Below, in pieces: positions 1 through 64,000 of a stretch of 64,000 nt of DNA. The notes beneath the pieces were generated by a model. That model saw only the letters and a program-made list of their open reading frames with translations, made no database searches and was not told the origin of the DNA. Origin of the DNA: an uncultured Candidatus Saccharibacteria bacterium (lineage in GTDB: Bacteria > Patescibacteriota > Dojkabacteria > GCA-002793355); assembly GCA_964525295.1 (NCBI GenBank), contig CAZGEO010000001.1, forward strand, positions 572,314 through 636,313. The letters are read 5' to 3'. Numbering within the stretch: the stretch's first letter is position 1; each line of letters starts with the position of its first letter. The position numbers and the translations under genes are program-made.

Positions 1-310
1 AAAGAGCAGTAAGCATGTTATGGTTGTTGTTCCTGGAGATAAAAAACTCGATATGCGGGCAGTATCTGAAAAGGTCGGTGAAAAAGTTGAATTTGAAAAA
101 CCTGAAGCTATTCTCGATACTTACGGTATTATGGTCGGTGGCGTGCCTCCATTCGGTAACGTTCTCGGAATGCGAGTGTTGCTAGATGAAAATGTTGCCA
201 ATAATCCAAAAGTTTCGTTTAATGCAGGAATGCGAACGTGCTCGATTTCGATGAATGGTGCAGATCTTGCCGAGGCAAATGAGGGAGAAATTGGGAAATT
301 TAGTGCCTAG
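1..310 (+). CDS. YbaK/ProX-like aminoacyl-tRNA deacylase, C-terminal fragment (5' end outside window)
   Basis: ORF runs off the window start. C-terminal motifs (GGVPPFG...VSFNAG) resemble the YbaK/ProX deacylase fold. Annotated from frame continuity, not from the ATG at 20. Confidence 0.45.
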   Translation, partial: KSSKHVMVVVPGDKKLDMRAVSEKVGEKVEFEKPEAILDTYGIMVGGVPPFGNVLGMRVLLDENVANNPKVSFNAGMRTCSISMNGADLAEANEGEIGKFSA

Positions 311-312
311 TA

Positions 313-384
313 AGTAAAGCGATAAAGCATTAAAGTGGTAATGAGATAAAGCAGTAAACTACTAAACTATCAAAGTACTAATGG
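313..384. repeat. Tandem array of about nine degenerate octamers (NNTAAAGY: AGTAAAGC GATAAAGC ATTAAAGT ...)
   Basis: Direct reading: TAAAG/TAAAC recurs with 8-nt period in the intergenic region between convergent genes. Confidence 0.5.
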
Positions 385-467
385 GGAAGAGTGATAAAAA
401 GTTTTCACTTTTGAATAATTGAAAATTGGCAATTGAAAATTAATAATTAATAATTAATGACTGTTGC

Positions 468-1439
468 TTATCGGCAATTCCATTCTCGCGTAGCATCTTG
501 GTAATTGCAGACGATAGAGCCAACACCGTTTCTGATATTCCAACTTTTTTGTTCGCCATTTATGGTTGCTTTTGTGGCGTTTGGTTTTCCTGTAGTGATT
601 TCGTACATTTTGGTCGCGGTATATGTTTGCGAGAAGTCTTCTTTGATACCAACTGCTTTTTGTGTGCTATCTACGACAACTTGAATCCAGGCTTCTCCGC
701 TCACATCGAGCTTTATTGTTGCTTCTTTGCCTTGTGGAGCAGTTGGAACCGTAGATTGTTGAACGCCATTTTGCGTAGATTGTGTTACTTGAACTCCTCC
801 TTGTGGTGCGTACGTCGCAGTTATTAATTTTTCTGTTTTACGACTTTCGATATTCTTCTTCCAAACAACAAATTTGAATGTGTTAGCACCTTCTTTGAGG
901 TCTAAAAGAATGCTGAAAGTATTGTCATCTTTGAGTTGTACTTGTTTATCATTGACAGTCACAATGGTATTGGCCTCAGTAAATCCTTTAATTTCTAGGG
1001 TAGGTTTGTCAACTGTTACTGCCGATTCTTGCGGAGAGGAGATTGTAAAAGAAGGAGCTTGTTGTAATTTATAGAATTGAAAGAACAAATAGCCGAAGAG
1101 ACCGATGAAGAAAACGATAAGCGCGCCTGACATGATCATTGCAGGAGAAATTATGGTACTTTCGGTTTTGATGGGAGAATTTTTTGCTTTGAGGGGAACA
1201 TCTTCTTCTCCTATTTGTCGACGAAAAAGAGCTACGATATTTTCAGCATCTAATCCAAGGTATGATGCGTAACTGCGAATGAATCCTTTAACAAAAGCAG
1301 AGGAATTAAAGCCTGAAAAATCATTACGTTCGATCTTTTCGAGATAATCGGGTTTAATCTTAGTGATCTGTGCTGCTTCCTCGATCTTTTTACCTGCGTG
1401 TTCTCGGGCTTTTTTTAGTAAATTCCCAACTGTTAACAT
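468..1439 (-). CDS. rodZ: RodZ-like cytoskeleton/membrane protein
   Basis: N-terminal XRE-type HTH (LTVGNLLKKAREHAGKKIEEAAQITKIKPDYLEKIE), a single TM segment, and a Q/T-rich C-terminal domain typical of RodZ (HTH_25 + DUF4115). Confidence 0.55.
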   Translation of the reverse strand: MLTVGNLLKKAREHAGKKIEEAAQITKIKPDYLEKIERNDFSGFNSSAFVKGFIRSYASYLGLDAENIVALFRRQIGEEDVPLKAKNSPIKTESTIISPAMIMSGALIVFFIGLFGYLFFQFYKLQQAPSFTISSPQESAVTVDKPTLEIKGFTEANTIVTVNDKQVQLKDDNTFSILLDLKEGANTFKFVVWKKNIESRKTEKLITATYAPQGGVQVTQSTQNGVQQSTVPTAPQGKEATIKLDVSGEAWIQVVVDSTQKAVGIKEDFSQTYTATKMYEITTGKPNATKATINGEQKSWNIRNGVGSIVCNYQDATREWNCR

Positions 1440-1553
1440 GAGTAATTCTCAATTTTTAATTATCAATCTCTATTGACAATTATATATCAAGTACCTACTG
1501 ACTACTAAATGTAGCTCAGTAACGAAATCACAAAATATCTAGTATGATAGCGG

Positions 1554-2726
1554 ATGTCCTCTTTTAAACTTTCACCAGACCAAAAGAAAGTGCTTGATGC
1601 GTTAATGGCCTGGAATACTGAATCAATGCGTGCACCGTATATTACTGTTGGTGGTTATGCAGGTACAGGAAAGACTACGGTAATTGCGGAGTTTAGGAAT
1701 GAATTGACAAAATTGTCAGAAGCAACAAAGATTGCATTTTGTAGCTACACGGGTAAAGCTGCAAGAGTATTGCAAAACAGATTGAAAAAGCATGACGCAT
1801 TACGAATTGTTGATACCGTAGGCACAATTCACTCTTTAATGTATTCTCCGGTTGAAAATGATAAAGAAGAGATTGTCGGCTGGGAGAAGAGAAAAGAAAT
1901 AAAAGCTGATCTTATCGTTGTTGACGAAGCGTCAATGGTTGATGAGTTCATCTGGAATGATTTGTTGTCATACGGAATTCCGATTGTTGCGGTCGGTGAT
2001 CACGGTCAACTGCCTCCCGTGCGAGGTTCATTCAATTTGATGCAAGAACCTCACGTAAAACTTGAGAAGATTCACCGTCAAAGTGAAGGAAATCCAATTA
2101 TTATGGTATCGCTTTTGGCTAGAACTGATGGCGTAATTCCTATGGGAAAATTTGGAGACAAGGTTAGAAAAGTAAATCGCTATGATCCAGAATCTCGTGA
2201 ACAAATAGGAACACTACTCGAAAGTTACAACCAAGAAACAATGTTTTTATGTGGATATAATAAAACGCGAGTAGATTTGAATAAATATATACGAAAGATG
2301 CGCGGTTTTGAAACCGAGTTTCCAAAACCGCGCGACAGAGTTATCTGTTTGCGAAATAATCATACAGCGCAAATATTTAACGGTATGTTGGGAACAATAG
2401 AAACGATTGAAATGAGGGGTGACGGCAATTATTTTGCAGAAATCGCATTAGATGGAGAAGACTATCCATTTAGAGGAGATATTCTTGCCGACCAATTTAA
2501 TGCACCTGCAGGGTTAAATTTCACCTCGAATCGAGCAATAACTAGGCAATTTGATTTGTTTGATTTTGGGTATGCACTAACGGTGCATAAAGCGCAAGGA
2601 AGTCAGTCACGACGAGTTATTCTTTTTGAAGAACGTTTTGCAAAAATGAATGATGATGAATGGCGAAGATGGTTGTATACTGGGGTGACTCGCGCAGAAG
2701 ATGAACTGATAATTGTAGGAACCTAG
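1554..2726 (+). CDS. RecD/PIF1/Dda-like ATP-dependent DNA helicase (superfamily 1)
   Basis: Walker A GYAGTGKTT, DEASMV (Walker B), VGDHGQLPPV, and C-terminal ALTVHKAQGSQ motif of RecD-like helicases. Confidence 0.7.
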   Translation: MSSFKLSPDQKKVLDALMAWNTESMRAPYITVGGYAGTGKTTVIAEFRNELTKLSEATKIAFCSYTGKAARVLQNRLKKHDALRIVDTVGTIHSLMYSPVENDKEEIVGWEKRKEIKADLIVVDEASMVDEFIWNDLLSYGIPIVAVGDHGQLPPVRGSFNLMQEPHVKLEKIHRQSEGNPIIMVSLLARTDGVIPMGKFGDKVRKVNRYDPESREQIGTLLESYNQETMFLCGYNKTRVDLNKYIRKMRGFETEFPKPRDRVICLRNNHTAQIFNGMLGTIETIEMRGDGNYFAEIALDGEDYPFRGDILADQFNAPAGLNFTSNRAITRQFDLFDFGYALTVHKAQGSQSRRVILFEERFAKMNDDEWRRWLYTGVTRAEDELIIVGT

Positions 2727-2774
2727 CTTTTGTTCGTTTGCAGAATTTCTGCTATACATGAAGTGACTTAGTTA

Positions 2775-3371
2775 ATGAAAATTTTCATGACATTGTTGTA
2801 CTCTTTTTTCTGGCTTCTTTTTTGGGAAACAATTCAAAATATCCCTTCTGTTGTAGGTGTGGTCTTCACAATAAAGTCGTGGAAAAGTGAAAACAAATGG
2901 TTAAAATTCATAATCCCGCTACTTGGGGGAATTGGCACCGTGATAATGCTCGGCGTTTTTGAAAATATTAAACTGCAGGTGACTACGTTGCCTGCAGAAA
3001 GTGTCAACAATATGGGAAGTATCGCAATTGGCGTGGTAACTTTTACGATATTTATTTTACTTGCTGGCTGGTATTACAGCTCAACATGGAGTAGTACCAA
3101 AAGTGATGTTATTTTTGGTGTATCTGTAGCGTTGCTATTAACTGCACTTGAGGTATGGGCGAATGTTGTTAAAGGTGATCATGCTGTAAACAGTTATGCT
3201 CGCGTTTTTGCTCATACAATATCATTTTTACTCGCTTTTCCTGCTACTGTAGTTGTAATTCGTAAAGCTTCACAGGTTTCTGGCGGTATGCTTGCAATTT
3301 GGACTTTGGCTGCATTACTGTTGATGAGTGGAATTATTGTTGCAATCGATTATCTTCCCTTTGTTCGTTAA
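2775..3371 (+). CDS. Hypothetical polytopic membrane protein
   Basis: Five to six hydrophobic segments; no recognisable catalytic motif. Confidence 0.4.
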   Translation: MKIFMTLLYSFFWLLFWETIQNIPSVVGVVFTIKSWKSENKWLKFIIPLLGGIGTVIMLGVFENIKLQVTTLPAESVNNMGSIAIGVVTFTIFILLAGWYYSSTWSSTKSDVIFGVSVALLLTALEVWANVVKGDHAVNSYARVFAHTISFLLAFPATVVVIRKASQVSGGMLAIWTLAALLLMSGIIVAIDYLPFVR

Positions 3372-3372
3372 C

Positions 3373-3401
3373 CTGCAAAGAACTGGAATTCTTGGTATAA
3401 T
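3373..3401 (+). promoter_or_regulatory. uvrB promoter (extended -10 TGGTATAAT) with GAAC-N4-ATTC dyad in the spacer (possible Cheo-like SOS box)
   Basis: TGGTATAAT at 3393-3401; GAACTGGAATTC at 3380-3391 resembles GAAC-N4-GTTC with one mismatch. Confidence 0.3.
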
Positions 3402-3406
3402 CGAAG

Positions 3407-5464
3407 ATGCGTTTTCAACTATCTTCCCAGTACAAACCAATGGGCGATCAGCCCCAAGCTATCGATAAATTGGTATCAGGTATACAGAATGGTCATAAAG
3501 ATCAAGTTCTGTTAGGGGTTACCGGTAGTGGAAAAACGTTTACGGTTGCGAATGTTATTGAAAGAATCCAAAAGCCGACGTTGATTATTTCACACAACAA
3601 AACACTTGCTGCCCAACTGTATCAGGAATTCAAAGAATTTTTTCCGAAAAACGCGGTGCAATATTTCGTTAGTTACTACGATTATTATCAGCCTGAAGCG
3701 TATATTCCACAGCGAGATCTATATATCGAAAAAGATGCCGATATTAACGAAGAAATTGATAAACTCCGTTTAGCGACTTCAACTGCACTTATGACACGTA
3801 AAGATGTTATCGTAATTGCGTCAGTATCAGCGATTTACAACATCGGTTCACCACAAACTTATAAAAATGCGATGGTTTTGGTCGAAAAAGGCAAAGGTGA
3901 AGGCATGCAGAAGTTACAGGTGGGACTGCTTGGTCTTTATTATGAAAGAAACGAAATTGATTTCAAGCGTGGTACTTTCAGAGTTCGTGGGAATGCTATA
4001 GATATTCATGTTTCTTATGCCGATCTAGGCGTTCGAGTCATATTTAATGGTGATATTGTCGCTAGCATGGAACTTTTCAATCCGGTGGATGGATCACCAA
4101 TTACCGATTACGATTATTACATTGACATACTTGTTGAGACCGAAGGTCAGACAATTGAAAAGGTCGTTCTTTACCCATCTAAGCATTATGTTATGGATCC
4201 GGCAGCTCAAGATGAAGCCGTTAAAAGAATTGAAGAAGATACGGTAAAGCGAGTTAAAGAGCTCGAAGCGCAAGGTAAAATGATTGAAGCACATAGATTA
4301 ACGCAGAAAGTTAAATACGACATGGAAATGATCCGAGAGATCGGTTACTGTAAAGGAATCGAAAACTACTCGTATTACTTTGACGGTCGTAAACTTGGCG
4401 AGCCACCTTATTCTTTAATGGATTACTTTCCAAAAGATGATTATTTGCTTATTATCGATGAATCACACATTACGATTCCGCAAGTGCGCGGAATGTTTAA
4501 CGGAGATCAAGCCCGAAAAGAAACATTAGTTGAGTATGGTTTCAGACTGCCAACGGCAAAAGAGAATAGACCTCTCCGATTCTCTGAGTTTGAAGAGAGA
4601 ATGGGAAACACTTTGTATCTTTCGGCAACTCCAGAAGAATATGAACTTAAAAAGGCAGGTAAAGAGAATATTGCAGAGCAATTGATTAGGCCAACTGGTT
4701 TGGTTGATCCAATCGTTGAAGTTCGACCAGTTGAAAATCAGATTCAAGATCTCGTTGGCGAAATTAAGAAAACAGTTGAAAAAGGAGAACGCGTGTTAGT
4801 TACCACCTTAACAAAGCGAATGGCCGAAGATTTGTCGCAGTATTTGAAAGATGGTGGCGTGCGAGTTACATACCTACACTCGGATATCGATACGATGGAT
4901 AGAACCGATATTTTGGCCGATTTGCGCGCTGGGAATTATGACGTTTTAGTTGGTATTAATCTGCTTCGTGAAGGGCTCGATTTGCCAGAAGTGTCGTTAG
5001 TTGCGATTCTTGATGCAGATAAAGAAGGATTTCTTCGCTCGCGAACTAGTTTAATTCAAACAATGGGTCGTGCTGCTCGTCATGTAAATGGTCATGTGAT
5101 TTTGTATGCAGACAAAAAAACTCACAGCATGCAAGAAGCCTTGTTCGAGGTAGAGCGCCGTCGAAAAATTCAGTTGGAATATAACGAAGCTCATGGAATT
5201 ACCCCGGCTTCTATTCAAAAGGCAATTCGACAGCGAATTTTGCCAAAGCAAGTCGAAGATACTGATGAAGCCCGTGAGAAGAGAATTCATACAGTATTGG
5301 GTAAAGACGTTGAAATCATGATCGCCTCGTACAGAACTATGCCTAGAAAAGAGCAAAAAGAGACTATCGATTGGCTCAATAAAGAGATGAAAAAAGAAGC
5401 GTTAGCGCTCAACTTTGAGAAAGCAATAGAATTGAGAGAGTTGATAAAGACGCTGAAGGAATAG
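3407..5464 (+). CDS. uvrB: Excinuclease ABC subunit B
   Basis: GVTGSGKT Walker A, YYDYYQPEAY beta-hairpin region, helicase motifs, C-terminal UVR domain (ALNFEKAIELRELI). Confidence 0.95.
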   Translation: MRFQLSSQYKPMGDQPQAIDKLVSGIQNGHKDQVLLGVTGSGKTFTVANVIERIQKPTLIISHNKTLAAQLYQEFKEFFPKNAVQYFVSYYDYYQPEAYIPQRDLYIEKDADINEEIDKLRLATSTALMTRKDVIVIASVSAIYNIGSPQTYKNAMVLVEKGKGEGMQKLQVGLLGLYYERNEIDFKRGTFRVRGNAIDIHVSYADLGVRVIFNGDIVASMELFNPVDGSPITDYDYYIDILVETEGQTIEKVVLYPSKHYVMDPAAQDEAVKRIEEDTVKRVKELEAQGKMIEAHRLTQKVKYDMEMIREIGYCKGIENYSYYFDGRKLGEPPYSLMDYFPKDDYLLIIDESHITIPQVRGMFNGDQARKETLVEYGFRLPTAKENRPLRFSEFEERMGNTLYLSATPEEYELKKAGKENIAEQLIRPTGLVDPIVEVRPVENQIQDLVGEIKKTVEKGERVLVTTLTKRMAEDLSQYLKDGGVRVTYLHSDIDTMDRTDILADLRAGNYDVLVGINLLREGLDLPEVSLVAILDADKEGFLRSRTSLIQTMGRAARHVNGHVILYADKKTHSMQEALFEVERRRKIQLEYNEAHGITPASIQKAIRQRILPKQVEDTDEAREKRIHTVLGKDVEIMIASYRTMPRKEQKETIDWLNKEMKKEALALNFEKAIELRELIKTLKE

Positions 5465-5551
5465 AGTAAGGCGCAAAAGTGTTTATTCGAGAAATCAATC
5501 AAAGAACTAGGTCGTTTGGCAGTAGTCGTATTTGCTTTATTTTTCGGTAAT

Positions 5552-5768
5552 TGTATAATTATGTAATGCGTTGACGACGAATTACACGTCTGAGCAGAGG
5601 GAAGAAATCGCTAAAACATGAAAATGCAGGCGAAAGTAGAACCCTCCGGGTAAGCCCGAAAAAGCTGTAAAAAGCGCTTGCGCACTCTATTTTCAGAGTG
5701 ATGCAGGCGGAAGCAAGGTGGTACCGCGTAACCATCGCCCTTGCCAGCATAATTTTTATGTTCTGGCG
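5552..5768 (+). promoter_or_regulatory. T-box riboswitch leader (putative Tyr specifier UAC) with intrinsic terminator, upstream of tyrS
   Basis: TGTATAAT -10 at 5552-5559. UAC at 5583-5585 in a GAAUUACACG context. Conserved T-box 14-mer AAGGUGGUACCGCG at 5715-5728. Terminator hairpin GCAAGGUGGU...ACCAUCGCCCUUGC followed by an AUAAUUUUUAU U-run (5751-5758). Confidence 0.6.
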
Positions 5769-7103
5769 ATGACAACTCAAGAAAAAGTTGAACTTATCAA
5801 ATCAATTGCTGAAGGTGGTGGTGATTTAGTCGGTGTAGATGAATTACCCGCCCTTCTCGAGTCAGGTGAAAAACTGTACACCTACGATGGATTTGAGCCT
5901 TCTGGGCAAATGCACATCTCGCAGGGCATAATGCGCGCGATCAATGTTAACAAGATGATTCAGGCCGGTTTTACCTTCAGGATGTGGGTTGCAGACTGGT
6001 TTGGTTATTTGAATAACAAAATGGGTGGTGATTTAGAAAAGATTAAGACCGTGGGTCGCTATTTTATCGAAATTTGGCGTGCAAGCGGTATGGATTTAGA
6101 GCATACTGAATTTTTGTGGACTTCGGATGCGGTGAAAGATCCCTCGTACTGGGAAACTGTTATGCGTGTTGCGAAGTCGATTACGTTGAAACGTGCTATT
6201 CGAACGACTCAGATTATGGGAAGAAATGAGAGTGATGATTTATCCGCAGGTATGATTTTTTACCCTTGTATGCAGGTTACTGATATTTTCCACGTTATGA
6301 AAGCGCAAGTAACGCAACTTGGGTTAGATCAGCAGAAAGCGAATATACTGGCCCGCGAAGTCGGCGAAGAATTGGGATATTGGAAGCCAGTCATCGTAAG
6401 TCATGGAATGTTACAGGGGTTACAGAAACCAGTGGAGAAAAAAGTTAGTTCATTAGCCTTAGGAAATCTAAGTAATGGTGATTTACTCTACGATGGAGAA
6501 AAGGCACAGGTTTATGTAACCTGGAAAGAACCGTTTACTGTAGCATTTGTAGTGAATGGTCAAACGCCTCGTTCCGTTGAACTTGAAGTGGGTAAAGCTG
6601 AGAAGTATTTTGATATCGAGTTAACACTTCGCATTGACGATACCCTAGAAGTCGCTGAAAACACCGAGGCACGCAAACTCTCTATGAAAATGAGCAAGTC
6701 AATGCCTGAATCCTCGATCTTTATGACTGATACTCCTGACCAAGTCGTACAAAAAATTCGCAAGGCGTATTGCCCTGAAGGAATCGTCGAAGATAACCCA
6801 ATTTTGGCGTATTGTAAGTATATTATCTTCAACGCACACTTTTTGAAGCGAAAAACACCGCTACTAACTGATGGAAAATTCGTAGTGAAGCGACCTGAAA
6901 AATTCGGTGGTGATGTCGTTTACTCGAATTATGAGGAGCTGGAAAGGTCATATGTCGCAAAGGAATTGTTCCCGTTAGACCTCAAAAATGCAGTGGTTGA
7001 GTATTTGAATGAGCTCATTCGCCCTGTTCGTGAACATTTCGAGAATAATGTCGAAGCTAAGGCAATTCTTGAGAAGGTACAGAGCTATCAGGTGACAAGA
7101 TAG
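5769..7103 (+). CDS. tyrS: Tyrosyl-tRNA synthetase, archaeal/eukaryal type with an internal insertion
   Basis: GFEPSGQMHISQG (HIGH-region variant), VADWFGYLNNK, KMSKS. The C-terminal half (KAYCPEGIVEDNPI...KRPEKFGGDVVYSNYEELE...LDLKNAV) matches Methanocaldococcus-type TyrRS closely. Start placed at the ATG after the T-box terminator rather than the ORF-track start at 5718. Confidence 0.8.
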   Translation: MTTQEKVELIKSIAEGGGDLVGVDELPALLESGEKLYTYDGFEPSGQMHISQGIMRAINVNKMIQAGFTFRMWVADWFGYLNNKMGGDLEKIKTVGRYFIEIWRASGMDLEHTEFLWTSDAVKDPSYWETVMRVAKSITLKRAIRTTQIMGRNESDDLSAGMIFYPCMQVTDIFHVMKAQVTQLGLDQQKANILAREVGEELGYWKPVIVSHGMLQGLQKPVEKKVSSLALGNLSNGDLLYDGEKAQVYVTWKEPFTVAFVVNGQTPRSVELEVGKAEKYFDIELTLRIDDTLEVAENTEARKLSMKMSKSMPESSIFMTDTPDQVVQKIRKAYCPEGIVEDNPILAYCKYIIFNAHFLKRKTPLLTDGKFVVKRPEKFGGDVVYSNYEELERSYVAKELFPLDLKNAVVEYLNELIRPVREHFENNVEAKAILEKVQSYQVTR

Positions 7104-7180
7104 TTTCACGAACTAAGAGACGATTCTGTTCCACAATGTAGGCTTAGTTGTGGATAACTAAATTGAATCGGGAAGATATA

Positions 7181-7927
7181 ATGCAAACTTTCGGCGTTTT
7201 TGGTCACGGACGATTTGGCTCGTTATGGGCAGAACTTCTTACGCGCTTCGGTGAAGTATATGTGTATGAACCATTACCTAAAAAGCGAGTTGATCATAAT
7301 GAACGGCTTCATTTTTGTGAATCACCTCAAGAAATATTTGCTTCTGCGAATATAATTTTTTACGCCGTTCCAATTTCACTTTTTGAAGAAATTGTTCGTG
7401 AACATGCGTCATTAATGAACAATCTGCACGTCATTTATGATTTGCTGTCAGTTAAACTACATGCAAAAAAAGTCTTTGATTCATTTTTACCAGAAGGCGT
7501 TGAAGCAGGGTTACTGCATCCAATGTTTGGGCCAGATAGTGCAAAAGCGCACGGCGTACCTGGGCTCCCAATTGTTGTGGATAAGTATCGGCTTACGTCG
7601 GCAAATTATGAAAAAATGATTGGTATATTTTCACAATTGCAGTTAAAAGTGATTGAACTCACTGCTGATGAGCATGATCGTTTGGCAGCACGATCTCAAG
7701 GAGTTGCCCACTTTATCGGAAGAGTTCTTGCTGAATTCGGTTTCGAATCTACGGAAATCGATACCATGGGAGCGAAGAAGCTAAATGAGATTACGGAACA
7801 GACCTGTAACGATACCTGGCAGCTTTTTACTGATTTGCAGACAAAAAATCCGTATACCGAAAAAATGCGAAAAGACCTGCAAAAAGCATTTGAAAAAGTT
7901 ACAGAAAAGATTACAACGGCCCCATAA
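7181..7927 (+). CDS. tyrA: Prephenate/arogenate dehydrogenase
   Basis: N-terminal NAD-binding GVFGHGRFGS, then a TyrA-like catalytic region (HPMFGP). Start chosen at MQTFGVFG with GGGAAG RBS; the ORF track starts 33 nt earlier. Confidence 0.7.
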   Translation: MQTFGVFGHGRFGSLWAELLTRFGEVYVYEPLPKKRVDHNERLHFCESPQEIFASANIIFYAVPISLFEEIVREHASLMNNLHVIYDLLSVKLHAKKVFDSFLPEGVEAGLLHPMFGPDSAKAHGVPGLPIVVDKYRLTSANYEKMIGIFSQLQLKVIELTADEHDRLAARSQGVAHFIGRVLAEFGFESTEIDTMGAKKLNEITEQTCNDTWQLFTDLQTKNPYTEKMRKDLQKAFEKVTEKITTAP

Positions 7928-8306
7928 ATTGCAAGCAATTCTTGTCAGGATCAAGAATTGTTAGCGCATAACGTGTTTCGCCTGGAACAAATTCGTTCAT
8001 TGCAAAAATGTCAGCCACAATTTCTGTTCGGGGATCATTTTTTACTTTGACCGCGACATCTTGAACCGAATCTACGTAGATATTCAGCATCGTTCGCAGG
8101 GATTCCTTATTTTGCCCGTGAATTTCAGAGTGATTCGCCAGCCAAATTTCATACCCTGGTGCGACTTCTACGGTATAGCCGTAATCTTTGGGAAGTTCGA
8201 GCTTTTTAAGTATTTTGAAGCCTAGTGTTTCAGTATAGAAAGTGATTAGTTTCTCTACATCTTCTGTAAAAATGAAAGCCTTAAACTTTTGATAGGTCAT
8301 AATCAT
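7911..8306 (-). CDS. VOC/glyoxalase-bleomycin resistance family protein
   Basis: About 130 aa with the paired beta-alpha-beta-beta-beta signature (FYTETLGF..., EVAPGYEIWL). Confidence 0.6.
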   Translation of the reverse strand: MIMTYQKFKAFIFTEDVEKLITFYTETLGFKILKKLELPKDYGYTVEVAPGYEIWLANHSEIHGQNKESLRTMLNIYVDSVQDVAVKVKNDPRTEIVADIFAMNEFVPGETRYALTILDPDKNCLQFMGPL

Positions 8307-8368
8307 AATTGTAGCTTAGGTAGTCTCTCTTTCCTAGATTTTAACAGAAAAGGCGGTATCATCAACGT

Positions 8369-9085
8369 ATGAATCTAGAAAATCAAACTCAGAAAGACAT
8401 TTTGCGTCACATGATGTGGGTAAGTGAAATCAAATATAGTGATCTGCATAAACATTTCGAAAAACACGAGCTCTTTAATTATCACCTGCGTGAATTAGTT
8501 GCACAAGGGTATCTTGAAAAAACGGGCAGTATGTATAAATTAACGCAAACAGGGCGTCAAAAAGTATCATTTATGGATGAAGACGGTTCGGTTCAGCAAC
8601 AATTCAAGGTAAGCATGGCTGCGTGGGTCGTTCGTGAACATGAGGGGCATTGGGAAACCATTATGTTTACACGAAAAAAACATCCACAATTGGGGTGGAA
8701 ATCGATTATAACAGGGAAAATGAAATATGGTGAACCAATTGAAGATTGCTTGAAACGAGAACTTCAAGAGGAAGTTAACATTATTCCAACGAAATATTCA
8801 CTTATCGATGTTTCGCGTGTGTTTGTAAAAGATGAAAAGGGCGAGCTTCGTAACGATCTTATACTCTTCAGTTACGTTGTTACCGAGTGGCAAAATGAGC
8901 CGGTATTAACCGGAATTGAAGGGGAATACTTCTGGCAAAAGATTGATACCTTTGAAAAAGAGGTATCTCCAACCTTTGAATTCGGCTACAGCTTTTGGTT
9001 GCAAGGGATTCGAAAGTATTTGAAATCTCCGACTACGTATACGCCTGTTGTTTGGCATATTAACCCCGATAGAATGGCGTATTGA
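8369..9085 (+). CDS. Winged-HTH / NUDIX hydrolase fusion protein (paralog of 36628..37338)
   Basis: N-terminal wHTH (LFNYHLRELVAQGYLEK). Nudix box GKMKYGEPIEDCLKRELQEEVNI. Confidence 0.7.
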   Translation: MNLENQTQKDILRHMMWVSEIKYSDLHKHFEKHELFNYHLRELVAQGYLEKTGSMYKLTQTGRQKVSFMDEDGSVQQQFKVSMAAWVVREHEGHWETIMFTRKKHPQLGWKSIITGKMKYGEPIEDCLKRELQEEVNIIPTKYSLIDVSRVFVKDEKGELRNDLILFSYVVTEWQNEPVLTGIEGEYFWQKIDTFEKEVSPTFEFGYSFWLQGIRKYLKSPTTYTPVVWHINPDRMAY

Positions 9086-9089
9086 GCAT

Positions 9090-9494
9090 TTAGTTGATTA
9101 ATACCGAATTGGCCTTCATCTCACCGCGATAGTTCATTTCGATGAGTAATGCGCAGAATTTGTTAGAAATCACTTTGTATTCAATTACTGTTTCGATCGA
9201 ATCACCACCCATGAGACCGTTACTCAAATCATTACTCTTTCTAGCGGTTTCTTCGATACAGGTCGATTCGACGAGGCGTGCTTCGACAAATGACAGGCCA
9301 ATAGAAGGCTTTTCGTAAATTTTTACGGTAAGTGTATCATTGACGCGCGCATCAATTCGCGTACTTCCTGTTGATAGTTTTGACCAGTCTACAATATGAT
9401 TTTGCGCAGGTTTATTGTAATGAAATGTAAACAATGCGCCGATTGCTAATAATATGATCGCAATGATGACAAGTGGCAATTTTGTGAATTTCAT
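9090..9494 (-). CDS. Hypothetical small exported/membrane-anchored protein (Cys-containing)
   Basis: N-terminal hydrophobic anchor (LPLVIIAIILLAIGALF). Last gene in the ABC-2 operon. Confidence 0.4.
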   Translation of the reverse strand: MKFTKLPLVIIAIILLAIGALFTFHYNKPAQNHIVDWSKLSTGSTRIDARVNDTLTVKIYEKPSIGLSFVEARLVESTCIEETARKSNDLSNGLMGGDSIETVIEYKVISNKFCALLIEMNYRGEMKANSVLIN

Positions 9495-9513
9495 TATTAA
9501 TTTTATAGCAAAT

Positions 9514-10488
9514 TTACAAATTTTTGTCTTTGAAAATTCCTTCTATAATTTTGCTAAGTGGAACTCCTTCAATATCAATATCTTGCACAGCGTCGTTTTT
9601 CATAATCTCAGCAATTATGACTGCTTGATTATTTTTACCAATTTCAAGAGTTAAACTGTCACTCGTTCTTTGCATGCAAATACCGAGTTTCTCTAAATCA
9701 CTCATGTCTGCATCTTTGTTCCCGAAAATGATTTTGATATATTTTTTGCTTGAAAATGATCGTCGTAATTTTTCAAGAGAGTCGTCGTAAACGAGCTTTC
9801 CTTTGTTTATGATTATGACTCGTTCACAAACTTGCTCAATGTCTTCCATATTGTGACTGGTTAAAAGGATTGTTATGTTGCGTTCTTTATGAATTCTTGC
9901 GAGAAAATTGCGAATGTTATTCTGTGATGAAATATCAAGACCAACGGTAGGTTCATCCAGATACAGAATTTGAGGTTTATGCAAAATTGAGCCGATAACT
10001 TCAACCTTCATTCGTTGACCAAGTGAAAGTTTGCGAATAGGGCGATCAAGGTGTTCAGATACTTCAAGTAGTTCTGATAATTCGTCAATTGTGTTATAGA
10101 ATTCGACTGGTTCTATGTCATAAATGACTTTGTTCAATTCATAATTTTGGCGTGCAGATAAGTCAGTCACTAGTGTAGACTTGTTCCCCATGACGAAGCC
10201 GATATTTTTTAGCATTGCGGTTGCTCTCGAGCTGGGAGTGTAGCCCATAACAGAAATATCGCCTGCTGTTGGATATAAAATGCCTGTGAGCATTTTCATT
10301 GTGGTAGTTTTTCCTGCACCGTTAGGGCCTAAAAATGCGACAGATTCTCCTTCGCCGATAGTAAACGAAATATCGTTTACAGCCGTGAAAGTTTCTTCTT
10401 TTGGAGTAAGCATTCTTTGCCAGAAGGATTGTTTAACTGGTATGGTGAACTTCTTGACGAGATTGTTGACGGTAATAATTGGTTTCAT
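9514..10488 (-). CDS. ABC transporter ATP-binding protein (ABC-2 type, with C-terminal DUF4162-like extension)
   Basis: GPNGAGKTT Walker A, LSLGQRMKV signature, ILYLDEPTVGLD Walker B, H-loop TSHNMED. Confidence 0.9.
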   Translation of the reverse strand: MKPIITVNNLVKKFTIPVKQSFWQRMLTPKEETFTAVNDISFTIGEGESVAFLGPNGAGKTTTMKMLTGILYPTAGDISVMGYTPSSRATAMLKNIGFVMGNKSTLVTDLSARQNYELNKVIYDIEPVEFYNTIDELSELLEVSEHLDRPIRKLSLGQRMKVEVIGSILHKPQILYLDEPTVGLDISSQNNIRNFLARIHKERNITILLTSHNMEDIEQVCERVIIINKGKLVYDDSLEKLRRSFSSKKYIKIIFGNKDADMSDLEKLGICMQRTSDSLTLEIGKNNQAVIIAEIMKNDAVQDIDIEGVPLSKIIEGIFKDKNL

Positions 10489-10503
10489 AGTTATGCAATA
10501 AAA

Positions 10504-11322
10504 TTATGATGAAAATGATTCATATTTTGGTAATCCTTTTTTCCAAAGAAATACGAAGAGTGCAAAGAATAGTGTTGCAAAGAATGCTTGAAGTAGTAAT
10601 AATGACAAATCTGTCGTTTTTTCGAGAAGATATGAAACGGTAACACCAACGGTTATGGGGGTTGTTGCAAGAAAAATGACTATGGTGCGAATAGGCTCGG
10701 TGTATGCTTCGATAGGATAATTACCAATGTTACCACTTAAGTAGACGATTTTTAGCAAATTTCTCGTTTTTTGCGTCCAAAGTACAGACATTGCAATTGC
10801 GAAATAGAAAAAGTGTTGAATGAAAAAACCGATAATCCAGGCGATGATGGCATAAAAGATTGCAATTCCTGAAGTTTTGAATCCACCTTGACTAATGATA
10901 AGAGAAAAATACATGACCATTGGTATAAAAGCAGACATTACTGTGTGAAAAGTCTTGATTCTACAGGTAAAAATCTGCAAAAGAATTGAGACAGGTTTTA
11001 CCAAAAATGCATCGAATCTGCCATCTTTGACTATATCGACAAATCTTTCTACGCCAGTACCTGAAAGGCTGGTGGTTATATAAAATGTTAACTGCATGAC
11101 AGTTAAGAAAACTACCCAATCTTCGTAGGAATAGCCTGCAATGTAATTAACTTTTAGTGTTACGACTCTTGCGAAGAGAATAAACATTATATTCCAGCAT
11201 AAGGTTGTGAGTAATTCGCCTAAAACGCTCCTTGGAAATGCTGTTTCGATCTGCCAGTTGAATCGTAATATCGCGCCAACATACGAAAAGATAAATTTTA
11301 TTCTATGCGCCAACGCCTTCAT
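10504..11322 (-). CDS. ABC-2 family transporter permease (first of two)
   Basis: Six TM helices; overlaps the upstream permease by 20 nt (operon). Confidence 0.65.
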   Translation of the reverse strand: MKALAHRIKFIFSYVGAILRFNWQIETAFPRSVLGELLTTLCWNIMFILFARVVTLKVNYIAGYSYEDWVVFLTVMQLTFYITTSLSGTGVERFVDIVKDGRFDAFLVKPVSILLQIFTCRIKTFHTVMSAFIPMVMYFSLIISQGGFKTSGIAIFYAIIAWIIGFFIQHFFYFAIAMSVLWTQKTRNLLKIVYLSGNIGNYPIEAYTEPIRTIVIFLATTPITVGVTVSYLLEKTTDLSLLLLQAFFATLFFALFVFLWKKGLPKYESFSS

Positions 11323-12139
11323 AGCGTGTAATTCCTCTTCTCCAAATTATTACCGCAAAAATTGGCAAAAGTATTGCCCAGATAATCGCCGAAGCAATAA
11401 ACAACCATTGTTCGCTACCTAAGGAACTCACAGTTAAAATGTGTGCTGGTGTAAATGCCATTCCAGCGAAGGGAAGTACAATTATGGCAGAACCCGCGAG
11501 TGAGCCTAACGTTGCTCGAAAGAGCGTTAATGGAATACTTGTGCCGTTTAGCATTCTGCTTATTTGCAATGTGCCGTACATTATTCCATCTGCATCTTCT
11601 AGCCAGAGCGAAATTGAACCAAGAATGATATTGTAAGAAGTCGCAATTATGATTGCTGCAACGAGTAGAATCGCAAAGTATGCGATGCGTATTGGTTCGA
11701 GAATTTGAGCAGTAAACAAACCTATTATTATCGCAAGAAAGCCAATTATTAATTCATTTGCACGCGCTCCAAGGTGAACAGCGAGAATTTGAAAAAGTGG
11801 TGAAAGTGGTCGCAGTAAATATCGCGAAAGTGAACCATCTTTAATTTTGTTCGCTAGATCTTTGCCGAGGCGAAGTCGAGTACTTCCTGAAAGCATGGCG
11901 ATACCGTTTGCGATGAATAGATATGAGATCTTCTGTCCGAAAGTTTGCGCGTCAACTGAAGGCAATATATATAGCCAAATAAAGATGGGCGTGCCCACCA
12001 TTGCAATAGATTGAAGGCTACTCAACAGGAAGTCGAGAGAATAGAGTGAGATTTCAGAGAACCCCTGCTTGAGTAACTGCAGGTAAGGTGATTTCATAGG
12101 AGATAGACGGATTATAGGACGAATGAAAAAATCTGTCAA
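11303..12139 (-). CDS. ABC-2 family transporter permease (second of two)
   Basis: Six TM helices; gives an ATPase plus two-permease architecture (LanFEG/EcsABC-like). Confidence 0.65.
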   Translation of the reverse strand: MTDFFIRPIIRLSPMKSPYLQLLKQGFSEISLYSLDFLLSSLQSIAMVGTPIFIWLYILPSVDAQTFGQKISYLFIANGIAMLSGSTRLRLGKDLANKIKDGSLSRYLLRPLSPLFQILAVHLGARANELIIGFLAIIIGLFTAQILEPIRIAYFAILLVAAIIIATSYNIILGSISLWLEDADGIMYGTLQISRMLNGTSIPLTLFRATLGSLAGSAIIVLPFAGMAFTPAHILTVSSLGSEQWLFIASAIIWAILLPIFAVIIWRRGITRYEGVGA

Positions 12140-12159
12140 AATATATGTTACGGACTGAT

Positions 12160-12221
12160 TTTAATAGTTAATATTTAATACTCATTTGTGAATGCGATCT
12201 TATTACCTATTAACTATTAAA
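12160..12221. promoter_or_regulatory. Perfect 14-bp inverted repeat (TTTAATAGTTAATA ... TATTAACTATTAAA) with 34-nt spacer in the divergent ABC-permease/uvrA promoter region
   Basis: Direct reading: arms at 12160-12173 and 12208-12221 are exact reverse complements. Confidence 0.45.
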
Positions 12222-12266
12222 TCCTATTGCTAGAAAATTTAGCGTAGAAATGGTAGAATACACGTT

Positions 12267-15257
12267 ATGGAAAAGCTCACAATTCGCGGTGCTCGCGAGA
12301 ACAATCTCCAAAATATCGATCTTGATTTACCAAAGAACAAGCTAATTGTTTTTACAGGGCTATCGGGGTCTGGAAAGAGTTCTCTTGCAATGGATACGAT
12401 CTATGCAGAAGGTCAACGCAAATATGTCGAGAGTTTGTCTGCGTATGCACGCCAGTTCTTAGGTGAATTACGTAAACCAGATGTCGATAAAATCGAAGGT
12501 TTGTCACCATCAATAGCTATTGATCAAAAGACCGTTTCGCATAATCCTCGTTCAACCGTTGGAACAATTACAGAGATTTATGACTATTTACGCTTGTTGT
12601 ATGCTCGCGTCGGAATCGCACATTGTCCGCAATGTGGGGCGGTATTAACGTCTCAGACAATTGACCAAGTTGTTGAAGGTTTGTTGAACAAAATTAAAAA
12701 AGCGTACGAAAATGATGACGTTGTACAGAAATTCTCCTTCAGATTTATGGTCGCTGCTGTGCCAATTTCAGGGAGAAAAGGTGAATATGAACAGGTGTTT
12801 TTGAACTTGAGAAAGCAAGGCTGGAACGTTGTTCGTGTTGATGGCGAATATATTGACCTGAAATTAATGCTTCCCCAGCTAGATAAGTATAAACAGCACG
12901 ATATTGAGGTGATAGTCGACACTTTGTCGGTTTCTCGTACCATTTTCGAATCAGATGAAGCGGTAAAAGAGATACGATCACGAATCTTTCAGTCAATTGA
13001 AGCAGCACTCAAAATACAGCCAACTTTCGTAAGAATTCTTGAAATTCGCGATCCTCACCTTGGAATACCTGCAAAGGCTGACGCAATCCTTTCACACGAT
13101 TACAGCGTTTCGAAGAGTTGTAAACAATGTGGCATTTCTGTTCCTGATTTTGAGCCACGAGACTTTTCCTTTAACTCACCACACGGGGCATGCCCTGAAT
13201 GTGATGGGTTAGGGGTGATTAAGCAAATAAGTACCGAAGGAATTGTCGATGGAAAACGATCGGTTTTAGCCGGTGGAATCATTCCTTATGCGAAGATGTT
13301 AGAACGTGATACGTATTTTCGTAGGCTTTTAGAAATTGTTTGTGATGAACATACGATTTCATTGCATACTCCCGTGAGTATGTTGACCGAAGGCAAATTA
13401 AATGTTCTTTTGTACGGTACCGGTGAGCAAAAATATAAAGTAACCTACTTTTCGAGCCAAGATGGTTCGGAACGTTCTCTGCATGCGAAATTCGAAGGTA
13501 TTATTCCAAACCTTGAGCGACGCTACAAAGAAACAAATTCTGACTTTATTCGCACCGAAATTGAAAAATTTATGTCAACAGTAACCTGTCCGACGTGTAA
13601 AGGTACTCGATTGAAAGATATTACATTGGCAGTTACCATCAAAGACTACAACATTGCGCAACTGTGTGACTTGACCATCAATGATTTTGCTACTGTTATG
13701 ACTGACTTACCGAAAACGCTTGATAATAAGTCTCTTGCGATAGCGCAGCCGGTCGTAAAGGAAATTCTTTTGAGATCGCAATTCCTATTAGATGTTGGGC
13801 TTGAATATTTAACGGTAAGCCGTACAGCAACAACTCTCTCGGGTGGTGAAGCTCAGCGTATTCGTTTGGCAAGCCAAATTGGTACTGGTTTATCTGGGGT
13901 CATTTACGTATTAGATGAACCATCAATTGGGTTACATGCGCGAGATCAACATCGTTTGATAGCGACATTAAAGCATCTTCGAGATTTAGGAAATACGGTC
14001 ATCGTTGTCGAACATGATCGAGATACTATGTTGAATGCGGATCTTATCGTAGATTTTGGTCCAGGTGCGGGAAGTAATGGAGGAAAAATTATTGCTATGG
14101 GAACTCCTGCGCAATTAATGAAAGCGGAAGATTCAGTAACAGGTCCATACCTTGCAGGAAAGAAGACCATTGCGAAAGAAGTGCAGAAAATTATTACAGC
14201 ACAAGAAAAGAAAAGCTCAAGAATTACCGTACAGCGTGATGCTGCATATGGAAAACGTCCAGATAGATATATTGAATTATCTGGTGCTAAAACTCATAAT
14301 CTAAAAGATGTTACCGTTAAATTCCCTCTCGGAAAATTCGTCTGTGTCACGGGAGTCTCGGGTTCAGGGAAAAGTTCATTGGTTGTTGAAACGTTATTGC
14401 CCGCATTGAAACGTAATTTAGGGCTTCGAACAGATAGTCCTGATACTGTTTTTAAGAATCTGTATATCTCAGATGTTGTCGATAAAGTGCTATATATTGA
14501 TCAGTCTCCAATCGGTCGTACTCCACGTAGCAATGCTGCAACCTACACGAAGTTGTTTGATGATATTCGTGAACTTTTTGCTCAAACAAAAGACTCAAAA
14601 GTTCGCGGTTATACAGCTAGTCGCTTTAGCTTTAACCTGAAGGGTGGTCGCTGTGAAGCGTGTAAAGGAGAAGGAAAAATTCGTATCGAAATGCAGTTTA
14701 TGCCTGATGTTTATATTGACTGTGATGTTTGCCACGGAAAACGATACGTATCCGAAGTGCTTGAAGTGAATTATAAAGGTAAGAATATCGCTGAAGTTCT
14801 TGAAATGTCTATCGATGAAGCGCAAGCTTTCTTTTCAGAACTTTCAGTTTTACGCGAAAAATTAGAAATGTTGCAACAAGTTGGGCTTGGTTATCTGAAG
14901 TTAGGTGAACCAGCACCGATGCTTTCTGGCGGAGAAGCTCAGCGTATTAAATTATCTTCTGAATTAGGAAGACGAGCAACAGGTAAAACAGTGTATATTC
15001 TAGATGAACCTACAACTGGCTTGCACTTTGCAGATATTGAAAAGCTTGTTGCAGTTTTGAAAACTCTTGTAAAAAACGGTAGTAGTGTATTCGTGATTGA
15101 GCATAATATCGATTTTATTGCTGAAGCTGATTACCTTATCGACATGGGGCCTGAAGGTGGTAGCGGTGGTGGTGAAGTTGTCGGGTTAGGGAGTGTTGGT
15201 GATATTCGTCGCAATGAACGAAGCTGGACGGGGAGAATGTTGAAAGAACTTGTTTAG
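12267..15257 (+). CDS. uvrA: Excinuclease ABC subunit A
   Basis: Two ABC ATPase modules (GLSGSGKSSL, GVSGSGKSSL), zinc-finger CxxC pairs, LSGGEAQR signatures, 996 aa. Confidence 0.95.
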   Translation: MEKLTIRGARENNLQNIDLDLPKNKLIVFTGLSGSGKSSLAMDTIYAEGQRKYVESLSAYARQFLGELRKPDVDKIEGLSPSIAIDQKTVSHNPRSTVGTITEIYDYLRLLYARVGIAHCPQCGAVLTSQTIDQVVEGLLNKIKKAYENDDVVQKFSFRFMVAAVPISGRKGEYEQVFLNLRKQGWNVVRVDGEYIDLKLMLPQLDKYKQHDIEVIVDTLSVSRTIFESDEAVKEIRSRIFQSIEAALKIQPTFVRILEIRDPHLGIPAKADAILSHDYSVSKSCKQCGISVPDFEPRDFSFNSPHGACPECDGLGVIKQISTEGIVDGKRSVLAGGIIPYAKMLERDTYFRRLLEIVCDEHTISLHTPVSMLTEGKLNVLLYGTGEQKYKVTYFSSQDGSERSLHAKFEGIIPNLERRYKETNSDFIRTEIEKFMSTVTCPTCKGTRLKDITLAVTIKDYNIAQLCDLTINDFATVMTDLPKTLDNKSLAIAQPVVKEILLRSQFLLDVGLEYLTVSRTATTLSGGEAQRIRLASQIGTGLSGVIYVLDEPSIGLHARDQHRLIATLKHLRDLGNTVIVVEHDRDTMLNADLIVDFGPGAGSNGGKIIAMGTPAQLMKAEDSVTGPYLAGKKTIAKEVQKIITAQEKKSSRITVQRDAAYGKRPDRYIELSGAKTHNLKDVTVKFPLGKFVCVTGVSGSGKSSLVVETLLPALKRNLGLRTDSPDTVFKNLYISDVVDKVLYIDQSPIGRTPRSNAATYTKLFDDIRELFAQTKDSKVRGYTASRFSFNLKGGRCEACKGEGKIRIEMQFMPDVYIDCDVCHGKRYVSEVLEVNYKGKNIAEVLEMSIDEAQAFFSELSVLREKLEMLQQVGLGYLKLGEPAPMLSGGEAQRIKLSSELGRRATGKTVYILDEPTTGLHFADIEKLVAVLKTLVKNGSSVFVIEHNIDFIAEADYLIDMGPEGGSGGGEVVGLGSVGDIRRNERSWTGRMLKELV

Positions 15258-15373
15258 CAATTACTAATTCTCAATTTTCAATTATTAATGCAAATTTAAT
15301 AAGTGCATATTGACAAACGATAAATCTATGCTGTATTATATCGATAGTCAATAAAATTATATTAATAAATAAT

Positions 15374-16036
15374 ATGCAAAAGACTCAAGTAAAAGACTTG
15401 GGAAGAATAGAACATTGGATAATTTCATTTCTTCAGCTTGCACTTGTTATAGATTATGCATTCTCTGTAACTTTGCAGTTTTTGGCCTCTGCGCCTGAAA
15501 CAGTTATGAAGATTTCTTATTCTGTAATGTCATTTTTCAGAATGATTTCTTCATTACCGTTAATTTTGTTTAGAGATGTCACATCACCGACAATACACTT
15601 GGATTTACTCGACGTTGAAACTGCAGAATCGGTGTTAAGAGGGAATGCTTTAATTTCTGAGTGGAGTTACGCAATTTTTGGAGCAATCGTTCTAGCTGCA
15701 ATTATCTATTTCCTTGAAGTGTTGAAACAAGTGCTAACAAAAATCAGAGAAGAAGGCGTTTATTCACAGAGTGTTGAGAAAAAATTCTCGGCACTTTTTA
15801 GTCTGTATGTGGTCATACAAGGGGCTGGATATCTAGCCAAGCTAATTTTTTATTCATTTATATTTTCACAGTTATTGAGAGAATCGCCTCAATCTGATGC
15901 TTTGCAAATTCTTCAAGCACATATGTTATCGTCAATTCCTTGGGTGGGAATGATAACAATCGGTATCGCTGCTGTTGCTTTGCTGTTATACAAGCGAACA
16001 GTAACCTTAAAAGAAGATAATTTATTAACTATTTAA
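15374..16036 (+). CDS. Hypothetical membrane protein (DUF2975-like position)
   Basis: Multiple TM segments; sits upstream of a small XRE regulator, as in DUF2975/YozG pairs. Confidence 0.4.
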   Translation: MQKTQVKDLGRIEHWIISFLQLALVIDYAFSVTLQFLASAPETVMKISYSVMSFFRMISSLPLILFRDVTSPTIHLDLLDVETAESVLRGNALISEWSYAIFGAIVLAAIIYFLEVLKQVLTKIREEGVYSQSVEKKFSALFSLYVVIQGAGYLAKLIFYSFIFSQLLRESPQSDALQILQAHMLSSIPWVGMITIGIAAVALLLYKRTVTLKEDNLLTI

Positions 16037-16038
16037 TT

Positions 16039-16635
16039 ATGAACATGAAAACAACTTTGTTAAAAGTACTTGAAATCTACACTAGATACAATCAGTTTGT
16101 AATACTTCTGATTGTTATTAGCAGTTTAGTTACTATGTTTTTCGTAAGTGATCCCTCAACGTTTAGTCCGGTAATCACGACTACGATGGAGATACTAACT
16201 TTTGTAGGATTTCCGATTTTAGCGCTGTTTAATTCGTTAGTTGTAGGATATTTTCCGCTCACCTCGGGTATTCCAGTTGTGGAAGTTATTTATCTTCTTG
16301 GTGCAGGAGTGGGAAGCTATCTGATCTTCGATTATGTTTCAAAAATAGTTCAGACTATTGCGAAGCAGGGAGTGTATACTGTTTCGGTGGTAAATTTACT
16401 ATCAAAAATTCAATTGGTATTAGTCGTGTTTGCGGTAGTGAACTCAATAGTAGGGCTTATAGCGGGTTTGTATTATTGGTTGGCGTTGGGTGATGCTGCA
16501 TATTCTTCTGTAAGTACCTTAATCATGAATGTCTTTCCGACTGCAATCTTAATTCTGCTTGCAATTATCTGGGTGATAAGGAGTATCTTGCAAACAGCGA
16601 TTAATGAAAAAGCAGGCCAAGAATTAGTTGTTTAG
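16039..16635 (+). CDS. Hypothetical membrane protein (DUF2975-like)
   Basis: Four to five TM segments; translationally close to the previous and next gene. Confidence 0.4.
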   Translation: MNMKTTLLKVLEIYTRYNQFVILLIVISSLVTMFFVSDPSTFSPVITTTMEILTFVGFPILALFNSLVVGYFPLTSGIPVVEVIYLLGAGVGSYLIFDYVSKIVQTIAKQGVYTVSVVNLLSKIQLVLVVFAVVNSIVGLIAGLYYWLALGDAAYSSVSTLIMNVFPTAILILLAIIWVIRSILQTAINEKAGQELVV

Positions 16636-16647
16636 TAAAAAAAGAGT

Positions 16648-16854
16648 ATGAAAGAAATTATTGTAAATCTTGATGTCATGATGGCGAAACGAAAGATGTC
16701 GCTAACGGAGCTATCTGAAAAAGTAGGCATTACTATGGCAAACCTTTCTATCTTGAAGACAGGCAAAGCTCGTGCCATTCGCTTTGAAACCTTATTGCGA
16801 ATTTGCGAAGTGCTAGATTGCCAACCCGGTGACATTCTGGAATACAGAAGATAG
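16648..16854 (+). CDS. XRE-family (YozG-like) small HTH transcriptional regulator
   Basis: 68 aa; LSLTELSEKVGITMANLSILKTGKARAIRFETLLRICEVLDCQPGDIL is a canonical Cro/C1 HTH. Confidence 0.8.
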   Translation: MKEIIVNLDVMMAKRKMSLTELSEKVGITMANLSILKTGKARAIRFETLLRICEVLDCQPGDILEYRR

Positions 16855-16971
16855 GTAGCAATTTTTAATTATCTATTATTGATTGCTGAGAAATTGACTA
16901 TTACTATTAAACACGCATTAGTGCATTATCGCTTTACATCTTTATTGTGTGCAAATAGGTTATAATATACG

Positions 16972-18306
16972 GTGATCGAAGTGACGCCAAAAGTTCAAAA
17001 GAAGCTGGAAAATTTGCCAACGACACCTGGGTGCTATCTATACTACAACGATAAGCATAGAATCATCTATGTCGGAAAAGCAAAAAACTTGAAAAACCGA
17101 GTGTCAAGCTATTTTGTGAATACATATAAGGGGCCAAAGACAGAAGCTCTCGTTTCGCATATTGCAGACCTAGATTTTATTCAAGTTCGCTCAGAAGTAG
17201 AGGCTTTTCTACTCGAGGCGGAACTGATAAAACGGTATAAACCTCACTATAATTTTGCACTGGTTGATGATAAATCGTATAAGTACATTGCTGTTCAAGA
17301 TTTTGATGTAATTGTTGATGGAAAGAAATACACATTTTCTAAAATCTTTGGCGTTTTTGGAAAAAAGTTGAAGCGAACGCGATATTATGGCCCGTATCCA
17401 GATGGCTCACTCGTTGCGATCGTTTTGAGAGCATTGAGGCGAATTTTTCCTCACTGTGATTATTCTGCAGCAAAATTGAGTCAGTCATTAAAGCAGAAAC
17501 GTCCGTGTATGTATGCACATATTGGATTGTGTCCTGGGGCTTGCGGAAATTTAGAAAAATTGGCTGAAAATCAGAAGAATATCCATGCATTAGAACAATT
17601 TATTAAAAAGGGATATTCTGTGGCTATTGAAGAACTCGAAAAAAGAATGCATCAACATGCTGTGAAGCTAGAATTTGAAGCGGCGAAAGAATTGCGAGAT
17701 GTACTTGAAAAATTGAATAATCTTGAGACTGCGAGTATTCTTCCTGATCAATATACCGATAATCCGAATCTTTTAGTAGATATTCAAGACAAACGTATGA
17801 AAGATGTTGCCGAATTATTCGGCATCGGTGAAGTGAATCGGGTTGAGTGTTACGACATCTCAAACATTATGGAAAAATGGACTGTTGGTTCGATGGTTGT
17901 GAGCGAAAATGGTAAATTGGCAAAAGATCAATATCGGAAATTCCGCATTAAATACACGACTGGAATTTCCGACTTCTGGATGATGAAAGAGATTCTTGGG
18001 CGACGCGTCAAGAAAGAGTGGCGTCGCCCAGATATTTTGCTTATTGACGGAGGTAAAGGGCAAGTAGGTGCAGTAATCGATGCATTGAAAGACACCGCTT
18101 TTAGCGATATACCCGTGATTGGTATCTTCAAGCCGAATGACTATTTCATTCGCAGAATTGAAGGCAAATGGAAAGTTACCAAAGCACTTAAAAACAACAT
18201 TGGTTATTTACATTTGCGAGAACTCCGCGATGAAGCCCATCGATTTGCAAATAGATATCGTAAAGTGTTAATAAAAAAAGATAATAATTATTTTATAAAT
18301 AAATGA
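16972..18306 (+). CDS. uvrC: Excinuclease ABC subunit C, short form lacking the C-terminal (HhH)2 domain
   Basis: GTG start. GIY-YIG (GCYLYYND...IIYVGKAKNLKNRVSSYF), UVR-like helix (FEAAKELRDVLEKL), RNase H-like endonuclease domain ending DEAHRFANRYRK. Only 444 aa. Confidence 0.85.
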   Translation: MIEVTPKVQKKLENLPTTPGCYLYYNDKHRIIYVGKAKNLKNRVSSYFVNTYKGPKTEALVSHIADLDFIQVRSEVEAFLLEAELIKRYKPHYNFALVDDKSYKYIAVQDFDVIVDGKKYTFSKIFGVFGKKLKRTRYYGPYPDGSLVAIVLRALRRIFPHCDYSAAKLSQSLKQKRPCMYAHIGLCPGACGNLEKLAENQKNIHALEQFIKKGYSVAIEELEKRMHQHAVKLEFEAAKELRDVLEKLNNLETASILPDQYTDNPNLLVDIQDKRMKDVAELFGIGEVNRVECYDISNIMEKWTVGSMVVSENGKLAKDQYRKFRIKYTTGISDFWMMKEILGRRVKKEWRRPDILLIDGGKGQVGAVIDALKDTAFSDIPVIGIFKPNDYFIRRIEGKWKVTKALKNNIGYLHLRELRDEAHRFANRYRKVLIKKDNNYFINK

Positions 18307-18806
18307 AATCTTTAAACGATTCTAGAGAGGCGAATAGATTGTATGATGCCGTTGTTATTCCTCAGCAAGAAATGCTCGATAGAATCGAAGTTATCAATAG
18401 AAGTTCTGACATAAGATGGAGTGTTCTATTAGCACCAGTCAATAATGAATTCGCCAATGCAGTAGAATTTGCAGATGTAGGTTCTCCTCAGACACGGGCT
18501 CAATTGAGCACTTTGGTAGCAGAAGATGCTGATACCGAAATCGCTGCAAGAAAGTTTCCAGAAAGGCGTTTTTCAAGACTTTTGTTTTACGATCCAAAAG
18601 AAGGAAACTTTGCACAGGAACGTCTTCTACTGAATCAACGGTCAGATGGTTCTTATCAATTTGTAACCTTTAGTGAATCTGGATTACAAGATATGCAAAT
18701 TCAGGGGTTCAACAACTTTATGGTTTTGCTTTCAATTGCTCTAAATGAACATAATTCTTCAAAAGGTTCTCCCGCAACTTTTACTCCACTTCGAATTGAT
18801 GATTGA
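18303..18806 (+). CDS. Hypothetical protein, translationally coupled to uvrC (4-nt overlap)
   Basis: 167-aa ORF; no recognisable motif; no HhH. Confidence 0.4.
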   Translation: MKSLNDSREANRLYDAVVIPQQEMLDRIEVINRSSDIRWSVLLAPVNNEFANAVEFADVGSPQTRAQLSTLVAEDADTEIAARKFPERRFSRLLFYDPKEGNFAQERLLLNQRSDGSYQFVTFSESGLQDMQIQGFNNFMVLLSIALNEHNSSKGSPATFTPLRIDD

Positions 18807-18823
18807 GAATTATAAATTAATAA

Positions 18824-20314
18824 TTATTCCTTCCATCCTCCAGCTCTCAAATTCGAGTAGGCGGGTAACGTTCCTCCGAGCATGATTTTCTTCCCAATAG
18901 GTTTGAATGGATCGCTTGAATCGATAACTAATACAGTTTTCATCTCATCGAGAATTACAACTCCTTGCGAAAAATCTTTATTCCAAGCAATTTTCCCAAA
19001 GGCTTTTCCTTCGAGTAATGGCAGAAGAGTTGGATCTGGCGTAATTTCTTTTGCCTGCTCATCTGGAAGTGAAAAAAGGTAGTATTTTGATGATTTTTCT
19101 ACTGGTGATTTCTCTTTATTCGTGTAAGTGAGCGTAATATACGCGAGTTTGTAATCATTAAAGAAAATTGCTGTGTAGGTAGGCACGTGATTAGCATTTA
19201 CTTCTGCTCGTTTTAGTAGTGTTGGAACTTCGGTCAGTACGTCCTCTTTTGTTTGTTGTAAGTTGAATGTTGTAATTTCTGCAGTTTCGGTAAAACCCTC
19301 AGACATATAGAAAAGTCGACCGTTTTTGCCATCAACTTCTGGTCCCCAAAGAATTTTTTCATATCGCGCTGAAGGAATGACAATTTTCGTTTTGTTGTAA
19401 GTGGTTCGATTTATTAAAAAATAGGTGTCGGTTTTTTGTTGTTGTGTACCTGTGAGAAGATGGTGAGTAGTGGTAGTTCCCACATAGTTTGCAATAACAA
19501 CATCTTTTTCGTTTTGAATCGCGCGAATCGGCTGCTTTGTGTCTGCGCTATTGTAAATGAATGCAGATTTGGGAACTTTTTGACAAACGCCTTCCCAGCC
19601 ACAGGCACTTTGATAGAAATAGTAGAAATACTCTGTAGCGGAAACAAATTTTCCCTCGATGAATTGATTATCGGGAGCTGTTGCAATTTTTTTCATTGTA
19701 CTATTTGCAACGGCATTTCCAATTTCTAGTGTCTTTGAAGTGCGCTTTATGCGTAGTTTACTATCTGATGAAAGTTCGCCAATTTCAGTAGTTTTACCCT
19801 GCGCATCGAGATTTCTGTATACAAAAGGAGAGCTTGCCATATTATCTGCGAGTGCAATAAGTGTTCCTTCTGGTGAGAATTCTGCAACCTTTGTGACTAA
19901 TCCCTGGGAATCAAGAAGTTCAATGAGGAAGTTCTTTTTTACTGTGACTGTTGGAAACGGAGTTTGTGAAGGTGCGTTACTGGCAGTTGGTGTAGGCGTT
20001 GGGGTTGGCGTAACTGGTGGTTTGGGGGTCTCGCTGAGTTGGGTGAAAATAATAAAAATGACAGCGATTGCAAGAATTGCAAAAGCAGTAATACCTATAA
20101 CAATGGTTGTGAGTCGCTTTTGTGTTGTAGGCTCTTTGTTTAGTTCAGTGTTTGGCGATACAGTTTCTGGCAATGAAGGTTCAGAAGGTGACGGAGCAGT
20201 TGATGAAATTGGGGGAGTGGGTGGGAGTGGTGGGGGCGTAGGAATAGTATCAATTGTTGGAGGAATTGGAGGTTCAGGCGGTTGACCTGGATTAATTAGT
20301 GTTGGATTTTCCAT
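18824..20314 (-). CDS. Hypothetical Pro/Thr-rich membrane-anchored surface protein
   Basis: N-terminal PT-rich low-complexity region, one TM (IVIGITAFAILAIAVIFIIF), a second PT linker, then a globular about 380-aa domain. Confidence 0.5.
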   Translation of the reverse strand: MENPTLINPGQPPEPPIPPTIDTIPTPPPLPPTPPISSTAPSPSEPSLPETVSPNTELNKEPTTQKRLTTIVIGITAFAILAIAVIFIIFTQLSETPKPPVTPTPTPTPTASNAPSQTPFPTVTVKKNFLIELLDSQGLVTKVAEFSPEGTLIALADNMASSPFVYRNLDAQGKTTEIGELSSDSKLRIKRTSKTLEIGNAVANSTMKKIATAPDNQFIEGKFVSATEYFYYFYQSACGWEGVCQKVPKSAFIYNSADTKQPIRAIQNEKDVVIANYVGTTTTHHLLTGTQQQKTDTYFLINRTTYNKTKIVIPSARYEKILWGPEVDGKNGRLFYMSEGFTETAEITTFNLQQTKEDVLTEVPTLLKRAEVNANHVPTYTAIFFNDYKLAYITLTYTNKEKSPVEKSSKYYLFSLPDEQAKEITPDPTLLPLLEGKAFGKIAWNKDFSQGVVILDEMKTVLVIDSSDPFKPIGKKIMLGGTLPAYSNLRAGGWKE

Positions 20315-20375
20315 AATACATTATATGGATATATTTATAGATTGCCAATTCACAGCCGAATTGTTATACTGATTC

Positions 20376-21149
20376 ATGCCACTGCCTCGTTTGTTTGGTT
20401 CAAAAAAAGAAGAGAAATCAATTCGTGTTACTACTGTTCAATCACAACGTGAAAAAAAGGTCAGCGATACGATTGAAGCAGGCTTATATCCAGCAAAAGT
20501 TGCCTCACGTAAAGGTATTCGTGTTACTCGTCTCTTGCTTCAGGTTGTGGTAGGTGTTCTCTTTTTAGTGACGATATTGAGTTATTTTGGAGTTATTGAA
20601 CTTGGAAGAAAAGTTTGGGCTCCAGTACAAGGAAAGGTCGGTGGGCTCGTTGTGTCTTCAGAGGTGGTTAAGGTTCAGGTTAAAATGAACGGAAAGTTAT
20701 TAGGGCAGGCACCATATACAGGGCAGGGGCTTCCAGCAGGTAATCACGTATTACTGCTAGAGGCAGTCGAAAATCCCAATAACTATTTTGTTCCAGTCGA
20801 ATTGCCAATTACCATATCTCCAGATAATACAACTGTTGTGCGTGTTAATTTGGCACCAGATAATTCACTATCAAACTATGTGGTAATCTCTTCACAAACG
20901 AGAATTCATGTCGCCGATCCTAAATTAGTGGTGCGTACGGTACCTGCTGATGTATCAGTGACAATTGATGGTGCTGATTTTGGTAAAACGCCTTTACTAA
21001 ACGATTCTCTTGGCGCTGGCGCTCATCAAGTGACTTTACAAAAAGAAGGCTATCGAGCAACAACGATTGATGTAACTGTTGCTGATGATAAGACAATTAC
21101 GATTGATGCCAAATTGTATCCATATCAGGTAAAACTTGAACTAGAATGA
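20376..21149 (+). CDS. PEGA domain-containing membrane protein
   Basis: TM anchor, then two PEGA-like repeats (VKVQVKMNGKLLGQAPYTG... and VSVTIDGADFGKTPLLNDSLGAGAHQVTLQKEGY). Confidence 0.6.
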   Translation: MPLPRLFGSKKEEKSIRVTTVQSQREKKVSDTIEAGLYPAKVASRKGIRVTRLLLQVVVGVLFLVTILSYFGVIELGRKVWAPVQGKVGGLVVSSEVVKVQVKMNGKLLGQAPYTGQGLPAGNHVLLLEAVENPNNYFVPVELPITISPDNTTVVRVNLAPDNSLSNYVVISSQTRIHVADPKLVVRTVPADVSVTIDGADFGKTPLLNDSLGAGAHQVTLQKEGYRATTIDVTVADDKTITIDAKLYPYQVKLELE

Positions 21150-24100
21150 CAATAGACCAATTTACAAAAGTAAATAAGCCGATAACGGTCATCGTCAACG
21201 TGAGTAATCCGTTGGCTATTAGAATGGCTCGGATTCTTGCCGATCAAGGAAGTCGTTTACTCATCGTAGATCGGTTGACCTCGGCAAAACGTAAACTTCT
21301 CGGTGATCTTTTGGAACGAGACGATTGTCTCTTTATGGACGCCGAAAGTACCTTCAGGAATATCGACAAATTCAAGAAAATCGATTATGTCTATTACTTT
21401 ATAAATCATTTAGTCGCAGGAAGCACATTCCCTCAGCATCAAGCTGAAAGTATGGAAATTCTTGCACTGCAGCACAAAGATTTTCTCCGAGAAACGAATA
21501 GAATTGATGCATATCTTAAGCTCGCAGCAGAATTTGATGCATCGGCCACCTTAGTAACATCTGGGTATGTTGCTCAATATCTTGAACATCTTCCTGAAGC
21601 GAACTTGCAATTACAGAAGTATGCAGAATCTTTACTTCTTGATTATGTCGAGAAAAATCGATTGAATGGTCGTATTGTGCGAGTTGGTGAATTGGTTGGA
21701 ACCGATTACGATGTTACTGCTCCAACAAATTTGGCTCGCTTAATTCGTGAAGTTCTCTTACGAAAGAAAATAAACATTTTTGGTGGTGGATTGCAGCAAA
21801 ACTATATTGTTGATACTGAAGATGCGGTTTATGCGATTTTGAAGGCTGCGTTCGCTATTGAAGCGAAGGGGCGAACCTATTTAGCTGCGTATCCGCACCC
21901 GTTAACATCATTGAGTCTTGCATATCAATTGCTTGAACTCACTGTTGACGAAAAAGAAGTCGTTTTCAATGAAATTTTACCTCGTCAAGATGATATCGCT
22001 AAACTGAAAGATATGTGTATTTCGCCTTCGGCTACGGCACTTGGGTGGGAACCTCAGATTGATCTTGATCAGGCCTTAAGTGAAACCATGAAAGGTATAG
22101 CTAAAGAGCTTAATCAACCTTGGCAACAATTGAACAAAACTCCAGTTATTCCAGTGCAAACGGTTGTTGGTATGAAAGAAGAAGCCCCAGTTCCTGGAGA
22201 GAAACCAGTAAGCGAAAAACCACAAAAAGGGAAAGTTAAAGAAGCCTTTACAAGCCAGGTTATGAAAATTGACCAGGCAATAGCAACGGGGTACAAGAAA
22301 TTAATAGCTGAGCCAATACTTGGGTTATTATCCTTTCCGCAGAAAATGGCGACCACAGTCAAAAAAACCGGTCCAGCAGCGAAAGAGAGAATACTCTCTG
22401 TTGTTTTAGCCTTGGTTGTAGCGGTATTTGTTTGGGTGGTAAGTCTTCCTTACATCCATTTCGTGGTTTCTGGAGTGAAATTGTATCAACTCGCACAATC
22501 AGCAAAAACCGAATTGAGTGGTCTTGAAGGTGCAAAATTGAAAAAACTGAGTGAATCTGCTGCATCGTTAACTGGTGGAATGCTTGCCGATGTTGAAAGT
22601 GTTTCGTATTTGACAGTTATTCCGTCATTTGTTGCTCCATATAATGAATTGGTAACCTTGTTGAATGCAATTGATTTGTATGCACAAAGCAGTACAACCG
22701 CGGTAGATGCAGCTATTCCAATGCTTGAAATAGTTAAAGGAATTGCTGCTGCAAGGCCCAATGTGACATCAGGTGGGCAAACTCGCGAATACTTTACTGA
22801 AATTACTGAAATAATGAGACAAAAGAATGCGGTAGTTCAGGCTTCGCAAGAAGCACAAATTGCGCAACAACGTCTTGAAAAGGTGAACTTTTCAGTATTT
22901 CCTGCGTTTATGCAAGGCAAATTGTATGAAGCAAAAAGTTTATTATCAGGTTATTCTGGTGCCGTGAAAGAATTAGGAAAATATTACGATTTAATGCCGT
23001 ATTTTCTAGGGTACAAAGACAGAACCAATTATCTCTTAATGGTTCAGAATGAAACAGAATTACGTTCAACAGGAGGCTGGTTCACCAATTATGTTCTTGT
23101 AGGTGTTGAAAACGGTGCTGTTCGAGAATTAACCGTTAATGATGTGTACGAACTTGATGGGCGAATTCAGGGAGTGACTTCCCCAGCAGATATGCAAAAG
23201 GCTTTAAATATAAAAGATTTCAAGCTTTCGTTAACCAACTGGAATCCAGAGCTTGCGGTAACTGCAACTGAAGCGGGTAATGCGTTAGATCGAGCAGGGA
23301 AGTTCCAAGCAAATGACGTTACCGTCACAATGACTTTTCAGGTTGTTCAAGATATTTTGCGAGTTATTGGGCCTATTAATATCGAAGGCCTAGGTTCAGT
23401 TTCAGCAGAAAATATGTATGAAAAGGTGGGAATCCTTCACGAACAATTTACTCCAGGAACTGACAACAAGATTAAAACAGTATCCCAGTTCTTGCCAATT
23501 CTGCTCGATCAAATCGCGTCGGCAGATGTAGGGAAAAAACAAGAAATTATGTCGGTTCTTCTTTCTGCGATTGTAGAGAAGAATGTGATGATTTACTCAA
23601 CTAATGCAACAGTAAGAACTCGTTTACTAGATACGTTTGAGACATATCGAGAGTTGAAGCAAACGTCAAATCCGCTCTTTGTTGTTGATTGGAATTGGGG
23701 TGGAAATAAGGCAAATATGTATCTTCGTCGCACAACAGATATCGAGATTAATGAACAAACGAAAAAGGCAAAAGTGACAATGGTCTACACTAATGATAGT
23801 AAGAAAGATGCCTATCCAGAGGGGAAATATGTGAATGTTCAAAGAGTATATTTTCCAGAACAGTTTACTTTCAGTAAGGCAGTTGGCTACTCTAAGCCTG
23901 TTACGTTGTACAAAACAACACAAGAAGTACTGTATGTACTAACTCAAATGGAAGTAAACATTCAAGAAACGAAGAACGTCTGGCTGGAATATGATTTCAA
24001 ATCATTGCCAAAGTTTATGACATTAATGAAACAATCAGGCATTGATACCGAGGTCGTGCGAGTGATAATTACCCCAGCAACTGACAAATCTGAAATAAAC

Positions 24101-24199
24101 ACAGAAGTTCTCAAAAATCAGGAATTCACGTTGGCAGACGAAAAATGGACGAAGACTTTCATTCGCAAAACCGATGTCGAGGTAATGTTTAAGAATTAA
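21146..24199 (+). CDS. Large DUF4012-type envelope protein with degenerate N-terminal Rossmann (epimerase-like) domain
   Basis: N-terminal SDR/epimerase-like fold lacking GxxGxxG. TM segment (VLALVVAVFVWVV). C-terminal region with RSTGGWFTNYVLVGVENG typical of DUF4012. Overlaps the PEGA gene by 4 nt. Confidence 0.55.
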   Translation: MTIDQFTKVNKPITVIVNVSNPLAIRMARILADQGSRLLIVDRLTSAKRKLLGDLLERDDCLFMDAESTFRNIDKFKKIDYVYYFINHLVAGSTFPQHQAESMEILALQHKDFLRETNRIDAYLKLAAEFDASATLVTSGYVAQYLEHLPEANLQLQKYAESLLLDYVEKNRLNGRIVRVGELVGTDYDVTAPTNLARLIREVLLRKKINIFGGGLQQNYIVDTEDAVYAILKAAFAIEAKGRTYLAAYPHPLTSLSLAYQLLELTVDEKEVVFNEILPRQDDIAKLKDMCISPSATALGWEPQIDLDQALSETMKGIAKELNQPWQQLNKTPVIPVQTVVGMKEEAPVPGEKPVSEKPQKGKVKEAFTSQVMKIDQAIATGYKKLIAEPILGLLSFPQKMATTVKKTGPAAKERILSVVLALVVAVFVWVVSLPYIHFVVSGVKLYQLAQSAKTELSGLEGAKLKKLSESAASLTGGMLADVESVSYLTVIPSFVAPYNELVTLLNAIDLYAQSSTTAVDAAIPMLEIVKGIAAARPNVTSGGQTREYFTEITEIMRQKNAVVQASQEAQIAQQRLEKVNFSVFPAFMQGKLYEAKSLLSGYSGAVKELGKYYDLMPYFLGYKDRTNYLLMVQNETELRSTGGWFTNYVLVGVENGAVRELTVNDVYELDGRIQGVTSPADMQKALNIKDFKLSLTNWNPELAVTATEAGNALDRAGKFQANDVTVTMTFQVVQDILRVIGPINIEGLGSVSAENMYEKVGILHEQFTPGTDNKIKTVSQFLPILLDQIASADVGKKQEIMSVLLSAIVEKNVMIYSTNATVRTRLLDTFETYRELKQTSNPLFVVDWNWGGNKANMYLRRTTDIEINEQTKKAKVTMVYTNDSKKDAYPEGKYVNVQRVYFPEQFTFSKAVGYSKPVTLYKTTQEVLYVLTQMEVNIQETKNVWLEYDFKSLPKFMTLMKQSGIDTEVVRVIITPATDKSEINTEVLKNQEFTLADEKWTKTFIRKTDVEVMFKN

Positions 24200-25671
24200 C
24201 GCTGGATACACATGAAATGATCGGCGGTGGAGCAAGTGACTCCTTGTTGTTGCGAAATATAATCAATTTCGGTTTGCCAATCAGAAATTTTATAAGGGAA
24301 GAGAAATACGAATTTTTTCTCTTTCATTCTTTCTTGCAGCTCAATTTGCCAACTTTGGTTAGTGGCATCAAATGAATAACTTGAGAATTGTTGCAGTTTT
24401 GGATATCGGCGACGGTAGTACTCCATGGTTGGATTACCGTCAACAAAATATATTGCATAGTCAGTTGGCGAAAGCTCGGTAACGGTCTCAATATTCCTCT
24501 GAAATCCGTAGGTTTCGCCAACTACAACATACCTAACAGGAAAATAGCGCAATGTAGCAATAAGTAATACAGTTAAGCCGGCGATGGCGCTACTAACCGT
24601 AATTCTTACGAAAAAATGACTCTCTTCGCGTAAAAGTAAGCCGAACAAGAGTAGTGTCGAAGGAATCAGAAAAATTGTTAGGCGACCCTGCAAAGGATAC
24701 AGCCCTAAAGCTGAAGCGATGGCAGATATTACAAAAGTAAGCGTAATGAGAATTAGTAGAATTCTAACTTTTGTGTAAAAAGACTTCATCGAAATAAAGT
24801 TAAAAACATATCCGCCAATCAATACCAATAAAAGTAAAAATGGCGCGATTTTCCCAAATGAATAGCTGAACGAAAAGATACTGAGATACAATTGTTTGAA
24901 AGTTTCGAGGTCACCAAGGCTGAGAAAGGCTTTGCTGTTTTGCCAATATTGATGTAGATGTTCATTTCCCGAAGTGAATTTATACTGTATAAGATACAAA
25001 ATTGAAAAAGTAGTAAGCCAAAGAATTCCTGGCATGAAGAGTTCTCTTATAGTATCGAAGATTTTCAATTTTTGTGTTGTAATTGCGTCAATAAATAGAG
25101 TTATGCCACACGCAGCAAGGATAAAAAGACTGGTTTGTGAAAATAATAACGCGATTGTGCCTGAAATCGTCAATTGCAGGAGGCTCGTTGAGGTAGGGTG
25201 CTTTAGGTGTTTTTGAGTAAGTAAAAGAAGTAGCGAAGATATCGCAAGTTCGATCATGTATTGTTTATGTTGAACCGAGTATGTGATAGCGACAGGAAGA
25301 ACCGCATAAAAAGCTAGCAATAGCTTGTTTTTTATTTCGAACGTTTCGAAAAGTCTGTACAGCAAATACAACGAAAGAAGTCCCGCAAAAAAGGCGGGTA
25401 ATCTCAGTATGTATTCTTGGATACCTATAAAAGAAGTCAAAAATTTTTCAATAAGCAGGTACGCAAAAGGCGCAGATTGGCTGAAGCGATCTGTTCTTAA
25501 CAACTCAAAAAAGTTGAAATCTAGGATATTTAACGTAAGTGCAGCTTCATCTAGCCAAAGGGTAGGATTCGCAACGTAAAGTGCGATTCTTGCGATTGCT
25601 CCGATTGTGACGGAAAGTGCCGTAAAAAGAGTGATTGTGACAGGAGCGTATTTTTTGATAAATTCAAGCAT
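24196..25671 (-). CDS. GT-C family glycosyltransferase (ArnT/PMT_2-like)
   Basis: Polytopic membrane protein with an N-terminal loop WLDEA (DE motif of GT-C transferases). Start moved to the internal Met (MLEFIKKYAP) to avoid a 109-nt overlap with the upstream ORF; the ORF-track long form ends at 25818. Confidence 0.55.
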   Translation of the reverse strand: MLEFIKKYAPVTITLFTALSVTIGAIARIALYVANPTLWLDEAALTLNILDFNFFELLRTDRFSQSAPFAYLLIEKFLTSFIGIQEYILRLPAFFAGLLSLYLLYRLFETFEIKNKLLLAFYAVLPVAITYSVQHKQYMIELAISSLLLLLTQKHLKHPTSTSLLQLTISGTIALLFSQTSLFILAACGITLFIDAITTQKLKIFDTIRELFMPGILWLTTFSILYLIQYKFTSGNEHLHQYWQNSKAFLSLGDLETFKQLYLSIFSFSYSFGKIAPFLLLLVLIGGYVFNFISMKSFYTKVRILLILITLTFVISAIASALGLYPLQGRLTIFLIPSTLLLFGLLLREESHFFVRITVSSAIAGLTVLLIATLRYFPVRYVVVGETYGFQRNIETVTELSPTDYAIYFVDGNPTMEYYRRRYPKLQQFSSYSFDATNQSWQIELQERMKEKKFVFLFPYKISDWQTEIDYISQQQGVTCSTADHFMCIQR

Positions 25672-25709
25672 GCTCAATACTACTGAATCTGTCGAAAAGA
25701 AACAATAAT

Positions 25710-26054
25710 CTAGAAATTCTGTACCGGAATCTGCCAGAAGGCGTATCTGTGGTTGAACAAATACAAGGAAAGGAACAAAAGCAGGTACGTTAGTAACCAA
25801 ACGCCGATTCTTGCCCAATTATTTTGTTGTTTGTTGAGTAACCACCACCCTACATAGGCAAGTGCAATGTCGAAAATTGGCACGAAAGGTAACCAAATTT
25901 CTTCATGACAAAACAAAAGAGCTTCTGTACCGCCTGAGCCTGTGCCGGTGCAGTAATCAGCAAGATTGATCCATTTGAAGATGAAAAGTATTGCGATGAA
26001 CACAAGTGAAATGCCCCAATAAAGAATTCCAAAGAGTAGTTTTGATTTATTCAT
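25710..26054 (-). CDS. Hypothetical small membrane protein
   Basis: Three TM segments. The ORF-track long form (to 26192) would overlap the tmRNA gene on the opposite strand, so the internal Met start is preferred. Confidence 0.4.
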   Translation of the reverse strand: MNKSKLLFGILYWGISLVFIAILFIFKWINLADYCTGTGSGGTEALLFCHEEIWLPFVPIFDIALAYVGWWLLNKQQNNWARIGVWLLTYLLLFLSLYLFNHRYAFWQIPVQNF

Positions 26055-26147
26055 ATTGAATTGTAACGTTTCTGCGTCAAAATGATAACAATTGTCGCCT
26101 TGACGTGACTTTCTACCCTCAAAAATGCTATAATTCACATACCCAAT

Positions 26148-26569
26148 GGGGGTGACCGGCTTAGACGGTTGTTCATTGAAAGAAGTAGCCAAGCGGGCTG
26201 ATATCCCGTAAATCTATCAAAGCACCATAAAGTGCCAAGTCAAACCTTTCTGAGAAAGTCGCAGCTTTTTTGAACTCAGCAGTTAAGGCTTTTGCCTCAG
26301 TTGTTGCAGCTCCAAAGCTTGCAGTCTCACTCGTCTCTTAATGACGTAACTGGTTTCTCCTCCTTTGCATAACAAGCGGGAAACCAGGAGTAATAAGGTT
26401 TATGCCGACACGCTATCAAGCTCCGCTGGGGTAGAGTGTTGTACATGTGCGGGCGAGTATTCCTTTTTTGCTCGATTTTCAGGGGATACTTAGTACTCAA
26501 CTCGAGCTGTCTTGGGAGAGACTTCTTTTTAAGAAGAGCTGCACAGGGGTTCGATTCCCCTCACCTCCA
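26148..26569 (+). ncRNA. ssrA: tmRNA (transfer-messenger RNA)
   Basis: 5' GGGGGUGA pairs with 3' UCACCUCC to give a 7-bp acceptor stem with a G3:U wobble (tRNA-Ala identity), followed by a discriminator A. T-arm AGGGGUUCGAUUCCCCU. 5' GGCUUAGACGG resembles the GGAUUCGACGG box. Internal frame ...AAAGUC GCA GCU... is followed by UAAUGA stops and a CUGGUUUC/GAAACCAG helix. Confidence 0.65.
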
Positions 26570-27325
26570 TTTTTTCAACACTCTCGTTCGCTACAAAAAA
26601 GAAACCAGTTCTTTTTTGTTACGCTCACGATCCGTGTAGAAGAAAATGGAGCGAACGGGAGGGGTGAAAAATAGGAAAATGTTGGGGAAGCGAAACGCAA
26701 GCGAGAATGTACTGACGTACATTCGAACGAAGCGGGGGTCGAGGAGCGGAAAATTTTCTAGCGAAGCGACGGAAATGACCGCGAGGTGACCGATTCCCCT
26801 GACTTTTGAAAACGCTTCGAAAGAGTTTTTTATGACGTCGGCGACCATTACCCATTCGGGCAAAAAGAGGCTTTTCAAAACGATAATGTTCGATGCTATC
26901 GCCTGAAAGTATAACCTTATCGTTTACTGTGAATGGTAAAGAATCTTCTTGTGTTGCACTACTATCAAGCGAAGTAGTGCAGTCAGAAGCGCGAGCGCGT
27001 AGGGGCTCGCGCTCTTCTTCCTGCAAGCCATGAGAAACAATCGACTGTCTCTTTCCTTTTATTCTTGAGGAATTTGAGTCACTCGAAATTTTGCCCATAA
27101 GTAGTGTGCCTACACGAGTAGATCCAATGGATCATTTCTAATGTAGGGTGCCTAACCTTGAAGGCGGCTACTTACGGTCTGACAGTTCTTTTGAACAGCG
27201 TGATCTTTTTGTTAACTTGTTTTCTCTGGCATCATCACTCCTACCAGCAGAAGGCGCATTCGGCCTTGGGCCTTTATATATTACCCTGTTAAATTGTAAG
27301 CGATAAAATAATTTAGAATAGAGTA

Positions 27326-28399
27326 CTACACCCCAGTCATAACCTTGAATTTATAACGTGGTCTTAGCGGAGTAATGAAACTCCATTGAACGTGGTCTTC
27401 TTTTGCCAATCTTCCTGCAACTATTGAATGTGCTATTTGAATTTTATTCGCGAATTCTTTGATCGAAGCCAATGAGAAGATTCCTGATTGAATAAACTGT
27501 TCGTACATATCAGAGGGTATTAGTGTGTTTTTCGCAAATTCGTTGGCTTCTAATTCATGGGTTTGAGTATCATCCTGACTGATTTCATCAATAAAGTTTT
27601 TATTTTTGTCATGAATTATCAAGTGGCCCAACTCGTGAAAGAGTGTGAACCAGAATATATCTTCAGTGCAGTTACGCAATGATAAAATAATTACTGGTGT
27701 CTCATTTTGTATCCAAATCAATGCACCGTTAACAGGGGATCTCGGAATATTCGGCAACCCAATTAAAACTACACCCGCCTTTTTTAGAATTTCTTTTACT
27801 TGTTTATAGACTACTGTGATAGGCTGCTGTGATAGTTTTTTTATCTCATCGAGAGAGCGAGTTAACAAGGTTTTGTTGTATCTGTATTCTGGTAATGATT
27901 TGAGTGCAGCAATTTCTCCCTGTCTTAACCAAGCTTGCGTTTCAGGGATTGAAGCCTTAAGTTTATCTGCAATTCTGAATTCGATTGCTACATCCCTATC
28001 TATTACTGTTTTAAGTGAATTAACTGCGAAGAAATTCAGTAGGTTCCTAACTTTGGTTACTTGATTAATAGTTTTCTCTACCCAACCAAAGTTTGCCATA
28101 TCTTTATAAAAGGAAAAATGAGGAAGATATTTCTTTTCATCTAAAACATGGTTAAGGTCTTCTTCAATAGCAAGCGCGTGCTGATAATTGCTCTCAAGAT
28201 TAATCCAAAAGTCGGATGAGATTTCGAATATTCTAGATAGACGTATTGCAGTCTCGGGAGTAATAGATGCTTTCTCATTAATAATCATGTTCAGTTGCTT
28301 TCTGCTCAGACCAATACGTGCAGCGAGTTCAACCTGTGATAATCCATAAGCTATCATCGTTTCTTCAAGGATTGTCCCTGGATGTGTGATGTTGTTCAT
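27326..28399 (-). CDS. HigA-type HTH antitoxin fused to ImmA/IrrE (COG2856, DUF955) Zn-metallopeptidase domain
   Basis: N-terminal HPGTILEE...GLSQVELAARIGLSRKQLNMIINEKASITPETAIRLSRIFEISSDFWINLESNY matches the HigA/VapI HTH. C-terminal HEXXH (FHELGHLIIHD) in a DUF955 context. Confidence 0.7.
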   Translation of the reverse strand: MNNITHPGTILEETMIAYGLSQVELAARIGLSRKQLNMIINEKASITPETAIRLSRIFEISSDFWINLESNYQHALAIEEDLNHVLDEKKYLPHFSFYKDMANFGWVEKTINQVTKVRNLLNFFAVNSLKTVIDRDVAIEFRIADKLKASIPETQAWLRQGEIAALKSLPEYRYNKTLLTRSLDEIKKLSQQPITVVYKQVKEILKKAGVVLIGLPNIPRSPVNGALIWIQNETPVIILSLRNCTEDIFWFTLFHELGHLIIHDKNKNFIDEISQDDTQTHELEANEFAKNTLIPSDMYEQFIQSGIFSLASIKEFANKIQIAHSIVAGRLAKEDHVQWSFITPLRPRYKFKVMTGV

Positions 28400-28752
28400 C
28401 AGTGGTAGTTTATGTCTAAGTTAGTAATCATTACAGAGGTAATTTCTTCTGGCTGATCAGAAATCGGAGTGCCATCATCATTGTAAGGAGTGATGATCAT
28501 TCGAAACGGCTCAATCGTTGTAAGCGCGTATGATCCCTGATCTTTCCCGATTAGCGGATGAAAGTTTAATTGTTTTAATCCGTAAAGGTCTTTTAAATTT
28601 TTTGCTGCGCAGAGTTCTGCGTGCCTTATCAAAAGAACCTTTCCCTTACGGTCGCCAAACTCCGCTTTAGCTTTGCCTAGTTTTTTCTCCATTTTGTTAT
28701 TGGAAAAGAAGACTTTCATTAATATTCTATACTGTATCTTATCCGTTGTCAA
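28399..28752 (-). CDS. HigB-like (RelE/ParE superfamily) toxin
   Basis: C-terminal FHPLIGKDQGSYALTT...ITNLDINYH parallels HigB LHPLKGDREGYWSI...ILNYEDYH. Toxin-first order with 1-nt overlap onto the antitoxin. Confidence 0.6.
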   Translation of the reverse strand: MTTDKIQYRILMKVFFSNNKMEKKLGKAKAEFGDRKGKVLLIRHAELCAAKNLKDLYGLKQLNFHPLIGKDQGSYALTTIEPFRMIITPYNDDGTPISDQPEEITSVMITNLDINYH

Positions 28753-28832
28753 TAAAATTGTAACCTGTTAGGTTACAGTATTCTACGCTTTTGCACAAAA
28801 CATTACAAGTACAAAAGAAATGAGTTACAATA

Positions 28833-30392
28833 TTGAATATGAAATTTGGATTTAGAACACCTTCACTCAAGAAGAGTATATCTGCAAGACTATCCCCAAA
28901 GCGTGCGATAAAAAATGCCTTGGGCTTGCGAATGCCCCGTGGTACAGGTTGGATAACTAATCCTAAAAAAGCACTTTATAACAAAGTCTACAATAAAACG
29001 ACATTCGGAGTAAAAGATATCATGAAATCGTCATCAAGAAAGAGCGTTCCTACAAAAAGCAGTACGGCAGGAACGAGTAACCCACTTGCCATTTGGTTAC
29101 TTATTGCAGGTGCATTACTGCTTTGCGGTCAACCTTGGTTTTCTGTTTTAATTGTTATTGGCTTAGTTATATATAACATGATGCCATCACAGAAAGCATT
29201 AAGTTACGCAAAAATAGCAGTTCAATCATTTGATAATGGAAATAAAGAGGGCGCAGTTTTAAATGCTAAAAATGCATTTGAATTACAACCGAAAAATCCA
29301 GAATATAAGCGATTGTATGCATTCGCATTAAATAATGTTGGAAAGTATCAAGAAGCACAGGATCTACTTGAAGAATACGTAACTGCAAACCCAACAAGAG
29401 AGGATGTCTTGTTTGTATTGGGCTACTGTTATTATAAAAACGAAAAACTTGAACATGCGAGAAAATGTTTACAACAAATCTCACCTGAATCGTCTGATTA
29501 TGTTAGGTCAATCGTAGTCATTGCTGATACATATACAAAAGAAAATAAACTTGATTTAGCATTAGCAGTTCTCAAAGAAGGTCCACTTAGAAAAAGAATT
29601 TCAGATGACTCCTTAGTTATGTTGCATTATCAATTGGCTTGCTTGTACGAATTGCGAGGAGAGAAAAAGAAAGCAATAAACGAATTTGCAAAAGTGATGG
29701 CAGTCGACCCAGAACATGCAGACACAGAACAGCGAATAAATGCATTAATGGGAACGGAGTCACCAAATATTCAATTATCTGAGCCTAAAATTATCGAGCC
29801 AACAGATGAAGGTAATGTTCCAACGATAAATCTAAAGGAATGGTTTAGTTCAGCTTTTACCTTGGAAGAACAGCAATATATGAATACCGTCTTTCAACCT
29901 TTAGGAAGTAATTCTACGCTAACTCAAGACATAAACAGTTTGTCTGAAAATGAAGCATTAAGCTTTCTTACAGCTTTGGTAGGTTGGTTTGATAATCCAC
30001 GAGATAGAAAATTCGCATTTGTCATAATTAAAAAAGCAGAAGAATATGTAAGTCAAGCAGATATTCTTGACCAGCATTTCTTTTGGTCAACCAAAATGAA
30101 ACTTTTTTATAAAGAGCGAGAATCAAATCCAGAGAATCTTGAAATTGCTATAAAATCAGCACAAAAACAAATCTCACTTGCTCCGAGAGCATCAATTGCT
30201 TTTAAAAAAGAAATGCCAGGCCCGCTACCGTTTCATGAAGGATATGTTCAACTGTGCATTATTCTTGATAAGCAAGGTAAATATGAAGAGGCAATTGCTT
30301 TAGCGCAAAAGGCTAAAAGCGAAGGGTGGAACGAAGATTGGGATAAGCGAATAGAAAGACTTAAATCAAAAATTGCTAAAAAGTCGGCTTGA
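28833..30392 (+). CDS. Tetratricopeptide-repeat membrane protein
   Basis: Basic N-terminal region, one TM (AIWLLIAGALLLCG), then several TPR-like helical repeats (AFALNNVGKYQEAQDLLEEY..., LACLYELRGEKKKAINEFAKVMAVDP). Confidence 0.55.
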   Translation: MNMKFGFRTPSLKKSISARLSPKRAIKNALGLRMPRGTGWITNPKKALYNKVYNKTTFGVKDIMKSSSRKSVPTKSSTAGTSNPLAIWLLIAGALLLCGQPWFSVLIVIGLVIYNMMPSQKALSYAKIAVQSFDNGNKEGAVLNAKNAFELQPKNPEYKRLYAFALNNVGKYQEAQDLLEEYVTANPTREDVLFVLGYCYYKNEKLEHARKCLQQISPESSDYVRSIVVIADTYTKENKLDLALAVLKEGPLRKRISDDSLVMLHYQLACLYELRGEKKKAINEFAKVMAVDPEHADTEQRINALMGTESPNIQLSEPKIIEPTDEGNVPTINLKEWFSSAFTLEEQQYMNTVFQPLGSNSTLTQDINSLSENEALSFLTALVGWFDNPRDRKFAFVIIKKAEEYVSQADILDQHFFWSTKMKLFYKERESNPENLEIAIKSAQKQISLAPRASIAFKKEMPGPLPFHEGYVQLCIILDKQGKYEEAIALAQKAKSEGWNEDWDKRIERLKSKIAKKSA

Positions 30393-30771
30393 TAGCGAAA
30401 TTATCGAATCAATATTTATTAAAAGTTGGTTCGACATCCATCCCCTCAGGTCCATTTTTCAAATTTCTCTTGCTCACTACCGCTGAAACATTCGTTTCAT
30501 CGGGATACGCTCGCAATCCGAAATTTGAGAAAATGCAGGAGACAGCAAGAGGAATTTGAAAAAGTGAAGAATGCTGGGGAATCGAAACTTGAGAAAAACG
30601 TGAACGATTTCACGTTTGACGAGAGCGAGGCTACGCCTAACAACCTTTGAAAATACAATGTGCAATTTTAGTGGCGGGCCAGCAAGGTGATGTTTGAGAA
30701 AAATTCCCGAAAGTAAGTTGGCAAGGCCAAAAATTGGTGGGTGTTCGATTTTCTTTACCCCACTCCCAGTA

Positions 30772-31404
30772 CTATTTTACTCCAACATACTTTATAGATA
30801 GGAGTATTGTTGTAAGTTCTTGTCGTTGTTGAGCATCGAGTGTGTTATTATCACCCCAGCTACCTGACGTTACGAGTATAGTTGTTGTTAAATTTTTGTT
30901 TTTAATAAAGCCAACAATTTCTTTTGTTTTACCTTTAACAATATATTCAGTGTATTGGAAATCTGCTGTTTCAAGAAAGGTTTGTGAATAACAATCAGCA
31001 CTAGGTGTCGTTTCGGCGTCAAACCCACATATATCACCTCTACCAAATTCGTCTGCAAATAATATTGTCATGTTATCTTTTGACATTAAATTCTTGTCTT
31101 CTGAATATTTCCAATCGGTTGGTAAATTCGCTGTAATACTTAGATCTGCTTTGAGTCTATTTTGGGCCTGAATATTTGAAATGTATTTTGATGGATTACT
31201 TGTAATGGTGGGTGTATTACTGATATCTGATGGAGTTGTTGCGGTTGGGGTAATCTGCACAGTATTGTTTTCTGCCTGCTTAAGCTTCGATTTATTGCTA
31301 ATAATTATATAAGTAGTTTGAGCTGTAAGTAATGCAATTAGGATTATAATAATTGCAACAAGGTGTTTTCTTTGTATTTTGCTAATAATTTCGTTAAATG
31401 TCAT
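30772..31404 (-). CDS. Hypothetical secreted Thr-rich protein
   Basis: N-terminal signal/TM anchor, T/S/P-rich linker, Cys-containing C-terminal domain. Confidence 0.4.
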   Translation of the reverse strand: MTFNEIISKIQRKHLVAIIIILIALLTAQTTYIIISNKSKLKQAENNTVQITPTATTPSDISNTPTITSNPSKYISNIQAQNRLKADLSITANLPTDWKYSEDKNLMSKDNMTILFADEFGRGDICGFDAETTPSADCYSQTFLETADFQYTEYIVKGKTKEIVGFIKNKNLTTTILVTSGSWGDNNTLDAQQRQELTTILLSIKYVGVK

Positions 31405-31612
31405 TGTCTATTATACGTAATATTGTGTAAAAAGTAACTATAGTGATCTATCGTCTTAAATACATCGAAGAATCTGCATTTACTTCTGCCGACAAAAGGA
31501 CTTCTTGTCTGTATCGCCCCATACGCTTTTATAGAGATGTCGAGTAGGCGGTTATAATTTTAGACCTGGGCCATTTTCTCACCGAAAACACAAAATCCTA
31601 GTATAATCTCTT

Positions 31613-32212
31613 ATGCACGCCGAAGGAGCAAGGCAATTAGAATTGTTCGCAACAAAATCAAGATTTTTACGACCAGGTAGCATGTTTCCTCGGAAAACTC
31701 TGAATCATATTGGGGAAATTAGTGCTTTGAACGGTGATAGTGCTGAGAAACATGGTATCCGATATGAATGGCCCAAATATAATGATTATGGTGGTGGCTT
31801 TCTTGAGTTTGATTTTAGAGGCCCAAACGACGTATGTCCCGCGGTAGGTGCTGGAAAGTTGGTGATATTGTCGAATCTACAAATAAATAAGCGGTCGAAT
31901 CGCTTAGAAGATGGCACAAAAGAAGGCTTGCTTGCATTCATTACAATGATTGCAACAATTGAACAAATAGCCAGTTTATTACCAGCCAATTCATTAGGAT
32001 TATTCCATGTGGAAAGGGCAACTAAGTACTCACTGCGATTATTTCTTGAACAGGTTCAACTGGGTAATTATCAAGAAATTTCCAAAGAGGATTCGGGCTT
32101 TGAGCTATATTATCAGGGCTACTTTATGGCAGAATATCCATTCAAAGATGCAAGTTTGAAAGAATTTGCATTAAAAGAGGTCGTGGAATGGGGTAGACAA
32201 TACGTGAAATAA
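31613..32212 (+). CDS. Hypothetical protein
   Basis: 199-aa ORF with a TAGTATAAT-like promoter upstream; no motif recognised. Confidence 0.35.
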   Translation: MHAEGARQLELFATKSRFLRPGSMFPRKTLNHIGEISALNGDSAEKHGIRYEWPKYNDYGGGFLEFDFRGPNDVCPAVGAGKLVILSNLQINKRSNRLEDGTKEGLLAFITMIATIEQIASLLPANSLGLFHVERATKYSLRLFLEQVQLGNYQEISKEDSGFELYYQGYFMAEYPFKDASLKEFALKEVVEWGRQYVK

Positions 32213-32271
32213 CGGATGGTTTCCTTGTGAATCCGCTTCATCAGAAACAGCCAAGATATTAATAATTGAGC

Positions 32272-32296
32272 ATTGATAATTAACAATTAATTTCAC
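32272..32296. repeat. 25-nt element ATTGATAATTAACAATTAATTTCAC abutting a stop codon (identical copy at 53051..53075)
   Basis: Exact 25/25 identity between two unrelated gene 3' ends; member of a wider AT-rich AATTGAAAATT / TTAATAATTAA motif family. Confidence 0.6.
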
Positions 32297-32871
32297 CTCC
32301 TCTTCTCCGTTGCCAAATTCTTGGCCCAGTCATTAACCTTGGTGTGGTAAACGGTAAGGGCGAGTTTTTTACCATATTCCGTCAAATACGTTTGGTTAAT
32401 CCAATCCTCATTATTTTCGAGCCATTCTTTCGCTTGTTGGTTGTTGTAAGTGAAAACTTGCTCTTGCAACAATATCATCTGAGCCATTCTATCGGCATCT
32501 TTAACACATTTTGCCTCTAACGATTCACGTTTCCCATACTCTTCAAGTAGCGTCTTGATATTTAGGTGATCTAATTCTTCTGGGAACATTTCAGCAATTG
32601 CCTCCTCTTCGTATGCTTTGACGTATCTTTTGTTAATCCAGGCAATATCACCTGTCCTGGTTTCTGCCGTGTCGTGCGACATTGCCATTAAAAGAACCTT
32701 TTCGATATTTGCGCCCTCGTGCTTTGCAATAATGTAAGCAATCCAGGTTACTAAGTAAGAATGAGTCGCAAGATTGTCGCTTAGGTCGTCGAGTAATAAA
32801 ACAGGGCGGTGGTTTCGAACTATCTTTCGCATTGTTGAAAGTTCAAACAAGAGGTTTGCTTCTTTTTTCAT
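32293..32871 (-). CDS. HD-domain 5'-deoxynucleotidase (YfbR-like)
   Basis: HSYLV...H...MSHDTAETRTGDI...DADR pattern of YfbR-type HD phosphohydrolases. Confidence 0.65.
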   Translation of the reverse strand: MKKEANLLFELSTMRKIVRNHRPVLLLDDLSDNLATHSYLVTWIAYIIAKHEGANIEKVLLMAMSHDTAETRTGDIAWINKRYVKAYEEEAIAEMFPEELDHLNIKTLLEEYGKRESLEAKCVKDADRMAQMILLQEQVFTYNNQQAKEWLENNEDWINQTYLTEYGKKLALTVYHTKVNDWAKNLATEKRR

Positions 32872-32908
32872 AGTTGCTGATTATATAACGTTACTCAATT
32901 GGTGCCCA

Positions 32909-33466
32909 TTATACTTCTAGCAATTTCTTTACCGGTGGGTATACATTCGAGGTGAAAAGTTTTAATGCCTGCTTTTTTGTCACCCATCTTACTTCGACAT
33001 TCTCTTCGTCATCGGCAAGATATGGTTCACCGTGAAGATAATCACATAACCAATATGAAATAATTGCCTTAGTGTCTGGATGAATACGCTTTCCAATGGA
33101 TTTAACGGCCTTGCAATGAACACCAGTTTCTTCTAAACATTCAATTTCTGCACGAGTAGAGGAGCGTTCTTTGTATTTGATCCTTCCTGCGGGGAATTGC
33201 CAAGATAGTGAACCTTCTCGGACTCTTCGATGGAGAACGAGAACTTTATCGTTGTGCATAATAATTGCTACGGCAATTTTTAGTGGCTGCGTGCTTTCGG
33301 TTGATTTGTTAAGGTATTCGGTTAAGGCAGCGTGAGTGACAAGAAAATTCTTGCCTATTCTTATGGTCTTCAGTTCCCCTTTCGATATCTTTGAGAGTAT
33401 GGTGCGGTAGTTGAGATTTAACGCCGATGCTACTTGTTTTGGGGTATAAATTTCCGCTTTCTGCAT
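32909..33466 (-). CDS. Excisionase/MerR-type HTH / NUDIX hydrolase fusion protein
   Basis: N-terminal HTH_17-like (YTPKQVASALNLNYRTILSKISKGELKTIRIGKNFLVTHAALTEYL). Nudix box GRIKYKERSSTRAEIECLEETGV, with REx2EE degenerated to IEx2EE. Confidence 0.65.
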   Translation of the reverse strand: MQKAEIYTPKQVASALNLNYRTILSKISKGELKTIRIGKNFLVTHAALTEYLNKSTESTQPLKIAVAIIMHNDKVLVLHRRVREGSLSWQFPAGRIKYKERSSTRAEIECLEETGVHCKAVKSIGKRIHPDTKAIISYWLCDYLHGEPYLADDEENVEVRWVTKKQALKLFTSNVYPPVKKLLEV

Positions 33467-33544
33467 ATACCATTATATCACGGAGTGTATTTTAGTGTAT
33501 ATAGGTGATGTGTTATTTGTGGTCAGACATTGCTATAATCCTTC

Positions 33545-34096
33545 ATGAACAAATACTGGTATTTCGATATAATTCATAAATATATAAAACCCGGCACACA
33601 GGTGTATCCTTTTTATATAATTCACGTGAATTTAGTAACTGCAAAGGCATTGGCGATAGCGCAGAAATTGAATTTATCTGCAGAAAGTCTACAGTTTATT
33701 GAAGAGGCCTCAATGCTGCACGACATCGGTATTTGTGGAGTAGAAGATGAAGATTTTGGCACAACTGGCGGTCCATACATAACGCACGGAATTCTAGGCT
33801 CTGAAATTCTTCGGAAAGAAGGGTATCCTAAACATGCAAAAGTCGCAGAAAATCATACCGGGGTAGGTCTGTATAAAGATCAAATAGTAGAGAGAAATTT
33901 ACCTCTTCCACATAAAGATTTTGTACCCGAAAATTTGGAAGAAAGAATAATAAGCTATGCAGATCTTTTTTATTCGAAAGTGACTGAAATCCTTTGGCAA
34001 GAGCAATCTTTTGAAAAGATTCGTGCTGGAGTTGGCAAGTACGGACAGAAATATAGCGACATCCTAGAAGCGTGGATTAAAGAGTTCGAGTCATAA
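33545..34096 (+). CDS. HD-domain phosphohydrolase
   Basis: H...HD (ASMLHDIG) ...H...D spacing of the HD superfamily. Confidence 0.6.
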   Translation: MNKYWYFDIIHKYIKPGTQVYPFYIIHVNLVTAKALAIAQKLNLSAESLQFIEEASMLHDIGICGVEDEDFGTTGGPYITHGILGSEILRKEGYPKHAKVAENHTGVGLYKDQIVERNLPLPHKDFVPENLEERIISYADLFYSKVTEILWQEQSFEKIRAGVGKYGQKYSDILEAWIKEFES

Positions 34097-34119
34097 TTCT
34101 CTTAGTATTACAATCTTTT

Positions 34120-34596
34120 ATGATCACCATGCGAATAGCAAATATATCGGATATTCCGGCGGTGCAGAAATTGCATGCCGAACTCTTTACGTATGAAGAT
34201 GCGTTTTTGAAATTGTATAACAATAACTATGACGAATCGGCAGCGAGCACAAAATATTTCAAAAGCAGAATAAATCCAGAAAATGGGCGGATATTTCTTG
34301 CTGAAGAAGGCGGTAAAGTCGTTGGTTATTTGTGTGCAGGCAAAGGCGTAGAAGAGTACCGAGAGGTGCCGAGATATGCAGAAATCGAAAGTTTGTTCGT
34401 TGTGGAAAATTGTAGAGGCCAAAACGTCGGTAAATTGCTAATAAATGCCTTTAAGGAGTGGGCAAGAGCAGAAGGAATAAATCGCCTAAAAGTTGAAGTC
34501 GTGCACTCGAATGTTCGTTCATTGGCTTTTTACCAAAGGGAAGGTTTTTTACCAACATATTTGGAGCTCGAATCAATTGAAATTACGAGCCAGTAA
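34120..34596 (+). CDS. GNAT family N-acetyltransferase
   Basis: Acetyl-CoA motif A NCRGQNVGKLLINAF. Confidence 0.75.
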   Translation: MITMRIANISDIPAVQKLHAELFTYEDAFLKLYNNNYDESAASTKYFKSRINPENGRIFLAEEGGKVVGYLCAGKGVEEYREVPRYAEIESLFVVENCRGQNVGKLLINAFKEWARAEGINRLKVEVVHSNVRSLAFYQREGFLPTYLELESIEITSQ

Positions 34597-34620
34597 TTAA
34601 AAATCAATGCAAGTATCTTG

Positions 34621-35427
34621 TTACCAAACATCACCCTGTTTGTATATTTTCTGATGAACCTTTTTTGCAGGATCATATATCCAATAACCCTCACGGTTAT
34701 CTTTGTTGAATAGGTCCATTTGAATTCCCATTTCTTTGCAGTATTCCTCGTTGTCGGTACATCCAAATGGTCTGTGGTTGATGTTGTAAAGCAAAATTTC
34801 ATTTTGTGACGATGATCCGGGGAGTATCGCTGAAAGTGATATTTCGGTAATTGTTGATTTCCCCGATGAGATTGTTTCTAAATTATCAATGTTGGGGAAG
34901 TTGGCCTTATAGACATTGCCTAGTTCTTTGTCGAAAAGAACTATCTCGTGTTGAGTTTTCCCCTGCTTCTGATAAGTTAAGATTGCATAAGCAATATCGT
35001 CGATTTTCACATCGATCTTTTCGATTACTCTAATGACGCGCTCCTTAAAATTGATTGTGCAGGGTTTATCATTGTTATTGTAATTAGTAATTGAAATTTC
35101 GAATTTTTGTTCGGAATTGTTGCTTAGGAGATAATTCTGCTCTGAAGTTGAAAATGTATAGCGAGAAGTATCCATATTAGATTGATTGTAAAATTCCGAA
35201 ACAATTGCTTCTGAGCATCGTGGATTTTCTTGTGACGCCGAAGTAGTTATACTTGGAATTAAGGTGGGATTTGTTGAAGTCTTTTGCGAATAGTCGAATG
35301 CGGTGCGACCCGCAATATTGTTATTTACAAACACTGCGGCCATTACTATGAAAATAATGATTAAAACAAATTCAACGAGCGCAATGCTTGTTGCATTGCT
35401 TGAGAGAAATTTCTTAATTTGATTCAT
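34621..35427 (-). CDS. Hypothetical membrane-anchored protein
   Basis: N-terminal TM (IALVEFVLIIIFIVMAAVFV), then a soluble Cys-containing domain. The N-terminus is only weakly pilin-like. Confidence 0.4.
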   Translation of the reverse strand: MNQIKKFLSSNATSIALVEFVLIIIFIVMAAVFVNNNIAGRTAFDYSQKTSTNPTLIPSITTSASQENPRCSEAIVSEFYNQSNMDTSRYTFSTSEQNYLLSNNSEQKFEISITNYNNNDKPCTINFKERVIRVIEKIDVKIDDIAYAILTYQKQGKTQHEIVLFDKELGNVYKANFPNIDNLETISSGKSTITEISLSAILPGSSSQNEILLYNINHRPFGCTDNEEYCKEMGIQMDLFNKDNREGYWIYDPAKKVHQKIYKQGDVW

Positions 35428-35466
35428 TGGTCATTATACGTTTTTTCAAGAAGAAAGTAACGTATT

Positions 35467-35976
35467 ATGGAGAAATTTTGGTATTACTATTATAATTGCT
35501 TCATGACACTAACAATTCGCCGCGCATCGGCCTCAGATATTCCGTCGCTTAGGCAGCTTGGTTATGAGCTTCAAGAAAATGAGCGATTATTGTGTCCTGA
35601 CCGTGCTCCGGCAGCGGAAATTGTCGATCAATACAATGCAATCACGCAGAGAGTGGTAGCGTCGGGAGAATGGGTAATTTTTGTCGCGCTTGATGGCGAC
35701 CAATTCGTTGGATATACCGCAGGTGCAATGAATGACCCCGAAGATGATTTGATTAATTTGGCACCAGGATTCCATGTTGACGATATAGTCGTTGCCAAAT
35801 CGCATCGTGGGCAGGGAATTGGTCGTCAGTTGCTTGATGCAATAGGTGAATATGCGAAAGAGCAAGGTGCGAAAAGTATCGAACTAAATGTGTTATCGGC
35901 GAATGTTGAGGCTCAAGCCTTTTACCGAAAGGTGGGCTTTCAAGATTATGAGTTGGTACTGAAGAAGAAGCTGTAG
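35467..35976 (+). CDS. GNAT family N-acetyltransferase
   Basis: VAKSHRGQGIGRQLL motif A. Alternative start at 35503 (MTLTIRR) is possible. Confidence 0.7.
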   Translation: MEKFWYYYYNCFMTLTIRRASASDIPSLRQLGYELQENERLLCPDRAPAAEIVDQYNAITQRVVASGEWVIFVALDGDQFVGYTAGAMNDPEDDLINLAPGFHVDDIVVAKSHRGQGIGRQLLDAIGEYAKEQGAKSIELNVLSANVEAQAFYRKVGFQDYELVLKKKL

Positions 35977-36015
35977 AAGAGTATAAAATTTGTAGTAAAT
36001 CTTCCAATTTTTCGA

Positions 36016-36615
36016 TTATTTGCCAGGCATTCTCTGATATTTTGAGCCAGCAAAGGTTATTCCTTTGCCTGTTACTTTAAAAAGCTCCCGGTCATTATCT
36101 CCATCGCCAATACAGTAGATATCAGTAATTTGTGTGTTGTTTTTCTCGCAATAATCTGTTAGTTGCATTACCTTTGCATTGTAATCATTTGCTACGGTTT
36201 TTATGTCACTAAGGTAATCATTTTCATCAAAAACAAAGTGGTTGTTGGCATACCAGTTTGAGATGCCAAGATCCTTAGCAACGTGTTCAACTAACAAATC
36301 CATAGAGCCACTAATCAAAAGTAGTTTGTGACCACGTGACAGCAATTGACTAATCACTTTTTGAGCCCCTTCAAGGTAGGTGTAGTTAAATAAGGTTTGT
36401 AGGATTGTTTGCTTTGTGTGTCTTCCGGAACTTTTATAAATTCTCAATATAATTTGTTGACCAGCTGCATCACTGATAATACCGCGCTTTCCCCAATCCA
36501 TTAGTATATTATCTTCCTGTTCTGTGACGCCAAGAGCAAGATTAAGATTAAGCCAGGCATTTTCTTTGATAAGTGTTTTGTTGAGGTCAAAGCAGATTGT
36601 CTTTGGAGCGTTCAT
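36016..36615 (-). CDS. HAD-superfamily hydrolase (subfamily IB-like phosphatase)
   Basis: Motif I variant CFDLNKTL near the N-terminus, motif IV GDGDND near the C-terminus. Confidence 0.6.
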   Translation of the reverse strand: MNAPKTICFDLNKTLIKENAWLNLNLALGVTEQEDNILMDWGKRGIISDAAGQQIILRIYKSSGRHTKQTILQTLFNYTYLEGAQKVISQLLSRGHKLLLISGSMDLLVEHVAKDLGISNWYANNHFVFDENDYLSDIKTVANDYNAKVMQLTDYCEKNNTQITDIYCIGDGDNDRELFKVTGKGITFAGSKYQRMPGK

Positions 36616-36627
36616 GAGTATATTATA

Positions 36628-37338
36628 CTAGTACTCCAGTTTCTCTTCATCAGGCTCAGTAATGTATGGCGTAAAAGCTGTAGGATTCGCAAGAAATTCT
36701 TTGATATGTGGCAAGCCTGTTTCAAATCCTTTTCTAAAAATTTTATCGAGTTCAAAGATTTTGTCGATATCGTGCCAAAAGTATTCACCTTCAATATTTT
36801 GTGAATTTGGCGAACCTTCCCATTTTGTTACAAATATGACAAAAAATACTCCATCACCGACTATTTCGCCGGTTTCATTTCTGATGATCTCACGATGAAT
36901 TCCTGCTACTTTGAATTCTGTTGGCACAATAGCTAGTTCTTCTTGTAATTCTCTTCGCATGTTATGTTCTAGTGATTCGCCCCATTTAAGCTTGCCAGTA
37001 ACGGCGCCAATGTAATCATAATGTGGATGCTTTTTTCTTCTGAACAGTAACATTTGCCAATTGCCCTCGTGATATCGCAATAAATCGATAAACATGCTGA
37101 CTTTGAACTGTTTTTGATACTGTCCATCTTCTTCCATCAGCGACACTTGTTGCCTACCTTCTGAAGAAAGTGAGTAGGAGCTGCCATTTTTTAAGATGAG
37201 CCCTTTCGCCACTAATTCTCTTAAATGATAATTGAATAAATCATGATTTCCGCTAGCTTTGTGTAATTCGCCATAGGTTAAACTCGGTGAAAACATAAGT
37301 TTGTTGAGTATTATTTTCCTTGTTTCTGCTTCTGTCAT
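36628..37338 (-). CDS. Winged-HTH / NUDIX hydrolase fusion protein (paralog of 8369..9085)
   Basis: LFNYHLRELVAKGLILK wHTH and Nudix box GKLKWGESLEHNMRRELQEELAI. Same architecture and length as the other copy, though the sequence has diverged. Confidence 0.7.
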   Translation of the reverse strand: MTEAETRKIILNKLMFSPSLTYGELHKASGNHDLFNYHLRELVAKGLILKNGSSYSLSSEGRQQVSLMEEDGQYQKQFKVSMFIDLLRYHEGNWQMLLFRRKKHPHYDYIGAVTGKLKWGESLEHNMRRELQEELAIVPTEFKVAGIHREIIRNETGEIVGDGVFFVIFVTKWEGSPNSQNIEGEYFWHDIDKIFELDKIFRKGFETGLPHIKEFLANPTAFTPYITEPDEEKLEY

Positions 37339-37474
37339 AATTACTTGTAATCGATTTGGATTTTTATCTCAAGTGAGGGTGTACTAACTAGTTTCTGTGC
37401 AAAGAGTAATGCCATATGCGTAAGTTCGGAGCGAATTATGTTGCGACTTTTGCGTACTGTGAGTATAATTTCGC

Positions 37475-38263
37475 ATGCATTTATTTCGCAAAATTTACTA
37501 TCTTTTTTTGACAGCGAAGCCAGGACATCATTTTGCGACAGAACTTTCATTTATTGTTGGATTTTTTTATGCCAGTGCCGGTCGATTGCCAACTAACCAA
37601 GAATTATTATTGCTGATCACTTTTGTCATTTTTTATGGAGCAATTTATCAAATGAATGAGGTGCTCGATTATGAGCGTGATAGGAAAGATCCGTATCGTA
37701 ATCGTCGGCCACTTGCCTCAGGAAAAGTCAGTAGGGGCGAAGTACTCGCGACAGCAATTGTTCTCGGAGGATCGGCATTTTCGTTTATGGTTGTGAATCG
37801 ACCAACGCTACTTCTTTTGTTGTGTGGGCTTATTCTGTTGAATATTTTGTATACGCGAATTCTTAAAAATTACAGATACATTGATTTACTCATCATAAAC
37901 ATGTCGCATATGGTGAAATTCTGGTGTGGAATCATAATTGCAAACCAAACTTTGTCATTTAACTTCGAGATATTACTGTTGAGTTTCTGTATTTATTTCA
38001 TTGTTTTAACGCTACAACCAAATAGACGAATTTTTGCGTTACTTGATAAGCCAGATAGAAGACCAGAGTTGAACGCTTATTTGATTATTCGCAGAAGTTC
38101 ACTGCTATTTCTTACGCTTATCTTATTCTCAGCAAAATTGTATTCATTCACTTTTCTCGTTATTGCTTACGTATTTCTTGTCATTTTTATTGCGCTATTG
38201 GAATTTTCAAAACCATTCAAGTTGTGGTTTCGCTCGCAGCAAACGTGGTATAGCAAATACTAG
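37475..38263 (+). CDS. UbiA-family prenyltransferase
   Basis: NEVLDYERDRKD (NDxxDxxxD-like) and RPLASG motifs in a polytopic membrane protein. Confidence 0.65.
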   Translation: MHLFRKIYYLFLTAKPGHHFATELSFIVGFFYASAGRLPTNQELLLLITFVIFYGAIYQMNEVLDYERDRKDPYRNRRPLASGKVSRGEVLATAIVLGGSAFSFMVVNRPTLLLLLCGLILLNILYTRILKNYRYIDLLIINMSHMVKFWCGIIIANQTLSFNFEILLLSFCIYFIVLTLQPNRRIFALLDKPDRRPELNAYLIIRRSSLLFLTLILFSAKLYSFTFLVIAYVFLVIFIALLEFSKPFKLWFRSQQTWYSKY

Positions 38264-38264
38264 A

Positions 38265-38301
38265 CTGTACTATTGACAGTAGTACGCGTGTCGTGTACTA
38301 T
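38265..38301 (+). promoter_or_regulatory. lexA promoter (TTGACA-N17-TACTAT) with candidate LexA operator dyad GTACTA-N7-TAGTAC overlapping -35
   Basis: Direct reading: TTGACA at 38273-38278, TACTAT at 38296-38301; inverted repeat arms at 38267-38272 and 38280-38285 (also parsable as CTGT-N7-ACAG). Confidence 0.45.
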
Positions 38302-38329
38302 CGAAGGAATAAGATTGAATTAGTTAGCT

Positions 38330-38935
38330 ATGGAACCACTACACAAGGCGCAGCAGCTACTTTTAGAATTACTTGCAAAAAATGCTCAAGACCCGTTGAC
38401 AATTCGTGAATTGCAAAACAGAATAGGTGCTTCATCACCAAGTGTTGTTACTCACCATTTAAAGCAATTGCAGAAAAAAGGGTATTTAACTAGAGATCCG
38501 CACGATCCTCGCACGTATATTGTGCATGAAAAAACTGAATTACTTGGTGATATTGTCAGTTTGCCACTTTATGGTATGGCTCAATGTGGTCCTAACGGTA
38601 GTTTGCTTGATGGTGCACCAGTTGAATATGTACCAATTTCTAGGCAATTGTTAGGAACGTATTACGATAATTCATTTATGGTTAAAGCACGTGGTGATTC
38701 AATGGAACCACAAATTAAAGAAGGCGATCTTGTTATTGCAGTCAAGCGAAATCTGGCTCAATCGGGAGACATTGTTGTATGTGTTAATCATGAAAAAGTA
38801 CTTATTAAAAAATATGTCGAAAGTGAGAATATGGTACTGCTTCTTTCACTTAATCAGAATTATGATCCAATAATTCCTGCTGAAGACTTTCGCATCGAAG
38901 GGGTAGTGAAATCGGTATATTCGTATCAGCGTTAG
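38330..38935 (+). CDS. lexA: LexA repressor (S24 peptidase family)
   Basis: N-terminal wHTH (LTIRELQNRIGASSPSVVTHHLKQLQKKGYL). C-terminal S24 catalytic motifs GDSMEP and the Lys region (VLIKKYV). Confidence 0.85.
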   Translation: MEPLHKAQQLLLELLAKNAQDPLTIRELQNRIGASSPSVVTHHLKQLQKKGYLTRDPHDPRTYIVHEKTELLGDIVSLPLYGMAQCGPNGSLLDGAPVEYVPISRQLLGTYYDNSFMVKARGDSMEPQIKEGDLVIAVKRNLAQSGDIVVCVNHEKVLIKKYVESENMVLLLSLNQNYDPIIPAEDFRIEGVVKSVYSYQR

Positions 38936-38978
38936 TTATTGGTTGTGAAAACTTGAAAGTTTCTGCTAGTATGTAGGT

Positions 38979-40157
38979 ATGAAACTATTCTTTTCAATAA
39001 TTCGCTGGTTAATTGCAATTTTTGCCTCGATTGTGTGGTATGCAATCGTTGTTACGATAATACCAATACAATTGTTTCTTGGTAATTTTGCAACTCGAGA
39101 AGGAGCAACGCAGTTTGTTACCGCATTGACTGTTTCAGAAGAAACAACGGTGGCTCTTCGAGAAGGCATAATTTCTGGTTTGGCAAATAGTCAGGTGACT
39201 GACCCAAGTTTAGCGCAGCTATTTGCTGATGTAGCACAGCCGACCTCGGTGCTTGGCGATACTGTTAGGAAGGTCTTTACGGCGTCGATGTTACGAAATA
39301 ATCTACGTAATAACGTCACGATCTTTTACGATTGGTTAGAAGGAAAGAATGCAAACTTAGTATTGAATGTAAAACTGGAAGGAACAAAAGCGCAGCATGA
39401 GGCGATTCTGAATGCTGTTATCAAATCGGAATATGATGCATTACCAGAATGTACCGAAGCTGAATTGCGACAAATAATGGCCTCTCCATCGGGTAGTGAA
39501 ACTCCAACATGTCGCTTTGTTCCTTATGAACAGCTTGATAATTCTTTAACGACTGAAGGCTTTTTTTCTGCTCCTGAATACACGCAAGCAACGACAACAG
39601 GGCTTCCTTTTGATACTAAGGCAACGGCAAGTGATAGAGAAGCAATTAAAGCATTTTTTGGATTAGCTCAGGTAGGTCGTCAGATATTCTGGGTATTGTT
39701 GGCAATTGTAGCAGTCATAATCTGGTTACTCTTTACCCCACGCGCAATTAGCTCGATAATGACGGGAATCTTGCTGGTGTTTACTGCTTTAACGCTTTAT
39801 TCAGAGGCAGCAATTATTGCGGGAATCGCAGGTGTAAGTACGTTGTCAGTTTATGTTGGAAAATTACAACAAACCGCAAATATTCTTCTTGCGATAGGCG
39901 TACTACTCGCAGTATTCGGTGTATATCTGCTAGCTCGTAAAAAGAAAAAATCACCTGCAGAAAATGTAGTTGACAGACGAGTAGAGGAAGAGCCGGTAGT
40001 TTCAGAGATATCAGGAGTTGCAAAGAAAAATTCAGTTGAATCAGAAGAGCGGAAAGGGGTTGCAAAAAACGAAGCGACTGAAAAAGAAGACATTAACACA
40101 CCTGAAGTTGCAGAATCTAGTGAAGTGAGTGGCGATTCAAGCTCGGATGATTCGTAA
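38979..40157 (+). CDS. Hypothetical membrane protein with acidic/Ser-rich C-terminal tail
   Basis: Several TM segments at both ends of a central soluble region; C-terminal EEPVVSEISGV...SSDDS tail. Confidence 0.4.
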   Translation: MKLFFSIIRWLIAIFASIVWYAIVVTIIPIQLFLGNFATREGATQFVTALTVSEETTVALREGIISGLANSQVTDPSLAQLFADVAQPTSVLGDTVRKVFTASMLRNNLRNNVTIFYDWLEGKNANLVLNVKLEGTKAQHEAILNAVIKSEYDALPECTEAELRQIMASPSGSETPTCRFVPYEQLDNSLTTEGFFSAPEYTQATTTGLPFDTKATASDREAIKAFFGLAQVGRQIFWVLLAIVAVIIWLLFTPRAISSIMTGILLVFTALTLYSEAAIIAGIAGVSTLSVYVGKLQQTANILLAIGVLLAVFGVYLLARKKKKSPAENVVDRRVEEEPVVSEISGVAKKNSVESEERKGVAKNEATEKEDINTPEVAESSEVSGDSSSDDS

Positions 40158-40170
40158 ATCGTGCGTCGTT

Positions 40171-40917
40171 TTAGCGTAGCATCGCGACCATAGCTAGACG
40201 TCCGGTATCTGGCTTTGTACCGTTGTCGTAATCGAACTTGTGAGAAAAGAAGTTTTTGTTTGTATAGGTATCAATGCCAGAATTGAATATATTTTCTGTT
40301 AAAACTCCAGAATCCTTTATCTGTTTAAGTGTTAGGCCAACGTTGTCGATAAGGAATTTATTATTGTTATTAAGTTCGAAAAATCCTTGCCAATGTGCTG
40401 AATTTCTGTGTTCAAACGTTTCGTAAATGTATGATTCTTTTTGAATCGCAGGGCCAATAAGTGCGATTAATTCTTCCGGTTTGATGTGATACTTCTCAAT
40501 CATTTTGTTGATTACTTTTTGCACAAAGGAGTTGTCGGTATTTTTTATACCGTGGTGCACGATGGCAAGGCATGTTTGCGCTTTATCAAATAATACGATT
40601 GGCGCGCAATCTGCAACAAGGAGATAAAGCGCAACATTCTTTTGATTAGTAATCATGGCGTCGCATACAACTACTTCGTCTTGGTTGTAAACCGATTTTC
40701 CACGCTCGGCGACGCCAACTTCGCGGATGACATCGCCGTGATTAACGAGCATTGCAACGGTATGTTCTGGTGCGATGCCCGCTAAATTTAGGAATTTCTG
40801 TCGATTATTCTTTACTTCAGAGAATTCACCATAGACAAATGATTGATTTCCTTCACTTTTGTCAGAAATCGCATATACAAAGCCTTGAGGTGGCGTAAAG
40901 TGAGTTATTTGGTACAT
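40171..40917 (-). CDS. pgeF: YfiH/PgeF family protein (purine nucleoside phosphorylase / peptidoglycan editing factor, DUF152)
   Basis: LLVADCAPIVLFD and CLAIVHHG motifs. Start placed at the Met giving a TAATG stop-start overlap with murE; the ORF-track long form (to 40989) would overlap murE by 73 nt. Confidence 0.7.
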   Translation of the reverse strand: MYQITHFTPPQGFVYAISDKSEGNQSFVYGEFSEVKNNRQKFLNLAGIAPEHTVAMLVNHGDVIREVGVAERGKSVYNQDEVVVCDAMITNQKNVALYLLVADCAPIVLFDKAQTCLAIVHHGIKNTDNSFVQKVINKMIEKYHIKPEELIALIGPAIQKESYIYETFEHRNSAHWQGFFELNNNNKFLIDNVGLTLKQIKDSGVLTENIFNSGIDTYTNKNFFSHKFDYDNGTKPDTGRLAMVAMLR

Positions 40918-42518
40918 TAATTCCTCTTCCCAAGTAATTTTCTTACGGCCTGAATATCGTTCCAGGGGTACTCCGTCACTCCAAAACAAAGGGATTCCTC
41001 ATGAGCTTTTCCACAGATTATGACGACGTCACCTGGTTTTGCAAGCTTTAATGCTAGTTCAATGGCCTGTTTACGAACTTCAGCAAGAATCGTATCATCA
41101 TCGAATCGTATTAGCTGTTTTTTGTGAGACGCAAATGAACTCCAACCTTTTTGAATTGAGTCGTTAATCTCTTCCAATTTTTCGGTTCTTGGGTCTTCTG
41201 CTGTAAGTATAGTGATATCAGCAAATTTTGCTGCTGCTTCACCCATGGGGACTCGTTTCCCAGCATCGCGTTTACCCGCACAACCGAATACGGTAATGAT
41301 CCTGTTGTCGGGTGAAGCTTTTTGCGTTGCAGCTGTTTTGAGCGCATTTTCAAGTGCATTTGCTGTGTGAGCAAAATCAACAATAACGGTGAATGGATCT
41401 GTTTGTTCGACCTGCATTCGTCCAGTAATTGTTATGAAGTTACTTAATTTTGGCGCAACTTGAGAAATTGGCAATTTTTCCAACTCGCTAACAAGGAGTA
41501 TTGCTGCAGAAGCGTTCCAGACGTTAAATCTCCCCAGAATCGGAATTGTTATGTTCTCTCCTGCAAATCTGAATGATAATTTCCCTCGTTCTGCGATGTT
41601 GTCGATGACTCTATCCGCTGAGGGTTGTTCACCGTAGCTAATGACACTTCGTTCTTTTGATTGGGCTACTTCAAGCAATTTTTTGAAGGATTTTTCGTCA
41701 TCAGCGTTTATTACGGCAAATCCAGTCTGTTTGAGATGCTCTGAAAGTAAACGCGCTTTTGCAGTAAAGTAATTTTCCCAAGTTTTGTGATAATCTAGAT
41801 GTTCGCTGGTAATATTGGTGTAGGCAACTGCGTCGAAATGTAAACCTGCGAGTCTACCCATTGCGAGCGCATGTGAAGTTGTTTCAACTACGGCATGAGT
41901 GCAGCCTTTTTCTTCCATGAGCTTGAGGAATTTAAACAATTCTTGTGGAGCTGGAGTAGTTGTGTGAAACCCTGTGTCTATTGTTTCGTCGCCAATTTTT
42001 GCTGAAACGGTTGATATTAAGCCTGGTTTGAAGCCTAGCTCCTGTAGCATATGGTAAATCATTGTGGAGGTTGTAGTCTTTCCATCAGTTCCTGTTACTG
42101 CGATATATTTCATCTTGGAAGTATCGAGTGTGTAAAGGGGGCCAATTTCTGCGCTAATAAAGGCTTTTTTCTCATTGACAGATAACTCATCTTTTTCAAA
42201 TTTTTGTGCGAGTTCATCAGTAAAAGCTCCTACGTCCTGTGAGGGAATTTTTATGTTTTGTGTAAGCAGCTCAGAAAGTAGTTGATCAGGCAGTCCTGGT
42301 GCATAAACAAATAACGTTGTGCCTGCTTCTAGCGCTTCTTTCGGATTTTCGTAGAAAATTCGCGCACCTTGTTGTTCAAGTTCTTTTGTTCTGTCACTTT
42401 CTTTTATATCAAAACCGTAAACTTCGCATCCAAGGTTGAGAAAGAATCTTGCTACATAATAAACGCCAGCACCACCAATACCAATACAGGCTACCTTTTT
42501 TAGATTATCGTAGGTCAT
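40917..42518 (-). CDS. murE: UDP-N-acetylmuramoyl-tripeptide ligase MurE-like (meso-DAP type), with MurC/D-like N-terminal Rossmann domain
   Basis: Mur ligase P-loop VTGTDGKTTT, ETTSHAL...GR, TNITSEHLDYH, and the MurE hallmark TAEDPRTEKLEEINDSI (compare DNPRTEEPRAIINDI). N-terminus IGIGGAG is unusual for MurE. Confidence 0.7.
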   Translation of the reverse strand: MTYDNLKKVACIGIGGAGVYYVARFFLNLGCEVYGFDIKESDRTKELEQQGARIFYENPKEALEAGTTLFVYAPGLPDQLLSELLTQNIKIPSQDVGAFTDELAQKFEKDELSVNEKKAFISAEIGPLYTLDTSKMKYIAVTGTDGKTTTSTMIYHMLQELGFKPGLISTVSAKIGDETIDTGFHTTTPAPQELFKFLKLMEEKGCTHAVVETTSHALAMGRLAGLHFDAVAYTNITSEHLDYHKTWENYFTAKARLLSEHLKQTGFAVINADDEKSFKKLLEVAQSKERSVISYGEQPSADRVIDNIAERGKLSFRFAGENITIPILGRFNVWNASAAILLVSELEKLPISQVAPKLSNFITITGRMQVEQTDPFTVIVDFAHTANALENALKTAATQKASPDNRIITVFGCAGKRDAGKRVPMGEAAAKFADITILTAEDPRTEKLEEINDSIQKGWSSFASHKKQLIRFDDDTILAEVRKQAIELALKLAKPGDVVIICGKAHEESLCFGVTEYPWNDIQAVRKLLGKRN

Positions 42519-43882
42519 ACAATTAGTTGTGGAATAATTTTATCGATATCTCCAGCACTCATGATAACAAGCAAGGAGTTTTCTTTATCTAGTTCAATGA
42601 ATTTACCCAGCGTTTTTTCATATGGAGGAGTATCGTTGGTGAAATGAATTTCTTTGTTGGGGAATCTTTTGCGAATTCCATCTACAAATTGTTCTGCGGT
42701 AATTAGGTTCCGTTCTGCTTCACTTTCGCGAATTGAATAGATGTTAGGAATAATCAAAACGTCGGCATCTTTAAGCGCTTCGGTTATCTCTGTTTGAAAA
42801 GTGAACGTTCGTTCATAATTGTGTGGTTGATACAATGCAATGAGCCTCTTAGTTGGAAATGCTTCACGTGCTCCCTGCAAGCAGGCAGCAACCTTCTGCG
42901 GATTATGGGCAAAATCCTTATAAATCGCTGTCCCTTTGCGGGTTTTGCCCTTATACTCAAATCTTGATGAAATGCCAATAAATGATGCTAATGCCTCACG
43001 AATTTGAGATTCTGAAAGCCCTAATGCTACGCCAACCCCCGCTGCGCGTAGAAGATTTTCTTGATTGTGATTGCCAACCAAGATTGAGTCAAGGTGACCA
43101 AATTTTTCTTTTAGTTCTGTTACGCTGAGTATTCTAGTTTCTACATCAGGAAGTGCCTGTATTACCGACTTTTCGTTCTTATGTGCTGAGTCGATAATGA
43201 TACGATTCTTCGTTGGCGCTAAGAATTCAGAAAAGGCGCTATTATAATCTTCTTGTGAATGGTAATAATCGGTATGATCGAGATCAATATGAGTAACGAC
43301 ACTTATGTAGGGGTGGGGAGCTCTATCGAGAAATTGACGTTTGTATTCGCAAGCCTCGAGAACCAAATATTCGCTTTGTTTATTAACTTGCCAATTGGCG
43401 TCAATTCCTGCGATTCTATCTTTTGCATCACCAACGATGAAATTCGGCGTCCCAAGTGTTTTGTGAAGTAGCCAAACAACAAGTGCTGTTGTTGTTGTCT
43501 TGCCATGAGTGCCCGCAATTGCAATGGTCTTGTAGTTTTGTGAAATCTGCCCAAGCAACTGAGGTACGGTGACGTACGGCATATCGGTTTGTTGAATTTT
43601 CTCTATTTCAGGATTCCCTGGTATTGGCCCGTTGGGGATCACGATAAGGTCGAGATCGTCAGTAATAAACTCCGCATTATGTGGGCCGGGATAAAGTACG
43701 CCTTTAGCAATCCATTCCTTAGCGCTATCAGAATCTTGGTTCGCTTCTGATGCAGTTACGCGAATTCCTTGATTAAGTAGTGTCGTCGCACTGAAACTGC
43801 AGAAAGGTGATGTTATGCCAATAAAGTGAACTTTTTTGATAGTTGGCCATTTTTCAGCCAATTGTTCTTTAGAATAGTGCAT
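42515..43882 (-). CDS. Mur ligase, MurC/Mpl family (Mpl-like)
   Basis: HFIGI N-terminus, IAIAGTHGKTTTT P-loop, EACEYKRQFLDRA (compare Mpl EADEYDCAFFDKR), KDFAHNPQK (compare DDFAHHPT). Confidence 0.65.
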   Translation of the reverse strand: MHYSKEQLAEKWPTIKKVHFIGITSPFCSFSATTLLNQGIRVTASEANQDSDSAKEWIAKGVLYPGPHNAEFITDDLDLIVIPNGPIPGNPEIEKIQQTDMPYVTVPQLLGQISQNYKTIAIAGTHGKTTTTALVVWLLHKTLGTPNFIVGDAKDRIAGIDANWQVNKQSEYLVLEACEYKRQFLDRAPHPYISVVTHIDLDHTDYYHSQEDYNSAFSEFLAPTKNRIIIDSAHKNEKSVIQALPDVETRILSVTELKEKFGHLDSILVGNHNQENLLRAAGVGVALGLSESQIREALASFIGISSRFEYKGKTRKGTAIYKDFAHNPQKVAACLQGAREAFPTKRLIALYQPHNYERTFTFQTEITEALKDADVLIIPNIYSIRESEAERNLITAEQFVDGIRKRFPNKEIHFTNDTPPYEKTLGKFIELDKENSLLVIMSAGDIDKIIPQLIV

Positions 43883-43958
43883 GTAACAATTGTAACATGC
43901 CAGTCATGCGTCTTCTTTCGTTAAAGTGTGTCCTTTGAGATCGGTGGTAAAATAGAAT

Positions 43959-45035
43959 ATGAAGATAATTGAAAACTACTCATTAAAAGAATTAAATACT
44001 TACGGGGTTGCAGCTTCAGCGAGGTATTATGCAAATATTGAAGATACTACGGAACTCGTAGAGTTGTTGAATGATAAAAAATATACGGGTTTGCCGTTGA
44101 AGATCCTTGGTGGTGGAAGTAATGTTTTGTTTGTACACGACTTTCCGGGAATTGTAGCTCACCTGAATTTGCGTGGAAGAGCAGTTGTTTACGAAGATGC
44201 CGAAAAGGTGCATATCGAATGCGCAGCTGGTGAATCATGGCATGATTTTGTAACTTACGCAGTTGAGAACGAGTTTGAAGGCGTTGAAAATATGGCATTA
44301 ATTCCTGGAACTATTGGTGGCGCGGTTGTCGGAAATATTGCAGCCTATGGGCAAAATTTGAGTGATGTTATTCTTTCAGTTAAGGTGCTTAATACGAAAA
44401 CAAACGAAGTTCTAGAAATGAGTAAAGAAGAATTGCGATTGCGCTACCGAGATAGTATTTTCAAAGAAAGGCGTGAACTTATCATATTATCGGCAACATT
44501 TGAACTCAAGAAACAATATGAACAATTAGAAACTTCATATCATGAGCGAAAGGGGCGATACGGCTCATTAGAAGAAGAGTTGCAAAGTTTTTCATCACCA
44601 CCGTACACAATAAAAGATGTATATAATGCGGTAATTAGGCAGAGAACGAAGCGTTTGCCAAGCGTTGAGGAAGTCGGCAATGCGGGAAGTTTCTTTGTAA
44701 ATCCAATAATTACAAAAGAGAAGTTTGAGGAGTTATACAAAAAAATTCCTGAATTACAATCATACCCAGCTGAAGATTTGAAATATACACGTAAAGATTG
44801 GGAAGATGTGAAAGATCAGTATGTAAAAATTCCAGCGGGTAGGGTAATTGAATTTCTTGGCTGGCGCGGTAAATGGGAAGGTAATGTTGGTATTTCAGAA
44901 AAGCATGCATTATGTGTTGTTACTAACAAGCAAGCAACTGGCGAGGAAGTCTTAGCTTTCACAGAAAAGGTTAAAAAAGACGTTCTCGAAAAATACGGAA
45001 TAGAGCTGAAGTCAGAGATTGATATTATTCAGTAA
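43959..45035 (+). CDS. murB: UDP-N-acetylenolpyruvoylglucosamine reductase
   Basis: FAD-binding PCMH-type N-terminus (LKILGGGSNVLF) and MurB C-terminal domain (GSFFVNP, R...E catalytic region). Confidence 0.85.
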   Translation: MKIIENYSLKELNTYGVAASARYYANIEDTTELVELLNDKKYTGLPLKILGGGSNVLFVHDFPGIVAHLNLRGRAVVYEDAEKVHIECAAGESWHDFVTYAVENEFEGVENMALIPGTIGGAVVGNIAAYGQNLSDVILSVKVLNTKTNEVLEMSKEELRLRYRDSIFKERRELIILSATFELKKQYEQLETSYHERKGRYGSLEEELQSFSSPPYTIKDVYNAVIRQRTKRLPSVEEVGNAGSFFVNPIITKEKFEELYKKIPELQSYPAEDLKYTRKDWEDVKDQYVKIPAGRVIEFLGWRGKWEGNVGISEKHALCVVTNKQATGEEVLAFTEKVKKDVLEKYGIELKSEIDIIQ

Positions 45036-45052
45036 TTTTCAATTGTTAATAA

Positions 45053-45337
45053 TTAATGCCCAATTGCAACTGTTTTCTGCTTTTGTAGCCAATATCTCTT
45101 AAGTGCATTTAACGACAATGTGGACAAAAGGAATCCGAGTGTTGGAATTATTGAGTTTACGTAGGGAATGTCGTTACCAAGCGACCACATAAAAGCTGTC
45201 ATAACAAGGTAAGTCAATAAAGCAATTGAAACTTTGCGAAAAGTACTTGTTTCCCAAGCTTTATCAAGTTCAACACGCGCGTTACGATTTTGAATTTCTA
45301 TTATTTGTTTTGTAATTTCTTCTATAGAAGTATTCAT
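45053..45337 (-). CDS. Hypothetical small 2-TM membrane protein
   Basis: 94 aa with two hydrophobic segments. Confidence 0.35.
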   Translation of the reverse strand: MNTSIEEITKQIIEIQNRNARVELDKAWETSTFRKVSIALLTYLVMTAFMWSLGNDIPYVNSIIPTLGFLLSTLSLNALKRYWLQKQKTVAIGH

Positions 45338-45397
45338 ATTTTTATCGAAGATTAATAATTATTAATTAACGGTTTATATAAATTTAAAAAGTGCCGT

Positions 45398-46687
45398 TTA
45401 TACCCATTGAATATCTGCCCCTAAATTCTGCAATGTTTGCTCAAAATGTGGATGTGCTCGACGAATTGAATCGGCATTGCGAATGGTGCTTTCACCTTCA
45501 ATAGAAAGCCCAATCATTGTTAAGGCTATCGCAGCGCGAATGATATTTGGTGCGTCAATTGTTGCTGGGGTAAGTTTCTGACCTCCAAATATTATGACTC
45601 TGTGTGGATCAAGCATAGAAATTTTTGAACCATATTTCATAACTTCTGGCATCCAGAATAGGCCACCTTCGTATACTTTGTTCCAGAACATAATTTCGCC
45701 TTTTGCTTTTACTGCAAGCGCAATGAGTAGTGGCATGAGGTCAACAGGGAAATATGGCCATGGGGCTGCTTCGATTTTTTGAATCATATTTGCGGTAAAT
45801 GGTTGCTCTACGAGAAGTTTTTGATTTTCTCTGACTATTGCGGTTGTTCCTTCATATTCGATATTGACGCCAAGTTTCTTGAATGAATTAACTATTAGTG
45901 GAAAGTGATGAGGGAGTGCATTGGTAACGTGAACTTCACCGCCGGTCATTGCCCCTAATGCGAGAATCGTCGTTATTTCGTGATGGTCGCTGCTAATGGT
46001 AAATTCTGTACCAGTAAGTTCGTTGACACCTTCTATGGTTAAGGTACTAGTGCCGATGCCGTTAATTTTTGCACCCATTGACACCAAAAAATTACAAAGA
46101 TCTTGTACATGCGGTTCGCTTGCAGCATTGACCATTGTTGAAGTGCCTTCGGCAAGTACTGCTGCATTAATGAAGTTTTCTGTAGTGGTAACACTCATGT
46201 AATCTGGCCAGAGTTTTGCGCCTTTGAATCGACCTTCAATCGTGAATTCAATTGTTGACCCGCGTACGACTTTGGTTCCGAGTGCTTCTAATACATCGAG
46301 ATGTGGGTCAATTTCGCGAATACCTAGAGCGCACCCACCAATATCATTTTGCATTTTCAAATGCTTCATACGATGCAAAAGTGGCGAGAAAAGGAGAATT
46401 GAACCTCGCATACCTACAGGAAAATCTGCTTTGAAAAGTTCATTGTTTACTGTGCTGTTGTCAACGGTAATAGTTGCGGTTTCTTTATTCCATACAATGG
46501 TAGAGCCAATACTCTGGAGCTGTTCAACGAGTTTTGTAACATCTGTTAATTCTGGAACGTTGTGAAGGGTAATTTTCTCATTTGTGAGTAATGTTGCACA
46601 AAGTATGGGAAGAACGCTGTTTTTGTTACCTGAAGGAGTTACGGTACCTGAAAGTTTTTTACCACCACGTAGAATTATATTGCTCAT
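45398..46687 (-). CDS. murA: UDP-N-acetylglucosamine 1-carboxyvinyltransferase
   Basis: EPSP-synthase-fold enzyme with N-terminal LSGTVTPSGNKNSVLPILCATLL and about 429 aa typical of MurA. Confidence 0.9.
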   Translation of the reverse strand: MSNIILRGGKKLSGTVTPSGNKNSVLPILCATLLTNEKITLHNVPELTDVTKLVEQLQSIGSTIVWNKETATITVDNSTVNNELFKADFPVGMRGSILLFSPLLHRMKHLKMQNDIGGCALGIREIDPHLDVLEALGTKVVRGSTIEFTIEGRFKGAKLWPDYMSVTTTENFINAAVLAEGTSTMVNAASEPHVQDLCNFLVSMGAKINGIGTSTLTIEGVNELTGTEFTISSDHHEITTILALGAMTGGEVHVTNALPHHFPLIVNSFKKLGVNIEYEGTTAIVRENQKLLVEQPFTANMIQKIEAAPWPYFPVDLMPLLIALAVKAKGEIMFWNKVYEGGLFWMPEVMKYGSKISMLDPHRVIIFGGQKLTPATIDAPNIIRAAIALTMIGLSIEGESTIRNADSIRRAHPHFEQTLQNLGADIQWV

Positions 46688-46757
46688 TTTTTCAATGCTA
46701 AGTTAAGTGTTAGTACAATTATAACCTATGTTTCAAGCTCGATTTGCAAAAATTTTG

Positions 46758-47603
46758 CTAAATTCTGGAGAGAATCCCAACTTTAGGGGATTTTGTTAAG
46801 CCTTCTTGGGTCAAATCTGATGCAACTTTGTTAATAATCTCACTGGAATAACCTACTAAGTTGATGTTTTTTAGCTTTATTGAACCTTTTGTAAGAACTT
46901 CTCGAAGAAGAAAACCTCGAACATATCGCTCTGAACCTTTGAAAGGTTTCTGTTTCGTGTATCCTTTTTGCTTATGAAAATAATCGTGACCTTCAGATTT
47001 CAGGAAGTTTCCGTAATCCATTAGGGCATAATACCATTCTCTTGGGCCTTTTTCGGCTGATGTCGGTGAAAGTTGTATCGCTAATCGCGATAGTATTTGC
47101 TTTATTTCTTTATCAGAAACTTGGGCGTTGTCGGCGAAAAAATGATGAATAATAACGGTTCGAATGTTAGTCTCGACAACGATCGTTGGTTGATTGTAGG
47201 CGAACGCCAGAATGGCGTTCGCCGTATATTCTCCAACACCAGGTAATTTCCGCAATTCTTTTTCATTAAGTGAAAACTCTTTCTTGTTTGGAATTGAAAA
47301 TTGAGAATCAAGAATTACTAACTGTTTTGCAGCTTGCTGCAAAAACTTTGCTCGACGGTTATATCCAAGGCCACTCCACGCTAAAAGTACTTCGCTTAAT
47401 GGGGCATTCGCGAGTGTCTCTGGAGAGGGAAATTGTTGCATCCAACTTTGGTATTTTGGTAAAACTCTATGAGTTTGAGTTTGTTGCAACATAATTTCAG
47501 ATACAAGAATTTCATACAAATTGTGAGTTTCTCTCCAAGGAAATGAACGCCGATTTTTCTGGTGAAAATCCCAAATGAGCGTAATGAAATCGGCATCTGA
47601 CAT
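46758..47603 (-). CDS. HhH-GPD base-excision glycosylase (MutY/Nth-like, no Fe-S cluster cysteines seen)
   Basis: EILVSEIMLQQTQ, HhH (LRKLPGVGEYTANAILAFAYN), catalytic Asp region. No C-x6-C-x2-C-x5-C motif. Confidence 0.65.
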   Translation of the reverse strand: MSDADFITLIWDFHQKNRRSFPWRETHNLYEILVSEIMLQQTQTHRVLPKYQSWMQQFPSPETLANAPLSEVLLAWSGLGYNRRAKFLQQAAKQLVILDSQFSIPNKKEFSLNEKELRKLPGVGEYTANAILAFAYNQPTIVVETNIRTVIIHHFFADNAQVSDKEIKQILSRLAIQLSPTSAEKGPREWYYALMDYGNFLKSEGHDYFHKQKGYTKQKPFKGSERYVRGFLLREVLTKGSIKLKNINLVGYSSEIINKVASDLTQEGLTKSPKVGILSRI

Positions 47604-47636
47604 GACAGATTATAGCAAACTAGGGTATAATTCTTT

Positions 47637-47903
47637 ATGAAAAAGAAAACTGCCACAAAAAGCTCAAACGCAACATACGAAGAATCATTCAGCGGTAAAG
47701 CCTCTGAATTGATTGAACGATTGAAAGAAATTATTGCCGAAGGGAATGCCCGACAAATTGTAGTTGAAGATAAGTCAGGTAAGGTACTTTTTACCATTCC
47801 TGTAACTTTTGGTATCTTTGGCGCACTAATTGCTCCTGGGCTTGCAGCCTTAGGTGCAGTCGCAGCAGTAGTTGCGGAATGCACTATTAGAGTAGAAAAA
47901 TAA
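47637..47903 (+). CDS. DUF4342 domain protein
   Basis: EESFSGKASELIERLKEIIAEGNARQIVVEDKSGKVLFTIPVTFGIFGALIAPGLAALGAVAAVVAECTIRVEK matches the DUF4342 pattern. Confidence 0.55.
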   Translation: MKKKTATKSSNATYEESFSGKASELIERLKEIIAEGNARQIVVEDKSGKVLFTIPVTFGIFGALIAPGLAALGAVAAVVAECTIRVEK

Positions 47904-48733
47904 TGATTCTTTCAGACAATAAAGAAGCTCAGAGGAAATCATCGACAGCCAATATCACTGATTCTTTACCATACGCTGAGCGTCAGGGAGTTTTGTTTGC
48001 ACTGTCGCCAATTTCTCGAGAAATTCCACATTTTGAGCTAGATTTCACAAAATTAGAAACTAGTGTTCGTAGTGCCTTTAATTCAGCTATTCCCGAAACT
48101 TTAAAGAGAACTAAAGAATTCGCTGGTCAAGGAGGCGTGAATTCCTTGATGAAAACGATACTTTTGTTCGAATCGGAGAATGTTCTTGGAAGTCAGTTAA
48201 TTCATGAAGATGTAATAAAAGCGAAACTCTCAAGCCTAATAGCTGGCAAAAAGAATTGTCGAGGCGAATTTTTAATACAAGAGTCATCAAATGAGAGTTT
48301 GACTCGAGTCGTTAATTATTTAACGAATATATATCTTCAAATACATCCAATTTCTGCAGAAAATCTGAAAATTTTACCTCTTTCAGAAAGTAGAGACAGT
48401 TCTCAAAGAATTATCGAACATAGAAAAAATATCGAATCAGTGATTATTTTGTACTTACGCACAAAGTCAAACGAATTTAAAGTCATGAAAAATACGGGTT
48501 TGCCTTATACTGTAGGTGAAATAGAACAAATGCTCGAAGAAATTAAAGAAAATGATCCAATCGAATTGCTGAATCCACCACAAGATTTCTCACTTGCCGA
48601 ATATTTACAGAAACAATATCAGAACAAAATTGAAAATTTCTACACAATGCGTAACCGTGCAACTCGCAGAGTTCGGCAGATGCTTCAAAAAGCACCAGAT
48701 GACGAAGATTTATTGCACGATGATCTGTATTGA
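47903..48733 (+). CDS. Hypothetical protein, translationally coupled (TAATG) to the DUF4342 gene
   Basis: 276-aa ORF; no motif recognised. Confidence 0.4.
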   Translation: MILSDNKEAQRKSSTANITDSLPYAERQGVLFALSPISREIPHFELDFTKLETSVRSAFNSAIPETLKRTKEFAGQGGVNSLMKTILLFESENVLGSQLIHEDVIKAKLSSLIAGKKNCRGEFLIQESSNESLTRVVNYLTNIYLQIHPISAENLKILPLSESRDSSQRIIEHRKNIESVIILYLRTKSNEFKVMKNTGLPYTVGEIEQMLEEIKENDPIELLNPPQDFSLAEYLQKQYQNKIENFYTMRNRATRRVRQMLQKAPDDEDLLHDDLY

Positions 48734-48740
48734 TTTTACA

Positions 48741-49074
48741 GCGCTGAATCTGAGCATCTGAAAGAGGTTGCCGTTGTCTCATGAGTAGGGCTAAAACGTT
48801 GCAGATTCAAGAGAAACAGAGGGCCTTATGAGCTAAATCAATACGCGGGAAATTCTAGGCAAAGGTGAATCTCGCAACGAGTTGTACGACTATATTGCGA
48901 GTGCGGAACACAACCACTAACGCTGAATCTGAAAGTTTTTGCCGTTATTTCGTGAGTAGGGTTAAAACGCGGCGGATTCAAAGAGTCAGCGAGTATCGGA
49001 ATGAGTTGTACATCTGTACTACGAATGAGTAACACAGCTGACGACGAAGAATCCACCCGTTATAGCCCACGAAC

Positions 49075-49075
<1 letters not shown>
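48741..49075. repeat. Two imperfect tandem copies of an about 180-bp unit between convergent genes (downstream of groEL)
   Basis: CGCTGAATCTGA...GCCGTTGTCTCATGAGTAGGGCTAAAACGTTGCAGATTCAAGAG (48742..) vs CGCTGAATCTGA...GCCGTTATTTCGTGAGTAGGGTTAAAACGCGGCGGATTCAAAGAG (48921..); downstream GAGTTGTAC shared. Confidence 0.5.
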
Positions 49076-50736
<1,661 letters not shown>

Positions 50737-50747
50737 CTAGAGTTTTA

Positions 50748-50774
50748 TTAGCAGTCACCAAGTTAGTTTGCTAA
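50748..50774. promoter_or_regulatory. CIRCE-like inverted repeat (TTAGCAGTC-N9-GTTTGCTAA) upstream of groEL
   Basis: Resembles the HrcA operator TTAGCACTC-N9-GAGTGCTAA with three mismatches; lies 45-70 nt upstream of the groEL start. Confidence 0.4.
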
Positions 50775-50843
50775 AAGATTATAGGGAGGGGAGGGATGGA
50801 TGTCAAGAGACGGGGCTTTGCGTTCAAAAATTGTTAAACTCCA

Positions 50844-51803
50844 TTATAAATCGCCTATTGCTTTCATTATCTCAACCGCAACATCTCTTTTTGCAGCTTT
50901 TTCTTCTTTGTAATGAATTCTCATGCCAGGGTCAACGTTGGTTTCGATAATATATGCTTCTGCTCCGGGTTTATCAATGTATGGGGAGATAATGTCGATT
51001 CCTGCAAGTCTAAAGCCAGCTATTTTTGTTGCTGTAACAGCCAAATCTTTGTAACTTTGGTCACATTCGTCGGTCACATCTGCAACTGTACCACCAAGTG
51101 ATAAATTCGCGGTTAATCGTAAATAAACTTCAACTTCTTTTGGTAAAACATCATTTGGTTTGTAACCTTGCGCTTCGACAATACTCCAAGTGTACGTATT
51201 CATTGGTACTTGAGGCAATCCTTTAGCATGATTCTCCATATTGTAATCGTCGATTAGTGTTCTCACTTTGGTTTGTCCATCGCCTTTGATTAGTGGTGGA
51301 TTGCGCAGCGAAACTGCAAGAACTTTGCCATCGAGAACGAGAAAACGATAATTTTTTCCTACAACGAATTTTTCTGCGATAACCTTTTTTGATATTTTGT
51401 GTGCGCGGTTAAGTGACTCGGGTAATTCATTTTCTTTCGGCAAAACGGTGATTCCTTTTCCGCCATGACCATCAATCGGTTTAACTACGATTTGCTTGTA
51501 GGTTCTGTGAAAGAGTTCTAAACTTTGCAGATCTTTGATTTTTGTTTGTGGAGGAGTCGGCAGGCCTGCCTTGCTTAATGTTAACGTCGTATCACGTTTG
51601 TTTTTTGATAATAAAGCCTGTGGAACTAAATTAAGCGGTGTTGCTGCTTTGTAGCAGAGTACTTCTTTTCCAGATTTTGTGCGAATCCAGAGTGCGTGGT
51701 TGTTGAGTGACAATCTGTACGGAAGCTTTAGCTTTTCGCAGGCTGAAACATAAATTCGTGTGTGAACATTCGGGATTCTAGCGGGAGTTTCTGTGCTTTC
51801 CAT
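50844..51803 (-). CDS. ATP-grasp domain protein (RimK/GshB-like ligase)
   Basis: VVKPIDGHGGKGITV, a FLVLDGKVLAV strand and YIIETNVDPGM C-terminal region in ATP-grasp order. Confidence 0.55.
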   Translation of the reverse strand: MESTETPARIPNVHTRIYVSACEKLKLPYRLSLNNHALWIRTKSGKEVLCYKAATPLNLVPQALLSKNKRDTTLTLSKAGLPTPPQTKIKDLQSLELFHRTYKQIVVKPIDGHGGKGITVLPKENELPESLNRAHKISKKVIAEKFVVGKNYRFLVLDGKVLAVSLRNPPLIKGDGQTKVRTLIDDYNMENHAKGLPQVPMNTYTWSIVEAQGYKPNDVLPKEVEVYLRLTANLSLGGTVADVTDECDQSYKDLAVTATKIAGFRLAGIDIISPYIDKPGAEAYIIETNVDPGMRIHYKEEKAAKRDVAVEIMKAIGDL

Positions 51804-51883
51804 ATTGAATTATACCAATTAAAGCAATAAAGCGCTAAAGTAGTGAAACATTAAAGTATTGTGGCTTTAGGGGCTTTATCTCT

Positions 51884-52999
51884 TTATTGCTTTAAATTCT
51901 CTAAGAATTTCAAGTACCACCAAACATTGTGTAGCGAGGCGAGTGTATAACCAACAGGATTTTTCTTTTTCATGAGAAATCGAAGGTAGGCGCGGGTGTA
52001 ATTCTTGCAGACGGGACAATCGCAATTCTTGTCGATTGGTCCAAGATCGGTTTCATACTTTTGTGAAGTTATTCTTACTAAATCAAAGGTTCTACCGGCT
52101 TTTTCAGCGGTTCCAGGGGTAACGAAAAGTGAGCCATGTCGCGCGTTTCGCGTTGGGATAACGCAGTCAAAAATGGTCATTCCGATTTTGTAACAAGTTT
52201 CGATATCGTCAGGAGTGCCAACGCCCATACCGTAGGTTATTGCAGTTTCGGGCACTGATTTGACAAATGCTTCGGCAATTTTTGTGTTGAATACGCCATT
52301 TTCATCCATTGGCCAACCACCAAAACCGTATAAATCGAAGCCAATTGCTGCCAATTGTCTGCCTGATTCTGCGCGGAGTTCCGGGTCGTTTCCTCCCTGT
52401 ACAACAGCTCCAAGAAGTGGCCGCTCAATTTTCAATTCATAATTTTCACTAGTTGTTGGCAGTTGAGAATTGGCAATTGATAATTGCGTTAGCTTTTCAA
52501 ACTCTCTCTTTGCGCGCTCAGCCCATCTTGTTGTCTGTTCCATTGCTGCAAGGGTAGTTTTGCGGTCCTCTGTGCCCATGAGTGGAACGTCTAGAACCAT
52601 TCGAATGTCGCTGCCGATTGTATGCTGAATTTGCTGTGACAATTCTGGTGTTAAGGTTGTTTTCTGTTTTCCGTTTTTGGTTAAGCGGAAAACGGCTCCT
52701 TCTTCAGTAACTTTTCCAAGTTTATGTTTGTGAATCAGTGAAAGAACTTGGAATCCGCCGCTGTCGCTAAGAATTACTGTTTCATCTGGCAAATTTGCCA
52801 TTTCGCGGTAAGTCGTTGTTTCGGCAAATTTGCCGAGTTCTTCAATCATCCCAATTAACTTCATGTGAAGTGTTGTCACAACGATTCCGGGAAGCTTTTC
52901 GCGAATTTCATGAAAGGGCAGGCTGTGAATAGCTGCATAAGTTGCGTCAGGAAAAAAAGTGGGAAGTTTTAGTATTTTTGGAATAAATTCTGAAGACAC
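51884..52999 (-). CDS. tgt: Queuine tRNA-ribosyltransferase (tRNA-guanine transglycosylase)
   Basis: DSGGFQ, LGVGTPDD/GMTIFDCVIPTRNARHG, zinc site CDCPVCKNYTRAYLRHL-like. Confidence 0.9.
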   Translation of the reverse strand: MSSEFIPKILKLPTFFPDATYAAIHSLPFHEIREKLPGIVVTTLHMKLIGMIEELGKFAETTTYREMANLPDETVILSDSGGFQVLSLIHKHKLGKVTEEGAVFRLTKNGKQKTTLTPELSQQIQHTIGSDIRMVLDVPLMGTEDRKTTLAAMEQTTRWAERAKREFEKLTQLSIANSQLPTTSENYELKIERPLLGAVVQGGNDPELRAESGRQLAAIGFDLYGFGGWPMDENGVFNTKIAEAFVKSVPETAITYGMGVGTPDDIETCYKIGMTIFDCVIPTRNARHGSLFVTPGTAEKAGRTFDLVRITSQKYETDLGPIDKNCDCPVCKNYTRAYLRFLMKKKNPVGYTLASLHNVWWYLKFLENLKQ

Positions 53000-53050
53000 G
53001 TCGTTAGTTATTAATATTTAGTAAATAGCGGCAATAATTGAAAATTAAGA

Positions 53051-53075
53051 ATTGATAATTAACAATTAATTTCAC
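53051..53075. repeat. 25-nt element ATTGATAATTAACAATTAATTTCAC abutting a stop codon (identical copy at 32272..32296)
   Basis: Exact identity with the copy at 32272..32296; preceded by AATTGAAAATT, which also recurs elsewhere. Confidence 0.6.
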
Positions 53076-53437
53076 TTTCCCTCAATTGCCTCAACTATCT
53101 CTGCGAAATTCTTCGCTTTAAGAATTTTTTTTCTTGCTGCAAGTAACTCATCGGAAGTAAGTGGCCCTAAGGTATAGTAAGTTTTAAGCAATTCTGGGGC
53201 AATATCTAAACGCATTGGAATCTTTTTTGTCATTTGTAGGGGCTTTATAACATGTGCCATATAGATACCCTTGCAATTATCGCACTGCGCCTGTATAATG
53301 ACCGAGGCGTTTGATTCGCTAACGATATCTATATTATCGGTCTTATAAGCAGTGCCACATTTATCACAAAACTTCGAAACATTCTCAATGAAAAAGAATC
53401 GTAACGATTCAAGGTTGTTGCCAATAGTATTCTCCAT
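53072..53437 (-). CDS. Hypothetical zinc-ribbon protein
   Basis: CDKCG...CDNCKG Cys pairs. Divergent from rpoD with only a 21-nt spacer. Confidence 0.4.
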
Positions 53438-53458
53438 AAATTCAATTATAACACGCTA

Positions 53459-54970
53459 ATGAAAGATTTACTTTCACGAAAGAAGGTTCAAGCGCTCTTA
53501 ACGAAGGGCCAAACGCAAGGTTTTTTGACTGAAAGTGATGTTTTGTTAGTGTTTCCTAACCCTGAAGTTGACTTAGAATCACTAGAGCAATTTCTTGCCA
53601 TTCTTGAAAAAGAAAATGTTGAAGTTCTTTATGCTGATGATATGCCTGCAAAACCGGTAAAAATGTCATTAGAAGAGAAGATCAAAATTTTAGAAAGTAT
53701 TCAGGCCTCGGTTACTGGTAACCCACTTCGTTCTTACTTGCAGGAAATTGGAAAAATCCCACTTCTTACACAAGATGAAGAACAGGTTCTTGCCGAAAGA
53801 AAGGACGTTGGCGTAGTAATTGAATACTATCAAATTCTTTTGTTCTTTCAGTCATTTTTTAAGGAACTCATAGAACTGCCAGAAGAGCAGCAAAAAGCAT
53901 GGGTTGAAGTACTCTTAAAACAATTGAAAACCAAGCAACCATTGACGAAACCGTCTGGTGGATTGAGTTTCAAGCCTCTTTATACAACAGAATACATGCA
54001 AAATTACGTCGATACCTTCATGGATGAGTTAAAAGAGAAGGGATTGTCAGGCTTTCAAAAGGCAGTTGAATCTGGCTTGCAAAATGAAGAAATTGGAACG
54101 ACTCATGAATCACTTTTGAAACTCGAAAGTGAATGGAATGTTGCAGTTGGGCGATTTAAAGCTGATGTCTTTGCAAAGATACCCAAAATTACGCAGAAAG
54201 CTGAACGTGAAATGAATAAATTCCTGATTGAAGGCAATAAAGCAAAAGATTTATTGACGTTAGCAAACCTTCGTTTGGTCGTTAGTGTCGCAAAAAGATA
54301 TGCTCGAAAAGGGCTCGATTTTCTCGATTTGATTCAGGAAGGCAATATTGGCTTAATGAAGGCAGTTAACAAATTCGATCGTAGAAAAGGTTTCAAATTT
54401 TCAACGTATGCTACTTGGTGGATTCGTCAATCTATTACTCGTGCGATCGCCGACCAAGGTCGAACAATCCGTATTCCGGTACACATGCACGAAACAATTA
54501 ACAAGCTTCGTAAAGTTAAGACTCAGCTTGCCTCAAAGCTTGGGCGAACACCAACAGTCCCAGAGCTCGCCCGCGCCATGGAAATGGATCGCGAAAAGCT
54601 CGAATATATTGACCAAATTTCGCAGTATCCAACCTCATTAACAGGTGAACGATCCTCGTCAAGTAACGATGAAGAAGATGTACAGTTAGCTGAAATTGTC
54701 GCAGATACCAAGATTGAAGGTCCTGAAGAAGAAGCTGCTCGTGAAATTTTACACAAGGAACTAATTGATTTGCTTAAAGAACTTCCTGAACGAGAACGTA
54801 GAGTATTAGAACTACGTTTTGGTTTAGCCGATGGCGTTGTTAGAACGCTTGAAGAAGTGGGTAAAGAATTCAAAGTAACTCGCGAAAGAATTCGACAAAT
54901 AGAGGCAAAGGCGTTGTATAGACTCCGTGAAATTGCAGAAGAGAAGAGGCTTTCGACGTACATTCATTAA
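53459..54970 (+). CDS. rpoD: RNA polymerase primary sigma factor (sigma-70)
   Basis: Region 2 ([62 protein letters not shown]), region 3 and region 4 ([15 protein letters not shown]) present. Confidence 0.9.
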
Positions 54971-55062
54971 TAATTACTAATTATTAATTTTCAATTGTGA
55001 AGTATATTGTTGTTGCGTCAAAGTTTCGTACATAATGATAATTGTTAATTGAAAATTATCAA

Positions 55063-55335
55063 TTATTGTGGTGTTGGTGTGGGAATTGTGATCTCGATGC
55101 TCTCTGTTTGTCCGTTGGCGAATTGTTCTCTAGTGATAATCAGGTATTTTTCTGCTCTTTCTTGAATCTTTGCAAGAAGCTCTTCGTCAAGGCTTGCTGG
55201 TAGTAAATTGATAGAAGTTGCACTAACTCCAGAAGAATCTTGTGCCGGTGAAATAAAAGCAAACAAAATTTGCCCAGCTACAACAACAACTGCGAGAAGT
55301 AACGCAAAGACTATAAAAAATCTTGAACCGTTCAT
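55063..55335 (-). CDS. Hypothetical small membrane-anchored protein (PilP position in pilNO operon)
   Basis: N-terminal TM; overlaps pilO by 4 nt. Confidence 0.35.
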   Translation of the reverse strand: MNGSRFFIVFALLLAVVVVAGQILFAFISPAQDSSGVSATSINLLPASLDEELLAKIQERAEKYLIITREQFANGQTESIEITIPTPTPQ

Positions 55336-55946
55336 GGTGAGGCTGCGGAATTCAGTTTATAAACTAAGATCGTTACAGAAATTGTTGTCTTCGTTGGATC
55401 ATTGGCGTTTGGCGAATATGAGAGACTCAGTATTTCAGGCAAAAATGGTAAATTTTCAAGGTATGTCAAAAATTGATGAATGTTAACGTAGTTTCCTACA
55501 AGTGAAAGTTGGAATGTCGTTGGGTTGAGCCCCTCATATTGCAGATTTTTGTCGGATTCAACCTGTCGGTAATAATTACTAGAAAAAGATACTGCGGTTA
55601 ACCAGAAACCGTGTTTTCGTGCAAGTTCATTGACATTTGTAACAAACAGTGAGTAATCACCATCGTTTGGATAATAAGCGTCGAGCGCTTGCATTTCGTC
55701 TGCTAGTTCATTTTGTTGAGAAACAAGTGTCGTTATTCTGGTATTTTGAGTTTCCATTCGATCGAGTAGAGCTTTCTTTTCAGTATACTTTTTGTTGGTT
55801 TCGATAATGGTGAGTATGGTAGGACGAAAAGAGCCCCACAAGAGGGCAGTTACTAAAACAAGAGTGAGTAAACCTGTTGAGAAAGCTTTTTGTTGGCTTG
55901 TTTGCAAAAGGTCTGCGATATTTCTCGATTTTGCTAGGGTTGCCAT
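55332..55946 (-). CDS. pilO: Type IV pilus assembly protein PilO-like
   Basis: N-terminal TM, coiled-coil (LLDRMETQNTRITTLVSQQNELADEMQAL), and C-terminal domain of PilO size. Immediately follows pilN. Confidence 0.5.
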   Translation of the reverse strand: MATLAKSRNIADLLQTSQQKAFSTGLLTLVLVTALLWGSFRPTILTIIETNKKYTEKKALLDRMETQNTRITTLVSQQNELADEMQALDAYYPNDGDYSLFVTNVNELARKHGFWLTAVSFSSNYYRQVESDKNLQYEGLNPTTFQLSLVGNYVNIHQFLTYLENLPFLPEILSLSYSPNANDPTKTTISVTILVYKLNSAASP

Positions 55947-55947
55947 A

Positions 55948-56490
55948 CTAATTGACCTTTATTTTGAAGTTAACCGAGAAATTGATACCACTACCTGCTG
56001 TCTGGTTTGCAGAAACAGTGACGTTACTAAAGGTTTCTGTAGCGCTTTTTAAGTTGTTTTCTAGCTGTAGAAGGGTGTCGTATGAAGTTACCTGCCCAGA
56101 CATTGCAGAAGAACTAATATCAAGGGTTACTGTGCGAACGTTTACTCCAGGAGGGATAAGTGACTGCAACTGAGTATAGTAATAAGCAAGTGAAAATGAA
56201 TCATTTTCTAATTCATTGAGCGATTTCATACCTACAATTAGTTCGCGTACGCGAGCCTCTTCAGGCGCTCTTTGGTCGAGTAATTCTTTTTGGGCTTCAA
56301 TTTCACTATCTAATGCCGAAATTTGGCTGTCAAGAACGAATCTGTAGGCAATGGCGCCGAGAACAATAAGTTCAGTTATGATAATGATGTATTTGGCTGT
56401 ATTTGCAGTCCACGCGTAGATACGATCCCACTGACTTTGTGGGCGTATTTCTGCAGTTAACAAATTGATAGACTTTTTCGGGGCAGCCAT
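55948..56490 (-). CDS. pilN: Type IV pilus assembly protein PilN-like
   Basis: Conserved N-terminal INLL motif (KSINLLTAEI), one TM, coiled-coil periplasmic domain. Confidence 0.55.
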   Translation of the reverse strand: MAAPKKSINLLTAEIRPQSQWDRIYAWTANTAKYIIIITELIVLGAIAYRFVLDSQISALDSEIEAQKELLDQRAPEEARVRELIVGMKSLNELENDSFSLAYYYTQLQSLIPPGVNVRTVTLDISSSAMSGQVTSYDTLLQLENNLKSATETFSNVTVSANQTAGSGINFSVNFKIKVN

Positions 56491-56557
56491 ATTTACGCAA
56501 GTATAGCATGCAATTTAGGTAATTGTTAATGCTAGGTAAAGAAGGTATAATAAATGT

Positions 56558-56884
56558 ATGACAGATTGCATCTTTTGTAAATTTGCCAAAGGAGAAGTAC
56601 CAGTTTCTTTCGTCTGGGAAAATGATGAATTTTACTGCATAAATGATAAGTATCCTTCTGCGCCGATTCATCTTTTAGTCATTCCTAAAAATCATGTTGA
56701 TAAAATGACTGATACATTGGTTACTCGAGATAGTGAATTCTGGAAACGATATATGGATGCCGTTTTCATGGTAATTTCAAGTCAAGGTTTAGATAAAAAA
56801 GGGTATCAAATAGTAAATTTTGGTGCCGGTGAACAAGCAATTGATCACGAACATATTCATATAAAAAGTGGAGCAAAACAATGA
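56558..56884 (+). CDS. HIT family (histidine triad) hydrolase
   Basis: HLLVIPKNHV and histidine triad DHEHIHI. Confidence 0.85.
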   Translation: MTDCIFCKFAKGEVPVSFVWENDEFYCINDKYPSAPIHLLVIPKNHVDKMTDTLVTRDSEFWKRYMDAVFMVISSQGLDKKGYQIVNFGAGEQAIDHEHIHIKSGAKQ

Positions 56885-57960
56885 AAAAATTATTAGAAAA
56901 AAATCCGCCAAAAGTAGAAAATAAATTCTATTTTTATGCATTTCTGTTTGTAACTTTTGTGCTTGGCGCATTAGTTTTATGGCCGGTAAAAGACTTAGTC
57001 ATGATCGCTTGGGTAGTTGTGACACTTTTTCGCCCAATTTATGTCTTTTTTGAAAAGAAACTGCCAAAAGCTCGTTGGCTCGCAACATTAATTGCGGTTA
57101 TTTCGGTGCTTTTTACAGTCTTGGTGCCACTTTCAATTTTCGTAAATATGACCGTATCTCAATTTAGTATCTTCTACCAAGATATTAATAAGTTTTTGGC
57201 TGGTGGTACTTCCGTTTATGATGTTACCGTTTCGTTATTCGAGCAAATTAATGCGATTTTTGCGAAGATTCCATATTTTGAATATCGACTAACTATCGAT
57301 AGCGTAAAAATCGCAGTTCAAGAAAATATTGCACCAGTCGCAAATACGGCACTCGATCTCTCAGTAAATATTGGTGTTGGGCTTGCGCAAGGCTTTCCTC
57401 TCGTCATTGTTCTTCTGTATGTGCTTTGGTATGGATTCCCTGATTATGATCGAATGCTTCACTTTGTTAAGCGATTAAGCCCTTTGCCAGCACGTCTTGA
57501 TGCTTTGTATATGGCAAGAATTGTTGCAATGCTTAAGGGTATCGTATCGGGAACTTTTACCATTGCTGCTATTCAAGCTATTGTTGCTGCAATCTCTCTT
57601 TGGATAATTGGGGTACCTTACGTACTTTTCTGGGCAGCACTTATGTTCTTTTTCTCAATTGTACCTTTGGGTACTTCATTTGTGACTGTTCCAATGGCAA
57701 TTGTGAACTTACTAATAGGTAATGTTTGGCAGGCAATATTCATATTCGCGGTGCAGTTTGGTGTTACATCAAATATTGATAATATTTTGAGACCAATGTT
57801 GGTTCCTAAAGAGGCAGATATTCACCCAGTTCTTCTCTTATTGAGTTTTATTGGTGGTATTCAAGTATTCGGCGCAATGGGGCTTTTATATGGACCTTTA
57901 ATTATGGTCATTATGATCACCTCATTTGAAGTTTTTCAACAGTATTTTAAGACTGAATAA
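56881..57960 (+). CDS. AI-2E family transporter (UPF0118/PerM-like)
   Basis: Eight TM helices with the conserved AI-2E topology and motifs (LVIVLLYVLWYGF). Confidence 0.65.
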   Translation: MKKLLEKNPPKVENKFYFYAFLFVTFVLGALVLWPVKDLVMIAWVVVTLFRPIYVFFEKKLPKARWLATLIAVISVLFTVLVPLSIFVNMTVSQFSIFYQDINKFLAGGTSVYDVTVSLFEQINAIFAKIPYFEYRLTIDSVKIAVQENIAPVANTALDLSVNIGVGLAQGFPLVIVLLYVLWYGFPDYDRMLHFVKRLSPLPARLDALYMARIVAMLKGIVSGTFTIAAIQAIVAAISLWIIGVPYVLFWAALMFFFSIVPLGTSFVTVPMAIVNLLIGNVWQAIFIFAVQFGVTSNIDNILRPMLVPKEADIHPVLLLLSFIGGIQVFGAMGLLYGPLIMVIMITSFEVFQQYFKTE

Positions 57961-57961
57961 A

Positions 57962-58204
57962 ATGCCAAAGAATGGTCATTTGCCCAAAGTTAAACAGTTG
58001 ATGTCATACATCACAAAACGTAAGAAATCATGGACCGTTGCGGTATACGATAGAAAAACGAAAAAGAGAGCTGTTGGTAATTCTTTAGCAGAAATATTGC
58101 AAAATTTCGGCGAACATAGTGATGATATTGTCGTGGTCGATTATCAAGAGTGGCGAAATTTTGCAAAAAATGAGGGCCTAAGCGACGATGAAGCCGATTT
58201 ATGA
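57962..58204 (+). CDS. Hypothetical small basic protein
   Basis: Start moved to the ATG just after the AI-2E stop. 4-nt overlap with the downstream aspartic protease gene. Confidence 0.35.
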   Translation: MPKNGHLPKVKQLMSYITKRKKSWTVAVYDRKTKKRAVGNSLAEILQNFGEHSDDIVVVDYQEWRNFAKNEGLSDDEADL

Positions 58205-58599
58205 ACCGTCTGATACTTTCATCGCCAAACTTTTATTTAGGTGATCAAGGCCATCCTTTTTGTGAAACAGGCATTCAAGGAATAACGGCAAAAACAACAT
58301 GTCTCGTAGATACGGGATTTTCCTTGGGTTTTGCCTTCTCTCAAAAATCGATTTCACGCTTCAAGTTTTCTGAGGGCTACGTAATTACGATGCTTCTTGG
58401 TAATGGTGCGCCAACCAAGGGAATAGTTTTTCCTGTTGAAGTACTAATTCAAAATGAAGCAGTTCAAGAAGTATTGGGCATGACATCTGTTGTGTTTATG
58501 GAGAAAAAGGGTGATCCTTTATTAGGAATCGAAACGATTAGGTTATTTTCCCCTGTGCATTTAGATTGGAATACTAACCAAATTATTGTTCGCTCTTAG
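58201..58599 (+). CDS. Retropepsin-like (clan AA) aspartic protease
   Basis: CLVDTGFS (D-T-G active-site triad) in a 132-aa protein; second-half hydrophobic flap region. Confidence 0.6.
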   Translation: MNRLILSSPNFYLGDQGHPFCETGIQGITAKTTCLVDTGFSLGFAFSQKSISRFKFSEGYVITMLLGNGAPTKGIVFPVEVLIQNEAVQEVLGMTSVVFMEKKGDPLLGIETIRLFSPVHLDWNTNQIIVRS

Positions 58600-58686
58600 C
58601 TTGCTATCGTCGAAAATTCAAAATTCATTAAGCAATTTATGACTACTCAACGTTGCAATCAGATTAAACTGTGAGAATATAAGTAT

Positions 58687-59313
58687 ATGAAAGAAAAGAA
58701 AGTATTATTACTCTTGCTGCTAGTTTTACTTTTTAGTGCCGGTATATTGGGTGTCATTTATTTAGTGACGACACGTAGTCAACCACAACTTCCTGTTGCA
58801 GGTATTACCCAATCTGGCGTACTTTTAGAATTATCTGCAGTTGAAATGCCAACTACGGTTGAAACAATCTGTCAACCGCTAGAATTCAGAATTACTATGA
58901 AAAATATTGGCTCTGAAAAGTTGACACTGAAAGATATAACAGATTCACGTTATAAATTCGTTATTCTCGAAAAATCAACATACCTCAGTTTCTTGTATAC
59001 AAACACGCTAGAATGGGGTAAGCCTACACTTGAGATTTCTGAATTTGATGAATTGCTCCCAGGTAAATCCACTGCAATTACCTTGAAAACTCACGAAGTC
59101 GTTGGAAACACCGAAGATGCAACTGTTCGTAATGGATTCTCAGCACTTTTTCAAAAGGGTAGTGGCCAAGCAGAATTCGAACTTTCATTCCAACGAATTG
59201 ATGATGATAACACCGTAAGTATTCGTAGCAATAAGTTGCCTTTTACGCTAAATATTAACGCATTTGAATCTAATAGAACCGAAATCGGCTATCTTAATAA
59301 AGTGTGTGACTAA
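58687..59313 (+). CDS. Hypothetical secreted/membrane-anchored protein
   Basis: N-terminal TM (VLLLLLLVLLFSAGILGVIYLV), then a soluble about 170-aa domain. Confidence 0.4.
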   Translation: MKEKKVLLLLLLVLLFSAGILGVIYLVTTRSQPQLPVAGITQSGVLLELSAVEMPTTVETICQPLEFRITMKNIGSEKLTLKDITDSRYKFVILEKSTYLSFLYTNTLEWGKPTLEISEFDELLPGKSTAITLKTHEVVGNTEDATVRNGFSALFQKGSGQAEFELSFQRIDDDNTVSIRSNKLPFTLNINAFESNRTEIGYLNKVCD

Positions 59314-61502
59314 CGTACTACAACAGCAGTGTAGTTGAAGTAAGACCACTTATTCTTGAATGCGCTTGCAGTATACAATTCCTGGTTAAATGTTGGCCAT
59401 GGGTCACGAACATAAAAGTGGGTTGGTGCATTTTCACTTCCTTTGAAACCATAAACGACGACCGAATGCATGTTTGGCTTTGCTCCATGCTGATTGTACC
59501 AACTGTACGAACCAGAATAACTAAAGCCATTCCACCACCAGACAATTACTGGGTTCCCTTTTGCAATTTCTTTTGCAATTCCGGCAGTATTCCAGCCTCG
59601 ATACACATCAGCGCCTCTTCCTCGATAGCGAATATATTGAGCAATTGGGTCCCAATGAACGCCATATTGATCAATCCAATCTGCATTCGGATTTCCTCCG
59701 GTTTGGGCAGCTTTATTGTAAGGCTGTCCTGACCCAATATACGATATTAACGATCCTACATCGGAACCACCCGGAACTGAGACACCTTTCGCTGCAAGTG
59801 CCATCTTCGCAGCTACTAAATTACAATGGAATGAACCATAAGATTGTTTCATTAAAGGAACGCTAATGGTTATGGTTTGCGGACGGGTAGTGAAGGTGAA
59901 GGTAAAATTTTCTTTACTGTCCCATCCATCGATACTTTTGATGCCTGCTTTAACGGTAACGGTATATTTTGTTTGATAATAGAGTTCAGAACTTGGGCTG
60001 AAGCTTAAACTGTTATTGCTCCATGAATATTTAAGCCCTGCACTTGGTGAAATTGAGATATGTTGTTCTGCACTTCCGTGATCTACCCCTTGGTCAAAAG
60101 TGATTTGCATTTGTTGAGTTACCGATACATTGCCTGCACCATTTTTTGGATTTGTGCCAATTACCTTGACGAAGCCGAGTGTTTCGAATTGATGAACATA
60201 TTCTGTCATTAAAACGCCACCTTTAGCTGTCATAATGTCGGTAGTAAAGGTCATTTTGTAACCTGTCCCTTTATTCATAGGTTGCTTTAATTTAAGAGTT
60301 AATTCACTCTTATCTTCATTCCAAATTTTTTCTGCATCGACAGCAGGCTCAATGTTTAGGCCTTTTTCGACACTATCTGTGTTCATAGGTTCGGTAAAAG
60401 TCACTACAATTGGTGCCATTGGAGGAACACTGCTCCCCTGAGTAGTAATGTTTTTTATGCCTGGTGGGGTGACTGTCTTAAAGGATATAAACATCCCTTT
60501 GTCTGGCTCATCTGTACTTTCAGCTTGTCCTGTTTTGTAATTGTAGACTTGTTTTGCTCGTTGCAATTCAAGTTTGTATTCTTTTCCTTGTTCAAGCGGT
60601 TTATTGAATTTGAGTTGAATTACCGTTGGAATGTCTTGTACGATGGTGTAATCTACGGCTGGTTCAAAGGTTGGAATGAGCTTAAACGAGCCGGTTGCTG
60701 CAGAATCAAGCGTAAGTTGAATGGGCGAAGTTACTGAAACATCAACGGCCTTGTCTTTAATTGAAACGTCACTAATAGTAGGGAATTTTGGCGTTGAAAG
60801 AACATAACCTTGTTCGTGACTCCCTGCAGTTTGCATGACATTGGTAATACCAGAAAGGTAAAAAATGACGCCAGTATCATAAGGAACTGAATGAACAGGT
60901 TTAATTTTAACGCCAGTATAGATCTGCAAATCAACGCCGATACCCGTATATTGACGAAGTAATTCTGTATATTGAGTAAACGGTGAAATAAATTCAAGTG
61001 TTGCCTCAAGTTCTTTTGGCGCAGTTTCAATCTTCATAGTATTAGGATGAAAAGGTTTATCAAACATAACGATTGCTGGTTTGTTATCAACATAAAGTTG
61101 TTGATCTGCAGGGTCGGTATAGGTTACATAGGGGCGAGAATAGAAATAAAGCACTGTGTAAGCAATGCTTGCTCCCATTAGTGCTATGAAATACAAACCA
61201 ATCAATAATCGTTTGGGAGTGAGTTTACCAAAGCGAATAGTTGGTATATGTGGTAATTTTTCGAAAATTCTAGCAAGTTTTCCCTTTGCCTTTATTTCGG
61301 GTTCGCGATCTAGTCCGGTAATGACGCGCTTTCGCATAAACGGCAGAGTAAAGGTAATTTTACTTCCAATCTTCTTTACTAATTTGATTACAAGTGAGCC
61401 GATAAATCCTAGAATTTTGAATATTATCCACAGCAACAAGACTACCAAAGGCAGTGCCCAGAATAGCGCGAGTAGCAGAGTGTCTCTGGTAAATGCATCC
61501 AT
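59310..61502 (-). CDS. Membrane-anchored surface protein with Ig-like repeats and C-terminal peptidase C39-like domain
   Basis: N-terminal TMs. Repeated beta-rich modules. C-terminal candidate Cys nucleophile (GSFHCNLVAAKMALAA) and His (NMHSVVVYGF) in C39_2-like order. Confidence 0.5.
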   Translation of the reverse strand: MDAFTRDTLLLALFWALPLVVLLLWIIFKILGFIGSLVIKLVKKIGSKITFTLPFMRKRVITGLDREPEIKAKGKLARIFEKLPHIPTIRFGKLTPKRLLIGLYFIALMGASIAYTVLYFYSRPYVTYTDPADQQLYVDNKPAIVMFDKPFHPNTMKIETAPKELEATLEFISPFTQYTELLRQYTGIGVDLQIYTGVKIKPVHSVPYDTGVIFYLSGITNVMQTAGSHEQGYVLSTPKFPTISDVSIKDKAVDVSVTSPIQLTLDSAATGSFKLIPTFEPAVDYTIVQDIPTVIQLKFNKPLEQGKEYKLELQRAKQVYNYKTGQAESTDEPDKGMFISFKTVTPPGIKNITTQGSSVPPMAPIVVTFTEPMNTDSVEKGLNIEPAVDAEKIWNEDKSELTLKLKQPMNKGTGYKMTFTTDIMTAKGGVLMTEYVHQFETLGFVKVIGTNPKNGAGNVSVTQQMQITFDQGVDHGSAEQHISISPSAGLKYSWSNNSLSFSPSSELYYQTKYTVTVKAGIKSIDGWDSKENFTFTFTTRPQTITISVPLMKQSYGSFHCNLVAAKMALAAKGVSVPGGSDVGSLISYIGSGQPYNKAAQTGGNPNADWIDQYGVHWDPIAQYIRYRGRGADVYRGWNTAGIAKEIAKGNPVIVWWWNGFSYSGSYSWYNQHGAKPNMHSVVVYGFKGSENAPTHFYVRDPWPTFNQELYTASAFKNKWSYFNYTAVVVR

Positions 61503-61504
61503 AG

Positions 61505-64000
61505 TTATTTCGCGTATAAATTATAATATCCTTGTAAGGTAATATAGACGTAAGGCCCGCTATCACTGTTTGCCATATACATTCTTGAAAGATTTAATAC
61601 TTGTTCAATTTTTGGACCTTCTTTATTAAAATAATCGGGGTGACTTATATAAGTAATCATTCTTGGTCCACTGAATGTTTCGCCATTTGCGTTGTCTGCC
61701 ATTCGCTTTACCATTGCATCGACGGTAAATGCCCAAGAGTCCCCACCGTTATTAGGCATTTCGTAAATACCGATGCTGTTTGCCTTTGACGTGGATTTAT
61801 TAATATCAGTTTTTGAAACCCAGTAAGGTTGAGTTGTTGTTGAAAGTGACCAAGGTCCATTATATAGCGTACCTCTTCCAAATGATCGTGTTGAATAAGC
61901 TGTTCGTCCTGAGGTGTCGATTTTAATCCCAGCTTCTGAAGCAGCTTTGAGAACATTGGTACTTGAGAACCACCCTCCAGAGCGGAATGTTGTTGGTTTT
62001 GGTAGTCCTTTTTTGGGGAATTCTGCGACAGCCCAATTAAACATTTTTACGTGATCTTCGTAGGCATACTCAGAAATTGGAATATCGTATCCATCGGTTA
62101 GATTATTCCAGCCGGGAATTTCGAGTGGTGTAACGCCAATAGAGGTAAGCATATCTCGATACATATGCAAGTGAAGGGCTATTTCATCGCCGAATTTTTT
62201 GTATCCATCGTTAACGTAATTGACCATATTTTGGGCAACTGACTTACTTACAACGCTTGTATTCCATAATCGAGGGTTAAACATGTGGGTAATAACTAAC
62301 CCTGGATTGTTCGTTCTGATTCGTGCAATTGAGTCAAGAACGCCCTGATTCACGGCATATCCTTCCCAGTCTAGTGTCCAGGCAATATACACTGGATAAC
62401 TAACCCAATAATTTTTCTGATCACTGTAGACGATCGGATCAGTTCCTTCTTTTTTTAATGTCACGCCGTAGGTAACTGAGCGTTTTCCTGTTCCTTCATT
62501 GGCGAAATCGATGCTTACTGGCATCGTTATTGTTGACATTGCGGGAATGAACCCAGCAGGGAAGAGCTCTGAATGATCTAGGTTTACGCATTCAGGATTC
62601 TCGATTGCTAATTCTTTGTCATTTTCAGTTAATTTGATGACTCTTTGCGCATCTTCAAGGTAAAGTGATAAATCTTCACAGGTAACAGGCATCGTAAATA
62701 GAAATGCTTGAACGCTATTGTTCGGTGTATTTTTTACAAACCATTTCTTTCCTATGGTTTCAAATGGTTTAAATGCCCATTCTGTAATATCTTTGTTGAT
62801 AATGCCAAGTTTTGTACCGCTAGGTTCGGTTGTTTGAGTAATGTATGGAAGGTGCGTTTGTGGCGCAATTGATACAGTTTCGGTAAATGAAACTGCTATT
62901 CCTTCGAAACTTTCTTCTGTTGTAAAGTTCACAATAATATTGTTGTAGCCAAAATTTGCAAACTTCGTTTCAAGTTTCTTGACTCCGCCATTTTTAAGAA
63001 GTCCATATACAGAAATGTCTGATCCATTGGCATTCGTTTGAATATCGAGTGGATGAATGTCAACGTGTGCAGCACCTGCTTTGTAATCATCGTTAAATTT
63101 GATGAAAGCTGCTTTATATCCTAAGAATGGCCATTCATCTTTTCGCTCATATGAACTGCTGAGCATTCGAGAAACGCGTTCTTCATGTGAAATTGGGGTA
63201 GGGGTAATAAGTGGTTCAGTTGGTTTAACAGTACCAATTACTTTACCGATAGTAACGCTTTGCACAGTATAAATGAAAACTAGATGAAAAATGAAGAAAA
63301 GTATTGCTTGTTTTCCAACCCATTGTAAGCTTGTTGAAAGAATATTCTGTTTTTCACGTTCTAAAAGGGTAGCTAAATAAACGATTAGTGCAGAAACTGT
63401 AATACCCGACGCAATAAAGAAGAGTGTTGGGGGCCAACGAATTATATCAAGATCGTTTATGGTGAGCGAAATTTTCTCTAATGGAATTGCGATGAAGCTA
63501 ATCACTAACGTTGCAAGAATTACGCTGAGTGCCTCAATACCATAATCCTTTGGACTTTCGAGTTTCTTTGACCATCCGAGCCAAATACCAACGCCATAAA
63601 CAACGCCATAAGAGATTAATGGGAAGGTATGAAATGAGGAAGATCCGACAATTAATGACAACCAATAATTTGTGTTAATAGTTGCAGTATATTTTCCTAA
63701 AATAACGAAGAGTAGGCCAATAAGAAGAACCAGTAGTCCTCCAACAGAATGAGTCAGAATTTTCTTTGTAATGGTAATTCTTCTGAAAACGGCAATCAAT
63801 AAATAAGCAAAAATTGGAAGAATTGCGAGTGTCAAGAGGTATTCTTCGAGATAAATTGGTCCAGTGAATAGAGACAAAATATCCTTTTGTTGCATGAGTG
63901 TGTAAAACACCCCTAATCCTAAGTAAACAACGAAAAGACCGGCAGATCGCTTTAGTGTCTTTTTGAAATCAAGATGATCGTATCCGTAGCCAATGAGAAA
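61505..64000 (-). CDS. Large polytopic membrane protein with extracytoplasmic C-terminal domain (5' end outside window)
   Basis: ORF stays open upstream of the GTG at 63908-63910, through to the window edge. About 11 TM helices then an about 500-aa soluble domain (DWEG, LHLHMY motifs) of unclear family. Confidence 0.45.
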   Translation of the reverse strand, partial: FLIGYGYDHLDFKKTLKRSAGLFVVYLGLGVFYTLMQQKDILSLFTGPIYLEEYLLTLAILPIFAYLLIAVFRRITITKKILTHSVGGLLVLLIGLLFVILGKYTATINTNYWLSLIVGSSSFHTFPLISYGVVYGVGIWLGWSKKLESPKDYGIEALSVILATLVISFIAIPLEKISLTINDLDIIRWPPTLFFIASGITVSALIVYLATLLEREKQNILSTSLQWVGKQAILFFIFHLVFIYTVQSVTIGKVIGTVKPTEPLITPTPISHEERVSRMLSSSYERKDEWPFLGYKAAFIKFNDDYKAGAAHVDIHPLDIQTNANGSDISVYGLLKNGGVKKLETKFANFGYNNIIVNFTTEESFEGIAVSFTETVSIAPQTHLPYITQTTEPSGTKLGIINKDITEWAFKPFETIGKKWFVKNTPNNSVQAFLFTMPVTCEDLSLYLEDAQRVIKLTENDKELAIENPECVNLDHSELFPAGFIPAMSTITMPVSIDFANEGTGKRSVTYGVTLKKEGTDPIVYSDQKNYWVSYPVYIAWTLDWEGYAVNQGVLDSIARIRTNNPGLVITHMFNPRLWNTSVVSKSVAQNMVNYVNDGYKKFGDEIALHLHMYRDMLTSIGVTPLEIPGWNNLTDGYDIPISEYAYEDHVKMFNWAVAEFPKKGLPKPTTFRSGGWFSSTNVLKAASEAGIKIDTSGRTAYSTRSFGRGTLYNGPWSLSTTTQPYWVSKTDINKSTSKANSIGIYEMPNNGGDSWAFTVDAMVKRMADNANGETFSGPRMITYISHPDYFNKEGPKIEQVLNLSRMYMANSDSGPYVYITLQGYYNLYAK

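What the first reader, a model, noticed from the sequence alone, without database searches (positions are those of the whole stretch)
53000..53075. Recurrent AT-rich motif family at gene 3' ends, including an identical 25-mer at two unrelated loci
ATTGATAATTAACAATTAATTTCAC occurs identically at 32272-32296 and 53051-53075. Each time it abuts and includes the stop codon of a different minus-strand gene. Related cores AATTGAAAATT and TTAATAATTAA recur, in either orientation, at 417-465, 15270-15292, 18810-18823, 45036-45060, 45340-45370, 53021-53031 and 54975-55062. All of these are at convergent or 3' intergenic positions. The pattern looks like orientation-independent, GC-hairpin-free termination/insulator signals, or sites for a nucleoid or partition protein. 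It does not look like random AT-richness.
Basis: seen in the sequence. Interest (0 to 1): 0.5.

Follow-up and report, generated by a model that had tools for sequence, protein, structure and literature searches.

The report
Stop-codon-anchored seven-base AATT repeat arrays
The "AT-rich motif family" is a set of short tandem arrays of a degenerate 7-base unit (NNN-AATT), sitting in a fixed orientation right after stop codons in one lineage of an uncultured Dojkabacteria (CPR) bacterium; this is a new example of the heptamer repeats already known from other bacteria, whose function is still unknown.

Summary
AATT recurs every 7 nt: 9 exact runs of at least 3 units against 0.08 expected. The 25-mer is simply three heptads plus a TGA stop.

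About 11 intergenic arrays of 3-7 units are present.
- They start 0-10 nt after a stop codon (placement test p≈1e-4).
- In 9 of 10 they put the pyrimidine-rich variable triplet (TTC, ATT, ATC, CTC) on the sense strand. They are therefore orientation-dependent, not orientation-independent.
- One array abuts a start codon, and three heptad-like stretches lie inside genes.

The host is a Candidatus Dojkabacteria. Eight related loci (RpoD 50-84% identical) have no such arrays, so the arrays are recent gains. A sister strain (97.7% identity) shows no unit gain or loss and no extra conservation, and there the 25-mer identity is already broken.

The same 21-mer occurs inside AATT-heptad arrays of unrelated Capnocytophaga and Bacteroidia contigs. 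Given the small heptad vocabulary, three shared units arise in 26% of unit shuffles.

The closest known analogues are the stop-proximal heptameric repeats of Xanthomonas and Nostoc.

Verdict: a new member of a known class of heptanucleotide arrays. A termination or protein-binding role is neither shown nor excluded.

The parts
412..458 (-). Heptad array of 6-7 units, 9 nt after the stop of the RodZ-like gene 468..1439(-). It includes a perfect (AATTAAT)x3 and a 14-nt sub-period.
1443..1468 (+). Heptad array of 3-4 units in a divergent intergenic region, abutting the start codon of the RodZ-like gene. This is the exception to the 3' rule. On that gene's sense strand it reads AATTGAx, the purine-rich orientation.
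15258..15290 (+). Heptad array of 4-5 units starting directly after the uvrA stop codon. It is followed by a TTGACA-18-TATTAT promoter-like site for the next gene.
16860..16890 (+). Degenerate heptad array 5 nt after the stop of the 68-aa Xre-type HTH gene 16648..16854.
18789..18825 (-). Heptad array of 5 units that fills the 17-nt convergent intergenic region. It is in sense orientation for gene 18824..20314(-) and overlaps the last codons and the TGA stop of gene 18303..18806(+).
32258..32296 (-). Heptad array of 5 units directly after the TGA stop of the HD-domain gene 32293..32871(-). It contains copy 1 of the 25-mer (32272-32296).
45029..45056 (+). Short heptad array spanning the murB stop and the whole 17-nt convergent intergenic region.
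45344..45370 (-). Heptad array between murA (stop 27 nt away, behind an AT-rich hairpin) and the start of gene 45053..45337(-). This is the one array not anchored at a stop codon.
53033..53075 (-). Heptad array of 5-6 units directly after the TGA stop of the 121-aa gene 53072..53437(-) and upstream of tgt. It contains copy 2 of the 25-mer (53051-53075). Relatives have a 2-nt gap between these genes and a 9-15 aa longer protein tail.
54968..54996 (+). Heptad array of 4 units starting at the rpoD stop codon. It is the left arm of an inverted array pair.
55036..55064 (-). Heptad array of 4 units abutting the stop of gene 55063..55335(-). It is the right arm of the inverted pair. The roughly 42-nt spacer (54997-55039) is hyper-diverged between strains.
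47288..47317 (-). Heptad-like run inside the HhH-GPD glycosylase gene, next to a 24-nt in-frame indel between strains.
52424..52485 (.). Two opposed heptad-like runs inside tgt. They encode a variable loop that carries a 5-aa insertion relative to a relative.

Best explanation
The motif family is a set of lineage-specific tandem arrays of a degenerate heptanucleotide. Each unit has a variable triplet plus the palindromic core AATT, and each array has 3-7 units. This is the AT-rich counterpart of the heptameric simple-sequence arrays already known from Xanthomonas, Nostoc, Beggiatoaceae and Bacteroidota.

Shown:
- The 7-nt register.
- The start 0-10 nt after stop codons.
- The fixed polarity: TAATT-type units lie next to the stop and CAATT-type units lie distal, so the sense strand is pyrimidine-rich with C>G.
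- Absence from related species.
- Stability and neutral-like drift between two strains.

Inferred:
- The arrays arose after this lineage split from its sampled relatives, by strand slippage or unequal exchange in 7-nt register. Traces are the perfect (AATTAAT)x3 and the 14-nt sub-periods.
- There was probably some copying between loci, because pairs of arrays resemble each other.
- They then degenerated by point mutation.
- They persist at the very start of 3' untranslated regions of a compact, leaderless, terminator-poor genome. There they are transcribed as an unstructured, U-rich, G-poor tail.

The 25-mer identity reflects two arrays that share their first three units and the TGA stop context. 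It is not a discrete protein-coding, RNA or mobile element. I take any function to be weak or non-essential. The stop-anchoring and polarity are the features this explanation leaves least well accounted for.
For: - Periodicity: 9 exact chains of at least 3 AATT at 7-nt spacing vs 0.08 in 200 dinucleotide shuffles. In intergenic DNA alone, 24 spacing-7 pairs vs 0.89. Tandem Repeats Finder reports period-7 and period-14 arrays at the same places, including a 100%-match (AATTAAT)x3.
- Stop anchoring: Fisher-combined p=1.2e-4 against uniform placement within the intergenic region.
- Polarity: 9 of 10 arrays, p=0.011. The sense-strand triplets have C:G = 30:9, from my hand count of the units listed.
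- Lineage specificity: 0 chains in 145 kb from eight related Dojkabacteria loci (RpoD 50-84% identical) and no period-7 arrays by Tandem Repeats Finder. The orthologous junction between tgt and its upstream gene is 2 nt in relatives but 72 nt here.
- Strain comparison over 23 kb at 97.7% identity: arrays differ at 10/288 positions, other intergenic DNA at 40/1135 (23/1096 without the rpoD spacer), and coding DNA at 2.1%. No heptad unit was gained or lost.
- The same AATT-heptad vocabulary, and the identical 21-mer, occur in arrays of unrelated Capnocytophaga and Bacteroidia contigs.
- Published precedent: heptamers are the most over-represented long simple-sequence repeat class in prokaryotes, as summarised in PMC4679880. 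[quoted passage not shown]
Against: - A purely neutral slippage product does not predict the tight anchoring at stop codons, the consistent strand polarity, or the ordered TAATT-to-CAATT gradient.
- A streamlined genome with tiny intergenic regions would be expected to purge 30-45-nt inserts at about 20% of gene ends if they were useless.
- No unit-number polymorphism was seen between strains, unlike active simple-sequence repeats.
- Similarities between arrays (hyp121 vs HD 85% over 46 nt; uvrA vs rpoD about 26 of 31 by my reading of alignment A4) hint at copying between loci rather than only in-place growth.
- Only 64 kb of one genome plus 23 kb of a sister strain were available.
Confidence: 0.55

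Rival explanations
1. RNA-level 3'-end signal. The arrays are transcribed as U-rich, C>G, structure-free heptad repeats. These would serve as a hairpin-less termination or pause zone, or as a landing platform for a single-strand RNA-binding factor with a footprint of about 7 nt (Rho, a cold-shock-domain protein or an S1-like protein). That factor would end transcription or set mRNA 3'-end stability in a genome that lacks canonical terminators.
For: - The fixed sense-strand polarity and the start at the stop codon.
- Unstructured RNA for single arrays.
- No enrichment of canonical terminators, and none seen in 3' intergenic regions.
- Sense-strand triplets with C:G = 30:9 (hand count from the units).
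- PMC4679880 notes that B. subtilis CspB binds T-rich heptamers such as TTCTTTT, one protein per heptamer. TTCAATT resembles this.
- Non-canonical, unstructured 3' ends are common in cyanobacteria (PMC12642595).
Against: - Only about 20% of genes carry an array, and many convergent pairs have intergenic regions of 4-39 nt with nothing in them.
- Arrays are absent in all relatives, which presumably terminate transcription too.
- No purifying selection is visible between strains.
- Arrays of 30-45 nt are shorter than typical Rho loading sites (own knowledge).
- In Capnocytophaga the same arrays sit in the opposite orientation directly upstream of start codons.
- The presence of Rho or cold-shock proteins in this genome was not tested.
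Confidence: 0.2
2. Double-stranded DNA binding arrays. Each heptad, with its palindromic AATT core, would bind one dimer of a cooperative DNA-binding protein, such as a ribbon-helix-helix protein like omega/ParB of pSM19035 or a nucleoid-associated minor-groove binder. This would form a filament that acts as a transcriptional roadblock or insulator at gene ends.
For: - The strict 7-bp register with a palindromic 4-bp core, and a typical size of 4-6 units.
- Arrays occur as direct runs and as inverted pairs.
- Precedent: the pSM19035 parS site consists of contiguous 7-bp repeats in direct or inverted orientation, and at least 4 are needed for function (PMC9499535).
Against: - No cognate binding protein was identified.
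- The arrays are dispersed at roughly 1 per 6 kb rather than clustered as a centromere or operator.
- The variable triplet has a strand polarity tied to transcription direction, which a symmetric AATT binder would not require.
- No conservation between strains, and absence from relatives.
Confidence: 0.1
3. Dispersed mini-element. The arrays would be diverged copies of a roughly 40-nt REP/MITE-like element with an internal 7-nt periodicity. It would be inserted at gene ends by a recombinase or by template switching, sometimes bringing its own stop codon.
For: - Array pairs share order and sequence beyond the AATT core: hyp121 vs HD 85% over 46 nt including G-TGA; uvrA vs rpoD about 26 of 31.
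- The 121-aa protein is truncated exactly where the array starts, relative to three relatives.
- The array pair after rpoD sits at the junction of a 3-gene inversion.
- REP elements also favour 3' and convergent intergenic regions and occur as inverted pairs (own knowledge).
Against: - I saw no terminal inverted repeats or target-site duplications in the aligned flanks.
- Array lengths and unit orders vary continuously.
- Single arrays do not form the stable hairpin typical of REPs.
- Three shared units are expected in 26% of unit shuffles.
- Perfect local triplications point to in-place slippage.
- No transposase or RAYT gene was seen in the window, but not all ORFs were scanned.
Confidence: 0.08
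4. Chance low-complexity AT-rich sequence with no common origin or structure.
For: Intergenic DNA is AT-rich (GC 34%). About 7 of the 35 metagenome hits to the 21-mer lie in contigs with GC below 0.35 and show no heptad continuation, so they look like chance matches.
Against: Every shuffle control is exceeded by a wide margin, including shuffles of the intergenic regions alone.
Confidence: 0.01

Closest known systems
G-rich heptameric intergenic repeats of Xanthomonas, (GGGANTN)n, and Nostoc, GGGGA(C/T)T (Rehm et al. 2015, PMC4692102)
   Same: Both are tandem 7-nt units with conserved and variable positions. Both have mostly about 4 units, are dispersed and mostly intergenic, lie within 0-50 bp of or overlap the stop codon with a preferred strand, and often form inverted pairs. 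Both are poorly conserved between related species, and neither has a known function.
   Different: Those repeats are G-rich and form G-quadruplexes. The arrays here are AT-rich with an AATT core and cannot. Those repeats vary widely in unit number, from 2 to 26. The arrays here have 3-7 units and were stable between two strains. The host phylum also differs (CPR).
Cyanobacterial STRR heptamers and TAACTGA heptamer repeats of Beggiatoaceae, Cyanobacteria and Bacteroidetes (MacGregor 2015, PMC4679880)
   Same: Both are short tandem heptamer arrays of 2-6 units in intergenic DNA. Both have a sporadic, lineage-specific distribution and a fixed orientation relative to the neighbouring gene. Related genomes have shorter, repeat-free intergenic regions.
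   Different: TAACTGA units are nearly identical and lie mostly just upstream of start codons. Here the units are degenerate and lie just downstream of stop codons.
AATT-core heptad arrays in Capnocytophaga and other Bacteroidia
   Same: They use the same unit vocabulary (GTT, ATC, TTC + AATT) and even the same 21-mer. They fill intergenic regions, and some overlap stop codons.
   Different: The hosts are unrelated and there is no flanking homology. In Capnocytophaga many arrays lie in the purine-rich orientation directly upstream of the start codon. I found no published description of them.
pSM19035 parS / omega (ParB) heptad operators (PMC9499535)
   Same: Both consist of contiguous 7-bp repeats in direct or inverted orientation. 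There, at least 4 repeats are needed for function.
   Different: Those heptads are plasmid-borne, lie upstream of promoters, have the consensus WATCACW (own knowledge) and have an adjacent cognate gene. Here the arrays are chromosomal, number in the dozens, lie at gene 3' ends, and have no known binder.
REP/BIME elements and intrinsic terminators
   Same: They share the preferred location at gene 3' ends and in convergent intergenic regions. The inverted array pairs can fold (z = -2.3 to -3.9).
   Different: Single arrays lack a stable hairpin, GC-rich stems and a T-run. Copies are not near-identical.

Membership tests
Heptanucleotide tandem-repeat (long simple-sequence repeat / STRR-like) arrays | Head-to-tail units with a 7-nt period, at least 2-3 units | tested here: met
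   AATT spacing of 7 occurs 41 times vs about 11 background. There are 9 exact chains of at least 3 units vs 0.08 in shuffles. Tandem Repeats Finder reports period 7 and 14.
Heptanucleotide tandem-repeat (long simple-sequence repeat / STRR-like) arrays | Dispersed and predominantly intergenic | tested here: met
   27 of 41 spacing-7 pairs lie outside or at the edge of genes, although non-coding DNA is about 7% of the window. Arrays are spread from 0.4 to 55 kb.
Heptanucleotide tandem-repeat (long simple-sequence repeat / STRR-like) arrays | Sporadic, lineage-specific occurrence; related genomes lack them at orthologous sites | tested here: met
   0 chains in 145 kb of related Dojkabacteria loci, and orthologous intergenic regions are shorter and repeat-free.
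Heptanucleotide tandem-repeat (long simple-sequence repeat / STRR-like) arrays | Unit-number polymorphism between strains (active slippage) | tested here: not met
   No heptad gain or loss in 9 arrays between strains 97.7% identical. Only substitutions and 1-nt indels were seen. The units are degenerate, so slippage is probably no longer active.
Intrinsic (Rho-independent) terminator | GC-rich stem-loop followed by a T/U run | tested here: not met
   No array was scored as terminator-like. Terminator-like hits are not enriched and, by my reading of the coordinates, lie inside genes. Single arrays fold no better than shuffles.
Rho utilisation (rut) site | Unstructured, C-rich and G-poor RNA of about 60-80 nt; Rho encoded in the genome | tested here: inconclusive
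   The RNA is unstructured with C>G (30:9 in the variable triplets, hand count). However, the arrays are only 30-45 nt and U-rich rather than C-rich. The presence of a rho gene was not tested because the whole genome is unavailable.
REP/BIME or MITE-type dispersed element | Imperfect palindrome or terminal inverted repeats, target-site duplication, many near-identical copies | tested here: not met
   Single arrays show no stable hairpin. I saw no terminal inverted repeats or target-site duplications in the aligned flanks, and copies share only 50% mean column identity. The 25-mer occurs only twice in the window and once in the sister-strain loci.
Ribbon-helix-helix heptad operator/centromere (omega/ParB of pSM19035 type) | At least 4 contiguous 7-bp repeats bound by a cognate protein encoded nearby; located at promoters or a centromere | tested here: inconclusive
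   The repeat geometry is met. The location at promoters is not met, because the arrays lie at 3' ends. A cognate protein could not be tested, and no ribbon-helix-helix gene was seen among the roughly 30 window proteins scanned.
Phase-variable contingency repeat | Identical units in a promoter or 5' coding region, with length changes that switch expression | tested here: not met
   The units are degenerate, located 3' of genes, and show no length variation between strains.
Known RNA family (Rfam) | Match to a curated covariance model | tested here: not met
   Only tmRNA (26148-26572) reached a gathering score in the window.

The most novel reading that the evidence does not exclude
Short-period arrays anchored at the stop codon would be a sequence-independent, hairpin-less 3'-end signal. 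The arrays in question are the AATT heptads and TAAAG octads here and the G-rich heptamers in Xanthomonas. A factor with a footprint of about 7 nt would read the repeat register rather than the sequence; candidates are RNA polymerase itself, a cold-shock or S1-type RNA binder, or a cooperative heptad DNA binder. It would end or insulate transcription units in bacteria that lack canonical terminators, including CPR bacteria.
Probability: 0.12. Interest if true: 0.7.

Novelty: new member of a known kind. Interest (0 to 1): 0.35.

Why it matters
Heptamer tandem repeats are the most over-represented long simple repeats in prokaryotes, yet they still have no accepted function.

This case adds an AT-rich member from a CPR phylum. 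It cannot form G-quadruplexes, yet it shares several features with the G-rich arrays of Xanthomonas:
- a size of about 4 units;
- anchoring at the stop codon;
- strand polarity;
- inverted pairing.

That weakens the G-quadruplex explanation for those shared features. It points instead to the 7-nt register itself, either as a bias in how the repeats arise or as the footprint of a factor.

The case also gives a compact test bed: a small genome, roughly 1 array per 6 kb, and array-free sister species. With this, one can ask how transcription units end in a terminator-poor, leaderless CPR bacterium.

For annotation, it warns that identical 20-25-mers in such genomes need not mark mobile elements or regulatory sites.

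Tried and rejected
1. Rfam scan of the window found only tmRNA. ARAGORN found no tRNA.

2. Canonical terminators are not enriched and none lies at an array.

3. RNA folding shows that single arrays are unstructured and only inverted pairs fold. The hairpin-terminator idea was dropped.

4. A metagenome scan with the 21-mer was meant to find more copies in the same organism. All 35 hits were unrelated organisms, so genome-wide recurrence in the source genome could not be tested.

5. Extending beyond the window failed. Four exact-protein look-ups found nothing on record.

6. Relatives were checked for different-sequence period-7 arrays, and none was found.

7. Arrays were tested for conservation between strains, and they are not conserved. 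An apparent 7-nt, one-unit deletion at 47288-47294 was an alignment artefact of a 24-nt in-frame indel.

8. The hyper-diverged spacer between the rpoD arrays was searched for other copies in the window and in the related loci, and none was found.

9. The arrays were considered as antisense promoters, because AATTGAx supplies TTGAxA and AATTAAT supplies a -10-like hexamer about 17 nt later. Several arrays score 9-10 of 12. However, both strands give such hits, exact TATAAT is rare, and promoter-like hits overall are barely above shuffles. I treat this as a by-product of AT-richness.

10. Replication-strand bias was rejected. GC skew is uniformly positive across the window, whereas array orientation follows gene direction.

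11. The arrays were considered as three-frame stop traps. This holds only for TAATT-type units and is not distinctive in AT-rich intergenic DNA.

12. A literal-sequence literature search found no description of AATT heptads.

Full report
**Observation.** The 25-mer ATTGATAATTAACAATTAATTTCAC is present exactly twice, at 32272-32296 and 53051-53075. There is no third match at up to 3 mismatches and none in 100 dinucleotide shuffles. Each copy contains the TGA stop of a different minus-strand gene: an HD-domain phosphohydrolase-like gene (32293..32871) and a 121-aa gene (53072..53437) that lies divergent from rpoD and upstream of tgt. One listed coordinate, 53021-53031, holds no core.

**What the motif really is.** Repeat finding shows that all these sites are one thing: AATT recurring every seven bases. 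For example, 417-458 reads AATTGAA AATTGGC AATTGAA AATTAAT AATTAAT AATTAAT, and the 25-mer reads (A)ATTGAT AATTAAC AATTAAT + TTCAC.
- AATT-AATT spacing of 7 occurs 41 times against about 11 for other spacings, with harmonics at 14 (29) and 21 (24).
- Exact chains of at least 3 units number 9 against 0.08 in 200 dinucleotide shuffles. Shuffling the intergenic regions alone gives 24 spacing-7 pairs against 0.89.
- Tandem Repeats Finder independently reports period-7 and period-14 arrays at the same places, including a perfect (AATTAAT)x3.

**Anatomy.** Allowing one degenerate core, there are about 11 intergenic arrays of 3-7 units.
- They follow the RodZ-like gene, uvrA, a 68-aa HTH gene, gene 18824..20314, the HD gene, murB, murA, the 121-aa gene, rpoD and gene 55063..55335.
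- One array (1443-1468) lies in a divergent region and abuts a start codon.
- Heptad-like stretches also lie inside an HhH-GPD gene (47288-47317) and inside tgt (52424-52485), where they encode variable loops.

- The arrays start 0-10 nt after a stop codon in 7 of 8 informative cases. Against uniform placement within the intergenic region, the Fisher-combined p is 1.2e-4.
- They are polar. On the sense strand of the gene they follow, the variable triplet is pyrimidine-rich (ATT, TTC, ATC, CTC, GTT, ACT) in 9 of 10 arrays (p=0.011). By my hand count of the units listed, C:G is 30:9. Orientation follows gene direction, not the replichore, because GC skew is uniformly positive across the window.
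- Units next to the stop are mostly TAATT-type and distal units mostly CAATT-type (alignment A4).

By class of intergenic region, the 3' preference is only suggestive in this window: 5 of 12 convergent vs 1 of 13 divergent, p=0.07.

A second family, octamers NNTAAAGN, shows the same stop-anchored, sense-oriented layout at 315-381 and 51808-51894.

**Organism and relatives.** RpoD and neighbouring genes place the window in Candidatus Dojkabacteria (WS6, CPR); the nearest genomes have RpoD about 83% identical. -10 boxes sit 6-8 nt upstream of most start codons, which suggests leaderless mRNAs. Hairpin-plus-T-run terminators are not enriched, and by my reading of the coordinates none lies in a 3' intergenic region.

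None of eight related loci (145 kb, RpoD 50-84% identical) has a single chain of at least 3 units or any period-7 array. At the orthologous junction, tgt and its upstream gene are 2 nt apart in relatives and 72 nt apart here. The 121-aa protein lacks the 9-15-residue Lys-rich tail of its orthologues, with its TGA stop exactly at the array edge. The three pilN/pilO-like genes after rpoD are inverted relative to three relatives, so the convergent region carrying two opposed arrays is an inversion junction. The arrays are therefore recent, lineage-specific gains.

**Strain comparison.** Contigs from SRR11582163 are identical to the window. Contigs from SRR32934939 are a 97.7%-identical sister strain covering 23 kb and nine arrays.
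- Differences are 10/288 in arrays, 40/1135 in other intergenic DNA (23/1096 without one hyper-diverged spacer) and 2.1% in coding DNA. No heptad was gained or lost.
- The 25-mer identity is already broken in the sister strain by a 1-nt deletion at the HD locus.
- The roughly 42-nt spacer between the two rpoD arrays carries 17 differences, while the flanking arrays carry 0-3. This remains unexplained.

The arrays are therefore stable, but they show no extra conservation.

**The 25-mer.** Relative to base composition it is impossible by chance. Relative to the small heptad vocabulary it is not: shuffling the observed units among arrays gives two arrays sharing at least 3 consecutive units in 26% of trials. 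The additional G-TGA match lowers this to the percent range by my estimate.

A scan of metagenome contigs for the 21-mer core found 35 contigs, none homologous to the window. About 13 independent loci carry it inside longer AATT-heptad arrays, often next to other heptad arrays such as AGTGACA, TTGTCAT, CTAACTN and TACGAAT. One group is Capnocytophaga, with a U32 peptidase 97% identical to named Capnocytophaga proteins. Another is an environmental Bacteroidia. In those organisms the arrays fill intergenic regions both after stops and, in the opposite orientation, directly before start codons. The 25-mer is thus a coincidence or shared state of two related arrays, not a discrete element. Whether it recurs elsewhere in the source genome could not be tested.

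**Comparison with what is known.** Heptamers are reported as the most abundant long simple-sequence repeats in prokaryotes, possibly because of polymerase slippage in a 7-nt register (Mrazek 2007, as summarised in PMC4679880).
- The closest analogue is the (GGGANTN)n and GGGGAYT arrays of Xanthomonas and Nostoc. [quoted passage not shown]
- TAACTGA heptamers of Beggiatoaceae, Cyanobacteria and Bacteroidetes lie mostly before start codons and have been proposed as S1, Csp or CsrA binding sites.
- Heptad DNA arrays bound cooperatively by a protein are known from pSM19035 parS, where at least 4 contiguous repeats are required (PMC9499535).

**Interpretation.** That the feature is a family of degenerate heptanucleotide arrays is essentially certain.
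- Its origin by 7-nt slippage, with some copying between loci, is inferred from the perfect local triplication, the 14-nt sub-periods and the similarities between arrays.
- Function is open. Absence from relatives, presence at only about 20% of gene ends and neutral-like drift argue against an essential signal. Stop-anchoring, polarity and persistence in a compact genome argue that the arrays are not pure junk.
- I rank the explanations as follows: a weakly functional or tolerated simple-repeat expansion at 0.55, an RNA-level 3'-end signal or binding platform at 0.2, a DNA-binding array at 0.1, a mini mobile element at 0.08, and chance at about 0.01.
- The parallel between AT-rich arrays here and G-rich arrays in Xanthomonas suggests that the shared architecture does not depend on G-quadruplexes. 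This is the most interesting lead.

**Verdict.** This is a real, well-defined feature and a new, CPR-hosted, AT-rich member of a known but functionally unexplained class. Interest is moderate to low unless a 3'-end function is demonstrated.

Noticed in passing
window 315-381 and 51808-51894: A second short-period family: degenerate octamers NNTAAAGN. One array starts at the stop of the tRNA_edit-domain gene 20..310. The other overlaps the tgt stop and is paired with inverted copies, forming a hairpin of about 31 bp (z=-2.0). Both have the same stop-anchored, sense-oriented layout as the AATT heptads.
   Followed up: partly
window 12161-12220: An inverted pair of degenerate heptads, (TTAATAG)x3 and (TATTAAC)x3 with a 20-nt spacer, lies in the divergent region upstream of uvrA and folds strongly (z=-3.9). 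An Xre-type HTH gene (16648..16854) lies between uvrA and uvrC, so this could be an operator.
   Followed up: no
window, most 5' intergenic regions (e.g. 47604-47636, 33467-33544, 56491-56557): TATAAT-like -10 boxes lie 6-8 nt upstream of the start codons and no Shine-Dalgarno sequence is visible. This implies predominantly leaderless mRNAs.
   Followed up: no
window 55063-56490 vs L117, L120, L122: The three-gene pilN/pilO-like block downstream of rpoD is inverted relative to three related species. The left junction is the intergenic region with the two opposed heptad arrays, and the right junction (56491-56557) has a weak heptad remnant.
   Followed up: partly
window 53072-53437: The conserved 121-aa Cys-rich (CxxC...CxxC) protein divergent from rpoD lacks the 9-15-residue Lys-rich C-terminal tail present in relatives. 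Its stop codon coincides with the first base of the array.
   Followed up: partly
window 54997-55039 vs L001 1221-1263: The spacer between the two rpoD-downstream arrays is homologous between strains but about 35-40% diverged, although the strains are otherwise 97.7% identical. No other copy was found in the window or in the related loci.
   Followed up: partly
window 48756-48810 and 48927-48981: Two 82%-identical copies of a 55-nt element lie in a 341-nt convergent intergenic region downstream of groEL. There is no Rfam match. This may be a pair of small RNA genes or a duplicated regulatory element.
   Followed up: partly
window 30393-30771, 27099-27325 and 5465-5717: These intergenic regions are unusually long for this compact genome (379, 227 and 253 nt). 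The first contains a 29-nt inverted repeat (30455-30483 / 30535-30563). No Rfam family reached its gathering score.
   Followed up: no
L001 5400-8785 vs window 50792-50859: The sister strain carries two extra genes (409 and 668 aa, no Pfam hit) inserted between the ATP-grasp gene and groEL.
   Followed up: no
window 47270-47293 and 52424-52485: Heptad-like DNA inside genes coincides with in-frame length variation: 24 nt (8 aa) in the HhH-GPD glycosylase between strains, and 5 aa in a tgt loop relative to a related species.
   Followed up: partly
window 26148-26572: A one-piece tmRNA was detected by Rfam (78 bits) but missed by ARAGORN.
   Followed up: no
L083-L116 (e.g. L084/L087 upstream flank, L093, L112 3557-3616): Capnocytophaga-like and other metagenome contigs carry many other heptad arrays, often several different ones side by side in a single intergenic region. 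Examples are AGTGACA/G, TTGTCAT, CTAACNN, TGCCAAT, TACGAAT, AATTAGG, and a 14-mer TTAATGCCAATAATGA.
   Followed up: partly
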